A stretch of DNA of 64,000 nucleotides from Klebsormidium nitens (taxonomy: Eukaryota > Plantae > Klebsormidiophyceae). The translations under genes and the position numbers were made by a program. This document shows positions 1-64,000 of the stretch, piece by piece; position 1 is the stretch's first letter; every line of letters starts with the position of its first letter. Location: positions 296,990 through 360,989 of the forward strand of contig DF236953.1 of the NCBI GenBank assembly GCA_000708835.1, in the 5' to 3' direction. The notes under the pieces are model-generated. The model was not told the origin of the DNA, ran no database searches, and saw nothing but the letters and a program-made list of their open reading frames with translations.

Positions 1-185
1 CCAAAAACATAGACGAGGGCATCAATCAGGACCATCAATTCATATCATCACCGGTGCATTGCAACCCTATCCAGTTGAAAGGAACACCCTTTAAGTAAGC
101 CCAAAAATCCCCTTCACATGAAATAGCACGCAGCAAGTTGACCAGCAGGTGCATCTTGATTGTAAGAGGATAACTTTACTTGCAG

Positions 186-292
186 CGATGACATTGGGGA
201 GGCAACTGGCAGTGCTGGGTGGACTTACGCTAGCTGGGGCCGCCGGCGCCTTTGCATTGAAAACCAAGGGAAAGGGAAACACTGAGTTGTAG
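186..292 (+). CDS. Terminal exon of a gene starting upstream of the window; encodes a C-terminal hydrophobic tail-anchor-like segment (AMTLGRQLAVLGGLTLAGAAGAFALKTKGKGNTEL*)
   Basis: Acceptor ttacttgcag|CG at 185/186, open frame to TAG at 290-292, an uncharged G/A/L run followed by a basic tail. Too short for the ORF track. Confidence 0.5.
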
Positions 293-1418
293 TTCAACCT
301 TTGAGCGGTCATGTCTTAGGTTTGCTCACTTTTGCGTTTGAGTTGAGTTGTACCTTGGATTCAGAGCCCGGGACTTTTTGGCAGAGAATGTACAGTCTGG
401 ATCTGTAAATCAGCACGTCTCAATCATGGCAATAGGCTATGGCTGAGCCTGCAACATCGCTAACACTTTGCCAGCAACTGTCGAGATCTTCATGTGAGCC
501 AGCCTGGCCAGCCAGTTGGACAGCATCAGATGGTTGTATGCATCCAGGATAAGGTAACCGGCAATCTGCGGGGCCGACTCTCATTAATACCAAACCTGCA
601 TATCTACTCGCATGACAAGCACCGCCAGCGCATTTGTGCTGATGTGCTCCTACTCTAGTTCGTCTTCTGCTGGCAAGCACATGCGCTGCGTCCCAGCATT
701 GCATGCGCCTCACAGAGTGGGCCTCTGAAGAGTATACCGACCAATATATAAAGCGTCTTAGTATGCTTGTTAGATCCATGTTTCCACGACATAGGTATGC
801 AGGTTGTAACGTGCCAGTCCAATTAGTAGCCCATATGAAACTCGTCCACACCTGCCGAGTTTTCTGCATCATTTGACCACAGAATCAAGTTTGATTTCGA
901 CACACGAGCAACTTATTACACATCTAGGAAGGACCGCAAAATGTCTCACTATCAACAACATAGATTGCGCAGAGTGCAGCTGTAACCTGCTTTTTCTAGC
1001 TGGATGATTATGCATCCATCGTCGGGAGCCTAGTACGTCACACGAAGCAAGTGCTCTGAGCAAGAAGAGATCCGCCTCTGGCATGGGTCGTTCAAGCACT
1101 CGAATCCGACGAAATCCAAAATGCTGTACAGATTGTGGTTAGATTGTGTTCGCTTTACGAGTGACATCGTCTTATGCTTCTGCAAGCTGCAAGCTGCCAG
1201 CCGCATGGCATTGCAGGCCGTGCCCCTTAAGACGACCAACGTCCGGACACAAATGGCAACCGTTTCCATCTCTACCGGTTCCTGATAGCCATGGCAATTT
1301 CTTTTTGGAAGTAAACATTGACGCGAAGGCGAACCAGCTCCACAAAGCTGCCCCATTTTATCCCAACCTTATACAGCGCTCCCGATTGGTCATTTTGAGT
1401 CGATGCCTTGATTAGTGT

Positions 1419-4400
1419 TTATTCGACTTGCTGCTTGCCCTTTGTGTCGTCATCGATAAGCTCCAGCAGATCCTGCCCTCGCAACTGCTCTATTACGATC
1501 CCGCCGCCGCCGCTGCTGCCCATCTCTAGTTTCTTGCCTTGTAGCTTTACAATTTTCGGCTCGATCGTCTTATCTACAATGAACCGCACGACGCGTGTGG
1601 GACGGTCTTGACTGAGTCTATGAATCCTGCACCGGCAAAGCAGAACAGCTGTGAAAAGTCGACTCATTACCGATAGGTCTTGTGTTAGGATGTGCCGAGA
1701 TAAAAGTTAACCCCTCAACCGCTCACAGTTGACACGCCCTCTCTCGATAGCCCCACTGCGTAGGTGTTTGCAAGGCCGAATTGCTCGGCAATGGGTTTCG
1801 AAACACGGTATCTCCAATCGTCATCCGCTCTCAGGGAACAGCAAGGCGCGTACACAACTTGTCCTTATCCTGTAGACCATCATCAAGCAGCTAATCTCGC
1901 TCCGACGTTGGGCAGTTTCAATGACAACATTGGCTGCAAGTCTGCAGCTGACTCGTTATTTTTCCGAAGCCCCAAACCCAAAAAGGTACCTGGGAACCCG
2001 TCCTAGAGACCGCTCTTACCTGGCTGCGGCCTGTGCCTCCATGCCCGGGTTAACGCTCGGCTCGAGGATGAAAGCGGTCGATGCGGCGGTTAGCGTCAAC
2101 CCTGCTGCTCCGCCCGAGTTGCCCATCATAACGAGAATGGCGCGCACGTTCGGGTTCTCGTTGAAGTCTCTGAGCGCCTGCACGCGCTCTTCGGGCCGAC
2201 CTGCAAACGAGAGGAAAAAGCGCTCGTCACTACATGATTCTGCATAGGTGTATTTTGCACGTCCGAAAACAGACATGACTTGAAGTTGGCAATCTAAAGT
2301 AGGCATTGACTCTACTCTTGAGTTCTTGAACCAGCGACCGTTCCGAGTACTACAAATATCTTGTCAGGATTTTTCAAGCCAGTACTCCCCTTTTGAGCGT
2401 CAGTAACGCCGCCGAGCACGCACAAAAGCTCAAAGGAACGATGACGAAGTGGACTCCAATCGGCTTTGAGGGTGTTCATTGACTGCACAATCAAGGAAGT
2501 CAACCCTCACGTGACCGAAAAGTTGCACTCCCCAAAGCAGCGCAGAATCAGCCGAAGCTCAGAACAACCCTTTTTCCGAGTTGATCGTAAAGGTGGGGGA
2601 AAAAAGGGTTACGAACGATCGAGCCTCACCCCAGAGTAGGGAGTACTGGAAGCCGTTGTGCGCGAGCGCCTCCCCCGCCAGGTTAAGCAGCAGCCTCCAC
2701 GAGCTGAAGATGACGCTCTTCGCGGTCGGGTCCGTGTTCCGAAGGTCGATTAGCTCCGAGATTAGCGCCGAGACCTGCAGAACAAGGAGGCATTCATTGT
2801 GAATCAGCCGACTGCCTTACCTTGGACCGATCGATCCCAGTAGATGGTAACCGGAACGGGTGGAGTGAGGCAGGGAATTTGGGTGGGTACAGGTGCGGAG
2901 CGCGTAGAGCTTTGGTTCAGGCAACTTGCTAAACCCAAAAGCTCACTGTACGTTGGGCTTACTATCCACTACTGCTGTTCGCGTCAAAGTTGGCACCCGA
3001 GCTTGGACCGAAACCCTCGGTCCTCGATCCTTGATGTTTTCCTGATCGTGGGTAGACAGCCGCCCGGAAAACTTAATGGCAGTGTAGCCGACCGAAGTTC
3101 CTGGTGGTTAGCCACCAGAAACGATATGCGTAGTTTTTCCGGGGGATAGCTTGGAAAACATCAAGAACCAACATCGCAACTCGCGATTGAGGAACGCGCA
3201 TTATGATCGATCGTGAATCAACCCACCTTGGTCTCGTACTTCGGTTCAGGAAACTCGCTAAACCCAAAAGCTTACTGTTCGCTGGGCTCACTGTTCATTA
3301 CAATGAAAAATTAACCCACCTTGGTTCCGTACTCGCCGCTCAGGTCCGGCAGGTCCCCTTGTTTCTTCTCCGCCTCCTTGCACGCGTTGAACACGTCCTT
3401 GGTCTTTAGCTTGTGGCGGCACAGCGGACACGGCGCGTCGGCGCCCTTGCTTTGAATGTACTGAAAGAGAAGAGGGAATGGAGATGGGTAGTTTACAGAG
3501 AGTGAGACAAACAAGAATGTAATGCCCAACAAGTGTTGGTTTGGCTGAATCGACAGGGCTATGTACAATCCATCTCTTGAGCTTTCGAAGTTCATCACTT
3601 TTACATGATGGCAGGGTGAGGCCGTGGACTTGGCAAGGGGTTTGAGACCACATGAATCTTTGATGCATATTAAAGTAGCCAACGAAGCGCCCTCACGACA
3701 AGGTGTTGAACACCATACAGGTTTTTTTCTTCTATCCCTTCACATCCGAAGACCAGCTTTTCATTCGAAGGTTACTCTCAACGGTTCTGATTCCGTTTGC
3801 CTCTGACTTCACTCTCGGGACTGCATCAAAAGGAAGCAGTCTTTACAGCGAACGCTGTGAGGCTCCACGCAATCAGAGCAGCAGTGACCCAACAGGACAG
3901 CGTTACCACCCCGCAGTCTCGGAACAAGTCTTCAATTTCCACCCGAGCACAGACTCAAACTTTGTTCCTGCTAGGTCATCGGTTCAAGTCCGACGCTGAG
4001 TAAACTCCCTTAATAAAACTGGTAAACACGGCAAATTCAAAATCTGCTCCTTCCCGGTCGTCGAATATCCCAACAAGCATGAGACACAAACACCTAATCC
4101 TTACCCCGTGGATGCAGTCGGAGCAGAAGTAATGCCCACACACCGTGACCGCCCCACAGTCCTCGCACGAGTCCAGGCAGATGGGGCACTGGGTCTTGTC
4201 TTCTTGGACCACCGTTTGCTCTGTCACCAAAAACCCACTCGGCAGCGCGCCGTTTGCGAAGTCACCGTTTGTTGCGGCGTCGGAAGTGGAAGCCCCGTTG
4301 GAGTCGAGTTTGCCCTTGCCCTTCTCCATCTCGTCGAGTTTGAAATCGAGGTGCTTTTCCTGTGGGGAGGTGAGTCGTAAAGTTGATCAGCATAGGGTAC

Positions 4401-7400
4401 GAAGTTGGTTGCGTGGTCGTTGTGTCAACCCTGCCAGTGTGTTTTGGGATGCTCGGAACATGGTTTTTGTGCTTGGACAGAACGGATCGATGGTGGAATG
4501 ACAGTAGGCGGTTGAAAACAGCGGACAACAGACTGAGAGTCGGGAGGGCAGAATTGCGGTGAAGAGCTGTGGAAGTGACATAAACCTTCGCGCACAAACC
4601 GTGTGATCACTATGTGATGATGCCACAATCAGGTCGAGAATACGCTTAGTAACTCTCCAGAATGTCAAGAAACGAAACCGGACTAAATAACTCTTAGAAA
4701 TGCCAAAAACAGGAACCGGAACAAAATTTCCCCAATCTTGTAACCAACGACTCTTTTCCTCACCTGTCTGAACAAGTCCTCCATCCTTTCCTTGGCCCTG
4801 TCCACCGCCGCGGCCGCCGCGCCGACCCTCTGCTCGGCCGTCCTCACGTGCTTTTTCTTCCCCTTCCTAGTTACCTGCGGCCCCTCCAGAATGTCGGCGA
4901 TCTCCCTGTCGTATTCGGACAGCTTGGACGTCTCCACGCCCGTCCGATCCGCGTCCGCATCCGAACCGCCGGCCAACTCCTCCAGCTTCCGCTTGCCGCG
5001 GCGCGTCAGCCGGCCCGTGAAGGCTTCTGCGGGTGCTGCTGATCATGAGGTGAAAGCGTGACGTCAGCAGCTGTTTGGAAGCATGAGTAATGACGTCAGT
5101 GTCAAAGAGGGTCGTCCCGACAGTCGCCTGACATCACGGAATCCGTGCATGAGGTGCGTCAGCCGGCCAGTGAAGGCTTCCGCGGGTACTGCTGGTTACG
5201 AGGAGAAATCACGACGTCAGCAGCTGTCTGGACGCAAGGGTGATGACGTCGGTGTCAAAGACTTCGGTCCAGCGACAGTCGCCTGACGTCACGGAATATC
5301 TGCATGGGGTGCATCACTCGGCCCGCAAAAGCTTCCGCGGGTGAGGCTGTGATACGGACAGGTGAAAACGTCAGCCAATAATGCACCAAGTTGGAAGAGT
5401 TGATCGTCCGCTCTGAAGCCTGTCGGCCCGACCGAAGGGCGCTTCTTCTGACTGTGCTGTCTGGACGAGCAGACCATGACGCCAGCAAATGGTCCAACAC
5501 AGCGAGTAGGATTGCTCGATCTGAAAAGCCCTCGCATGAATTATCCGGACAAAAAGCCCACGTGCCTGCGGTATTGACCCACTCGAGCTGTGCCTCGCTG
5601 CGCTTCAGTGGACCGCTCATCCCAGGAAAGCTCTCCTCCTACGGCTGAATGAAGACCCTCAAACAAAGCTTCTCAACCCTCACGAAGCAAGCGGCTTTGA
5701 CGGGCTGCTACGTGGATCAAAGCAACTCCACTTGGGAAGACAAATACTCCTCGAAACAGTGAATCGAACGCTCTAAGTACAACAAGCCCTCGAATCAAAA
5801 CAACACCATATTTAAAGGTTTTTGCGCTCCGCACCCGTACCCACCCTAATCCCACCTGTAATCTTACCGTTCACTACGTTTAAAGTTCACTGCGTTCATT
5901 GGAATGGAAAGAGACTGTTACACAAAAGCGAAACCTCACCTGAGGTGCTCGGCCCCGCCCCAGAAGTCCATTCCCCCGCTTCTCCCCGCGCCCTCTGCCA
6001 GCCTGCCGACCGCCAAAGGGTGCTCTCTTGCTCCGTTACCCATTTTTGCTTCTTCTGCTCCGCGCGCGTCAGCTTCCGGCCGGCCTCGGCGGCCGCGATC
6101 CGCTCCGCGGTGATGCCCAGCTCGTCCTTAAAAATGGGGTTAAGAGGTTTTACAAAGTGGGGTCAAGAGGTTTAAGATTGGGGTTAAGAGTTGAGGAAGT
6201 CGGATTCAGAGGGTTGAAAAGTGGGGTTGAGACGGTTGAAAAAATGGGATTACGAAGGTTGAGAAAAGAGGGTTGAGAGGTTTGAGAGGTTTGAGAAGGG
6301 CCTCAAACTGATACGACCTCAAGAGAAAGTCCTGAAGAATCCAGACCGGATCTGAGAGGGTTCTCGTAAGAGGCTCAGGAACATTGTGATGAGCAGAAAC
6401 CAGTCGTGGGCTTTAGATCTTTGTCGACCGCTTGGTGCACTAGTACGAAGTTCCAGAGATCAGTCTGAGACTGGAAAGCACCGAGACTTTCGTAGTCACC
6501 CCTTGCATTAGAAGAATGCAGGAGCTTTCAAAACGTTACAACATCTCATGCGCTTCTCTAGACCTCAAGACCAAAGCTCATTGTTCTCAGACCCACCTCA
6601 AGCTCCGTGACCCTGTCCCCAACACTCCTCGCTCTTTCCCCGACTTCCTCCCCGACCATGACGTCCTTTTCGAGCAGTTGCGAGTAGGCCGTCAGCGCCG
6701 TCAGCTCGAGGCGCTCGTACGACGCTTTGGCGGCGGCCTGCCGAGTGGCGCGCTCTGCTTCAAGGTCGCCGTCCACCGGGGCCTTGATCTGGCCGGCGCG
6801 CTCGAGCGCGAGGGCTCCGCACCGGGCCAGGTCGGCGAGCAGGGGCTCGAAGATGTTCGCGGCTGGATGGTTCAGAAACGGGTTTGTCAGGTCCAGGTGC
6901 GGGGTTTCGTGTTAAGAGTCCTGGTATTGGGGTCCTGAATGGAGTAAGAGAACTCGGAGGGCGTCTAATGGGAGCATAGTACCAATGGACACCGTAAACA
7001 GGTAGGCAAGAATGGAATGATATCTCTAACTGGGTCAACAGAAGCTTGGCACCTCCCATCATCCTTTATGCTCTATTCACAATCAGCCGGCCACGACTGG
7101 TTCACGAAGATGCGAACGTCTAAATACTAGCAAAATGAAAGCGCCTCTCATTGGACAGTAGAGACAGACAGAAGGTTCGAGTGCCGGGCGAAAAGTCTGG
7201 CACCCTATTTCCAGCTGCATCGACCAGTACGAAGCGTGCCATCTTTCGACGTCAGCTCCTCCTTAGTTGCTTCAATAATCGCAAATCGATCGCAGATCCA
7301 GGCAGGGCCGCTCGTTCACCTGCTGTTTCTTTCTGCTTTCCGATGGCCACTGCCTGTGGACACGTGCCACCAGCCAGTCCCGGGCAGCAGAATCATGTGC

Positions 7401-10400
7401 GGCGCGGGCCCTTTCCACCAGCTTGGCTGCATACCACAAAAGTAAAGCTGGTCATTGAACTGACAATAGAAGGCCGATGTCAGAGCACTGTTCTACAACC
7501 AACGACTTCCTTCTTTAGTTTTCTCCGCTTCCAACTTGTTTGTTCTTTTGGCTTCGGTAAGTGTTCTTCCTTGCCGATAAGCCACAGCACGTCGGATCCA
7601 AAGCCCCTTCAAAACCACGCTATTCGAGGAAACGTCACAGATGATCCACGATATCGAGTTCTGCATTCGTATCCGTCGTCGCGAGCCGCACCTTCTTCTA
7701 AGTGTCTGATAATGCTAAGCTCAATCTTATGCATTCATTAGAGGATTCAGAAGCAGACAAATATTCTCAAGAAACTTTCCGAGCTTCCCTCACCCATGAT
7801 CTGCGTCATCGTCAGCCGCGCCTTCCCCAGGTACTCGTTCCCCGTGCGGATGATCTGCGGGTGGCAGCACGCCTGGCGCAGCCGCGTGAGGTTCGCGAGC
7901 GCCTGTCCCGTCACTTTGGCGCCCAGGTTCGATGGGTCGAATCCTTCGAGGCGCCGCACGTCGCGGGTGGCGTGGTGACGCTCCATGCGCTTGATCGCGG
8001 CGACGAAGCCCTCGTGCACGCGTTGGTAGTAGCTGGTTTCCGCGTCGGAGAAGCGGAGGATGGAGTCGACGCGGGTGCAGGGCGGGAGGACCATCTCAGC
8101 GGCGACCTGGAACGGCGGGAAGAGAAACTTAAATAAGCTTAAGCTTTGCAATGCAATTACAAGAAGGTATTGGTACGCGCTGGTAGTAGCTGGTTACTGC
8201 ATGGGAGAAGCGGAGAATGATGTCGACGCGGGTGCAGGGCGGAAGGACCATTTCGGCCGCGACCTGCCGGAGCAATGTTTGGAACGTTTCAAACGTTAGG
8301 CTTTATGAGCTGCATTTTCTAAAATCAGTTACATGTTCATGCGCTTTATCGCAGGCGACGGGATATCGTGCACGCGAGGGCAGGAGGACCATTTCGGCCG
8401 CGACCTGAAAGGGGGAAGGCCGATGGTTGCCTCAAGGAATGTCTGCTTCACAGAGAGCAAGAGGGAGGCAAGAAGGACGAAGCGGCTCGATTTCCTCAAT
8501 AGAAAAAGGACGATCCCTTTTGTTGGAAGAACGTGAGCGCTATGTTTTAGAACCCATATCTCCGAAGATTGTGCACACGAGCACCACACACTCCGCGAGG
8601 GCCCTTGAGAGTGTCTCCGGCGTAGACCCATGCGTGAGGGCCATCTCGGCGGTGACCTGAAGTGGGGAAGGCGATGCTTGCCTCTAGGAATATCTGTGCT
8701 TCATAAAGAGCAGGGTGCTCGAAAGCAGGAGAAGGGATAGTAATAAAACGGCTTTGATGGTAGAGGGCAAGGAGGGGTAGCTCCAAGAGCGCGGCTTCAG
8801 AATCTTGCCTTCGGGACAAGTGTGGAGGAACGCCAATGAGACAGAGGACGAACATTCTTGCGACCTGCACACTATACGGTCGGTCAAATCTGCAAACAAC
8901 TACGACTACGTCGAGTGGAGACATCACAAACCACGCTGGCGAGGATGCCAATCCAAATCCGAGGAGCAGTACATTTGTAGTGTGCTTTAAATGAAATCTC
9001 ATCTCAGGAACTGATAAGAGAGGTCAGCCGTCCTTTATTGCAACCACTTACCCCCGCCTTTGTCCTGCGGATCATGATCGTCTTGAGCAGCACCCGGAGC
9101 CGCTGCAGCCCGACAGCGGTGCGCGTCTCGTACGGAATCTTGAGCATGGAGCGGAAGACGGTCGGATCCCCGAACGGCTGCACCGCGAGGAAATCGAGCA
9201 GGCCTTGCAGCTCGTCGAGGCGGCTCGTGATGGGCGTACCTGCGCAGAAGAAAAAGGAACGTTATGATGCGGTTTTCATCTTGCAACAATTGAGGAGCTT
9301 CGCGGTCTTGATTGCTTTGCTTAGGTACTTATCTCACTCTATCCCCGGAGAGTGAACGCAAGTGGCTTGAGGTGTTTGGTAGAACAGGGCGATAACCAGG
9401 TTGAACCAAGTGAGGGTAGACCCGGGTAGACCAAAGATGCGTCCCTTTCATATAGCATGGTTTCGGAATTCTTTCGATGATTCCGGGATGAAAGGCTGAG
9501 CGAAAACCCAGACGTGAGGATACTTTTCACGGTCGGCGATATCCATGGTTTCGTCTCGACGTTGAGCGTGTTTTCCCCTCGGGCGCCTCACCGGTCACGA
9601 CCTCGGCGCATGATGCTGAACGGTGACGGCCACAACCGACGAGCTACTTTCACGTCATACCTGAATCCGTTTTGCTTAAGCTCAATTTCCACAGTACGTA
9701 ACCCGACAAACGGGGGCACGTGTTCAAGGCGGGAGCAAGCTTTCTCACCGGTGACGACCCAGGCGTGTCTGCGCATGATGCTGGACGCGACCGACGAGCT
9801 ACTTTTGAATCATATCGAAGCACCATTTTCTCGATTTTCACAGCACATAACCTGACAAACGGGGAAAGTCTAAATGCGGGAGCAAGCTTTCTCACCAGTC
9901 ACGACCCAGGCGTGCCGACGCATGATGCTGGACGCGGTAACGGCAGCGACCGACGAGCTGTTGGCCACCAGTTGCGCCTCGTCCAGGACCACCCGCCAAA
10001 AGCCGTACGACAAGAGCGGGGAGTCGGCAGATCCCGCCAGCTCCGTCCGGATGACCTACAAACGAGAGAAAGGAAACGTCGGCCTTTGTTTTGTGGAGAA
10101 AAGCTAGCTCCACAAGTGCGGCGCGAAGCTGTGCCGCCCTCTTTGGGAACATAATGGTGCGCCCGCGCTTGGAGTCGAGCCACCGCTTTCCAAGCCACAC
10201 CCCGAGGGTCGTGCCAATCTGGACTAGGCGGCGGGCCAACAGAAAAGGGCGGGCCTGAAAATACCTGAAGAGGAACCAACTTTTCTTGTTGGTTCCCGTA
10301 GCGAGTCGAACCCCTTCAAGTTCAGTTGCATTAGGTTGCTTTAGGAAGGATCAGGAAGTTCTTGGGCGCATGTAAGCACGGCGGATGACATACATGATGG

Positions 10401-13400
10401 CTCGCGGCGAAACGATCAGTGCTGAGGGACTCCATTTCTGGGTCGTCGTTCCATGCCACGCTTATTTGGCGCTTCTCCGAAACGGAGCGCTGCATGATAC
10501 GCACATCACTGACTTAACAGCGTGCGACACCAAACCCGTCTCCGAAAAGGTCACCCCAGATCGCACTCTTGCCTCCACGTCCAAAGCCGTACTAAGGCTG
10601 TGGCTGTCCTTCTTACGCAAGCATGACAGTCCCCTTTTTTCCCCCAATCACCTCACCTCGTATGACGTAATCACGATGTCATACTGCTCCAGCCCCCAGT
10701 TGACCGCGGCGCGCTTCCCGACGCCCGCGCCCCTGCGGTGCCTCCCCTCGTAATGCAGCACTTTCAGCGCGCCCGGCCGCACGTGCAGCTCGACCTCCCG
10801 CTTCCACTGGTTGAGCAGGCTCGCGGGGACGACCACCAGCGTTGCTTTGATCGGCATGACGTCATCCCTGTGGTCCCACGTGGACGCGTCAACGACGGCC
10901 CAGCCAGGGGGAGGGGGGTTCGCGAGGACGAGCATGAGCATCTCCAGAGTTTTACCGAGGCCCTGCAATGAAAAAGGTAAAAAGAAAGAGAGCCAGTTGG
11001 TAGCCGAGAAACTGGTAGCTCCGACTAACAAGGAAAAACCGATCCCGGAAACATACTGTTGTTTGCGGCAAACTTGGCACCCGAGCTCGGATCAAAATGC
11101 GCTTTCCTCAATCACGGATCGCGATGTCGGTCCTCGATGTTCCCCAAAGTACCCCCCCGGAAGGACTCCGGATGCCAAATCAGTGGTCCGTCACCAAGGA
11201 GTTCAGTCAGCCGAACTACACGTGACGTTTTCAGGGGGGATGTCTATCAAGGATCGAGGAACGACTTCGCGACTCGAGTTTGAAAACCGCGCGTTTCGAT
11301 CGGAGTTCGAGTGCCAAGTTTGACGCAAACAGCAGTACTTGCTCGGCATCCCTACCAACTCTTACCCCCAGATTCCTTCTACCCATCGCAGTGCGCTTAC
11401 CTTGGTTTTGACTTCGCTGCCTGTTTTCCGACTCAATCTCGATCGAACGGGCCAATTGCAGCGCCTACTTCTGAAACATTCCGACTTTCCAGAAGAAGGT
11501 CGCGATACGCCCAAGAATACGGGTGATCCTGAAAGTCAGCTCGAGAGAACCTCCCATCCGAGAGTAACGCCCTGACCCGCCGAAACCGGACTGAGAAAGC
11601 CATTGCTCAGATCCTGTATAGATACTCGAACAGTCACAGGCTATCGCGACTCTCGCAAGTCATTTCAACCCTCTCCATTATTTGCACCCTTCTCAATGTA
11701 TTTCAACTGAACAGACGGAAGCCAATAAAAGCCCAACTCACCATCTCATCGCAGAGCAGCCCCCCGCACGTCCCCTGGTGCGGCGCAGTGTAGAAGTTCT
11801 GGCTGCACGCCCCGTCCTCCCGCTGCATGTACAGCACCTGTCCGTCCACGGTCAGTAGCTGCTGCCAACAGGGGTGTAACGTCAGGATGTTCCGCCTCAC
11901 GTTCGACCCCCCTAGAGCGCCCTCGCGCGTCATCATCCACGACAGGGCCTTCCGCTGGTACTCCATGGGCTGGGTCAGAAGCTGCAAGCAGAAGGTTTTG
12001 AGGATCATCTCGCCGGAACAGACTGGAATGATGAAGGTATCTACCAGGAATAACATTCTCATGAGAAGTATAAGTGAACGAACAGAAGTTTTGGCAGAAG
12101 CAAAGGGAACGAAGCCCACAATCTAGATTCGCTTCGGTAGTGAAAGATGATAAAGGTGACTGTAACGGAAAACCAATCGATTGGGTGATAGAAGCCACAT
12201 GAAGCAAGAGCTTGACATGAGCCTGGGGGACCAACCAAAGGACAGGGGTGGCGAAAAGCAAACGTAGACGGCAACATCTGCCGACAGAACGGAAGCACGG
12301 GGTGAAGAATCAAGAATGCAGAAGGAATCAATCTGATGCGGACCTGAGGGGGTGTTAGCGCCGCAGGGGCCGACTCGGGAAGGTCAATCGACGCCAAGAG
12401 GTTGAACAGATCGAAGTGCTGTTCGCTGACTGCCTCAGGTGGGGGGACATCTGGCCCAAAGTTCAGCAGCTCGTCAGAGTCGGGGCCGTGCTCTAGTCCA
12501 AAACCATAGTAGCGCAGCGCCATGGCAATCGGCAGGAGGCGGCGATTGCCCGCCATCTTTCCATTCTTGCGCTCCTCGAACCCCCCATCCGGAAAGTTGT
12601 ACCGGCACGCCTTCTCCGTCAGGCACACGTGAACGAACACTGCAGGGCCCCGTGTGGCCCTGTGGTTACCGCGGGTGAACGCCGACAATCTGCTCATGGC
12701 CTCGTTGGGGAATCGTTTTGTGCCATTCTTTTTTGCATCGCCGCAGTTGTCGAGGGTCGCAAAGAGCCTGACGAGCCCGTCACGATGCGCCAGGTATGTC
12801 GCCTCCTCGACGTTGGGCGCGAAACCCCCCCCCTGCTTGGCCTCAAGCGACAGGTGGACAACCATGGTGTCGTCCGACTCCTCCTTTTGGAAGAGGCCCT
12901 GCGGGTTCCCGTCTCCGTCTATCAGAACCATTTGCTTAAGCCATGACAGCTCGCTCCACGCTACCTCCACAAATCCCGAGTTTGCGTTGATGCTCTTGGC
13001 CGCATCAGGGGTGAGATTGATGCAGAAGGACCCTAGGTGGACCCCGGGGAAAGTGAAGTCGAGTTTCTTGGGGGGGGGGACTAGATTTGGGAGCTCCGTT
13101 TCGTACGCTGCAAACAACCGTCCGTAGCCGTTACGGTGCTCTTTCAGGGGGAGCGGGTACCTGCGGCCGTCGCCTCTTTGGATCACAAAAGTCTCGCCTG
13201 ATGAAGCACTGGTTACAAGCGGTTGCAGGGGCTTATGAACCTTCTTCTTGGGTGTTGATTCGTCCGGCTTGTCGGGGGAGAATGGGACGGTGGCGACGCG
13301 CTTGCGCTTGGGACGCCTTCTCGGTGCTTCTTCTTGTTCTGCTTCAGAAAGCTCCACCAGGGACACGGCATTGCTTGGGCCTGGTGTGTCCTGGCCAATT

Positions 13401-14392
13401 GTTGAAGCTGCACATGCCAAAGGTTGTCATTGTCTTTTTGTGCATCACGTACCTCATTATAAGTAGATATCTTTGAATTAGATGCCAAGCTGATCCCAAG
13501 AATCAAGGAAGGATCATTGTGCCTTATCTGGAACTTGTGTTATGATGAAAAAACAGATGGTTCCTTGACCACCTTGTGTCAAGTGGTGACCTAGTGGTGT
13601 CTGTTCTTGGAGAGACTTTGGTTAGAGCCCTAGTCCTAAGAAGAATTCACAAAGTGAAACTTTCTGCACAAGTAAGAGGACCAGCAGGCAAGGCAGGGCT
13701 AGAGAGTGAGGATAATAAAGCTTCACTTCAAGTGGGCTGATACAAATATCTCATGATGCTAAAAACTTTTTGACTTGAATGAGCTACTTGTCACGTCCAT
13801 TCGTGCGATGCCGACAACAATGAGGAGAGATGAAAGGGTTTGAACTACAGGAAAGCTGACCTGTAAGCGGTCCGCCTGCACTGCTCCTTGCTGCTAGTGG
13901 CACGGCGGCTTGCCTTGCCTCTACTGCTGCATTTTGAGGAGATTGTTTCGAACTTGAAGTGCCATTCTCCGTGGCTTTTGAAATGTGGCTCCCTGCCGCT
14001 CCCTCCACTCCACACATCGCTCTAGACTGAAAACCCTTTGCGGTCTCACCCAATGCCGGCTGCTGCGAGGTCGCGTCAAGCTGCGCTCCAAAGTATGCAT
14101 CGGCAGCGCGATCTACGGACCCTTTGGCAGCTTTCAAATGCCTCTTGAGAGTTGCATCCGCTACATGGGGAAGCATGCTCTTCAGCATTTGGACCTTGGA
14201 CTCCAAAGTATCGCACTGAGGTTCTGCGGCGGCCCCCCCATTGCCTCCTGTCTCTGCAGCAGAAGCGAAATATTGCGCAATCGCGGTCTCAATGCAACCA
14301 TTGGCACTCTGTAAGAGGCTAGCAGCTTGCACATTAGAAAGCTGGCCGTCGAGAAGGGAGACGAGATCATCTACCTTACCCACGGCTGCCAT
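1419..14392 (-). CDS. SNF2-family RING-finger helicase/E3 ligase (SHPRH/RAD5/RAD16-like) with N-terminal UBA-like and CUE-like domains. Exons approx.: 14392-13861, 13407-12344, 11981-11742, 10962-10657, 10055-9896, 9239-9052, 8106-7794, 7426-7320, 7261-7225 (uncertain), 6862-6657, 6126-6040, 5638-5566, 5038-4764, 4359-4105, 3460-3320, 2774-2630, 2200-2020, 1626-1419
   Basis: Phase-consistent splicing gives YQRKALSWMMTRE, GGLLCDEM|GLGKT (Walker A), TLVVVPASLLNQW, VVLDEAQ (Walker B), VVT|GTPI, IMIRRTK, LTRLRQACCHPQ, a C3HC4 RING (CPIC...CGHYFCSDC...CPLC), KSVIFSSW, GGAAGLTLTAAS and EAQAAAR|IHRLSQ. The DEAQ and LRQACCHPQ motifs are SHPRH-like. Confidence 0.92.
2972..3210. mobile_element. Truncated copy of a TA-flanked MITE family, in a SNF2 intron
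   Basis: Begins TA|ctgctgttcgcgtcaaagttggcacccgag, matching the terminal inverted repeat of the element at 11056-11335. Carries an internal inverted pair (tccttgatgttttcc / ggaaaacatcaaga). The right end is missing. Confidence 0.6.
4985..5380 (-). repeat. Degenerate tandem 'echo' (~150-160 bp period) of the acceptor and 5' edge of SNF2 exon 5038-4764
   Basis: agccggcc(c/a)gtgaaggcttc(t/c)gcgggt at ~5008 and ~5160, with a weaker copy at ~5320; cgacagtcgcctgac at ~5118 and ~5273. Confidence 0.75.
6135..6300. repeat. Low-complexity degenerate GGTTGAGA/GGGTTAAGA tract in an intron upstream of a SNF2 acceptor
   Basis: Repeated ggttgaga, ggtttgaga and ggggttaaga units, seen directly. They read as ctcaacc/cttaacc on the coding strand. 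Confidence 0.6.
8020..8670 (-). repeat. Three decaying intronic echo copies of the acceptor and 5' edge of SNF2 exon 8106-7794
   Basis: ggaccat(c/t)tc(a/g)gc(g/c)gcgacctg at ~8088 (real), ~8236 and ~8387, and gggccatctcggcggtgacctg at ~8638. The nearest copy still translates as VAAEMVLPPCTRVDIILRFSHAVTSYYQRV. Confidence 0.85.
9560..9960 (-). repeat. Two decaying intronic echo copies of the 3' edge and donor of the SNF2 Walker-B exon (10055-9896)
   Basis: gggagcaagctttctcacc...cgacccaggcgtg...gcatgatgctggacgcg at ~9879 (real) and ~9731, with a weaker copy at ~9584. ORF 9588-9776 begins MRRHAWVVTG, the same as the real exon end. Confidence 0.85.
11056..11335. mobile_element. ~280-bp MITE with long imperfect TIRs and a TA target-site duplication (Tc1/mariner-class, Stowaway-like), in a SNF2 intron
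   Basis: TA|ctgttgtttgcggcaaacttggcacccgagctcggatc... at the left end is the near reverse complement of ...gatcggagttcgagtgccaagtttgacgcaaacagcag|TA at the right end, over ~80 bp. TA at 11054-55 and 11336-37. Confidence 0.8.
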
Positions 14393-15247
14393 CTTAGAAG
14401 CCGCCTGAGCTCATGTACAGAATGTGTAGACCTCTTGAAAGAACCTGGCCACCATGGAGCTGCGGGAGCCTTCAAGTTCCTGTGGACATGATCATAGAGT
14501 GGCGCGGCGTCTTCTTTAGCTTTCGCGGGACACCGAAGTGCGACACTTGGCATCCGCATACGGCTGGGATCATTGTTTCCCGCCGATCGGACGGTTAGAA
14601 ACAGCCGATGTTCCTAGAAACCCGGTGACTGTTGGTCAACACCCGCCAAAATGCACATGCCTCGGAGCTTCAAAATTCAAACTCGCCAGCCTGAGCCTGA
14701 GGACATGGGACGCCGTGGAACAATGTTCGCGTGGGCGTTCACGTTGTTCATGCACTGCAAATATGCATTATACTTCCCATCTTCGGCTTTCACTTTTGTG
14801 AATTGCTTCGCACACATCGCATGACATGTGGCATCTTGCAGATAACGATCATCAATTGGTCATTCAATGATGCGGCACAGATTATAAATACATCTGCACT
14901 CAAACCCACATGCAGCCGGGCCCATCTTCAGCTTAGGCGGCACCTTTTGGCAACACATGATCATGGTGACTTCAAGTTGCCATGCCTCATGACACTCACC
15001 AGTACACCATGCATAGGCGAGTGAAATCCAACCTTAGCGGAAGATCGGACCAATTCTGCTATTTAGACGCACACCCCATTGCGCTGCAAACCGGCCAATA
15101 CCCGGTTGAGATGTGCCACAATCAACGGACAGGCTTTCGTGATCTGGATTCCAAGTTTGCCAGACCTAGACGGCGAGCTTGTTATCAATGGACCTCACTC
15201 CTTCATGTGGCAACTTTCCTTGTGCAGACGTGGATGTTTCCGTTCAT

Positions 15248-18200
15248 CTATCTGGAGCGATTGCTTCCTACTTCAACTTGCCGAGGGAAGTCTTTCGGGG
15301 TACCTGTTCGTATGCCCTCCTCTTCCAAAAACTCGGTCAGCTTCCCTCGTTGCCAGGCTTTCATGCTTCTGCAGAACAGCAAAGAGAACGTCGTCAGTGC
15401 GAGACAAGCCACGCACATCTTGGGCTGCAAAGTTATATCTCAGAGAGCCCGCACCTTTTGAACACCAACAGCAGAACTGCGTCTCCCTTCAAAAGCAGCT
15501 GCGTATCCGGGAGTTTACTTTCAGTCTTCACCTCCGTCTTCAACGAGAGAGAAATCAGAAGCCGACCAAAACGAGCTTCGGCAAAAAAGGAATCCCTCTG
15601 GCCCATGTCAAGGGCGGCCCGCTAAGATCTGTGGTAAAAGCGGTCAATCTACCGAATACGGCATGCAAACTTTTTGAGCGGACCGGGAGGACTCACTTCA
15701 GGTCGATGTGCGCCAAAACCATGCCCCCCGGAAACGCCCTTCTGGTCGCCCTGAACGCCTCCCGTACGGCAGACTCAAACAGATCAGGGGCGCTGTGCGC
15801 CGCCTCTTCGACGGGTGCATCCGCCCCGCTTTGCTCCGCCGAATTCCGACCCCTAGTGGAAGTTGAAACACCGTTTTCTGACGTGGAGGATTGAGGTAGC
15901 TTCTTGTCGGTCGGCCCGTTGCTAGAGGCTGTTCCCAAGGTCGAAGGCTCGCCTCGTTTCGCGAGAACTTTTGTTCCGTCTGCTGGATCGGTCATCGGCA
16001 AAGAGTAGCCCGAAAGAAGATGGCCCAGCCACACGCCATCGTGCCTGCAAAGCGGGACAGAATAGGTACCTATATTTATTTTTCTGGGGCATTCATTCGG
16101 AGTGATACATCTTCTTCTTTCCCTCTCTCGTCAAAGAGTCAGGACGATAGCTCTCCTTTCTGTCAACCGGACCATGTCCAGCACTTGTCGTGAACCAGCA
16201 TATCGTGAGTCGTCGCTCTCAATAGTGGCGCAAGGACTGAGACTCCGAACCTAGAAAGCGTCCACCTGTGCCCGACAGGTCAGAGAGGAGCACAGTGAGA
16301 GTTCTGTGCCCATATTGTCAACATTCAGATGAAAACAGTGTGCCCATATTGTCAACATTCAGATGTTTACTCGACTGGGCGGCCACAAGATTATTTCTAT
16401 CAACTGGGTTCAATGTCTCTCGCTTCAAATCCGCAATCGACCTGCACATTCCGCAAATGGATTCAGATGTTCACCAACATCGAATACCCACCAGCTCCTT
16501 CAACTGTTTATCAAGCGGCTCTGGAAACAACGTGAAGCACTGCACTTGACGTACCTTGCAACGTCACCATGACGTGGGGTGTAGTGGCCCCCTCCAAGCC
16601 CCAGCAAAACAGGCTGACCTTGGTCGTCACTGCAGAGGAGCCATAAGTCTTAGGCTTAGAGCCTGGTGGGGCAGTTCACGAGGATTGAAAGAGACAAAGC
16701 GTCGCCGTGGTTTACCAAACGGCAAATCCGATCATGTTTCTCTGCCAACTGGGCCATCTTCCGATGTATCGGTCACTAACAATATAAATGATTGTACCGT
16801 CAGACCGCCGAAAGGGTTTCAATCGGCTTCTTACCTGGACCAGCTTCCAAGGTCCGGTCCTCCGCCTAAGCCGAGCCCTTGCCAGAACAGCTGCAAGAAT
16901 CCAAAGTGTGTCCATCACAGATTCCAACGAGTCGGTAAAACCCTCATCGTCAGGACGTTCAAACGAAAGGCGGCAGACAAGTATGGAGCAGCGCTTGCGA
17001 AGACTGTGATGTGCGAAGGACGATGGGTCGCGAATAGGTCGTAGTACAGACGTTTGTAAGAAGCGTGCAGGAAAGAGCCACCAAACGAGTATGGAGATCG
17101 TCCTTTAAAGACGTGCAGCTTGCCACAGGCAATAGTTTCACGTTCTGTAATCCTCGCATTGCGCGTCGGGGCGGAATGTCAGAACGCAGAACAAGAGCTG
17201 ACTCGATAACAGCTTACCTCTGCAATCAACTCTGCTGCATCCACCCTCCCCCAGTGCTCCTCAGTGCTGCCTAGAAAGAGGGGGGCGAGGTCAGAAAACA
17301 GCCAATTTGGGGCTCATTCGTTGGCGGTTCCAAAGGAACGTAGACACTTCACAAAGACGGGAGACGGACTTGTTGGCACTTTCGTTTTCAGGTTTGACCC
17401 TTGCGTCTGAAGCTTCATAAGAAGAAACGATGGATCGAACGTCGGCACTCAAGCCGATCCTTCCAGAGCCCGGTCGCAACATCAGCATCGTCACTTGAAA
17501 TTCAGGTCTCTTCCCTGCCGTCCATCAACATTCTGCCAGCTTTGAGTAATCCAGGCGGATCCATCGTGATGCGAAAGACCGTCTCACCGATCTCGACAAA
17601 CATTGTAGGCGCCTCGAGGTACGGCCCATGGTGCGTTGCCTCCAGCGTGACCTGCATCAAGACAGGCAAGATGGGTCTCAGATTTTGAAATGCCTTATGC
17701 TAACTTCAATTTGCGACTACTTGGCAACTCGAATGATTTTGGCACTTTGTGGGTGAAGTTCTCGGATATGAATTGCAGACCTGAATCACAATCAGTGGCG
17801 CATCCAACGCCAGGTCTGCCTCAGTACTTGTTGCCAGATGTCGAATCTATGTTGTGCCACATCAGCAAGTAGGTACACTTCAGAACGCAAAGGCCCGAAA
17901 TCCGTAAACTACAGACAACGAATGGATCCCTCGTGGCTCGAGCAGATTCAAACAAAACTAAATTCAATAATATTTCCCCAGAAGCCTATGCAAGAACATT
18001 TCCCCCGAAGGCCTCCCAGGAATTAAATCAGATTTCCACCTCAAGTTGTCACTCACCTCGAATTCGGGAGTGAAGCCCCTCTCGGCCGCCAGCCTTTTCA
18101 GCAGTCTGAACCAGGAACCAACTCGGGTGCAAGGTGGAGAGACCCGCCCTGCTTTGCCGCCAGCTGGCGGCACCTCATTGGGCCCAAGGTGGGGCACGCC

Positions 18201-19387
18201 GATTGGGTGGACCGTGAACGCAGGCCGCGTTGAAGCTGCAACGTGCCTGCGTTGAGGGGATTGTACAACTAGTAAGCCAAGATCTTGATGGAGGGCGACC
18301 TTGACAATAAAAGAGTGGAATGTTGACTTTTAATTTCAGCTGTTTGAACTATTTCAAGGGCAAGATCTGATCAAGTACTGATTTAGCACACCAGTCTGTA
18401 CAAGCGGTCAGATGCAGGTCTTCAAGTAGAATTCTTCATCGCATACATGACGTACTTCAGCGGAAGCAATTGCTATTGTGCTACTTGCTTCAAGTTTCAA
18501 ACGGGGCCAATGCGTCCAGCAACGTCCTGCACGTGCTCTTCAAAATATGCACTGGCTGCCAACGACGCCAAACCCCCAAAAAATGTAAACTCTTGATCGC
18601 ACAGGAAAGAAGCAAGTCTCTTAGATTCTCACCCAAGAAAAACCTCATTCATGGCCTACCTGCTCATGAAGATGACTTCGCGCACAGCCTCTCCAGTGCC
18701 CAGATGCCACCGGTGGTCCAGGTAGTCCTCAAAGATTGTCTTGTTCTTCAGTTGCCACATCCGGACGCTGCCGTGACGCCAGGTGCGGAGCCCCTGCATT
18801 GGTGCAGACAAATTTTCTAGTAACAGCAGGTGATGTCGCAAGGGACTGTGTATACAGGTTTGAAGAAGTGCTAAGGATTTGACATCAAAAGTGGGGAGGG
18901 AAGTAGGTCTTTGAAAGTTGTGGTTGGCATGCTGCAGGCTTTTCAAGAGCTGGCCGCATCAATCTGCTTCAAGCCGCATGCTTGCAGAAGACGAGTCAGA
19001 AATCCTAGCTGGGTAAAAGCAGTTGCCCATTTCACGAGGTTGCATACATCAGTCATATTCCGATTGTCAAAAAACCAACTTGCAATGCCGCGAGAGTATC
19101 CATGCCAGCTAATCAACCACTTTTCTCCGAGAGCTTTAGAAAGGCACAATCCAGCCTCAACACCATCTGCTGCATAACGACTCTGCCCGTCGCACCACTC
19201 AATGCCACTCAGGTGCTCAAGTTGTGAATCTCACCTCAACTGTCTCTGCTTCGCTCCAGCCCCCCAGCTCGATCAGCTTTCGAGACGGGCCTATTGACGC
19301 GATATCCGCCTCCGTAGCAATGATCAGGGTGATTCCAGCTTCCAGATCAACAAAGGGGAAAACTTCTGGAGCGAGGTCCATCTGCAT
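15248..19387 (-). CDS. DTD2: Archaeal/plant-type D-aminoacyl-tRNA deacylase (DTD2/GEK1), ~397 aa. Exons: 19387-19235, 18793-18660, 18246-18057, 17651-17588, 17270-17218, 16890-16835, 16629-16555, 16044-15697, 15368-15248
   Basis: Nine phase-consistent GT-AG exons give TLIIATEADIAS, EVIFMSRHVAASTRPAFTVHPIG, FE|VTLEATHHGP...PTMFVEIG|STEEHW, LFWQGLGLGG, VLLGLGGGHYTPRH, WLGHLLSGYSLPM, AFPGGMVLAHIDLK|SMKAWQR...FLEEEGI. These are collinear with the plant GEK1 motifs. The start codon is tentative. Confidence 0.93.
16305..16365. repeat. Exact 27-bp direct duplication (tgtgcccatattgtcaacattcagatg, 34-bp period) in a DTD2 intron
   Basis: Copies at 16305-16331 and 16339-16365, seen directly. Confidence 0.95.
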
Positions 19388-20039
19388 CTTGATGGTTTGA
19401 AGGCCGCCAGGTCCTTTTCTTACACGAAGATGTCTTGATCGCAGCGACAGTCACGGCACCACGGATCTAGGGAAAGTAGTGAATAGGTAGCGACGAGAGA
19501 AGGCTAGGTTCGTCTTTTTAAACGGGAAGACGCCGATCAGATCCGCTTGCATGCTTCGTCATGGGAGTATTGCCATTGTATCGAGTTTAGTATGTACCTA
19601 GGTAGCTCAAGCTTCTTGCCTGTATAAAATGTGGACACCGGACAGAGGGAATGCGCGGCACGCCCCGGTTGGGCCGGCCGGGCCGTGGCGCCGCGGTTCC
19701 TTGGACGTGACAGCACCGGCAGGTTGCCGTAAAACCAATGGGACCGGCCCGTGAGGTCTGACCGGTAGGAATTACTTCCAGGTCCTAGACGGTACTACTC
19801 CGCAGAGTCAGTACTTATGAACCGGGCCAACTCAGGAGCGGTGCTGGTAAACGGCATGCCGTGGCGTACAGACCGAGGAAATGTGACGTACGCGTGTCCT
19901 CGGGGTCAACTCAAGGGAAAAGAACGTGCAAATCATTGCATGTCTATATATAACTGGCAATTATTTACCATATTTAGCAGTATTTACAGTCTTTCCCAAG
20001 TGATTGCCCATGTTGAGTGTCAATATATCCAGTGCACAT

Positions 20040-21121
20040 CGTTGTCTACGTACCCTTGTATAGCAGCTAGCGAGATTGTACACCTGAATTTCCAATCTGC
20101 TCGGAAGAAGCTGTATTCCGAATCATTTTTAATTTGTCTTCAATTTTGGAAAGCTGTCGATGACAATATTGTCACCGGCCTAGACAAATTCACCGAATCA
20201 AGCATGCGGGCTGGATTGCATTTTCCAAGAATGGAGCTAGAGTCGAACCCGGACTCACGGTCCGATTCGAGAAAACCACTCGAATTACCATCGGCAGCTT
20301 TTCGAACAAATTGCTCGAAACAGCCGGCCGGGTTTCGAACAAATCGTTCGTATTCTCGCAGCGCCGTTTGAAGAAAAGGTTCGAATTACTGGAAGCCCCG
20401 GGCACACACTAAATGGACTTGCTCGGTTGTCACTCGCAGTGGTGTAACCCTAAAGCGGGAAGGCCCGGTTGCCCTAGGGAAGTGCCCGGTTGTCCCAAGG
20501 TTTGCCCGCGAGACCCTAATGTTACTGGGAGGGCCCGGTTGCTTCCCGGGTGCCACGGTCCCTAAACTACTAGTCTAGAGGGAAGTGTCCGCGGCACCCG
20601 GGAAGTTGCAGCCGCCCGTCGCCCCGACCAACCACCCATAGGGGTACCGTCCTTTATGTACCGCGATTCAGGCGGTCCACAGCGACCGACGTTGTGGGTC
20701 GCGATGTTCCACCAGATCGACGGCGGAGATACACCCGGAACGATTCACAGTCGCGCAAAAGACCCGGTACCAAATTCGAGTGTTTTGTTCGTATCTCAAA
20801 TCGCAAATTCGAACAAATTCTTCGAAACAGCATTGGCAAATACGAAGGATTTGTTCGAAATGAATGTTCCGTAATTCGAGCGATTTACTCGAAAACTGCC
20901 GGTGGTAATTCGAGTGGTTTTCTCGAATCGGACCGTGAGTCTGGGTTGATGATGCCATTGATGCCAATGGTCGAGGCAACGTTGACGTTGATGAGGGCCA
21001 CCATCATCCATGGCATTTGGAGTCCGCAAACTTAAAGCGTTTAAAAGAACAGAGGAAGCCCCGTCTCTCACAAAATACCGTTGGAGCCGAGGATAGGCTT
21101 CGTTGTGAACGCTCAGGGTGA
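20040..21121 (+). pseudogene. Possible degenerate hAT transposase C-terminal (dimerisation-domain) remnant interrupted by a MITE
   Basis: CIAASE...RKKLYSESFLICLQFW resembles the hAT dimerisation consensus (VASE...RSSL..E...LICxQxW). Removing 20246-20947 (702 bp) rejoins the frame as RMELES|DDAIDANGRGNVDVDEGHHHPWHLES...SG*. The similarity is weak and judged by eye. Confidence 0.33.
20246..20947. mobile_element. ~700-bp non-autonomous element with long inverted termini built from TTCGAA/ATTCGA-type subrepeats and a central GC-rich hairpin
   Basis: aacccggactcacggtccgattcgagaaaaccactcgaattacc (from 20246) is the reverse complement of ggtaattcgagtggttttctcgaatcggaccgtgagtctgggtt (to 20947) with one mismatch, and weaker similarity continues inward. 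Internal stem 20542-20558 / 20589-20605. Confidence 0.8.
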
Positions 21122-21631
21122 CGCTCTGGGATGCATGAGATGCAAGGAGGTCACTCAAGCGCACCGGGGGCGCTACGAGGATTAGAATGCGCTGCAATCT
21201 CATTGGGCGGTTGTAGAGGAATGCTGACAGGGCGCAGCCGCCTTCGCTAGAAAGGCAAACTTGAATTTCAGGCTTTGATCAGAAGTCCACCTGCCTGGGA
21301 TCTAGCCAAATGCTTGCAGTTAAAGCAGGTGATTTGTGAAGTGAGGTTCATTTTGGTCGGCTGTATTCTTCAGGGACCACCCTGACCAGGGGCATCTCAA
21401 TATGAAAGGAGAGTACAACTGGTAGGGAACCACACCACTCAGGGATCCCCTGTCACAGTCTAGGTTCAGGAAGGGAAGGGTAGACTATTCCAATAAGAAT
21501 AGAGTGTCTAGCAAGGAAGTGCAGCTGCCTGCTGCTAATCTATGTCCCTCGCCGTGCCCTCCATCCGCATGACGGCCTTTCTGGCCGTCCAAACAAAACC
21601 AGGTTAGCGTCATAGAATCACTTGACCAGCG

Positions 21632-24600
21632 ATGCACCGGCAGCCAATGAGCAGCGTCGGCAGCAGCCTGGACGAGTACGGCAGGGCCGAGATGGAGTGC
21701 GACATCCCCCGCGTGCCCAGCGAGCGCTCGATGAGCTCAAAAGGGGCGACTAACGGACTCCGCACCCCCAGCCGCCGCACGCCCTCCCCCAAGCGCTTTG
21801 AGAAGCACCCCCTGCTTCGGTTTTTGACCGGACAGGCGCTCCTGAACGTCCTGCTAGCGGTCTACATCGTGTTCACCCTCCACTACTTTTACAGCCAGAA
21901 CACCCTGAGCTCCTCGGGGTGCATTGACGCGATGTCGGGCGCGTCGCCGAACGAGCTGCAGTACGTGCACAACCAGGCGCGCCCGGTGTTGTTACATAGC
22001 AGTAGGAAGGTGCAGGCGGGGATCGTGAATGGGTGGCACGATCCGAGGACCACGGTGGCGACGTGTACGACGCACTGGGCGAAGGGGATCGACAGGGTGG
22101 CGGCCGAGAAGCTGAAGAAGATGAGGATCTTCTTCTCGCTGAACCTGCGGGACAACGATGGAGGTGAGCCTTGCTCCTCGTCTTTTGTTCTGCTGGTGTG
22201 GAGATGTTGGGCTCTTGACTACCTGAATGGAGGTGCAGTTGTTTGAAGTGGATGGGAAGCCTGCTAAGCTTCAATGCCAACCCTTGATCAGTGATCATAT
22301 ACAGAGCTTTGCTCATTGTAAATGTTTAGATGGGGCTCATTCAGGGTGTTGTCGATCCGCCTCAGCTTTGTTGCGCTTGCTGTCGCGGCGCTTACTTTTT
22401 TGGGGTTGTAGTTGAACATGATGATTAAGCACTGCTCTGCTGAGGTGGAAAGTTTACCTGTATCTGTTGGACTCTAGGCTCAATTCTCTCTTCTACCTTA
22501 AAATGCGGACCTGGAGCTGTGTTATCTTGCATCTGCGAGATTTTGTTCATCCATAACATTGGTATTTTGTAACAAGTTTGTTGGTTGAATTGCGTAACTG
22601 CGTTCTTCTGCGCACGTACCACCACATATTGCATGATCGTATGCTCTGAGAGGAGGCCCCTGCGGGTGCGCTCCTCCAACCTAGAAGAGTTGTGGGTTAG
22701 GAGATGTAGCATATGTGGCAAACGTAGAATAAGAGGCACTGCGACAAGCAGTTCTGACAAGAAGTGCGCCGTTCGCCGCAGAATCTAAGGAAGGGAACCC
22801 CCTTGTGCCTCATGTTCAAAACTTTGGTGGTGAAGCTATGGTGCCTTGCAGGGTTGCTTTTCATTGGCTCGAAAGCAACGTTGATTTCCGTATGGCCTTG
22901 CCAGTGTGTCGCTACGTATTCATTCGTCTGCTGTCGAGAGGGTTGGGTCCACTTTAGATAGAGTGACAAGATCGAGAAGATCAGTCACCGTCGAATCTTC
23001 TAAACAATCTCCACATGATCACTTAGACAATCTTCTTACGCAACCACGGAACCCCAGAACCACCTGACGGGTCCGTTAACCGAGACGTAAGCTTGTTTAA
23101 TTATCCGGTGGGGTACAAAGACCTCGTTGCCCAGACCCCTGAAAACTTCTTTGCAGTCACGGCGCACCTGTTCCATGAGCTGACCCGGGTTCTGGAGCGG
23201 CTCTCTCCCCACAAAACGTTTCTCTCCATCTACGAAAGCGGGTCCACAGACGCAACTAGTCTGAGGCTGGAAACACTGGCGGCTACGCTGAACGGGATGG
23301 AGATCCCGCATTCAATAGTCGCGAACGGGATCGAGAAGCATGTGCACGAGACACGCATCGAGTTCCTGGCGAAGGTCCGGAATAAAGGGCTTGCTCCGCT
23401 TTTGCGACAGGTGGGTATGACCGCGGTTGTTCTTTCACAAGTCTTGTCTGCTGCTTTGTGCTTGTCGTTTTGGCTTGAGGTGGTCTGTCTTTCCCATGAC
23501 CTGCGTGATTCAAGGGTCTTCTGCAAACCTTTCAGGGGCATGAATTGTTGAGAAGCAGCTCGTATGCCCCTTCATCAAATGTTTCTGCTAATAAGAAAGT
23601 TGGAATGCTGCTTACGTTAGGCTATAGGGCTTCGTCTCCTGCTGACTTCTGCTCTTTAGCTGCCACGTGCCTTCTCAGGTTGTTGGCGTTTGGACAATTC
23701 TGGCTGGTAAGCAGATCAGAAGAGCCAAATTGGACAGTCGCTCTATGTGAAGCAGATGTAATCATAGACCTCACAGATACTGCATTGGTTTGTCTACGTT
23801 CTAGTTTACCACTTCCCTGGTTCGTGCAGATCTGGGACGGCCCTCACGGCAACGAGACCGGGCGCTACTTTGCGATGCAACCATCGTCAGAGAGCCCCCT
23901 CACGGGAATCGACGTCTGGTCTGACGATCGTCAAGTTCTGGGAATAGAGCTCTACACGGGAAAGAACAAGGCCGGCCGGTTTGGCTCTCCGGGGGGGGTC
24001 AAGCGGTCGCTGCATCTAGAGTTGGGAGAAGAATTTGTCGAGGCGGAAGGGAGCGGGGAAAACCAGGTTTTGTCCCTGTGGATAACGACGAGTCAGGGGC
24101 GGAAGGTGGGGGGAGGCTGTGCCACGTGTGTGCGCCAGTGGATGACGCGTGGAAAGAGGCTATTGGCCATCGCGGGGTTCGGGGGGTGGGGCTTTGAGCT
24201 GCAGCCGGGCGTGAACTCGATCAGCTTTGCGTGGGAGCTGCCACGGCAGGTGCGTTATTCCTGGCTCAGGGTTTACCAATCAATCCCTAGAAAAAACATA
24301 TAGGGAGCTCGTAAGCTTCGGATATGATTACTTCTTTCATGAAAGGCCGCGGTTTGTGGTAGCTTAGACTGTGCCGGAAGGTCGCGTTCTGATGGTTGAG
24401 GTGGAATCTACTCGGTCGCATCGCTCAGCGAACCAAGGACTCCTTCTTCGTTCCGGGAGCCTTCCCGAAGTTGGACGACATTCAGGCTTTCTGCTTCGTG
24501 AGTGGGCTTTCAAAACCCAGGTTCTCTGTCTTCTAGAAGCGTCCAAGACAACTCTGACCGTCGCACCTTGTGCCTGCACCCTGCTACGCCTAGAGCAACT

Positions 24601-27600
24601 CGTTTTTTTTTCAGCTTCGTAAGACGCACTGAACCCCTCATGAAGTCTCAAATTGTTCTTGTGCCTTCTTGTCACCAAAGAGGAGACCCTTCGGGGATGC
24701 CGCCAGCTTGAGCAGCCTATGCCCACTGTAAAGGGTGCGAGTCCCCCACCTCCTATTCCCACCATATCAGAGCTGATTCCCTTCATATTTGCAGGCGCGG
24801 AGATACGACCGCGTGGTCTACCTGAATGACGTCTACTTCTGCGCCGAGGACGTCATCCTGCTGCTCATGCACGACACCGCGCACATGGCGACAGCTGTCG
24901 ACACGCTCGGGGTGCCCCCCGAGGCGAACGCGACGCGGCTCTGGATGTACGACTGGTGGGTGGCGCGGGACATCGACGGGCAGACGATGAAGGTGCCGTT
25001 CCCGCCAACCAAGGTCAACCAGAGCATCAAGTGGTGAGAGTGTAGACCATTCCATGCTACTTTTGGGCTTTGGGGGTTCAAAATAAGAGCTTCGAATGTA
25101 TGACTGGTTGGTGGTGGCGCGGGACATCGACGGGCAGACCATGAAGGTGCCGTTCCCGCCAACCAAGGTCAACCAGAGCATCAAGTGGTGAGCGTTCGGC
25201 AGTTTGCGTTCTTTTAGTCGCTCTAGGGTTTCCGAATCTTGTAAATCAGCGCTTTGAAGTGGTAGGTGTGAAAGTGGTGAGTGACCTGCGACATTTACGG
25301 GCAGACGATGACGGCGCCCTTCCCGCCGATACAGGTCAATTAGAGCATCGGACGGGAAGACTATAAGCAGTCGTTTGGGCAAACTTGCCTTGGCTTTCGG
25401 GTTTGTTTTTGGTCTATGGATCTCCGCTAAAAGTACTGGTGCAAGCCCCTTCCCGTGCAACGAGATTGTGACTGTGGTTTCGCGGGTGTTCTACAGCAAG
25501 AAACTCGACTCCCCCTCCAGCCGCCTTTAGCTCCACAAACCTTTTACCAATTTGTTTGCGCAGGTTTGAGGAGGGCAAGCCCATTCCCGTGTACTGCTCG
25601 AGCAACGGGGATGAATGACGTCGACCTGCATCTGTTGTCCCACAAAAACATCTAGATTCAATCCCGCTTGTTGATTAACCACCTCTATTGACACTAACCA
25701 GATTTCGCGTGTACAGGTTTGAGGAGGGCAAACCCATTCCCGTGTACTGCTCGTGCAACGGGATGGTGAGCGTCGACTCGCGCATATTCTACGACAAGAA
25801 GCTGACGTTCCGGTCCAAGAGCTGGCACGGGGAGTGCTCCGCATCCGAGTACTCGCACTTTTGTGCGGACGTGTGGAGAGTCTACGGTCCGGACACGCGC
25901 ATTGTGATGGACGGGCGGGTCGTTGTGGCCTATCAAGAGCAGGAGGTGGGTTGTACTCTCAGATATTTGGATTTATCATTTGGGCTTGATGCATCTGCCT
26001 TCATGAGAGTTCTTGGGTCATGAGACCAGGTCTTTTATGAAACGGGACTTGGGGTTTTTGTTAGAAAGGTATTGTGCTACGGATGAAACTTGGTGTTACC
26101 GAATGTGCTTCGGCCTACCAAGAACAGGAGGTGGGCTGTCCGGAATGTTATCCCGCGCTAGAACCTGAGGTATGGGTTTGTTTTGAGGTTTGAGAATAAA
26201 TTGGCAGGTAGTTGTGGCTTATCAGGAGCAGGTGGGCCGTACTTTGAGATCTCGGGATTTAGGTTCGGGTTTGATGCAACGGTTCTCGTGAGCGTTTTGG
26301 GGTTAGTAGAGCTGCTTTTATGGAACTGGTTTTGGGGTCTCGAGTGTACTCTTGTAGTAGGGATGTCGTGCTTCGGATAATACCTGATGCATGTCGAATG
26401 GTCATTGGCGTATCAAGAGCAGGAGGTGGGCCGTCCTCAAATCAGACGATGTAGGGGTTGAGGGTAGGGTTATGTTTTTTGTTCCATAGCGGACGGGCGG
26501 GTTGTTGTGACTTATCAGGACCACATGGGGGGCTGTCCGGAAAGGTCACGGCTTTAGGATTCGGGTTAGAACTTAACCCTTGAGGTTCGAGGGTGATATC
26601 CGGGTGTTGGGAGAATGTCGTGCTTGCGGATGGGGAGATTGTGGTTTGCCAAGAGCAGAGAACTGGCCGGAGCCTGCTCGCTTAAACATACTCAATCTTC
26701 TGCCTTGCACTCCCACCGTAGATTCCTCACTTGTATGACCGCCTCAGGGCTTTGAGTTGCCTTTCGGCCCCTCTGTTCGCTGTGGTGGAGGCATGCAGCC
26801 AGTGACCAGCAAAAAGCGGTACCCTTTGCAGAGCTTCAGCCATTCCAGATGTGACACAAAGACAAAGCCCCAGCCCCTAAGATCTAAAAGTAGAAGGAAA
26901 GTCACCTGAGCTACAGTTTTTGGCTTCCCCTTGGAACGGAGTCACACGTTCATAGCTCACCCCAATTTTCCAAGATGTGGATCCACTACATAACTGCCAA
27001 CCTCAGATTCCAGAACCCCAACGTCGTCTCAGAAGATTCATCGGACCCACTTTCAAGTATTCGTACTGCAGTGGAGACACGTGGCCATGGCCCGCCGAAA
27101 AGCGGTCCCCCCCCACATGTCCACCCCGCAAGACGTGGGCATCCGACCAAACCCGTGGCTGCCTCTACCCCCCGTAGATCGCACCCTTGTGTATAACACG
27201 CTCAAGCATATACCAGCCCACATCGAACCACCCATTACAACCAGGTAAGGGTCTCTTGCTTTCTTTGACTAGTCACAAGCTTGTATGCTAACGAAGGGCA
27301 GCGATGAGATTGTTGATATGCTTAGATCTTTCCAGTCCGTCATGAGAATTGGCTTGTGACATCCGTGTGCTGGCTTTGACCGCTCAGCGATGAATTAAGC
27401 ACGACATCAAAATGCAATCTAGCGGCCAGCCCTCTTCTTTGATCCGCTCAGATTGTCTCTTGCTCGTTTGACAAGCTGCCTATGCTCCATTCTTCCGTTT
27501 CGGACTTCGTTCTTTCCTGCTCCAATTCCCCGCACCTCCCTCCCGTTCTTCGGTGCAAAACGAGCTATTCGTGGAGTCCTATCCTCGGCGCAGAGGATTC

Positions 27601-30600
27601 CGAAATCCGTCCCCTTCTGAGGCGCTTTCTCAACTGCAGCTGCGTACCGATTCACGAGGACAGCGCGCGCGAGGCAGTTCCGCGCTGGGCATACGAGATC
27701 ATGACCCCCAACCCGCTCGCGAGCCCGCCCAACGACTGGAAGTGGTCCGCGTTGAGCCAAATTCGAGACGGTGAGACCGTCGTGCTTTCCAACGTAGCAT
27801 TAGTGCCTTACCGGAACCGTATGGTTCCGAGTAAATAAATAAACTTTTGCCCCTCGGCCCCTCGGAAAGCTACATTACCTGTCTTCCATTCGATAGTGAT
27901 TTCCCGGATCAGTAAATTATCGCCGACTTGCTGTCGGAATCAAAAATACATCAACCTGTCACCCCCTTAGCAGCCTTTTGGGGGGCAAAATGCGCTCGGG
28001 AGCGTTGTCAGGGCGGATTCGGAAACAGGGTCGGATGCATTGAAATTATTTTTCAAAAGAGGTCGTAATCAATCAAATAATCGTCACTCTTGAGCATTTG
28101 GAATCATTCCGTTCCGGTGCGGTAAGCTCTAGCTATAGTAAGCTCCTACATCAACAATGAAAACCTACACTCAAAATCCAACCCACAGAATCGCCTGCTC
28201 CGTACGCATACCCACCCAAACCCCCAAAGTGACGTCATCACGTCCCAGACTGGTTAGCTTACCGTTGCGAAAGCTAATTATTGCACCTTCGAAGATCGTT
28301 CGCCTAAGTTTCCTTCTTGTTCGGATTCGTTGCATCATTGTGTCAATTTTTGGTTTAAAGATGCCTCGTACGGCCCAACGTTTTGACCTTTTCCGTGTGC
28401 CTGTTTCCTTTGCATCCGCCAGTTCAACCAGCCCCGATGCCACGAACTGTCATTCTAGGCTCTTGCATTAGAAGTGTTTGAGTTCGTGTTGAGTACTCTT
28501 TAGTGTCGCTACGTGACCTGCGAAAGTGTCAATTAGGCGTTCCCAATGTTACACCTTGAAATTCGAGCTCGTTAATTGCCGGACATGCTTAGAGCAAAAG
28601 TAACGAGGCGCAGAGCGGGAGACTAATCCTCGGCGCTGGAAAGAGCGACCCTAGCCCAACCTCTTGAACAATTTTCATTGCGGCGTTCGGTTTCGGGCAG
28701 ATTTCCGCTTCGCGATTCTCCCTGAAGAGAATCTTCTGTCCTTAGTCAAGGCCGCACAGAAAGACACCGGTCCACAGAATCATTGCGCCATTCCTACTTT
28801 CGAAAGCCTTTGGAAAGAGAGTGAATCTCGTTCTCCCGGTCAGAACAGTTTAAGGCTCGACTCGAGGTGTTTGAATCTGAATTGCAACCGAGGCCTTAGC
28901 TCAACCCGGTCCGTTCTTTGCAGACTGGAAGCTGCCGCGTGAGAGCGAGCCTGGTTTGTCTCTCAGTCACAACACAGCCGCAGGTGAGCCTTGGTGTTGT
29001 TACTCATAAGCCTCTTCTTCTTGCATCTGAGAACGCCGCTTTCCCTAGTCGCGAGCATGGGCTTCTTCGTTTTGATCTTGGCTACTTTGGAAAAGGCCGG
29101 ATCATATCTCGATGAGAAAGAACCGATCGTAAGGAACGGGCTAAGCCAATGTTTACCAAGAAGTGGGGGGCTCCTCGTCCACCTTTTGTTGGTACCTCGG
29201 GGAGTGTAGTTTTCAACGGCTTTCAGCAGCGATAGCTGGAAGAGTAAAAGCGCAGAGTCTGATCTGTCTCGGAGCCTTAGTCTATCCGTTCGCGGCTCCA
29301 TAATGAGATCATTTTCTTTCTTAGTCCTTCCCACTCTCGGGGTCTAAGCCTGTAAAGCCTGACACTCGGCCTCGGCAAAGAGCGCCTTCGCAGTGCCCGA
29401 AAGATCAGCACGCGTAAGCCCCAAAGGAAGAGCACTTTGCAGCGCATGAAAAGTCAGCACTCGTAATTCCCAAAACCTTATTCGCACCGTCTCTTCACAG
29501 GCCCTCTCAACGCGTACGGCTACCCGCTGTCGCCCCACGCGTCGCGGCTCTACAGCGGGAACGTAATCCGGATCGGGGAGGGCAGCCGGCTCGTCTCCAG
29601 AAACATGAAGTACATGCTGTTGTTCCAGTACGATCGCAGAGTGGTGACGTATCAGCTGGGTTTCCCGCTGAAAGCGGTGTCCGAGTGGCAGCCCGACACG
29701 CTGAGCAGCGTCCACGTGGCAATGCAGAGGGATGGTGAGCCCGCCACGTGGCATGCTTAGTTGTCCTTTCTGAGCCGGTTCTGCGTTTCGAGTGGCAGCC
29801 CGACACGCTCAGCAGCGTCCACGTGGCAATGCAGACGGATGGTGAGCCCGACACGTGGCATGCTTGCTTCGTCTTTTCGACATCTTTCCTTGAGTTCTGG
29901 TAGAACACGCCGAAGGGCGTCCATATGGCAATGCAGAGGGATGGTGAGCCCGCCACGTGGCACGCTTACTTGGCCCTTTTGACCTGTTTTTGTGTTCTGA
30001 GGGGAGCCTGAGAATGGCGTCCCTGTGGCAATGCGGAAGGACTGTGAGCCTGTAACGTGGCGTGTCCCCTTCGAGAGCAAAGGGAATACTGACGTATGGA
30101 TCTCTTCCTGTGCTAATTCCAGATTCTCAGTCAGCGAATTACCTTCGAAGCCAAGAACGACAAGCCAGTCCTCAACTCTCGCCTCTGGAGTGAAGAATCC
30201 CTTCCATTCTCGCGACTTACAAGCCTCATTTCTGTTCATGCAGGCAATGTAGTGCTGTCTGGGACGAACGGCGCCCCCAAATGGTCCTCCGAGACAGCCG
30301 CCGGGAACAAAGCGTACATGGAGCTGTCCAACAACGGAACGCTCGAGGTGCGGGTAGACACCAACGGAGCGTCGCGGCTGCTCTGGACTAAGTCCACCAT
30401 CGCCCCTCTGAATCCAAGTAAAGGTGCGGCGCTTCGTGACGTACATAGCATGCGTTATCTGCGTTTCCTTGTCTCTTGTTTTGCTTGGGGATATAGCATA
30501 TAGCATCTTGAAACTACCGTCGAGGCCAAAAAGGTGGTGATAGCCCCGTCCAAACGTTCGTGTCCTTTTCGTACGAAGATCGGTCGTTTGACCGGAAGAT

Positions 30601-31697
30601 TGCCCCTCGTGTCTTTGGAAACTGTAGAAGAAAGCGTCGAGGTTGGGAACTGGAGGGTTTCCTCACGCGTGTGCTTTCAAGAGGGCGAAATTTGATGTCC
30701 GTTTTCCTAAGAAAAGATGTCTGTGCTTGCTTAGGAGACGAGGATTGGTTTTTCCAGCACCCCAGGGGCGCTAGTTTGACTGGGCTTCTCAAGGCTTTCA
30801 AAAGATGGCTCATGTAGCGTTGCGGAAGTTGTGGCGGCGAATACTGTCGTTCGAGACGCTGTTTCGATGCCTCTTGAATGTAAGTAATGTTACTGAGTAC
30901 TTCTTCAGTAGTTGACAATCTCAGCGAGGAACTCGTCACAATCTCGATGCAATCAGACAAGACCTTTTCACTATGAGCATCTTCCTTTGCCGGCATAATT
31001 GATCAGGGCGTCGACACATTCGGTTGCATTTAAAGAGTGCCCCTGGATTACCTGGAGCACGTTAGAACAAGGCCTTGGTTTGTATGGACCTTACCTTAAC
31101 AAGCTCCTCAACCATTCACGGCATACTTCAAACGAGGCCTTTTCCCCTAAGGCCCTTCTCTTCTTCTTTGGAGCAGGCCCGGCTCCCATGGGCGTTGGCG
31201 GCGGCATTTTTGTTTCTTTAACGCTACTCGAGGGCGCGCATATAAACGAGGACTTAGGGGAGCTGTTAGAAGGGCTCTGTGTAAACATGGTCGGCCGCAT
31301 CTTCGTCTCGGTTGCAACTGTGGGGCCGACGAAATGGCCCCCTTGGCGGTCGGCCATGTCCGGTATTCTGATCGCCCATCTCGCGTCGCACAATAATACG
31401 GGGTGGTTTGAAACGGCCGAGGAAGCGGTTAAGTATCACGAGGGCAATTATCGGACGTTTGCGGCGGACCGCGAGGGCTTATGCTCGCTCCGGATCAACC
31501 CGGAAGCCAGGGGCTTGTACACCGGAGACATTCTGTATGATTTCGTGATCGAGTCGTTAGAAAGAAAAGACAAGGATTGCTGTGAAAACATGTTCCAAGG
31601 TGACGTGGAGCGGGTTAGCATAGATTGTAGTTGTCGAATGTGTCCGGAAAAAAGGCCCGTAAAAATAGCGGCTGGCAAAGCAGTAGGGACAACTTAA
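21632..31697 (+). CDS. Type II membrane GT69/CAP59 (cryptococcal mannosyltransferase-like) glycosyltransferase with an inserted jacalin-like lectin domain, a C-terminal bulb-type (B-lectin) domain and an unassigned final domain; ~970 aa. Exons: 21632-22163, 23157-23410, 23830-24249 (jacalin), 24795-25033, 25717-25945, 27072-27244, 27640-27770, 29501-29734 and 30244-30423 (B-lectin), 31177-31697 (tentative)
   Basis: N-terminal TM (LLNVLLAVYIVFTLHYFY). CAP59 motifs IFFSLNLRDN, FLSIYESGSTD, RIEFLAKVRNKGLAPL, YDRVVYLNDVYFC, YDWWVARDIDG, PVYCSCNG, FRSKSWHGECSASE...FCAD and VVVAY. All ten exons join in phase with canonical GT-AG sites. Exons 1-5 are solid; the links to exons 6-10 rest on phase and splice-site quality only. 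Confidence 0.85.
24945..25350 (+). repeat. Echo copies of the 3' edge and donor of GT69 exon 4
   Basis: gtggcgcgggacatcgacgggcagac(g/c)atgaaggtgccgttcccgccaaccaaggtcaaccagagcatcaagtggtgag is repeated at ~25115-25192 with one mismatch, and a decayed third copy lies at ~25288-25345. Confidence 0.92.
25440..25770 (+). repeat. Echo copies of the acceptor and 5' edge of GT69 exon 5
   Basis: caggtttgaggagggcaa(g/a)cccattcccgtgtactgctcg(a/t)gcaacggg at 25561 (echo, frameshifted to a stop) and 25714 (real), with a decayed copy at ~25441. Confidence 0.9.
25905..26660 (+). repeat. About five decaying echo copies of the 3' edge and donor of GT69 exon 5
   Basis: Variants of gttgtggcctatcaagagcaggaggtggg at ~25922 (real), ~26112, ~26211, ~26405, ~26500 and ~26637. 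Confidence 0.8.
29670..30070 (+). repeat. Three echo copies of the 3' edge and donor of the first B-lectin exon
   Basis: gcgtccacgtggcaatgcaga(g/c)ggatggtgagcccg at ~29708 (real), ~29815 and ~29917, with a decayed copy at ~30018. Confidence 0.88.
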
Positions 31698-32902
31698 GTT
31701 GTAAGGCATAATTTATGTACATTGGATGCTGCTGACTATGCGGGCTCAACCTGCCCCGACGTTAACCTTGGTCAAAATAGAGGTCAATTGAGGATCGTAC
31801 GGCTTAGGTGGTATCAATCTTCGGCTGAAGGTTTAGCAACCCACAGAAACGCAAGGCTATTGTTACTCTTTGTTTAAATTTGACGCGGTTAAAACCGCAC
31901 CTGTTCTTTAAGCTTCAGTAGCTCTTCCCGCAACCGACACGGTGGGACCGGCTTGACCGGTTGACGAACTAGCTATAAGTCGGTGCATCATGTCAATAGA
32001 CGTGCAGCGTCATGCTGCGAATCATTTGGACTTATCCTTTCGTCAGAGCCCGGGCGGCCGCGCGGCCTGCACATCATGCAGGCCGCCAGCTGTAATTGCC
32101 GCGCGTGCAGGTCTGCAACTCTACTAGATATACAGGCTAGATCGGCTTGTCCATGCAGATCAGTGCTTGGCACGTGCAGGCACATGTGCGACCCTTATCG
32201 CGAGAGCGGGCGCACTTAATTGCACTGCATGTGCTGAAAAACAATCGAGAGGAATTTAAATCGCGTCGATCAGATACAGCTGGCATGTGCGCATGTATAT
32301 GGCAGCTGTCATATATGCAACTAGTGCATGATAAGCTATACACATGTATATGTCGGACATGGGGACCGCAAGCTCATACATACATATACCTGGAGCTAGT
32401 ACTGTATCATTACGCGTGCAACTTGGCCAGGGCCGGCAAATGCAATTATAGTAACTTAACTACCAGCAAGTGCAGCTGTACGTTCCAGTTATCCGCGAGT
32501 CCTGATTCAAGCGCATGCCTTTGTACTATAAGGCAGCTAGACATGCACCATGAGCAGCGGACGGTCGACCGCATGCATGTCCACATCGGGCTGCCATCGA
32601 TCATGCACCGAGTCACATTCCGACGGTCAATGAACACTGCCGGCCGGGCCTTATAGTTTTTCACAGACGTTCAATATCTGTTTAATGTACGGGTCAGGAG
32701 TGCAAAACGTGTGCGTCGTTTTGGAAACGGCTCGACCATCATGAAGCAGGAAAACACGTGTCACTTTTGCACTGATCATTCAAGTGCAAGCAAATATCGA
32801 AATGCCATGCCTTACCTTGTGAGAAGGCGCATTGTTTGACATCCTTACACTGATATGAAAACCTCTTCTTAACGTTCTTCAATAGGCTTCCATACGCTCC
32901 CG

Positions 32903-35900
32903 TCACACTACGTAACCGGCCTCTTTACATGCATTTCGTGCCGCGTGTATCTCTCCTTTGAGCTTTCGAGGGTGATTCGTCACAATCGCCGCAACTCCGA
33001 TGTCTAGCAGATTACGCATTATCCCTCCTTCATTGACAGTCCACGTGTATATTTCCTTGCTGTGCCTGCAAAAGGAGGACAGAAGGAGGAAAGATATTGT
33101 CAAGCAACAAATTTCACCGCTCTTGTCAACTTCAAAACGATGACTGCTCTTCACATGGAGGCAAGATGGCTGGTTACACATCTTCGAGACTCGGGCTTCA
33201 CTTGAGCCTTTACAGTGGCAAAAAGCATCTGAGATGACATGTAGAGTAACTCCTTCCTCAAAGTGCTTTAAGAACACTTTTGAATCCCCGTATCCAACCC
33301 TTGCAAGGGAAGAAAAACAGCCTTGATTTCATGACCGGTCATTGTCTACGCTTAGGAGTCACTACAAGATCCATGAGAGCAGAAAGGCCCCTTCCAACGG
33401 CAGCAGACCAGTTCGAGCGCTTTGTACAAACATGGTGGATGCAACTTTCAGGAGCCTTCGGAATCGCACTCCCTCCGAGATGTCATTCCCCACGAACAAC
33501 CCGATCCTCCCCCAATCAAAAATCTCACATCAGGCACCTGCGCGGAATCTACGGCACATACAGCTGTCTCCGTCCATCTTGCCACCGGGTTTCCAAGTTC
33601 ATGCAGACTTCCTGATCTTGGACCGTCCGATTGGCAATGGAACTGTATCCGACGGCTTACAATGGGGGACCAGACATTGGAAATTGATACTGGGGTGGCG
33701 AGTTGACGTGAAGAGCTGAACCTTTGCGCTAGTTTCACCAGCGTTTCATCGACGACCGCCCAGTGGGCCCCGACAACCTGCATTCCCGCGTGCCTCACAA
33801 AGCTCTCCTCCCTCCGGTTGGGATGGGTCTCGTTGTTTAGGATATACCCGACCTGTGCCGACGGTCAGAAGTTAGAGGCGACTTGCAGTCATCGAAGACC
33901 ACTTCTAGTCCAACACGGGGAGCGGGTGTCTCCAGGCATCTTGAATCTTCGACAGTCATCAGAGCCCACTTGCGACTGACGGTGATATGAAACTAAGCAT
34001 TGAGTTCGACCCGTGAGTAGAGAAGCGTCTCGAGTCCCGTGCCCACCCTTATGTAGGGACGTCCAGGATTCAAAAAGGCAAACCGCCCGCCGACCACGCC
34101 CTTAGAAAGGTCAAAATCTCACCAAGGGTGACATTGGCCCTATCTCCTGGTCCAGAAGGGTCGTTGCGGGGATTTGGTGACCCCCCTTTGTCAAGCGTTG
34201 CTTTGGGGGGGTTCGTAAACCGAGTGCGGCTAAGTTCGGTCCAAAGCGAGCAGTAGGACTCGAGAAAGAATGACAAAAGTTCTGGCTTGAGACTTCATTC
34301 GAGTCCATGAAATTCTCAAAACATTCTTCTGAGACTGTGCGCCCACAGCCGGTGTCAATTGTCTGAGTGTGCATCCAAGACGTCTGCGAAAACGGTCTCA
34401 GGTCTTTGATTGTTGATGATGCTTTAGAAGCCCTGCCCGACACACACAGCAGGAGAAGCAAGGAGCAGCACGGGTCTCAAGGGATAAGCACCTTTCGCAA
34501 GGGTTCCAACGCTTGCACCGCGAGGGGGAGCGTGTCGTACTTGGCCCACACGAGGCAGTTGGTGCAGCCCGCCCTGTTCATCTGTGAAGAGAAGCGTAGT
34601 GAATGGTTGAGAAAGTGAACTTCCATGGAAAAAAAAGGAGAAGAAGGGTAGATCTCCTGCGGACGGTTTGGTGCAGCCAGCCGTGTTAATATGCGAAGAC
34701 AGACGTAGTGATTGTTTGAATAAGTGGAGTCCCATAGAAGAGCAGAAAAGGCGAAGCGTGGATCTCCTGCAAACGGAAACCAGTTGTCACATCAAGGGAG
34801 ACTTGGCGGAAAGGAGAAGACACGGACCTTCTGCCCACGCTTTGCAGCGACCTGCAGTACGTCACCGTTCTCGCATGTGCGCGAGTAGAGATCGCTGACC
34901 ACAATCAACGACATCTTCCGCCGTGTCAATAAGATTAAAACCTTAAATTCCAAGAAAGCATTGTAAGTCAGTGGTGAAAAGGTGCCTTTCGCAGGCCTGG
35001 AGGGCACAGCACTGTCAAACTGATGCTTTTCTCTCGACTTGTGACGCATCAGGAACAGATCAGGAAGGGCCGGACAACTGATCCCCACATATGCGCCCAT
35101 CCCTGACATCTTCCGAGAAGCCCTCCGTCTCAAGCGGACAACACTGACAAGACTGACAGCGCCTCCAATTCCCAATACTGATGTTCCACGCAAGACCGAG
35201 ATGATCGCTCCGTACATACATCCCGTCGACCGTTGGACCCTAAACCCCAAGCGGACGACAGAACGACTTGGAGAGGGCTCGAGAACTCCAAGAGTGATGC
35301 ACCGCACAGAGTTGACGAGATTGCTCACCACATCCACGACGTCTTGCGCCAGGCCTTCCTCTCCACGTGGCGGCCCGATCTTGACGTCCACCACAATCTG
35401 AACCAAGTGCTTCGACACTAGCTGCAGGAACAAAAGCGGAACGCCTTGACCACTACCAGCGCAGCGCGTCTTATCACTAGATTAAAGAGGTAATAAGACA
35501 CTATTAGCTGCAAGACAAATTAAAATCACCGTCAGTACAGGCGTCAAAATCGCAAGAGCATCGAACAATGAGGCTCCCGTTGTGCATCGATGCTAGCTGC
35601 AGGTCAAAAGCGGAACGCCGTTGGGAATCCTTAGCACAGCGCATCGGAGATCAAGAATATCGAGTATCCGACCTTTTTTGTTCCCGAGAGAGCTTCGAAC
35701 CTTTTGCATGCTTGGTTGTCAAAGCTCCCAGATCTAGTTGCAGTCTTTCGTTCATAATCAAGCGAACAGAGTCTGACCACTTTAAGGATCTTAGGATCCT
35801 CGAGATCTCAATGCGTGACGCTGGTAGAATTCGAGAGTAGTTGTCCGAAGCCAAATCCGTGGCTTGTGACCTTCAGTTGCACGATGATGTGATTCATAAC

Positions 35901-38273
35901 GGGCAAAGGAAACCTTGCTCTCACCGGCAGACCAACACTCAGAGGCAATACCGAGACTCACCCAAAAATTTACGGGCTACATTCAACCTTGTCCAATTCT
36001 TCAAAGGCTGCATTCGGAACTCACTCGACAAGTCGCAGGTACATTGAGACTCATCAGATGATTCACAGGCTACATTCAGACTCACCGAGGGCTGTAATTT
36101 ACCCGCAGAGCGTCTTCCAGAAGCAGCACCTTCTCCCCATGGAACGAGCGGGGATGCCGCGCTCCGGCGTCAAGCTGCCGGATCTGCAGCCAACGAGCGG
36201 GATAGTTGGTCTCACTCAGTAGGGCCGTCAAAGTAGATCTTAAACTTCTGGAAGGGCGGCGTGACTATTGCCGGCCTTTTTCGTCGGTTTCTATATCTCC
36301 AGTGCATTTCTGTTACGTCGGCAGTCCCTAACCTTTTCCTATAGGTCAGGTTGTGGCCCCCAAGATGAACTTAATGTTAATCGTCGTTAGCAGGAATATG
36401 GCTTTCTATCTTAGGCCTCCGACTGTGGCTCGTTTCATAGAGACTGTACTTCACTCTCGACCAGAGCTGCAAGTGGGAATTTCCTCTCACACTTATTCTT
36501 CTGCAGAAGAACAGATTAAAACTTCCCTTCGCCCCTAGTTGCTTATGCAAAATCGATGTTTTAGACGATAAAGGTCTACCTTTTGAGCCTCCCTTCAATG
36601 ATTCAAGGGGCCAAAATCAAAGACGAGGACCCATAACTGCTATATAAAAACTCAACTCGCCAAGTCCAGTTGGGCGGCATCCTGCTGAGACACGGCGTTG
36701 GTTCTGCCAATAGAGCTGGGATTACGCTACTGTGGGAAGGGAGAGGTCTGTATGACCAACCTCTTCCAATGTCAAGTCCCCAGTTGTTACGTATTTGCGG
36801 CCAGTAATCAGCTGCAGGTCCCTGTGCAAGCACAAAGTCACTTTCAAGAAATGAGATCGAAAACTCAGAATGGAGAATGTTGACCTCTTACGGTCTCTTG
36901 TAACCACTTTGACTGGATCGCTCCTATCTGTGGAGTTGCGTCAACATAGTTTTGTGTCTAACAATATATAATCTGAGGGTTCCATGAATCACCCTCAGTG
37001 AAGCCAGCTGCATTAACCTCTGCTCGGGGGGAAGATTCCTGGCACTGGAAATATTCATTTCTGAGCGGCCTGATTGTCCAAACTCGATCCAAAATAAACT
37101 TACCGGTCATGTATGGCAACCAGCATCCCATCAGCTGTTCTGGATGCGTCAATCTCCATGCAATCAACCTTCGCCTCAAGTGCCAACATGTATGCGGCGT
37201 GCTGAAGAAGCAAGAAGGGGGCCACATATCAACGTCAAGACGACAATACATCGAAAGCCCAAACAATGTCTGGGGTGAAGTTTTCTCTGTTTCAAAAGCG
37301 CCTGTGGTCAAAGGGACAGCTCCTGTGGCTCTGATTCGGACGGAACTATACAATGAGACCCTCGCTCACAGTGGATTCTAAGGGAACCTTCAGAACTGCT
37401 TTGGAAAGACACATGTTCAACTCCAGATGTGAAAATCCAGGCTGTGAAGTGAGTCAGTTATTGAAGAACATTCAACTGAGTTCATCAGGTATTTCACTTC
37501 ATGCTGCCACACAAACGGGGGCATTCTGACGGCCTGCCGCATCTGTGCAAACCAGTGGAGGCCTTTGTGTCGACTGTCCACCTCCACAAGACAGATCCCG
37601 CAATCTCTGAGCAGGTTACACACACATAGGAACAGGCGTTTGATTCACAAAGCTCACAGTATTTGGTGGAGCGGCGGAAGTGTCTCCTCCATGAGCACAG
37701 ACGAGCGGGGGGGAGAGTATCTTCTGACAGGTGGTCAGGGAAACAGTCTGCAGAGAGGCAGAGCATGCCCATGCGCACATTTCAGTGAGTGGTCTTTCAA
37801 CTGTCAGTTATGCTCCCTTGTAATTGCCTCTTGTTTGCCTTCTTTGCAAACTGTACCTCAAAAAACCTTCGTTTTGGGACAAGTATTGGGCAGACATGAT
37901 GGTTTAACCAAGTAGGTATCGCACTGTCAACGCAGATTTGGAGTTTTATTCTAGAACCCAGAAGCAAGTCTTCGTGCAATCTCAATGGGAGACAGAAGGA
38001 TGTATGATGAAAGCATAAGTACGCCCAGTTGCCACAGTTCAGAGTCACCTGAGCATGCGCACAATCATAGAACATGAGCAACAGCCTTACTCTGGGGTTG
38101 CTTCCGGGTCCCCCCAGGCGCACCATCAACAGGACAATGGGTGCCAGCGCCAACAAAGAAATGAGCACCAATAGCCCCGCCAAACTGGGTGTCCAGCGCT
38201 TCCATAGGGGAAGATGGGATCCGCGCCGGCCGTGGCTCGGCGTGCCGCCCGGGCGAGCATATGTTGTGTGCAT
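32903..38273 (-). CDS. GDPD4: Glycerophosphodiester phosphodiesterase, GDPD4-like with an N-terminal membrane anchor. Exons approx.: 38273-38091, a small uncertain exon near 38047-38025, 37723-37659, 37201-37104, 36821-36739, 36183-36103, 35422-35330, 34581-34493, 33852-33722, 33065-32903
   Basis: PPLVCAHGGDTSAAPPNT, DCMEIDASRTADGMLVAIHDR|DLQ, VVDVKIGPP, CTNCLVWAKYD, VGYIL, VVGAHWAVVDE and IYTWTVNEGGIMRNLLDIGVAAIVTNHP are collinear with plant GDPD4-type proteins. Confidence 0.9.
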
Positions 38274-39132
38274 TGGATTCTGAAGCAGCTCACTGGCTTC
38301 TCCTAAGATGCGGGAGCAGATGCGGAGGTCAGAAGCTGCTGGGAATTGATGTCACTGATGATGCCAAGCGGCGACAGTCAAACTTCAACTCACCGCCCTG
38401 ATTGTGCTTGCAGAATACCGTATTTTGTAGCAGTGTATCCCTTTTACAGACACTCTTCACGCTGCAACATGCCACCAAGAGCATGCGCGCGCTGCAAAAC
38501 ATGCAGGGCCGCCCCGGCGGACAGGTCTGCCCGCGCGCGGCCGGGCCGCGGGCAGCGTGACAGCGCCTCAATTATGGATGCGCAGTCCGACAGTGGGCCA
38601 GGGTTTAACGAGGACCTCAAACTTCAAAGGGCGGCCGGCCGCGAACCACCGCATGATCGACATGCCTCGCGGTGAAAACGAGCTATAGCTGGCCAAATGG
38701 CAAGCCTGTCGCACACCAACTGAATTCTCAAACAAGAAAGTATGAAGCCGGCGGTACAGCGAGTTTGAACGATCTGAAATCAAGCTTCCGGCCTCAAAAA
38801 GTTGACAATGGGCAAAGTATCATACTCCAGCCTAAGCACCATGGCATCATGCTGCTCGCTCGCTGCCGGCTACAACTTATATAGCAGGCGGCTCATGCTG
38901 GCGTGGCGGCCCTGACGTATGGTGCGACGTATGTCAGAAACATGCGGTGACCTTGCAACATATCTCGCCATGCCTTAGCCGAAGCCGTCAATGCATCTCA
39001 GGTTGCATCTGATCTCCAGAATCCATCTATCTTCGTTCACTCCAATCCAGATTGGCATGCGACTCTCGGAAGCTGGTTATCATTTGCCCGCATTGAACAC
39101 GTTCAAAGACGTGTTGCGATGTCTCCCTTTCA

Positions 39133-42100
39133 CTATGCCGCCTGCAAGTGCAAGGCTTTCGGTCGGACAAAAGATCGCAGGCCGTCCAACCCTAGAGTGC
39201 TCCCTACTCCCGAGCTTTTCCGACCGGACCTGCAAACAGGGCAACTCGTTAAAACAGCGGGGCCATGCTGCCAGAGTTGTGGCTTCCGTACTTGTACAAA
39301 TTTCATAGATCTTCTTTGGCTGATCTGAAAGCGTACGCTGAAGAAAGGCTGATCGAGATCGAGTCGGAGCCGAAGCATATCTGACGGGGCCCGCTTGAAT
39401 CCGGAGCAAGCGGCTGCTGTCGTGTTTACTCTGGAGACGCGCCTGTAATCGAGTAGCCCGGAAACGATTGCTGCTTCGTTCCTCTCCGTCGCCTCTTACT
39501 TCACACCATACCATTAGAAGCGATGAAGACAGAAGGATTTGGCATGAAGGAAAGGTCCTGCCCGCCTTCAATGTTGATAACTTGGTCGAAACGCTCGGCA
39601 CGCAAGTGAAGGTGAGAACGATTTGACAATGGTCACGAAGCGGTCATAACTAAGTAAGCAGCCTGTCAATTTAAGGCCTCCATAGACGACTGTAGAACCG
39701 GTCTGAAATGGCAGAGCAAAAACTAGTGGAGCGGCTCACCATGGTAGCCGCGGCGAAACCCGGTCGCAGCAGTTCCAATACCCCGACCCAACGTTCAGTT
39801 CTGCACAAGAGGGAGGCGGTGCCCGGGAATCAAACCGAGGGGGCTGAAACATCTCCTTTTCACTCTACCGTTTGCTTACGCCTCTTTCACGGGGACAGCC
39901 GTAACAGACTAGAAGGTACGCCATCAACGCAGACCACAAAAGCTCTTCGCTGCGCTTTGAATGCGGTGCCGCGGCAGCATTACGATGGACAACGGTGAGA
40001 GAGAAGACGGACGCACGGGAAATACAATCAGAGGAGGGCGACCAGTACCTGCTAGAATGCGCTCGGCAGCGTCGCCGTCTTTGGTGTACACCCCGGCAGT
40101 CAGCCCGTACTTCGTGTCGTTCATCAGCGAGACGGCCTCGTCATCGCCCGAGACAGACTGTACAAAGAGCCGAAGACGTCAGAGTGCCGTTGGTGACTGG
40201 GACAACGCTCAAAGTGAGGGGACGTGACTGTGAGGTGAATTGAAGATTGGACGCCTTTAATACTTACTGTTCTAAAATGTCCGGGGATATCGTGTGCTCA
40301 TCTTGTCAAGCATTGGGGCCATCAGGACTTCAAAGTCGAATATTCTTCAAGCCTCGAAGGTAGGCGGAATGTTGATCCTCGTTTGAGAGTTTTTCAACTT
40401 CCTAAGCCAGAAAGTCAGCATTCAAGCCCCGGGCCTCTGCATTTTGACATCGCATTTCACCTTTCTGCGGATGGACTCTACTTAGTATCAATGGCCCCCA
40501 AACGCTAGAACGCCTATGGGAGCAAGCTTCGAGCGATTGAATGGGGATGACTTGATTTTGGTTGGATCGCGGTTTTGATCGATTTTTAACAGCGCATCGA
40601 ACGGCTCACCTGAATGCCTATCACCGGCCCGAACGTCTCCTCCCGCATCAGGCTCATCGTGTGGTCCACATTCTTCAGAACGACGGGCGGGAAGAAGTAG
40701 CCCCTTCTGCTGGTGAAGTCGGTGTGGCTCCCAAGCACGACGGGCGTCGCGCCTTTGGTTAATGCGTCTTCGACTTGAGCTTTCAGAAAGGCGACGTGGG
40801 GTTGCCGGGTGACTGGGCCCAGGTAGGTGCCGTCTGCCGTTGGATCGTCCATCTGGGGATGAACAGTTGAGTAGATGTTACTGAAGTGGCAAACTGCGGA
40901 TTCTGAAAGGAGGGACTGCGCGACTGTACTATATCCTTCGATTGTGCATTCCGATGTCCTTTCCGCAAGACTGCCAACATTTTCCGCCCCACCTTTAGTA
41001 GACATCTCACGGAAAAGGAGTGCGACACCTTGACTTCGGTAGCGACACCCTAACGAAAACTCCTTGTTAACGAATTCGAACTCAAATCATCTATATGGAG
41101 AAAATCCTGGCTTTGCGGTTTCACCTGGAGACTTGATTTTGAAAAGAGCCTGCAATTTGCTGTGCGTCAAAGTAACGTTTACGACCCTCCAAACCATCCC
41201 CACCTTGAAGGCTTCCACCGTTGCCGCAAAAGCGTCCACAAACTCGTCGTGTATGCTCGCGTGCACGTATATCCGCTCCACCGAACAGCAGCTCTGCCCG
41301 TTGTTGTAGAACGCGCCGTCCGCGATAGCCTCAGCAGCCTTTCGGACATCCACGTCGGGCCGAACGTACACGGGGTCTTTTCCTCCCAGCTCTAGTTGCA
41401 CCTGCGGCAAAAAAGGCGAAGAAGGATGAGAGTTTGCTAGCAATTACGGGATAAGCAAGCGAGACGGAAAGCGTTAGGCCCCAAGGGTTACACTCCGATT
41501 AACGAGGTGCAAGGTAGGTAAAGCGCACTGCAAAGCTCTGATCATCACTATCAAGCAGCGAATGGATGAGAGAGGATGAAACAGCGGGTTGGCTGTACTT
41601 GCAGATGTTTCGGAGCAAAAGAAACAAAAAGTTTGTCGATTGGAAACACCGAATAACCTCTTGCGAACCATAAGAACATATCCTAAGTAGTCAGGGCGCC
41701 AAGGACACCCATGAGGTCAGAAGCAGAACCAATTGATCTTCTCGGCTGGAACGGGGGGAAGACAGGATACAAACTTGTCTCAGGCTTGGTAATAAGCAGA
41801 AAAGGCTTTCCCCGACACAGAAACGACACATCAAATCATCCATTCGGTCCACATCACAACAATAGAACGGTACTGAGGTTTCGGCTCCAAGCGCTTGGAG
41901 AAACAAGGCCAGAATCATAGATGGCAAGAGAGGGCACGGAAGTACGGGAAGAGAGAGGGAAACGCCTCTTCACCGAGATACAAACAACGACGCCTTGGGC
42001 CCACAAAGAAACCACAGAGGAGACGGACTCACTTTGACCATGTTCGGTGCCGCCGCCGCCGCGATCTTCGCGCCCGTCGGATTTGAACCCGTGAAGAAGA

Positions 42101-45100
42101 CGCCTCCGAGACCGGGTAGAGATGCGACGGCCGCGCCTGTCGATCCGCGCCCCGTGACGGTGACAAATGCATCTTCCGGAACGCCTGCCTGGAGGGAAAG
42201 TTGAAGGAATTTCGTTAACGAGATCGATACAGCTAAGGTCTGAATCTTTGTGAGCAATGCGTCGGCGTGGCAAGCGGTCACAAACACTGATAACTAGAAT
42301 CTGAACAGCCAGGATCGGAGATGTCGACGGAGATGTGGACCTTGTCCACAAGCAAATGCGAGCTGTATCTCTTGAAAGTCGAACCAGGTTTTCTGGAGTC
42401 TACGAGTGAAGACCTTTGATCAAGGTGACAATCCTAAGAAACTTGCTTTTGCGCACCCACCTCGTGGAGCAGCTCTCCTATTGCAAGGCCAGTAAGCGTT
42501 GTATGCTCGCTCGGCTTGTAGAGCACGCTGTTCCCGGTAACTAGAGCGGCCGCGAAGACGTTTGCCGACGTGAAGTAGGGGTAGTTCCAGGCAGAGATAT
42601 TGGCGACCTGAAACGGAAAAGAAACGAGGGTGTAAGGTGCACAAAGATTCATAACGAAAGCCGTTTATGCACTGCAGCAGTGAGGTAAGGAAGGGAACAG
42701 AAGTCAAGGGGACAAATCAGATTTCGACTCCAAGGGCCATGTTGTAGAAAGAAATGGAAGCACATTCGGGAACGCGGCTCCATGAATTCCTGAAAGACGT
42801 CAGCAAAGGCAGGACTACTTTGCAGAAGCACCAGTCTGGGCTCACCACTCCGAGCGGTTCGTACGTGAGGCACTCGCGCACTTTGGCGCCCGCGCTTCCG
42901 AAAACGTCCTGCCTCTCTAGGACCTGCCCTGCAACACCGCGGCCGCTATTAATTGTGTGCGGTCGTGTGGTCAGCGCAAAACCATTCGGCTTTTCCACAG
43001 TAGTTGGCCTCAGGAGATTTAGGACTCGATATAGCAGCTTGGCACAGTCCATCAGTGTTGCCAGATTCCTGCGTTTTGCTATAATATGTTCCGCCTCAAA
43101 AGACAACCTCTAGTCTCCTGATATCCGTAGCCGACGAACTCTGTGCTCGACACCCTTCATTGATTGCACCGGCCCGATCGATGCCCGTTCAATTTTTCCG
43201 GCGGAAAGGGCAACTTTGGAATGGACAGATACTTAGCATATCTCGTTTGCGAAAGCGACACACAAAAATGACAACGGCTGACAACGATTGCTTGTCAGTG
43301 GTCTTCGAGAAGCCTCAGCTTATCGGTAAACAGTATCCTTTGGCCCACGTGGCCTCACCTGGGGCGCGTTGTCAATCAGATACTGTATCCTTAAGGGCGT
43401 GGCTCGGATCTCGTTTCGGGCCTGGCTCAGTGGCTTGCCCATCTCGGAGGTTAAGGTGGCCGCCAAAGAGTCCTGAGGAACAGAACGTAACGAAGTCAGC
43501 ACCGTGAGAGGTAACGAAAAAAGGTTAGGGGTGGCCGCCAGGAAGCGTGAGAACAGCTACGGGACGAAGTAACCACGACTTCAAGAAACGGAAAAAGGTT
43601 AGGAAACACAACAAAGTCAAAGAGAAGGGAGATCAGAGTGGTCCCCACAGAATCCTGAAGTTCGAAATATTTCGAAATCAGCCGAATCCGCAGCCGCATG
43701 TGAAGTGAACTCTCGCACCAGGTTTTCAAGAGCAATGCCGCCGGACCATGTGAAAGGTCGGAAAGACAGTACGTGCAGGTGTTTCACACCGTTTCTGATG
43801 TCTTGGGAATAGAAGGGTTTGAAAGAATCATAAATCTTGGATTCGTATGACATCTCGAAAACCCCGAAGCGTCATCAAATGTCATGCCTGAGACATCGTT
43901 TGGATAGGAGCATACTAATTCAGGACTCGTCCTCTTTGAGTACTCCTCCCAAAGGGCGCTGGCGCTTTCACAATTGTAAAGAAAGAAGCAGAGGAGGTCC
44001 TACTTTAGCCTGTCGCTATCCCCAAAATGATGCTCCTACTCCTGTTACGCCCCAATCACTCACAGCGCCTTCGCTCGGAAGTCACGAAGCACAATATAAA
44101 AATCATGCGCAGAAGATGATGCGGTCAGTAGCTTCAGTTTTGGCCATCAGGAGCACAGCAAACAAAAGTCAAAGACGCTGCAACTCACTGTGCGACTGAG
44201 AAGCAGCTTGTTGAATGTCCGGAGGGCTTCCTGCAGGCAAACAGTGATGAGGAAACGTGTGCAACTGGTTCAAAAAGCGGACGGAGTGGTTCCAACAAAT
44301 ACAAGCATTCAAGCTCGTAGCACGGACATGACGGACCGCTCCTTATGTTGGTAATTAGAATCTGAGATCTGGTCGCACGGGGTCTAATCTGCATCGACAT
44401 GCTGGTAAAATTGTTTGCAGAGCCAGCGTGATTACACCTCGAGGTGAGAAGGCCGTAAGTTTAACAGATTGGGGAAAGTCCTTTTTGTCTCTAGCTTGGT
44501 TTTGAGGTTGCCGATTGTACTAGAAGAGCGTTAAATCCTCGCTGCGACTGATGTGCATCCTGAATACGACACCCTAGAAGCTTCAACTCTCACCTGTCTC
44601 TCTTGCAGAGGCCCCTTCTTCCATTCCCTTTGGCCAGCTTGCGCTTGAGCAAATTTCTGAGCAACCTGGTTGTCAAAGAAAGACTTGTTACTATGATGTA
44701 AGCTTCGGCAAATTCGCACGGATTGAGGTAAGGTAGGCCGAAAGCCGGGGATCCTATGCAACCGGGAAATTTCAGAACCAAGACCAGACACCCAAGTCGT
44801 TGTCAATTGTCAACTGTCGATTGCCTGTCTTGGTGAGTAAACCAACGGGCCGGGCCAGATCCCCTGCCCTCTTTATCCACCAGATGATATTGAGACTTGA
44901 CGGTCCTTAGAGAAAGCTAGGAGGCTTTTATAAAAATCTCACGGTCCCCACAGGATGTAGATGAGCGACTGACTGGCTGCCATTGAACTCTTCCTTGTCC
45001 TTTCGAGATAGGAGCGATCACTTTAATCTGCTCCACTCACTTCCTCGGTTTGTATGATAGTGGAGCGCAGGCAAGCCGCCATGCGTTTATGTGAAACCAC

Positions 45101-45377
45101 GTACATGTCTGCCGTCCATAGAATCAAGATGCAAAATCAACCCAGAATTTGCAAGTAGCGTACTGGAGGTGCAAGGTCAACAGCTGCACGAGCTGTTCTC
45201 CAAAGACTTAGCTTACAGTTCTTAATTTGAAGGACTTGTTTGAAGGAAGGTAAAGAGGTCTCCTGGTCTTTGCATCGACAATTCTTCACCTGATCTTGAG
45301 AATCCTCTGGCAATGAAGTAATCAGCTTGCCAGTTGCGGGATTGAGGACATCAAATACTCCAGCCGCTGTTGAAGAC
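39133..45377 (-). CDS. Aldehyde dehydrogenase, probably ALDH23-like/bacterial-type family. Exons approx.: 45377-45290, 44666-44595, 44230-44189, 43470-43357, 42921-42844, 42607-42460, 42188-42033, 41401-41204, 40852-40610, 40157-40049, 39800-39740, 39229-39133; the upstream N-terminal exon(s) near 45500-45920 are unresolved
   Basis: VLNPATG, TSEMGKP, EPLGV|VANISAWNYP (catalytic Asn), KPSEHT, FTGSNPTG, LELGGKDP (catalytic Glu), YNNGQSCCSVERIYV (catalytic Cys), EETFGPV, NDTKYGLTAGVYT, CCDRVSPRLPW|SGRKSSG. Confidence 0.93.
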
Positions 45378-45843
45378 CTGGAATAAAAAAGTCAGAAGCA
45401 TCATGAGCACGGGGATTTGTGTACCAATCTCCTCTCTTATTCAGACAAGATTCCTTCACCTCATCAAGGAATGCAGCTGAACCAATCAGAAGAATGGAGA
45501 GGTGTCGATAGCTGTATAGACAGTCCTTCCTACAAGAGCTGCGGCTGATGATGAGGCACTGCAGATCCATACGACGGGCAAATATGAAAGATGGTAGTGA
45601 GACAGATTCCTCACATGTGCCTCCCAACATAAAGCCGCTCCAAAGGAAAGGTCTTCGAGAGAATTGCAAGGAGCGCAGGACTCCGGAACGTTCCTGCCAT
45701 AGCGCCCTGGTGATCCCTGCCGCATCTAAGTAATCAGGCAGGCCCAAAGACTGATGGAAGGAGGAGCTCAGAGTCTTTAAAGTTGGAGCTTGATTGCTGC
45801 AATGAAAATTGAAGGTCGTCGCCCGCCCGCCCAACAAAACGTG

Positions 45844-45890
45844 AAACCCTAATTTGACAAGCGATGCATAGATCCTGATCGAAACCCTAA
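45844..45890. promoter_or_regulatory. Pair of telo-box-like AAACCCTAA motifs in the divergent ALDH/MKP1 promoter region
   Basis: gaaaccctaattt occurs twice (45843 and 45881). The telo-box is a known plant promoter element; function here is inferred. Confidence 0.4.
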
Positions 45891-46882
45891 TTTTGAGGCA
45901 CACAAGCGCTTGTGCTACACACAAGTAGAGTACCTATGTCACTGCTTTTGTCAGCAAATTAACTAATAGGATATCGATGTTTATCCGATTATCGGGTTGA
46001 CCGTTGAACAGCGCGTCACTTTCGACATGCGAGACTTTATATGATCATCGGACGGTTCAGATCTGGAATGAAAATGTGGTATAATCATCTGACGGTCGAA
46101 CGATCCTCTTACGGTCGGTTAATTCTGGTATAAGAAGTTCATGCTTGGTCAACGACCCAAACCTGTTCTTGTACAAGCGGAAAGTTGTTCCCGGTAGAGC
46201 ATGTTCCAAGCAAGAAGAAGGAACTTGTGCAAGCTTTGGAAGTATAAAACGATAATTTGAAAGTTTGACACTTTGATAGAATGTCGGTCGGGACTTGCGT
46301 CCTTGGCCTGAATAGATTCTGCGAATTTATAACGCCATCAACAATGATGGCAAATCTGCATGCTCCTCTTATTCAGACCGAACAATTATGCTTCTGCAGC
46401 CAGAGAAGAATGGCGGTCAACGCATCATGGAGGAGGCATAATCTAGGACGAGCATAGGACCTGATAATTCAGGGGGCAAGGCAGGGCAAGGCGCTCCTAC
46501 GCATGTAGCCTTGTAGGTATCTGGGCAATGGCAGGAACAGTCAAAGTTGAACGCTGAGTTGAGGCAAACCAAGTCAGTTGGAAGGCGGGACAAGCCCAGG
46601 AGTTTGGGGCACTTGTAAGTTCTCCGATTGGCCGACAAAGTGGTAGCCGTCGTTGGAGTATCCCACTTCACAAAGAGGGAGTGGCAAAGAGGTTGAAGTT
46701 CTTGAGCAGATGTTGCAAGAGATCAATCTGTGAGCGCTTGATTTGGAGAGCCCTTCCCAAACTTACCCTAGTCGGGCTTTGCCGAAACTGATTTGTGAAG
46801 GCTTCACCCGAGGAACAAGCAAGTACAATAGTCAGGGCCCCGGTTCTGCAGAACTTCTTTAGGGTGAATAACAATCGAAGAT

Positions 46883-49800
46883 ATGGCGGAGGTCGCCCCT
46901 GTCCATGGGAGCCAGCCCCTGATCATAGATCTCAACGAGCCGCAGGCGCCGATGGATGAGAGGCGCTTCTCAACGCCTGCCAGAATTGAGGGGCCTCATA
47001 CTGATGCAAGGGAAGACAAAATGGGAGCGGAGGGTGCCTTTCCAAGCGTGAGAAAAACATATTGGAGGTCTGCTAGTTGGACCCCTGGTAGAGGCGGCCG
47101 GTCTTCTCTGCAAAGGACCGCCTCGGGTAAAGCCACAGGTCTGCAACGCGCCAACGGCAAGGTGCTCCCTGAAGATGCCGGTGGGGGAAAAGGCAAAGGC
47201 TTGAGGATACAGGTAAGGAGGACAGCGTCACAGCCGCTTACCCACAACAGAGAAGCCTGCACGGCTACCATCATGTAGTGGTTTTACCAGTGGTTTACCA
47301 TGTCATCCATTTATCCATTTCAGGAAGCTGCTCGTTTGCACGAATTTGCCACTTCTGGTGAGTACACGATTGTGCCTTTTGCGTGCTTGAGTCTTGACTT
47401 GTCAACTTTGGAAGGACCTGGGATGGGAGCTGTGTGCCGTGGTTGTTTGCTGGGGCCTCGCAGGTTGAGGTCTGCTGCACCACTTACCGAGTGTTTATGC
47501 CCCATTTTTAACACAGCTGCTAACATAATCGGATTTAAAGCTGGTCAAATCCTCGTCTGTTGATGCTCTATCCAAGCATGTAATGCACATGCTGTAGCCA
47601 GAGTAGCATGCTGTTGGCACAAGAAGGCTTGCCCATCATTAACATAACCTGGTGCTGTAACATTTTTATGAGAAATTGGCTCTGCTTTCTCTTGAGTGTG
47701 AAAATCCTGAAAGGTAGGTTCTGCCATAAGTACTCTGTGCCATATTGTGTGTATGCGACACCAGCTCGACCTTTCTCCCTTTCAGTATCCCAGCAATGTC
47801 AACACTGTTTGCAATGCCCCTCTTTTCATGTCCAGTCGCCAAGTGCAAAGAACCATCCTTGGGCTGGTGTCCTCTCCCGACCCCTGTGCTGATGTTTGTT
47901 GATCCAACTCTGGCCCGGTGCTTTTTGGTCCAACTCTGGCCCATATCAAAGCTGTCAAAATACTTCTGGCGTCATTCTATCCTTCTTTCACTGGCTTACT
48001 TGGCTCAATAATTGACAAGTTGGTGTCATCAGTCCATCTTGTTTCAATGGAGAGTACCATCAGTTCTGCACAGAAGACGCAACGTGTAGCATCGAACAAT
48101 CATGTTTTTGAAGGTGGACCACAGCTAGTCTTGTGTTGTTGCAGAATGCTCAACCATCGTGCGAGGCTCGTGGATAGAGGCCTGAGATTTTCCGCAAATG
48201 AGTCAATCTTCATCCATCTCTTCCAGTAATTATCAGCCGACAGAAGCATGCCGACACATGGCACTTTCTCACGCGCTTTTGCGTGCCTTTCTCCTCAGGT
48301 CGACAATGGCTGGAAGGGTGACGTCGAGGTGATCAAACTCTCCGGGGGTGAAGACAGCGGTCCCACCACCGGAGGGGGGTCCCAGAAGCCCGGCAGCAGA
48401 CCCCCCCGGGGAATGCACCTCGACTTGGGGGCTCTCCAGATGGGGAATCCAGTCGCAGAACCAACCGAGATCCAGGCGCGGCGCACCAAGTTTGCGTATT
48501 TCGAGAAGCACTGCAGCCGCGTGGCGGAGCACGTGTATTTGGGGAGCGACGTCGTGGCGAGGAGCAGGGAGATCTTGCGGGAGTCGGGGATCACGCACGT
48601 GCTGAACTGCGTCGGGTTTGTGTGCCCCGAGTACTTTGCGGGGGAGCTGGTGTACAAGACGCTCTGGCTGCAGGTAAGGGCTTATACTTACTGGGGGTAG
48701 TCCAGAGGGGTTGATAGTACTGCCTAGTGGAGGGAGGGCTTGCTTACACTTTCCATCATGTGAGGGCTTGTTTGCACTGACTTCCAAGTTGGGGCTTGTT
48801 CCGAGTGTCTGGCAGGTGAAGGGCTTATTCTTTTGCCAATCGAATTAGAGGCGGTTTACTTAGAAGTTCTATGATCAGTGAACCTTGATTTCATGTCATT
48901 GCCAGAATCACACTGGCTAATGTGAGGATTTTGAGGAGCTTTGTCAAAGCGTTTGCCAGGTAGGAGGGTCAGTTATCTCATCCGGCAGAGCAAGGACATT
49001 TTGATGCTGTCAAGTACAACAGAGGCACACTTCCGGATTATTCAACACATGGTTTCTCACCACATTGTGCACTTTCAATGTCCTTCACTTACAAGAACTT
49101 TGTCCCTGTTCTTGCTAGGCAGCTGCCAACTATCATCTCTCTGGCATGCTTCTGAACTCGTTTCTTGTCTTCTACCAATTCGGACTTTCCTGGAGAGGTT
49201 CTCGTGAGCATCTTGCTGAGCAAACTGCCTCTTTTAAGTCTTTCAGGCGTTCTTTTCCAACCAGAATCGTTGCTCCACCAAACAGGAGATTCCTGGAGAG
49301 AACCTGGTGACGATTGGCTGAGCAAGGTGCCTCGTATGATCTTTCTCGTGTTCTTCTCTGACTTTCAATTCCCCCTCCCCACCAACAGGACATTCCCGGA
49401 GAGGACCTCGTGAGCATCCTGTACGACATCTTCGATTACCTGGAGGACGTTCGCACGCAGCACGGTCGTGTCCTGGTGCACTGCTGCCAGGGCGTCTCGC
49501 GCTCGACCTCGCTCGTCATTGCTTACCTCATGTGGCGCGACAACCGGTCGTTTGACGAGACGTTCCGGGACGTGAAGGCGGTCCGAGGGACGGCAAACCC
49601 GAACATGGGCTTTGCCTGCCAGGTACGAGATGTCGAGATTGCATTCTCAGGGTTGTAAGGTGGTTCCCTTGAGACATCGACAGGGGCGTACGAGGATGAT
49701 GTACGAGGTCAATTCACAATCTGCACGCCACTGACGACTCATAACTTGCAGCTCTTGTCGTTTGACAGTATGTATACTTACAGCTGACGTTCGTCAGCTG

Positions 49801-52800
49801 TAAGAACGAACAAATCTGAATCCTTTGATGCGCGTCTGCTACAAGCAATTTCCGGATGGAATTTTGGGGTGGATCTGTGTTCAAATGTGTAAGCAACTAA
49901 ATGCAAGGCAACTATTCGCATTCCGCAGGTCAATCTTCAAAAAGATGGTATGCGGACATACTGAAGACGTGCAATCAAACAGGAGAGTCGTCCCTTCAGG
50001 AGTCGTCGTCTGACGTCACCCTTTCTGTTGCAGCTGCTGCAATGGCAGAAACGGATCACGTGGGGCCCCGACGGCGAGCCTCCCCCCCACTCAGGGCGCA
50101 TGTACCGGGTTGCCCCCCACAGCACGTATAGCCCGCTCCACCTGGTGCCGAAGCCAGTGGGGAAGCTTAGAGGTTCCGAGCTAGACCGGAGGGGGGTGTT
50201 TGTGGTGGACGCCTCGAGCGGGCAGGTTTTCGTGTGGGTGGGCCAGGGCGCGCCGCACAGCATGGCGGAAGCGGGGGGGCGGATTGCGGCGCAGCTGGTG
50301 CGGTACGAGCGGGCGAAAGGCCCTGTCACGGTGGTGCGGCAGGGGCAGGAAGGGGCGGAGTTCTGGGCGGTGATGAGCGCGGGTGGGGGGGACGAGGCCT
50401 CGGAGGAACGGGGCCAGGAACTAGACGCGGGGAAGGTGCAACGGCGAGAGAGCAGACCGGTGGAGGTTGACAGAGACGAGGGAGGTTCTGAGGGGGATAC
50501 CTCAACAGCTAACCCGGGTGCTAACCCTGACGGTCCGGTGGAGGTGGGCACGCTGCCGGCTTATGATGCGGATTACGAGCTCTTCCGTCGGGCCGAGAGC
50601 GGGGAGATCAAAATGGCGACCCCTGGGTCTAGCGTTCTCCCAGGAGCAACAAAACCGATGTCGCCAACCAAAATTGCGAAAGAGGATCAGAAACAGTCCG
50701 GCGTCAGCGGCGCCCCCAGCCCCCGTGGCGAACCGATTCTAAGAACGGCCGTACGGACAGAGGATCCATCCACAGCACCAGATCAGAGCAGCAAGGCCAG
50801 GAGAGATCAGCCAGGGGGGAACGGACAGACTGCCCCGGAAACCAAGCTGACGTCCCCCCCGAACAGGAAGCAAGCACAGCCCGACGTTTTTGTCCCGTCC
50901 GTAAGCCGATCATACCCAGTGTCCACGCTGCCCCCCCCCTCGCCGTCTCTCCCGCCCCCAAACAAGCGCAGCAAGTCGCCCACGACCACAGAAACCGCCG
51001 CCCAAAGCGCCGACGTTCTTTCGCCCCCCCCTCCCTCCCCGTCCTCTTCCATGGGCAGCTTCTACAAGCAGCACCGCGTTTTGTCTCCCCGCCCCGGGCT
51101 TGATCTGTCCGAACCGAAGCCTCGCAAGAGCCCCTCCAATCTCGGTCCCCGAGCCGATTCCAGCGGGGGGGATGCGGCCACTCCCCGTCGCCGATCGTTG
51201 CTTTCCGAGGAGAAGGCCGGGGCAGCGGAGGCTACCCGGTCGATGGAATGGGGGTTGGCGAAAGACGCGGGGAAGGAGTCCGGGGGCCAGACGCCCCGCC
51301 AGATGTGGCCCCCTGTTTCGGAGGTGCGGCAGGCGCACTCCTCCTTTGCGATATCGCCGAACTTTGGAGGCTCCGAGCGCGCCTGGACGGTGCCCGAGTC
51401 TCCGCGGGTGGTTCGCCGGACTAGCTTTCCGGGGTTTGCGGTGAGCGGGAGTCAACATCCGGAAAGCCCGGGCATGAGGCCCGCCCGGAATGAGGAGGCC
51501 AGGCCAGCTTTGCCCGGGGGTGTGGCAACTCCGGAGAGCGATCCAAAGGACGAGAACGAACAGGAAGCAGAGAGGTCGGTGGACGAGCGACGTGAATCTG
51601 CGGCGAGTGGGGAGGAGGGCAAGGGAGAACCGAACCCCCGAGAAGAGACCCAGTCTTCAGAGCTCGGCGAATCCCGTGCCTCGGACGGGTCCGAAAGTCG
51701 AGGAGCGGACAGCTGGGCAAAGAGGCGGCCCGGTTTGCAGATCCCCGGCGTTGAGTCGGTCAAAGTTGATGTGGCTCCTGTTAGCCCGGTTGGGCTCCTA
51801 CCGGGCGCAGAGGTGCTGAGCCCGGGGGTGTCGGAGGAGACCGATGATCTGGTGACGGAGCGGATACCCCCTACTGCGAAGAAGCTGGAGCTGCTCGCTG
51901 GAGGGGGGGAGCTGGTGGAGTCGAGGGATTCGCCGATGGACGTCGACAGGAGACAGTTCCGTGAGCGGGGCAGAGCGACCCCAGTGAATCGCGCCAGGGG
52001 GGAAGAGAAGGCAGAGGTCGAGGGGGGGCCCCGGCTGTTCGAAGCCCCCCTGTTTGAGGAGGTGGAGATGTTCGACACGGACGATTTGCACTCCGAGTCG
52101 GCGTACGTTTTGCTTGTGAATTCGGACGGGGCTTCGGACGGCGGAAAGGGTCGGGACATGTTTGTTTGGTTAGGGGCGGACTATTTGAAGCAAGGGGATG
52201 ATCGTCGAATCAGCACGGGCAGTGCGATGTCGACTGACTCTACCGCGGAGGAGGAGGAGTTCAAGGATGGGGGGAGCATAGGGGAAGACTTTGTGAGGAG
52301 GAATGGGCTCCCGTCCGAGACTCCCTTTGTGGTAAGTGGCCCTCATTGGTAGGATTTGTATTTTATCTGTCGCGCGTTTCATATGCAGGTAGGTAAGTGA
52401 GTGGCGAAACCCCTTGGGAAATGACTTTATGATATGGAAGCGGCTCATTTCCAGGACTCCGTTCGTGGTAAGTGGCCCTCGTTTGTGGGACTGGTAGACC
52501 TTCAAGTGCGAACAAGTGATCTTTTGGGGGAAGCCCAGTCACTCGTTCCCGCGGCGCCTTCTCTGTCGATCTGGGAAGTGCACGACGCTTGGTACCAGGC
52601 AGACATGAGCCGACAACAGACGCAGATGATTGGCATTACTTGCAATATCTCTCTGTTCATTCGCTTGCCAAGTTGTCTCCATCGGTCAGCCAAAGGGCCT
52701 CGTGTGCTGGCAAGGGTTGGGCGTGTGCCGCTTGTGCTATCAATCGTAGACACAGTTTCGCTTGACCATGGGCGTCCGGGCGACAATCATAGAGTCGAGC

Positions 52801-53101
52801 GCGAAGAGCAACACTTAAGCTGGTTGGGGCATCTTGTGCTAAGGGGGCTCCTTTGAGTGTTAGAGGGTAAAGGTTGTCTTGAGATTTGAAGAAATAAACA
52901 ACCCACATATTGGGTCTGCGTTGTATAAGCTTGCCCGGCCTTTCTTTCAAATAGGAGGAGCGTAAGGAGCGAAAAACTTCTTTCGACTGGTGCTGCTTGT
53001 ATACTGGGCTTCAGTTATTCATTTCTTGGTCAATAACGTCGCAGGTTGTCACGGAAGGCAAGGAACCGGACGAGTTTTGGAGCCACTTTGTCAATGGCTG
53101 A
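46883..53101 (+). CDS. MKP1: MAP kinase phosphatase 1 (dual-specificity phosphatase plus gelsolin-like repeats and a long S/P-rich linker), ~1097 aa. Exons: 46883-47212, 48299-48673, 49389-49622, 50034-52331, 53045-53101
   Basis: RKTYWRSASW, FAYFEKHCSRVAEHVYLGSD, THVLNCVGFVCPEYF, catalytic VLVHCCQGVSRSTSLVIAYLM, NPNMGFACQ|LLQWQKR, MYRVAPHSTYSPLHLVPK, and gelsolin-type VFVWVG...QGQEGAEFW and MFVWLG...EGKEPDEFWSHF. All junctions are phase 0. Confidence 0.95.
49180..49425 (+). repeat. Two echo copies of the acceptor and 5' edge of the MKP1 catalytic exon
   Basis: ggactttcctggagaggttctcgtgagcatc (~49182) and ggagattcctggagagaacctggtga (~49286) versus the real ggacattcccggagaggacctcgtgagcatc (49388). 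Confidence 0.75.
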
Positions 53102-55294
53102 GTGTGACACACTCACTCATGAGGAAGGCGACAATGAGGGGTGAGCTGTACTTTATGGTAGGTTGCTACTCGGTGCGTGGGCAAAGCGATTCTTGCATTT
53201 AATTCTCCAGTATTTGTACAATTCGTTCCAAAGAATGACGTAGCGATGACTTTGAGCAGTCAGATCGTTGGTAACAAGGTCTGATCAAAAATAAGATACA
53301 TGAGATTACGACCTTTGAATTGTACGGTCCGAAACTGGGGCAGTTAAGGTTAAAGGCAGCTACCGTCCTAGGGAAGTCCATTTGGTGGTCACGGACCTGG
53401 TGCCTCTAGGTTTAGCCAGCCCAACGATACGAGCGAGCTATGCAACGGAAGAGGTTCTTGCACATTTCTACAACCAAGCTGCGGACATGATCGGCATTGA
53501 ATCATGATTCACCTGCAGAGCAACGCCATACTTGATGCGTTTGGAATGAGTTAGACCCTGGTGAATTGCGTCATTGATGGTGCATGCATGTTCAATCCAG
53601 ATCGATTGATCAAACATTCATTGTTTTCTCTCACGTTCCTCGAGTCCGCGTTAGTGACAGAGGTATATATCTCAGAGCTATAGTACCGAGTGTACCCAAT
53701 ATATCACACTGCATGATCTAGGGGCCGCCATATGATATATTCACTGAGCATGTGTGCACATATAGTCGAATTGCTGCGCGCATTGTGATCGACACTGAGT
53801 GCACTGACATGTCACGTACCGCGCGGCCTATATAATTTGATAATTGCCACGATCTGCTTTTTCGCATCGTTGCAGACTCGAGTGCTATTTACGCCATGGT
53901 TGGATAGGGACAGGGACCGCGGAGCTAAACATGCTGCAGTAGCTGCCGCGCGGTAGCTTCATAGCGTAGTTATCGTGACTAATTGCAATATAACCTTAAG
54001 TTAATTGATGCGCATGGTGCGGCCGTTCAAATCATAACTACTGGCCGTCATGTATGTGATGGCCGGAATGCATGGTTCCGTCAAGCATGTTCGGTCAACT
54101 TAGCATGCACAGCATACCGCCAATCAGGTCGATCTGAAACTCATGACTATGCAGTGCACGGCTCGTCGGGCCCGCGCAAACCTGAAGCGGCTCCAGCACA
54201 TTGATTATGGAGTTTACGCAGCGCGGTTGGCCCCTCATGAGATGCTATACTGTACGTGGTAAGAGCTTTACAATCGACATAACATGCCGGACTGCCGTCA
54301 GATCAATTGCATGACATGAGCGCATATATTCATACATTGCACTTAGTCCGGCGGCTGCCGGGGAGACGGTTGCTTACTGAGGACTTATACGGCTACAGCC
54401 TTCTAGTTGACATCAACAGTGAACCTGACGTTTTCCCGATCCACTTGTGTGCAGCGTGGCCCTCATGCAGCTGCAGCCCCTTTGCTCGATACCTAGATGC
54501 GCAGTTCGACCAATCAGATCATACTTGACGCGCCAATGATTTTGAAGAATCGGCTATCTCAAATTAGCTTCAGAGGGCTTACTAGAATACAAATGACCTG
54601 ACGGTAATAGCCAGCGTCATATTGGTGTCAAGTATTGCTTGTGTAACAGCACTTTACATGAAAGCTCACCTTTTGAAGACTGTCTTAGAAAAGTCTTAAA
54701 AAGTCTTTCAAATTGATTTTAATTCTCCGTCTTGAAAGTCTTGAAAGACATTCTCATTGAAGCGGCAAATTGACATCACGCTGCCTCACATTACTACAGA
54801 TGTAAGGGATGAAGGCCCAATTCTTCGTCACGAGTCAGTGCATCGTCGCCTTGCAACTTCAGTGAAGTTGCAACTGCCCCGTGAGCGGGACAGAGCGCCT
54901 GCAAACAGTCCAAAAGTCGATCGTAAAAAGATCTCTTTACACGGCACCATATATGCCGCAATTGTTTGACGGTCGGTCTATACTGTGCTGCTTAGTAACG
55001 ATAAGCGCGCCTTTTTGAGCGCTATATAGCTGAAATCAGGTATCCCTAGTATCGGGACTGCTACTTCTCAAATACGGCTATATGAGCCTTCCCTATGCTG
55101 TTACGCGTGTTCTATGCGAGCGGTGCTACATTAATGATCTTGGGTGGCACATGTCGTTGCGACAATACGCTGTAATTAAGCGGACAATTATTGCAGTATA
55201 GAAACGATGATTTCCGCCTGCATGAATGACAATTTGCGTCGAGAAAGCAGACACCGGTGCAGTCGTTCTGTAGCGTGCGATGCGCTTTAATGCG

Positions 55295-58200
55295 TCAGGC
55301 CGGCAGCTCTCCGAGCTTGCTTCGCCGCTCCCGATGGATCGCTTCCCGAACGGCGGGCACCTTCGTGGCGATCTTGTCCCACACCATGTCGATGGCTCCG
55401 TATGGCTCCGAGTACTCAAATAAACTGCAGCAGAAACAAATATATGATCCATTGAGCAACTTGCATACGGGGAGTTCCACGTAACGCGAACGACGAGCGG
55501 CACGATGGATAACTCAGCTGTGACTCCCTGCTTTCCAAGAAGACACTGGCATCTTGTCATCCAGGAAGCATTATTTTTAAGCTTTGGAGCATCTGGGTAT
55601 AACGACGTGCAGCCGGATCTCCATTAACCCAAAAATTACGGCGCCCAGTTTTGCCGTCGAACTTGTCCCCCTCGTTTTAGAACCGACACTTAGTAGCGAA
55701 GACCCATTTTTTAGAAAGTGAGGTAAACAGTGGGGGGCTTGGACCCTGTCGACAATCGCCCTCCATTCTCTGGGCATTCATAACCGGCACCGAAACTGGA
55801 TGGTTTCCTCAACGCACCTCCGAACTTCCCGCAAGCGCCGCTGCATGCCCTCCCACCGCCCGGCCGCGATCTCCGCGCGGAGCCGCCCGGCCAGATACCC
55901 CGGCTCGAGCGCTTTCGCCTCGGGAATGAACAGCGCAAACGTGCTGTAGTCCAACCGGTCTTCAAACGGCAGCTCGATGCGGTCGGATACGACGACCGGG
56001 ACGCACAGATTGACGATCGCGTCGAAGAGGCGGCACGCGGAAGGGGTGTCGCCTGGGCAAAAAGGGGCGACGAAGTGTCAGAATGGTGCGGAGGGTTGGT
56101 CGCCTCAGAAGGAGCTTGGGTGGAGAATATGCCCGTGGTCCGACCGCCGTTTGATGCTGTCGCTAACGGAGACCGGGACGCACAGTTGATCAATGCGTCG
56201 AAGAGGCGGCCAAGGAGGCGACGCTAGCAACGAGGGGCGAGGAGACATCAGGTGGTTGCAAAGGACTGGTCGCCCAAAAAGAAGCTTGAACGGAATACAG
56301 CTGTCAGTTTGATGTGGTCGGATCGACGATTGGGACGCGCAGGTAGACGGTCGTGTCGAAGAGGCGGCAGGGCGCGGGGTGTCGCCTGGCAAAGAGAGGC
56401 ATTAGAGGACGGTGCAAGAAATGAGTCGCCAAAAAGGTGCGAAAGTTAAATCAGGTAAACCGATCGTCGGATCACACGGTGCTGTCGCTAACGGCGGCCG
56501 GCGCGCAAAGGTTGACAACTACGTCGAAGAAGCGGCACGCGAAAGGGGTGTCGCCTGGGAAAGAGTACAACGCAACATCAGGAAAGTGCGGGGGTCTGGT
56601 CGCCCAAAGGAGAGCTTGAGTGGATAATGATGGGTCAACCGTGTCCTGAAAGTTACTTCGATGCTGAATGATATCGGAACGCACAGGTTGCCGACCGCGT
56701 CGAAGAGGCGGCAGGCCAAGTTCAGTATCGCCTGGCAAAGAGGAGCGACGCAGTGGCAGAAACTTGCGGAGAATTGGTCGCCTCAAAGGGGAGCTTGAGT
56801 AATGAATGGTGGGTCAAACATTTCCTGACGGTTACTTTGATCTCGTCGCGGACGCTGGGTCGTCTTCGGGTTGTTAAGAGGAGGCGGGCCGAGGTGTAGT
56901 GCCTGAACCCGACATCGGCCGTTGCAACCGTGGAAACGCGCGCAAGTATGCATGTTCAACTTGGACGACGTAAAGTCTGGCGTGAGAATGTGTAAAGAGC
57001 CTACCCAGCAGGGACGTGATAAAACCTGCAATAGTTAGGGGCTGCCGAGAAGCCCTGAAGGGCACGCTTCCCTTGACTACAACTGCCCTCATCTACACTC
57101 CGTACTGCACTACATTTCTGTTTAGCTGGTAACCATCTTGAAAGGGTGGGCTCCTTTACTTTTGACGCATTTTTGCGGACGCACCTGCGGGGCTGAGGCA
57201 GAACTTGGACGTCCGCATGCCTTTCATGGCGGCGCGGCGGCCCTCCGCCGAGGGGATCCCTTCAACCATGGACACGCTCTCCTCCGTCGCCAGCACCTCG
57301 AACAGCTTCGTGCGGATCGTACCGCCCTGGAGATGAATGGTTAAGGATTCAGCGTTTGGAGATTCTTTAAGATCAGGTACTAGGAAAAAAGGGTACCAGG
57401 TATTAGGGGACTAGAGATTGAAGGCTAATACATTTGAACAGCTTCGTCCGGATCGTGCCGCCCTGGAGATGAATGATTGAGGTTTCCGCTTCAAAGGACT
57501 CTTTTGGGATCAGGTACTAGGATAATAGAGTGCGGTATTACGGTACTAGAGTTTGAAGGCTGATACATCTGAACAAGGTCAAACAAGCAGGGTGCAAGCC
57601 CCTTGAGAAAGATAATTCGTCCGCCAACTTCGATTCCTTTGACTGTAGCACTTCCACTGAAGTTGTCCAGACCGGGCCACCCAAATCATCGCGACACATT
57701 CTACTAATAGCACAAAGTCAACCAAGCAAATTGCTGGTACTCGACTCTGAAGATTCTACTGATTCTGTTCGGATTGTGCCGCCATGAACATTAACACGTT
57801 TCGTACAAAACGAACAACCAAGCGGTCTTTTGTCTCTTGATGTCCGCCTGACTACTGGCAAACGTTCGCAGAACGAGTCAACTATTTGCGGCTGCGATAG
57901 AAAGCTGCCCCTGTTCTTTCCAACATACGACCGAGATCGCGGAGAACGTTTTCAGTCCAGAAGAGCGCACAGAGGCTTGACAGATGGATTCACCTCTTTC
58001 CGGAAGCGGTTGCCAGCAAAGAAAAGCAGCAGGTGTCGCTCCGCGGGGGTCGCGCCTTCGTCCTGGGGGGTGTAAATGGGCACCCGGTGCACGTACGGGA
58101 TGACGACATCCTTCTGCAGGGACGCCTGGTCCGGGCGCAAGCGTCCGAAGTCCGCGACAAGAAGGATGGAGTTCTTTGTCCGGTCGTGCACCTGCGGACG

Positions 58201-60648
58201 TACGAATAAGGTGCTTCATATCAATTTCAAGTTGCGAGCTTTGAGAAGCATGTTCGTGCCGGGCTAAGAGCTTGTGTCGTTGACATTGGCAGAAGTCCCT
58301 TCAAAGCGCATGCCACTACAGTAGACTCTGGCCGACTTCGAGAACGTTTGCCCTCAGGTGTAGCTGTGGGCCTTGCGACGTAAGACGTGAGTCACACTGC
58401 TTATGTTGTCTTGACCGTTTTCCGGACTGTTCGACAGCTGTGATAACGAAGAACAAGAAATCAAGCTGACTATGGATCTGAAACGACGGTAGCGAATTGT
58501 CAGTGTACCGATATTTGCAATTTTGCTCCTCAATGCAACCTCTGAAAATTCGATTGCTGTCGAGAATCCCCATAAGTTCGTGCCCCCGTTGCACCCTTGC
58601 TATGTTCTGTTAAAGATTTCCACGTGTGCACAGTCCGGCCTAGTTGCTCAGACTTCCAATCTCAAACAAGAATAGCGACCCCTTGCTTAAGCACGAGCGG
58701 AAGCGAAGGCAACCCCCCGGGGGCGTTTCGCTTTGCCGATGAACGCAGGGTTGGACGAAGTGACAGTCCCTAACCTCGATCATGTTCGAGTCAACGAGGA
58801 GCTACTAATCCAGCGTTCGTAAACGACCGCGAAAGGCTGTCTGAGATCAGTGATCTTGCTCAATAGCGAAAGTAAGTAATGACCGAGGACGCCAGGAAGC
58901 AAAGCACGAAGTACAGCTTTTGCACCTCTCTCATAAAACCTGCATTTATCGTTTGCGACGCTGCTCTTGCTGAAAATACGGGTCTTCAGGTTGAGCAATT
59001 GTTGATGACGTCAGTGTCTCGGTCTGTCGAGATGCCTGAACTTACTTCGGACATCGCGGCCGGGTCCGACGACACAAACACATGGTCCCGCCCCCCTGAC
59101 CGCTTCCACGGCTCCTGCGCCTCCACCCAACCCATCAGCGCCCGTTGCTCTGCCTCGTCATCATATCTTGCCACGTCAGCACCCCCTGCCACGTCAGCGC
59201 CGGCCCCCTGCGCCCGCACCTTGTCGAGCGGCAGCACGATCAGGCTCAGCGAGCTGAAGAACGGCACCAGGATGACGTCAGCATCCTCTGGTGACGTCAC
59301 CCTGATGGCCGTGGAACTAGAGACGTGCTGCCCCGCGTACGCGCTGCGCTTGCGCGGGTTTGCGGTCCCCGCGACGAGGGACTTTCGCCTGGCAGGACGG
59401 GGTTTCGCTCCGGAGGAAGAGTTACTGTGAGCTTCCAGGACTTTTCGCCTCATACTAGTTCCCCCGCTGGCGACCGTCCTCAACTCTTCTTGTGTGAATA
59501 GGCTCTGGAAGAGCCACCACTCAGAGGCGTGCTGATGTGCAGGGTATGCGGGAACTGTGTCTGGTCCACCTCCCTTGTCAGGTTCGCTGTCTTTGAGGCC
59601 GCGAGCTTGGTAGTATGTCTCAATCATGCCAAATGTGAACCTGCACATGGCCAGTCAGATTCAGATTGCAATTCCCATTTTTCATCCATGTCACAAGGTG
59701 ACTGATGGACAGAGTGTACTTTGGTCTGCTGCGTGGGGCTTTGCATTGGTTGGTGCTCTGGTTGTCTGTAGATGCATTTGATATTGCCACTTGGTGTTTT
59801 TCAGCGAACTAATCCTTGAAAAGAACCACAGGCCCTGGAAAGGACAGCGGCCAAAGTATAGAACCTTCTCATCGGCCTCAGCTCGGAGATCTGATGGAAT
59901 AAACAGCGACTTCATGCTTGCAGATCTGCTGTGGTCGTTGCTTGTCTTGACACACAGCAGTTTGAAGTCTAGAACGCGGTTAACGCAAGTGAATACCGCT
60001 TGTGGTTAAAGATTGAGACTGCTAATTATCCAGGGTGCGTTCATCACGGCCACAGTCTGGGGATCCTGGAAAATTCCATTGTGTTGGATTTCATGCACGG
60101 GGAACTCAACTCCATTCTTGCATGAGTACATTGTTGACGTACAAAGTGTAGCGCTATGATTGCTCAACTCAGCAATTGCACTTCAGTGCTTCTTTTCAGC
60201 AATCAGGCTTTTCCGGTGAGGGTGACAATGAATTGCAAAGTTGACATCAGTGGCAAACCTCTATTGATCAGCCACCAAAAGTGTTAGTGCAACAAGCTGA
60301 TGAAAAGTGGCAGTCTATCTTGGAAGTACGACTAATCCCACAAGAGATATGGCTGAACTTAGACTCTCACCTCCGAGGGACGTCATAGACAAAGACACGC
60401 AAAGGCTGACTGTCGCTCATCTCCACGCTTCCATCTTTGCTCAGGGGGCTTCTACTCCGTGCATGGTAGCTGCTAGCCGTCAGGACTTCCCTGTTCCCTG
60501 CACCTGAAACTCTCAACAAGGCTCTGGGGCTGTTGGCACGCAGGGTGCTTATGCTGCGAACAGCTGCTAGAGCTGCTATGCTGAGGCAGAGGCAAATGAG
60601 GAGATTGCTCTTTCGCGACGCAGCTGAAGAAAAGCTAAGGCTCCCCAT
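55295..60648 (-). CDS. Exostosin-family GT47 glycosyltransferase, ARAD-like clade, ~525 aa. Exons: 60648-60371, 59640-59046, 58191-57994, 57326-57185, 56052-55818, 55424-55295
   Basis: N-terminal TM ([16 protein letters not shown]), [11 protein letters not shown]|[55 protein letters not shown]|[14 protein letters not shown]|[32 protein letters not shown]. All junctions are phase-consistent. Confidence 0.94.
55975..56950 (-). repeat. Four clear (plus one faint) decaying echo copies, ~160-bp period, of the acceptor and 5' edge of the GT47 GDTP exon
   Basis: gcgtcgaagaggcggc...ggggtgtcgcctgg variants at ~56019 (real), ~56195, ~56354, ~56522 and ~56697. ORFs 56105-56392, 56472-56786 and 56519-56719 retain GDTP.., [13 protein letters not shown] and [17 protein letters not shown]. 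Confidence 0.9.
57295..57575 (-). repeat. Echo of the acceptor and 5' edge of GT47 exon 57326-57185 (~134-bp period)
   Basis: aacagcttcgt(g/c)cggatcgt(a/g)ccgccctggagatgaatg at 57301 and ~57438; ctagag(a/t)ttgaaggct at ~57411 and ~57546. Confidence 0.85.
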
Positions 60649-61123
60649 GACTCTAGCTATTAACAATGGAAGACTTGACTGAGAAGCTGAGCCGATAATA
60701 AGTGTGCAGTAAACACTGAGCAAATTGCTCGAGCCTTTGATTCTATATCATCAAATGACTATTTAGTGGTCGAGAGAAGAGATTGAAGGTCGAGCCTTCT
60801 TCTTCAAGGTTCTTCAGGCCCTCAGAAACAGTGCTGTGCAAAAATTGAAGAAGCTTGATAAGGGAGAAGGCGCACATTGCCAATGGCTGGAATCAGCTGG
60901 ACTTGCTGGCAGTTGGCTGGCGATCTTGCGCCACTTCTGGAAAGGAAATGTCGAAGTAGGCATATGCAATCCTCTGCCAATAATGCCAGCACTGGAGACT
61001 CCAGAGTTTCATCCACCATGAATGCTATAGACTAGGATAGTACTGAACATTTGCAGCAGCACATGTACAAGTTCATCTTCATCGAGCTCCGGAGCCAGCT
61101 CAGCTGCAGCTCAAGCCTCAGCC

Positions 61124-61138
61124 AAACCCTAACCCTAA
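61124..61138. promoter_or_regulatory. Telo-box-like AAACCCTAACCCTAA in the divergent promoter between GT47 and the next gene
   Basis: Seen directly; function is inferred from plant telo-boxes. Confidence 0.35.
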
Positions 61139-61556
61139 TATTGCCTGTACCTTGCTTGCGCAAATACAATCGACGGTCGACTTTCCCCTTCTATCAAAAA
61201 AGTTTGACTCAAGCTATCAAATGGACGGTCAGGAGTTGCTGAGATGGCGGCTGAGCGTATTCCCAGACTAATAGCTTTTTGAGCAGCTCATCCTAGTTGC
61301 TCCTTTCCAAGCAGCCAAGTTGAAAGTTTGCAATGATGCAGAGGAAGACAGCAGTGCCAGCAGCAGCTCAGCTTTGGTTCGCTTGAAAAGCAGCGCATGA
61401 AGTCTTTTGGAGGGAAAAACCCTTTTGAAACCGGAATGGCCAGGAAAAGCCGTCGCATTTCAAAAGAATAGGCAAGATTTAGTGTGCTCCTTGAACGTAT
61501 CTGGACGTGCTGCTTGCTGTTCTTGCAACCGTTTCGAAAGATAAAAGGTGGGCGAG

Positions 61557-64000
61557 ATGTCTGGGGCGCAGGACCTGAACACCGGCACCTTCATCAAGTC
61601 AGAGCTCCTGTGTGCAAGCTCGTAAGTCTTCATCAGCACACCTTGTGGAATGGATTAGCTTTGCCCCGGAGAAGAGTCTCGTGATTGTGCCCAAACTGCT
61701 TTCCACGCGATTTATCATTCACACCTACACTTTCGCAGCCTCCTTGCAATATTTGCACATTACCCCGTGCATGAAGGGATTGTTTCAAGAAGGGAAGATT
61801 GGATTGCCTCAAGCGTCTGAGGTCTGAAACCTCCTGTAGCAGGATTGAAAGTGCATCGCAAAGGGCAATTTTGTGAAGCAGTGATCATTCCTTTACGGAA
61901 TAAGGCTATGCTGCTTTACAAGTCAGCTTTCACTTTGAATACAGATCATGGTTGTGAGGTTCTCAATTGAGCCGCAAAGCCCGTTCCTGCAGTCCTGCAT
62001 GACATGCTCTTGACACCTTACATTGTTTACTGAATTTTTACGCCGTGAACTTCATTGAAAACCCTTAACCTGCCTGTTAGCAGCATCATTGACGACATCA
62101 TCGCTCGGTGGGAGAAGAGCTGTGGAAAGCTGACTGGTGAGTTTGCGGTTCTTGCAAAGTGCTTAGTTTCACACCACCACTCAGGTTTTTCTCTAGGATG
62201 GGTCGTGACACAGATTGGTCAGAACATCTCTGCAGGCTCTGGGTGGTTGTGATTGAGCTGTTGACAAGCATAACGCTCGCTTGCTGTTTCCCATGTTCTG
62301 ATTAGAGTTCAAGGTTGAAATAATTTGAGGACAGTAGAGCCATGCAATTGCAGTATCCTCAGGGTTCGAATTCCATAGTATTCTGAAATTGGTGTCAAGA
62401 GTGTTTAGCTCAACTTTCTCTACTTGGACTACACAGTGTCGTATCCCCAGGTCCTCATTTGACTCCAGATAACCACCAACCATACTTTCTGCCAACCACA
62501 TAGAACCATTTCATGTTGTCTTTTCTTGGAGTTCTGTTAATGATAGCTCACACAGGGAAGCTATTGTTGTAATGGTTTTAGGTTGGCAAGGCTGACTTCA
62601 ATTCAAGTGGCTGTGCTTCCGTGTTTAGGAATACTCAAAAGCTATCTCACCTTTTCTCAGGGCTGCTTGTGGTCATTGCGGTCGCCGAAGTAGATTGCTC
62701 TCTTGCCTTGGCGGTAATGAAAATGTGACAGTGACTTGTCATCTACCTCGGACCATTAAGAGTTCTTTTAGGCAAAATCATGCATGCTATAACTCGTCAT
62801 AATCATCGAGTCCTCCCTGACACAGGTGCGGACGCTGAGCTCATAGAGGTGATCCGGGGCAAGCAGAGAGAATGGGAAGAGGCTGTGATCAAGTACGAAA
62901 ACCCTCCCTCCAATGAGACTCCACACACCGACCCATCCTCCGGCCGCTCCGATGTCCTCGTCGGCCCTCGGTACGCAGCCTCGGAGCTGCGGACAGGTGG
63001 GAGTCTCTCGATTGAGGGGCCAATGTATGCAGCTTCTGTGAGGCAGGATGGTCCCTCGGGAAGCGAAGCGGGTGTAAGAGCTGGTCCTGCAACGTCCCTT
63101 TCAACAAGAGGAAGGGCTGGTGCTTCCAGCTCCGCTCCTGTTTGCACTCAGGATGCCGCAAAGTCAGCGGCAGGAGTAAACGCTCAGGGGAATGGTAATT
63201 ATGGAACTAGCTTAGAAGGCCAGGATTGGATCGCACGAAAGGCGAATGGGTTCAATGGAACAGCAGCAGCAGCGGAAAACCATAGCAGAGTCTCGGGGGC
63301 TGTTTCCGGCTTCATGGCTGTGTCTGGTGAGAGAGCCCAAAAGCGAGGTGCCCGCAGCGTCGATCTGGACAGTGTGGAGTTGGACGACGAGCGTCCAGCA
63401 TCCGCGCCTAGTTTCTCAGAGCCAGGGGGTCCGCCTTCGGAGGCTGCTGTGGGGAGGGAGGATAATGCGGCAGAAGCGGTAGGGCAGAAGGAAAGGCGAA
63501 AGCAGCGCCTGGAGAGAAAGCGCAGGAAAGAAAGCGACGGGGACAGCATTCCCGGGTCGAAGGCTGCTTTCGCTGCGCAACACGGTGGGGAGGGGCAGGC
63601 TTTGGCAGAGCGGGATGCTGGGCCTGAAAGGGAGCAACAGAATGGGAACAGACTGCCGCACTCGCTTAGTGGAGACATTGACTTGGGGCCTGCACTGGAA
63701 AAAGGTGAGACGTGGCTGAGGCGTCCGGAGGCTGAAGGGGACGAGCCACGTGTAAACGGGCATGCACCAGGGGGTGCAGCATCAGCGGGGAATGCCTATG
63801 AGGCATGCCTGGATGAAATCACTGCCCGTCCCCGACCTCTCTCGGCAGACTTCCCAGCGCTCGGCGAGGGGGTCCGGGTTCCAGCCGCCGCTGCCCCCCT
63901 GAAACGGTTCACGAACCTGCGGCGGCCGGAGAGCTGGGGGGGTGGGGATGACGTTACGGGGGCCAAGTCTAGCTGGGCGAAGCACATCTCCTCGAGGGCG
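61557..64000 (+). CDS. 5' part of a gene running off the window: short helical N-terminus followed by a long disordered exon; possibly TFIIA large-subunit-like. Exons tentatively 61557-61597, 62081-62136, 62826->64000
   Basis: The frame from 62826 stays open to the window end (ADAELIEVIRGKQREWEEAVIKYENPP...), so it is absent from the ORF track. Spliced N-terminus MSGAQDLNTGTFINSIIDDIIARWEKSCGKLTGADAELIEVIRGKQREWEE. Confidence 0.65.

Follow-up and report, generated by a model that had tools for sequence, protein, structure and literature searches.

Lectin modules attached to glycosyltransferases govern the site and density of glycan addition. The GT27 polypeptide GalNAc-transferases carry a C-terminal ricin-type lectin domain and the plant GT31 enzyme GALT1 carries a galectin domain, both with proven binding, and in the lectin-bearing glycosyltransferases known to us the lectin stands at one end of the enzyme. 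Jacalin-related lectins, in which dimers and tetramers are common, include ZG16p, ZG16b and WGA16 (PDB 3apa, 7o3i, 3aqg and 3wob/3woc), which are free-standing, secreted proteins with a 12-strand beta-prism I fold of ~135 to 140 residues. In mannose-specific members the Asp of the GxxxD loop contacts O4/O6, and it serves mannose binding in ZG16p and banana lectin; to our knowledge, ZG16b- and WGA16-like relatives without this Asp are not classical mannose binders. Cryptococcus Cmt1/Cap59 founded family GT69. For the alga Klebsormidium nitens, an InterPro-based lectin survey lists three genes of the architecture "Mannosyltransferase 1 (CMT1)/GNA", found in this species only among 21, and holds no jacalin entry (Van Holle and Van Damme 2019, PMC6362431, Suppl. 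Table 3). Here, we report a K. nitens gene, probably of the same small family, in which the catalytic GT69 domain is interrupted by one constitutively spliced jacalin-fold exon that is kept in relatives.

The gene lies at ~21.6 to 30.5 kb (+ strand) of the window, a 64,000-nucleotide stretch of contig DF236953.1 (assembly GCA_000708835.1), and is predicted to encode a type-II membrane GT69 (CAP59/CMT1-type) glycosyltransferase. The parts of the gene are as follows.

21632..22163, + strand: exon 1, with start codon, cytoplasmic tail, signal anchor and stem, extending to where the GT69 domain begins (...MRIFFSLNLRDNDG)
23157..23410, + strand: exon 2, N-terminal half of the GT69 catalytic domain, ending ...KGLAPLLRQ in phase 0
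23830..24249, + strand: exon 3, 140 codons, phase 0/0, predicted complete jacalin-related beta-prism I domain
24795..25033, + strand: exon 4, continuation of the GT69 catalytic domain (ARRYDRVVYLNDVYF...)
25717..25945, + strand: exon 5, C-terminal end of the GT69 domain
27072..27244, + strand: exon 6, Pro-rich linker, placed by the joint 25945/27072 and by contigs that extend beyond 27244
27640..27770, + strand: exon 7, linker, with its start supported by RNA and its end read from sequence only
29501..29734, + strand: probable exon, bulb-type (GNA-like) lectin region, part 1, with borders predicted from sequence only
30244..30420, + strand: probable exon, bulb-type lectin region, part 2, with predicted borders and an uncertain 3' end

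Exon 1 is transcribed, as RNA contigs run colinear with the window between 21600 and the GT..AG joint 22163/23157, and an in-frame stop lies immediately 5' of its ATG. By hydropathy reading, the anchor occupies residues 65 to 83 (a single hydrophobic 19-mer, mean Kyte-Doolittle 1.9, with basic residues N-terminal to it), so that the host is predicted to be a type-II membrane protein with the topology of a Golgi glycosyltransferase. Pfam scans run exon by exon matched CAP59_mtransfer (PF11735, cut-off 28.8 bits) in exon 2 (E 2e-16, 60.8 bits, profile positions 13 to 108), exon 4 (E 9e-14, 52.1 bits, positions 114 to 177) and exon 5 (E 9e-8, 32.5 bits, positions 190 to 242), each above the cut-off. 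The likeness to Cmt1/Cap59 thus covers PF11735 positions 13 to 242 over three exons and extends to the type-II anchor layout; a search of the PDB with the GT69 exons found no solved relative by sequence. The joints 22163/23157 and 23410/23830 were found in four runs, and 24249/24795, 25033/25717 and 25945/27072 are likewise present in RNA contigs.

Downstream of the catalytic domain, exon 6 is without a Pfam match. Contig letters past 27244 (CTGCGTACCGATTCACGAGG...) match the window from 27640 onward, directly after cag, which sets the start of exon 7; its donor is probably the g/gtgag near 27770. The frame of 29501..29734 is open in the correct phase after exon 7 and alone gave no Pfam match, and 30244..30420 gave a weak match to Pfam B_lectin (E 0.12, profile positions 26 to 74). 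The host protein therefore appears to continue C-terminally into a bulb-type lectin region, in which it would differ from Cmt1/Cap59.

The inserted exon (23830-24249, + strand) is a stop-free stretch of 420 nt bounded by ...gtgcag on its 5' side and gtgcgt on its 3' side (AG/GT borders), and its translation contains the motifs IWDGPHGNE, LTGIDVW, VLGIELY, FGSPGG, VLSLWITTSQGRKVG and VNSISFAW. CAP59_mtransfer motifs flank it, with RIEFLAKVRNKGLAPLLRQ running up to 23410 and ARRYDRVVYLND from 24795. The insertion point falls between PF11735 profile positions 108 and 114, where the Pfam profile is uninterrupted and the K. nitens protein has an extra domain of 140 residues in place of ~5 positions. 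The original prediction had described a clean phase-0/0 exon of this length with these motifs, flanked by CAP59 sequence, that could be skipped with the frame kept and the GT69 spacing restored; window translation, exon borders and the profile matches (13 to 108, then 114 to 177) bear out each of these points.

That the exon encodes a jacalin-like beta-prism, also predicted originally, was confirmed by phmmer, AlphaFold2 and Foldseek, with a Pfam score that fell slightly short. Against Pfam Jacalin (PF01419), exon 3 scored 20.5 bits (E 7e-4) where the curated cut-off is 22 bits, and just 10 proteins were matched at E <= 1e-3 among 1.84 billion representatives. Both results would suit a chance or compositional likeness, in which exon 3 would encode an expanded beta-rich loop of GT69 with no relation to jacalin. 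Against such a reading, phmmer matched the solved lectin WGA16 (PDB 3woc/3wob, E 1.3e-6) over residues 6 to 140, nearly the full length; the remoter database matches are bona fide Pfam Jacalin proteins; and relatives pass the Pfam cut-off, namely the 86%-identical exon of locus L002 (22.8 bits), the 75%-identical orthologue P0011 (38.7 bits) and P0004 (25.4 bits). Language-model neighbours of exon 3 were Jacalin clusters in 28 of 30 cases (ESM Atlas). The AlphaFold2 model was confident (pLDDT 91.8, pTM 0.86), with 12 strands spanning residues 2 to 135 of 140. With this model, Foldseek retrieved 133 PDB chains at E <= 1e-3, the best 50 of which were all jacalin-type lectins, at TM scores of 0.75 to 0.86 to ZG16, WGA16, ZG16b, banana lectin, Calsepa and others (best E 9e-10 with TM 0.81 for ZG16; 0.82 to 0.86 for WGA16; 0.78 to 0.80 for banana lectin), and a shape search of the ESM Atlas returned Jacalin clusters exclusively. 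These matches refute a chance likeness for practical purposes, and we regard it as extremely improbable. Exon 3 is, as modelled, a complete jacalin-related beta-prism I domain nearest to ZG16/WGA16-type lectins. In both sequence (3woc) and structure (TM 0.78 to 0.86), the best matches came from the ZG16p/ZG16b/WGA16 group, and exon 3 shares with ZG16p-type lectins the GG-loop Gly before K/R-x-F; those lectins stand free, whereas the present domain is embedded in an enzyme, and identity is 19 to 25%.

Both inclusion joints of exon 3, 23410/23830 and 24249/24795, are GT..AG joints that occur with zero mismatches in RNA contigs. The contigs come from four sequencing runs, each of a different study, and bear two organism labels. 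The original prediction had proposed counting these junctions against the skip 23410->24795 and had suggested that alternative splicing might toggle the module, giving enzyme forms with and without it. Such a regulated cassette would be favoured by the phase 0/0 borders, since skipping preserves the frame and the usual GT69 spacing (profile 108 to 114). No skip joint was found among the region-crossing contigs, all of which contain exon 3, although assembled contigs drop rare variants and a rare isoform may occur; exon 3 is moreover constrained like the catalytic exons (see below). We therefore consider a regulated cassette very unlikely and treat exon 3 as constitutive.

Related loci carry the same layout. 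The orthologue L002 reads CAP59 exon, jacalin exon (86% identical), CAP59 exon. A more distant locus (L001, 34% identical) reads ...APLLDQ followed by gt, then cag, IWDGPFGN... and gt, then ...RFDRVLILND at the contig end, and a third (L003, 44% identical) shows the upstream half, a CAP59 exon and then a jacalin exon, which here has an additional internal intron. The cag and gt borders are identical in L002, L006 and L001, and the borders of exon 3 are matched in relatives at 86%, 75% and 34% identity, where readable. Relative to L002, dN/dS was 0.12 for the jacalin exon and 0.05 and 0.10 for catalytic exons, and the introns had no detectable similarity. With the layout shared by the 86% orthologue and the 34% locus and a dN/dS of 0.12, the insertion must be of long standing and subject to selection; in the orthologue L002 it is held by purifying selection. 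That the beta-prism insertion is real, expressed and conserved we regard as close to certain. Residues invariant among the algal copies are G4, P5, G7, N8, G11, Y13, P23, L24, G38, G49, R50 and G52.

Two further candidates were set aside. A 62 to 69% identical copy of the exon in JGI metagenomes (L004, L005) contains stop codons, a frameshift and an internally duplicated segment; it was taken as either a decayed copy or a poor assembly and does not count towards function. P0003, a 492-aa repeat protein matched at residues 55 to 109, has no Pfam Jacalin match and was rejected as a low-complexity or repeat artefact. None of the 10 matches among the 1.84 billion representatives, in which eukaryotic exons appear as fragments, was a long protein carrying GT69 sequence to either side. 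Seeded with the stop-free stretch 23509-24300 (region 108-247), a word search among proteins of 145 to 462 residues retrieved the exon fragments P0011 and P0001 only, and two metagenome scans, one with a sequence alignment and one with exon 3 alone, gave zero matches.

As to origin, exon 3 starts and ends where the domain does, its two phases are alike (0/0), and divergent copies share the same borders. The module probably arose by exon shuffling, as originally proposed; the symmetric phase-0/0 exon and the shared borders are what shuffling predicts. The module would have been inserted in a loop between the helix ...FLAKVRNKGLAPLL and the strand ...RVVYLND. With the first and last prism strands in one Greek key, the domain ends would be adjacent, and the prism could sit on the loop and leave the glycosyltransferase fold unbroken.

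The sugar-binding signature bears on what the prism may do. Mannose-specific members combine a GG loop with a GxxxD loop that contains the Asp, and exon 3 departs from this pattern. The Asp of the ZG16p GxxxD loop (...SLID...) aligns to Asn129 of exon 3; the orthologues L002 and P0011 likewise have Asn at this position, the divergent P0004 has His, and no GxxxD was found in the three Greek keys when the translation was read by eye. One GG-loop glycine of ZG16p is kept (G11, preceding R12), and an N-x-T sequon, N8-E-T, lies within the loop equivalent to the sugar-binding GG loop. Because the GxxxD Asp is replaced by Asn or His, sugar binding, of mannose especially, is hypothetical, and these substitutions speak against the mannose binding that had been suggested for the module; the ligand could be a sugar other than mannose, or no sugar at all.

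The same residues fit a degenerate fold that has lost sugar binding and acts as a spacer in the protein structure, as a surface for oligomerisation or as a contact site for other proteins, for instance within a Golgi enzyme complex or during quality control. The invariant algal residues are mostly fold-defining glycines and the GRxGSP loop, rather than a classical binding loop, and the frequency of dimers and tetramers among jacalin-related lectins would suit an oligomerisation role. On the other side, the GG-loop glycine is retained, and the second lectin-type region in the same protein suggests that glycan recognition is among its roles; the constraint on the exon (dN/dS) fits binding and non-binding alike. 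We judge a non-binding prism possible but on the whole unlikely.

Most likely, the prism is an accessory binding module in the lumen of the secretory pathway. The prism and the bulb-type lectin region at the C-terminus would jointly keep the enzyme attached to an acceptor or to an already-made glycan or glycoprotein, by analogy with the lectin domain of GalNAc-transferases, which steers follow-up glycosylation. The principle proposed to be shared with GT27 and GALT1 would be a carbohydrate-binding module that shares one chain with a Golgi GT-A enzyme, binds acceptor or product glycans and so steers further glycosylation; the K. nitens enzyme differs from both in GT family and lectin fold, and its lectin lies within the catalytic domain instead of at a terminus, with putative binding. 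We consider it somewhat less likely than not that the prism functionally binds a ligand and thereby guides the transferase. Direct selection of acceptors at the active site would be disfavoured, as the loop entering the strand with the DxD-like end would, by general GT-A topology, face away from the nucleotide-sugar site. The best explanation overall, which we consider reasonably probable, is an expressed, conserved, shuffled prism in a GT69 enzyme that acts as a putative accessory binding module.

Literature on jacalin with CAP59/GT69, on GT69 in Klebsormidium and on lectins inside glycosyltransferases yielded no description of this layout, no publication citing the sample accessions of the related loci was found, and the ESM Atlas fold search contained no Jacalin cluster with PF11735. 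These searches agree with the earlier remark that the architecture was not known to have been described, except that the CMT1/GNA host part is already published (PMC6362431). Since jacalin is unlisted for K. nitens in that survey, the inserted prism lies outside the published architecture; the host CMT1/GNA architecture is partly known, and the prism is the new part. A further-reaching and more doubtful reading is that the gene belongs to a small charophyte-alga family of Golgi glycosyltransferases that carry two different lectin folds per chain, a jacalin-type prism in the GT-A catalytic domain and a C-terminal bulb-type lectin, and are self-guiding, each enzyme reading the polymer that it writes, a layout missed by the survey either because the prism falls under database thresholds or because the frame-neutral exon is absent from public gene models.

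The gene holds a whole lectin fold within a GT-A catalytic domain, as a single, frame-neutral, long-retained exon, in an alga near the origin of land plants, and offers a clear case of domain insertion, probably through exon shuffling. The gene also carries a caution for annotation, given that the survey lists no jacalin here and that gene predictors may omit exon 3 and leave the frame intact. The inserted module provides a handle on the glycan product of plant-lineage GT69 enzymes and, if it binds that product, would make a compact model of lectin-guided processive glycosylation.

In Klebsormidium nitens, the catalytic domain of a lumenal GT69 enzyme is interrupted by a complete beta-prism. 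Window 23830-24249 (+) was translated into 140 codons with no stop, bordered by ...gtgcag upstream and gtgcgt downstream, and all jacalin-like motifs quoted for it in the original prediction were found. Exon 2 ends (at 23410) with ...RIEFLAKVRNKGLAPLLRQ, and exon 4 starts (at 24795) with ARRYDRVVYLND; as predicted, both flanking exons match CAP59_mtransfer (PF11735, GT69; Pfam), the first to profile position 108 and the second from 114, so the 140 prism residues replace approximately 5 profile positions.

Exons of the GT69 gene (window coordinates)
23157-23410, +, exon 2; CAP59_mtransfer positions 13-108, Pfam E 2e-16
23830-24249, +, exon 3, the prism exon
24795-25033, +, exon 4; CAP59_mtransfer positions 114-177, Pfam E 9e-14
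25717-25945, +, exon 5; CAP59_mtransfer positions 190-242, Pfam E 9e-8
~29501-29734 and ~30244-30420, +, probable downstream exons of the same gene, bulb-type (GNA-like) lectin, frame continues

Sequence, language-model, AlphaFold2 and Foldseek results together make the beta-prism assignment secure. Pfam Jacalin (PF01419) matched residues 4-119 at 20.5 bits, below the 22-bit cut-off; the closest relatives are Jacalin members by Pfam's own threshold (database proteins P0011, 38.7 bits, and P0004, 25.4 bits; related locus L002, 22.8 bits). Among PDB sequences, phmmer identified the WGA16 lectin (3woc/3wob; E 1.3e-6, residues 6-140), with ZG16p and banana lectin ranking weakly behind. An exhaustive search of representative proteins returned only 10 matches, namely 4 exon fragments of relatives, 5 proteins with strong Pfam Jacalin domains (ZG16-like and Endotoxin_N+Jacalin types) and 1 repeat artefact. 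Among the few distant matches of the exon, the database proteins P0005, P0007 and P0009 combine a pore-forming delta-endotoxin N-terminal domain with jacalin at the C-terminus and have no relation to the GT69 setting. Language-model neighbours were Jacalin clusters in 28/30 cases. The AlphaFold2 model, built from a 10-row alignment, had 12 strands (pLDDT 91.8; pTM 0.86) and was matched by Foldseek to 133 PDB chains at E <= 1e-3, including ZG16 (E 9e-10, TM 0.81), WGA16 (TM up to 0.86), ZG16b, banana lectin, Mevo lectin and Calsepa. An Atlas shape search returned Jacalin clusters only, with ricin, Endotoxin_N, phosphatase, aerolysin and metallopeptidase as partner domains and CAP59_mtransfer absent among them.

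Public assembled contigs (4 runs from 4 studies, two coded organism labels) were aligned to window 21600-27500. All matched with 0 differences and without introns, and were taken as RNA-derived on that ground, the run type in the index being only a guess. GT..AG joints were found at 22163/23157, 23410/23830, 24249/24795, 25033/25717 and 25945/27072; contigs continued beyond 27244 with letters matching window 27640, and two (2,964 and 3,813 nt) spanned exons 1 to 6 in one piece. No contig of the 4 runs joined 23410 to 24795, which speaks against the suggested alternative-splicing toggle, although assembled contigs could miss a rare skipped form; on the evidence of assembled RNA, inclusion of the prism exon is constitutive. 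The open frame begins with ATG at 21632, directly behind an in-frame stop, and its single hydrophobic anchor (residues 65-83), preceded by basic residues, indicates a type-II, lumen-facing enzyme. Downstream, the B_lectin match of probable exon 30244-30420 was weak (Pfam, per exon; E 0.12).

Within the introns of the gene lie decaying tandem copies of the adjacent exon edge and splice site (24959-25362, 25561-25762, 25909-26536 and 29700-30061). The exon-4 end with its GTGAG donor recurs at 25113-25195 (98%) and 25280-25362 (72%), the exon-5 end with its donor in four repeats (61-78%), the acceptor with the exon-5 start at 25561-25609 (96%), and the bulb-lectin exon end in ~2.4 repeats of period 102; donors are repeated near 29734-30050, at the probable bulb-lectin exons. 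Transcripts take the first donor and last acceptor. The pattern also occurs in related locus L003, and exon-edge repetition may be a genome-wide habit. Elsewhere in the window, G+C reaches 0.657 in the 2-kb bin 50001-52000 (0.48-0.57 in other bins).

Related loci, with identity to the prism exon
L002 (ENA assembly), 86%; CAP59 exons at 5163-5414 and 7050-7286 on either side of the prism exon (5956-6375), which has the same cag and gt borders
L006/L007 (Logan), 75%; same 140-codon exon, borders identical
L004/L005 (JGI metagenomes), 62-69%; broken copy
L003 (Logan), 44%; CAP59 exon, first half of prism, then an extra intron
L001 (Logan), 34%; CAP59 exon ending ...APLLDQ before gt, prism exon from IWDGPFGN (after cag) to gtgagg, then ...RFDRVLILND at contig end

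Between the window and L002, dN/dS was 0.12 for the prism exon and 0.05 and 0.10 for catalytic exons, and no intron similarity was detectable. The shared layout and low dN/dS indicate that the insertion is old relative to the divergence of the copies and maintained by selection. The broken copy (L004:3124-3566; L005:2407-2849) has stops, a frameshift, an internal duplication and weak GT69 remnants nearby, and looks like a decayed paralogue.

Many jacalins bind mannose, and the prism had been read as a lectin module. In the ZG16p mannose-binding loop (...GSLID..., a GxxxD motif), the Asp aligns with Asn129 of the prism exon (...PGVNSISFAW) in profile, pairwise and multiple alignments; L002 and P0011 also have Asn there, and the divergent P0004 has His. 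Visual inspection showed no Asp at the corresponding sites in the two remaining Greek keys. One glycine (G11) of the GG loop is kept. Mannose specificity therefore cannot be claimed, and sugar binding, though possible, would be non-canonical. The loop corresponding to the sugar-binding GG loop contains an N-E-T glycosylation sequon (residues 8-10, window 23851-23859), which L002, P0011 and P0002 share and P0004 lacks. The three close orthologues also preserve a Cys-x-x-Cys pair (residues 97 and 100).

The exon is symmetric (phase 0/0) and its borders coincide with those of the domain, in copies down to 34% identity, which favours the proposed origin by exon shuffling; no donor gene turned up. 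In this fold one Greek key contains both the first and the last strand, which brings the domain ends together, so that insertion into a loop would be tolerated. By general GT-A topology, the receiving loop, which enters the strand ending in ...LND, should face away from the donor site, which counts against a direct active-site role.

The original prediction knew of no earlier description of the architecture. 'Mannosyltransferase 1 (CMT1)/GNA' is listed three times, for K. nitens alone among 21 species, with no jacalin domain listed for it (Van Holle and Van Damme 2019, PMC6362431); the GT69+GNA fusion is thus on record and the inserted prism is not. Literature searches found nothing combining jacalin with CAP59, and the two papers in which jacalin and GT69 both occur were irrelevant. 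As far as databases show, GT69 with an inserted prism is confined to a narrow algal lineage, its absence elsewhere being weakly supported because eukaryotic genes are represented mainly by exon fragments in the protein libraries searched.

GalNAc-transferases carry lectin domains, and plant GALT1 carries a galectin domain. By analogy, the prism and the probable C-terminal bulb-type lectin region may anchor the enzyme on glycans (acceptors or products) or on a partner glycoprotein, and the GT69-prism enzyme would be a further variant of lectin-assisted glycosyltransferases.

Follow-up and report, generated by a model that had tools for sequence, protein, structure and literature searches.

A GT69-type glycosyltransferase gene of Klebsormidium nitens is spliced to a B-lectin domain and a conserved terminal exon

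We analysed a window of 64,000 nt from Klebsormidium nitens (GCA_000708835.1, contig DF236953.1, positions 296,990-360,989 of the forward strand); all coordinates below are positions within this window, with position 1 as its first letter. Its + strand carries a gene in which segments of a GT69 catalytic domain are followed by a linker of three small exons, two B-lectin exons and a terminal coding exon (Table 1). Transcript data came from spliced contigs of four runs belonging to four studies, and the RNA origin of these runs was inferred from the spliced joints in the contigs.

Table 1. Features of the GT69/B-lectin gene, in window coordinates.
Feature	Position	Strand	Evidence
ORF segment with likely start codon and type II signal anchor	21632..22243	+	ORF listing, Kyte-Doolittle
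GT69 catalytic domain, N-terminal part, ORF segment	23093..23548	+	CAP59_mtransfer
Jacalin-like segment within GT69 domain	ORF 23545-24300	+	weak Pfam Jacalin match
GT69 catalytic domain, middle part, ORF segment	24789..25034	+	CAP59_mtransfer
GT69 catalytic domain, last exon	25717..25945	+	CAP59_mtransfer, RNA contigs
Linker exon e6, 57 codons, exon frame 0 open	27072..27244	+	joints 25945/27072, 27244/27640
Linker exon e7, 43 codons, highly conserved	27640..27770	+	joints
Linker exon e7b, 60 nt	28924..28983	+	joints 27770/28924, 28983/29501, all four runs
B-lectin exon e8	29501..29734	+	RNA joints, B_lectin homology
Intronic tandem repeat, period 102 bp	29815..30061	+	TRF, 2.4 copies
B-lectin exon e9	30244..30423	+	RNA joints, weak B_lectin match
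Terminal coding exon e10, 172 residues	31177..31697	+	joint 30423/31177, four runs

The putative signal anchor occupies residues 65-83 (LTGQALLNVLLAVYIVFTL), with a Kyte-Doolittle 19-mer mean of 1.9. It is the one hydrophobic 19-mer found and lies N-terminally, in agreement with the type II membrane topology of GT69; no further hydrophobic anchor was detected in e6, e7, e8, e9 or e10 by Kyte-Doolittle scan. The RNA contigs reach approximately 2.1 kb 5' of 25716, and we infer that the anchor segment is part of the transcript. Three ORF segments together span positions 13-242 of the Pfam CAP59_mtransfer profile (PF11735), each exceeding the cut-off of 28.8 bits. The N-terminal part scores 61.1 bits (E 1.7e-16; profile positions 13-110 of 242), the middle part 52.9 bits (113-177) and the last exon 32.9 bits (187-242). 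This last exon terminates in ...VAYQEQE in phase 0 and is represented in the four runs by contig pieces 25716-25943 with a joint to 27070 (+2); the loose 5' end at 25716 in all four RNA contigs reads the end of the middle segment. The ORF at 23545-24300 matches Pfam Jacalin (PF01419) at only 18.2 bits (E 0.0035, profile positions 2-125 of 136), below the cut-off of 22.

GT..AG joints were found at 25945/27072, 27244/27640, 27770/28924, 28983/29501, 29734/30244 and 30423/31177, and the series from first to last is chained within single contigs (X11 record 7, X4 record 10, X9 record 15). Depth across the four studies was 37-107 over exons versus 0-15 over introns, and the reading frame is open throughout the joined exons. 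The GT69 exons, the linker, the B-lectin exons and e10 are therefore one spliced transcript, with rare earlier-stopping isoforms possible. All four exons that an earlier note on this DNA had placed after the GT69 domain (27072-27244, 27640-27770, 29501-29734 and 30244-30423) are used in the RNA-derived contigs, with exactly the predicted boundaries. The open frames of the proposed joining were also borne out, but 27770 is not spliced directly to 29501, as e7b lies between them. With a length divisible by three, e7b leaves the frame of the later exons as it was. Nor is 30423 the end of the gene: the transcript is spliced on to e10, whose stop codon lies at 31695-31697 and is followed by a 3' UTR to roughly 31830-31910. 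Contigs pass 31500 by 326-412 nt.

Both lectin exons are phase 1/1, as the earlier note had read them. As a sign of exon shuffling, however, these phases are weak, because the non-lectin neighbours (28924-28983 and the start of the exon at 31177) are also phase 1. The intron between e8 and e9 contains a tandem repeat. Each of its units aligns, in degenerate form, with the final ~45 nt of e8 and the donor site of that exon. The contigs show no splicing from the repeated donor copies and use only the donor at 29734, and a single joint in contig X4 that "goes back" is most likely an assembly effect caused by the repeat.

Searching 1.84 billion proteins by phmmer with e8 alone (29503-29733) returned six non-self matches (E 1.1e-9 to 8.4e-4). 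All six carry Pfam B_lectin (PF01453) at 48-145 bits, so the earlier reading of the last two exons as a B-lectin is more than chance. In this representative library, the matches consist of a 57-residue fragment of a relative and unrelated B-lectin proteins, with no full-length entry. MMBL-family proteins are the best PDB matches for both exons: pyocin L1/L2 and monocot lectins for e8, and pyocin L2/L1 and putidacin for e9. Among the 30 atlas clusters nearest to e8 by features, 26 are B_lectin. The Pfam B_lectin profile, scanned against single exons only, gave a mixed result, as e9 matched weakly (14.6 bits, E 0.048) and e8 had no match, both under the gathering score of 32.4. On P0004 and P0002, the matches of e8 and e9 abut, each covering one half of a single B-lectin repeat; the e8 match stops at residue 513 of P0004 and that of e9 begins at 515, with the split Gly codon between them. 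Judged by homology, the domain encoded by e8 and e9 is a member of the B_lectin/GNA family.

Three tandem subdomain motif positions can be read in this domain, within one unit of ~110 residues. Exon e8 encodes subdomain I (QYDRRVVTY) and subdomain II up to its midpoint (..AMQRDG), and e9 encodes the rest of subdomain II (NVVLS..) together with subdomain III (ELSNNGTLE), so that the exon split falls inside the second motif (QxDG/N). The canonical QxDxNxVxY is present at none of the three sites of the window copy (QYDRRVVTY, QRDGNVVLS, ELSNNGTLE): site I has Arg for Asn, site II has Ser for Tyr, and site III is degenerate. The site readings of the earlier note, which had all three deviating, were correct. 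For the Jacalin half of its two-lectin reading, the match stays under the Pfam cut-off. Classical mannose binding is doubtful because there is no canonical sugar-binding site.

To assess conservation, we used a comparison set of two relatives, the JGI relative and L003 (run SRR23617307). Exon order is the same in both, while the introns are unalignable. Amino-acid identity in the two relatives is 89% and 75% for e6 and 98% and 67% for e7, and e7b is conserved in both. Values of dN/dS are 0.16 for e6, 0.03 for e7, 0.02 for e7b, 0.06 for e8, 0.13 for e9, 0.09 for e10 and 0.12 for the catalytic exon. By this estimate, the lectin exons are under purifying selection comparable to that on the catalytic exon. 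Site I (QYDRRVVTY) is identical in the three species at dS > 2. The Tyr position of site II is Ser in the window copy, Thr in L003 and Tyr in the JGI relative, which has a fully canonical site II (QTDGNVVLY, P0001). In the JGI relative, e7b and e8 are ~11 kb apart, and no GT69 exons lie within 10 kb upstream of e8; a separate lectin gene in that species was considered and rejected when the next 9 kb proved to hold GT69 exons, upstream of the ~11-kb intron. No paralogues were detected by tblastn within the 64-kb window.

The terminal exon encodes a conserved alpha/beta domain with 7 Cys, and homologues were found only in the two relatives. It has no Pfam match (E up to 10), no PDB sequence match and nothing among the atlas features (best 0.81), and hhalign against the N-terminal GT69 segment gave a probability of 0.15%. 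A model of e10, of pLDDT 60 and built from a 3-sequence alignment, is weakly GT-A-like by shape, with VIA-align wide Z up to 8.2 and atlas TM of 0.50-0.57 to Glycos_transf_2 clusters; Foldseek against PDB gave a probability up to 0.84 and E at best 0.016. No DxD follows strand 4 of the model.

We consider it probable that the product is a type II GT69 enzyme with a lumenal glycan-binding B-lectin module that guides the transferase, plus a conserved C-terminal domain. In this interpretation, the + strand gene would encode a type II membrane glycosyltransferase of the Cap59/Cmt1 type. Its lumenal part is predicted to run from the catalytic domain through the conserved linker to a single two-exon GNA/B_lectin domain and then the 172-residue alpha/beta domain. 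The lectin domain might act like those appended to other Golgi glycosyltransferases, binding a glycan on the acceptor or growing product and keeping the catalytic domain there. Catalysis held in place by the lectin could then set acceptor choice or processivity. Since the site I block does not vary across the three species even though QxDxNxVxY is nowhere complete, the ligand is probably something other than plain mannose bound classically.

B-lectin domains of plant S-locus receptor kinases have a structural, oligomerisation or protein-binding role, and a comparable module that no longer binds sugar is conceivable here, although we regard it as unlikely. The deviation of all three sites in the window copy and the variable Tyr of site II (Ser, Thr, Tyr) would fit such a module, as would the strong purifying selection, which is compatible with any conserved function. 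Retention of a canonical site II in the JGI relative argues for sugar binding, however, as do the invariant Q, D, V and Y of site I in three species and the general tendency of lectin domains on carbohydrate-active enzymes to bind glycans. That the lectin exons are a separate downstream gene, or unexpressed, is highly improbable. Such an arrangement could be imagined from the two alternative frames of e6 that stop near 27177/27196 and from the ~11 kb between e7b and e8 in the JGI relative. The earlier note had named transcripts ending near 27177/27196 as the case against its fusion, and none were seen: the contigs splice onward through e6 in the frame that is open, splice joints connect all exons from 25945 to 31177 in four studies, and exon order is kept in both relatives.

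Another reading is an enzyme with two catalytic domains, in which the lectin separates two active modules and e10 acts as a hidden GT-A-like domain that binds nucleotide sugars. It is suggested by three structure searches in which GT-A transferases and NDP-sugar enzymes prevail, and by the constraint on e10, which is as strong as that on the catalytic exon. We think this improbable, given that the poor model underlies these searches, that Z values below 8 are usual for Rossmann-like arrangements of any kind and that HAD hydrolases are among the structural matches too. Moreover, the Pfam, PDB-sequence and hhalign comparisons gave no signal, the DxD after strand 4 is missing, and at 172 residues the domain is roughly one third short of GT-A length. 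An extended version, which we put forward as speculation with a slim chance of being right, joins two proposals. In the first, the Arg-for-Asn change at site I would reflect adaptation of the GNA-type lectin to a ligand other than mannose, perhaps an acidic one. In the second, e10 would serve as a further module for nucleotide-sugar binding, specific to the lineage. Together they would make the protein a machine that both reads and writes, confined to Klebsormidiophyceae, in which the lectin lies between two modules resembling transferases.

The suggestion in the earlier note of a potentially new module was overstated, as "mannosyltransferase 1 (CMT1)/GNA" is already tabulated for three Klebsormidium nitens genes, kfl00329_0110, kfl00004_0390 and kfl00038_0250 (Van Holle and Van Damme 2019, PMC6362431, Supplementary Table 3). 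In that survey, the GT69-GNA fusion occurs in only one of 21 species, an early-diverging streptophyte alga, and no jacalin is recorded in K. nitens (PMC6362431). The tabulated rows share the GT69/CMT1-then-GNA domain pair and the organism with the window gene, which most probably is among them. They differ from the present account in being table rows without discussion, and in lacking the Jacalin-like insert, the C-terminal domain, the transcript evidence and the site analysis. The combination of GT69 and bulb lectin is thus largely known. Our additions are a gene model verified by transcripts, which gains one exon and a terminal domain, evidence that the lectin is under purifying selection, and a reading of its sites one by one.

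The founding members of GT69 are Cmt1/Cap59 of Cryptococcus neoformans, with GDP-Man alpha-1,3-mannosyltransferase activity. These and the algal protein share a CAP59_mtransfer catalytic domain and an N-terminal membrane anchor, while the fungal proteins are, to our knowledge, without lectin domains. With the GNA-family/MMBL lectins (snowdrop and daffodil agglutinins, pyocin L1/L2, putidacin L1), both lectin exons share sequence homology and the threefold QxDxNxVxY-type layout. The algal lectin differs from them in being a single domain inside a large enzyme, in having no Cys and in the deviation of all three sites.

Lectin-glycosyltransferase fusions are one way in which glycosylation is made dependent on pre-existing glycans. 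Polypeptide GalNAc-transferases (GT27) are type II Golgi GT-A enzymes with a C-terminal ricin-type lectin that reads existing glycans for further transfer, and their enzyme-then-lectin layout provides a working model for the algal protein, as an analogy of mechanism only, with no homology. A GT69-GNA fusion, in its predicted role, could inform how mannan-type polymers of wall or mucilage are assembled in lineages close to the origin of land plants. The lectin of GT27 is a beta-trefoil, whereas that of the algal GT69 would be a beta-prism II, the B_lectin fold being assigned here by homology.

The DNA of the window is present in 20 public runs from 7 studies, and four runs from four different studies were compared across 25600-31500. 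Contigs from these runs lack introns, with borders at GT..AG, and depth was 37-107 on exons compared to 0-15 on introns. Therefore the runs, while not recorded as RNA, derive from spliced RNA. The whole exon chain is found in single contigs (X11 record 7, X4 record 10 and X9 record 15; see table). An earlier note, made from sequence alone, had named four exons downstream of the GT69 catalytic exons. Each is open and free of stops in the implied frame, with a good acceptor ahead of it and a GT donor at its end, and the spliced contigs reproduce all of the proposed boundaries exactly. The proposed model was nevertheless incomplete, lacking a 60-nt exon, which leaves the frame unaffected because its length is a multiple of three, and the terminal exon. 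The latter is in frame with an ORF spanning 30999..31697 and ends at a TAA (31695-31697). Since contigs extend 326-412 nt past 31500, the 3' UTR is ~130-215 nt. Termination near 27177/27196, raised in the same note as the case against a fused gene, is excluded for the dominant transcript by splicing through to 31177 onward, though rare variants may occur. We consider the gene structure given by the spliced contigs to be almost certain.

Exons of the spliced chain and intronic copies of exon edges
Feature	Coordinates	Strand	Source
Exon (last GT69 catalytic exon)	25716-25945	+	single contigs
Exon	27072-27244	+	single contigs
Exon	27640-27770	+	single contigs
Exon, missed earlier, 60 nt	28924-28983	+	single contigs
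First lectin exon	29501-29734	+	single contigs
Second lectin exon	30244-30423	+	single contigs
Terminal exon, missed earlier	31177 onward	+	single contigs
Exon-edge copies, window	29815-30061		
Exon-edge copies, window	25087-25188, 25275-25349, 26205-26273, 26486-26545		
Exon-edge copies, closer relative (L003)	3366-3591, 2712-2822		
Exon-edge copies, JGI relative (L001)	10802-10837		

In several runs, low-depth contigs (5-15 vs ~95 on exons) cover introns at 27945-28952, 29724-30272 and 30395-31204; most simply, these are unspliced precursor or retained introns. In several introns the edge of the adjoining exon, along with its splice site, is repeated as degenerate tandem copies. The end of the first lectin exon, with its GTGAGCC donor, has three extra copies, the ends of two GT69 exons are also copied, and in the relatives the 5' part of the second lectin exon is copied. 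Only the authentic splice sites are in use in the contigs.

The lectin exons were searched one by one. A Pfam scan of 29503-29733 (77 aa) gave no match. With phmmer, the same segment had seven matches among 1.84 billion representative proteins: a 57-residue fragment from a relative, and six proteins (E 1.1e-9 to 8.4e-4), each with PF01453 B_lectin (48-145 bits). The second exon (30246-30422, 59 aa) matched PF01453 directly in the Pfam scan (E 0.048). For both exons independently, the best PDB-sequence matches, while weak, fall in this family (pyocin L1/L2, putidacin L1, daffodil and Polygonatum lectins), and 26 of the 30 named clusters nearest to the first exon by language-model features are B_lectin. 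The B-lectin assignment made in the earlier note is thus borne out, and homology predicts a beta-prism II fold. BLASTP of each exon against these six B-lectin proteins places the two as adjacent halves of one repeat. In one of these (P0004), the first exon aligns to residue 513 and the second from 515; the glycine between matches the split codon, so the second motif is cut by an intron (QRDG/NVVLS).

Two relatives were reached, one through the 57-residue fragment (a 74.7-kb JGI metagenome contig, L001/L002) and one through a homologue of the terminal domain (an 11.3-kb Logan contig, L003). The exons of this gene recur in both, with order and orientation unchanged, and nucleotide similarity is limited to exons, their immediate flanks and exon-edge copies within introns. 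Relative to L003, dS was 0.32-1.14, and dN/dS was 0.12 in the catalytic exon; the three linker exons gave 0.16, 0.03 and 0.02, the two lectin exons 0.06 and 0.13, and the terminal exon 0.09. Therefore, the lectin is constrained as much as the enzyme. The first lectin exon is preceded by an intron of 517 bp in the window vs ~11 kb in the JGI relative (L002, reverse complement, about 7724-18721; L001 up to 9928), where it perhaps holds a mobile element; other introns of that relative are also ~2x the window length. Downstream of the gene, four short blocks (window 32914-35432, L003 6133-8124) have 80-94% identity to the close relative and probably represent exons of the gene that follows.

The main rival to a sugar-binding role is that the lectin does not bind sugar and has a structural or protein-binding role instead. 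Sites I-III read QYDRRVVTY, QRDGNVVLS and ELSNNGTLE; each deviates, as had been noted, so none of the three is canonical. Around site I, a block of 21 residues is shared without change by all three species. The canonical Tyr at the last position of site II is kept in the more distant JGI relative, whose site is fully canonical (QTDG/NVVLY; L001 10964-11143, with database protein P0001); the window has Ser there and L003 has Thr.

The GT69 catalytic domain lies on upstream ORF segments, which match Pfam CAP59_mtransfer at 61.1 bits (profile 13-110), 52.9 bits (113-177) and 32.9 bits (187-242), with a weak, below cut-off Jacalin match (18.2 bits) between the first two pieces. The first ORF segment of the gene (21632..22243) has a single strong hydrophobic stretch and none was detected in the linker, lectin or terminal exons, which fits a type II anchor with the rest of the protein predicted to be lumenal. 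The terminal domain (172 residues, 7 Cys, with a CC..C.C..C cluster) had no match in Pfam or among PDB sequences and no convincing one in the atlas, and its only homologues within the size range searched are in the two relatives. A mediocre model from the three-sequence alignment (pLDDT 60, pTM 0.62) alternates strands and helices and is similar to the half of GT-A transferases that binds the nucleotide. In three shape searches this low-confidence model matched mostly GT-A transferases and NDP-sugar enzymes, but the scores (Foldseek E 0.016 or weaker, TM 0.50-0.57, Z up to 8.2) are within reach of a generic Rossmann-like arrangement. No DxD motif was found, and an hhalign comparison with the N-terminal GT69 segment was negative. 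We treat this region as a conserved domain without a named family or assigned function, with GT-A likeness as a lead from the model.

A 2019 survey (PMC6362431) lists three genes for Klebsormidium nitens in the row 'mannosyltransferase 1 (CMT1)/GNA' of Supplementary Table 3, and the number of K. nitens GNA genes in another supplementary file is likewise exactly three. They receive no discussion in the main text. In its core the finding had therefore been catalogued before. Our analysis adds a gene model verified by transcripts, the exon missed earlier, the terminal domain, an analysis of selection and the site readings.

Golgi transferases with lectin domains exist, such as the GT27 GalNAc-transferases. 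We lean slightly towards a comparable mechanism for the algal GT69-lectin protein, in which the lectin would attach to a glycan of the acceptor or the product and position the catalytic domain, by analogy with these lectin-bearing Golgi enzymes.
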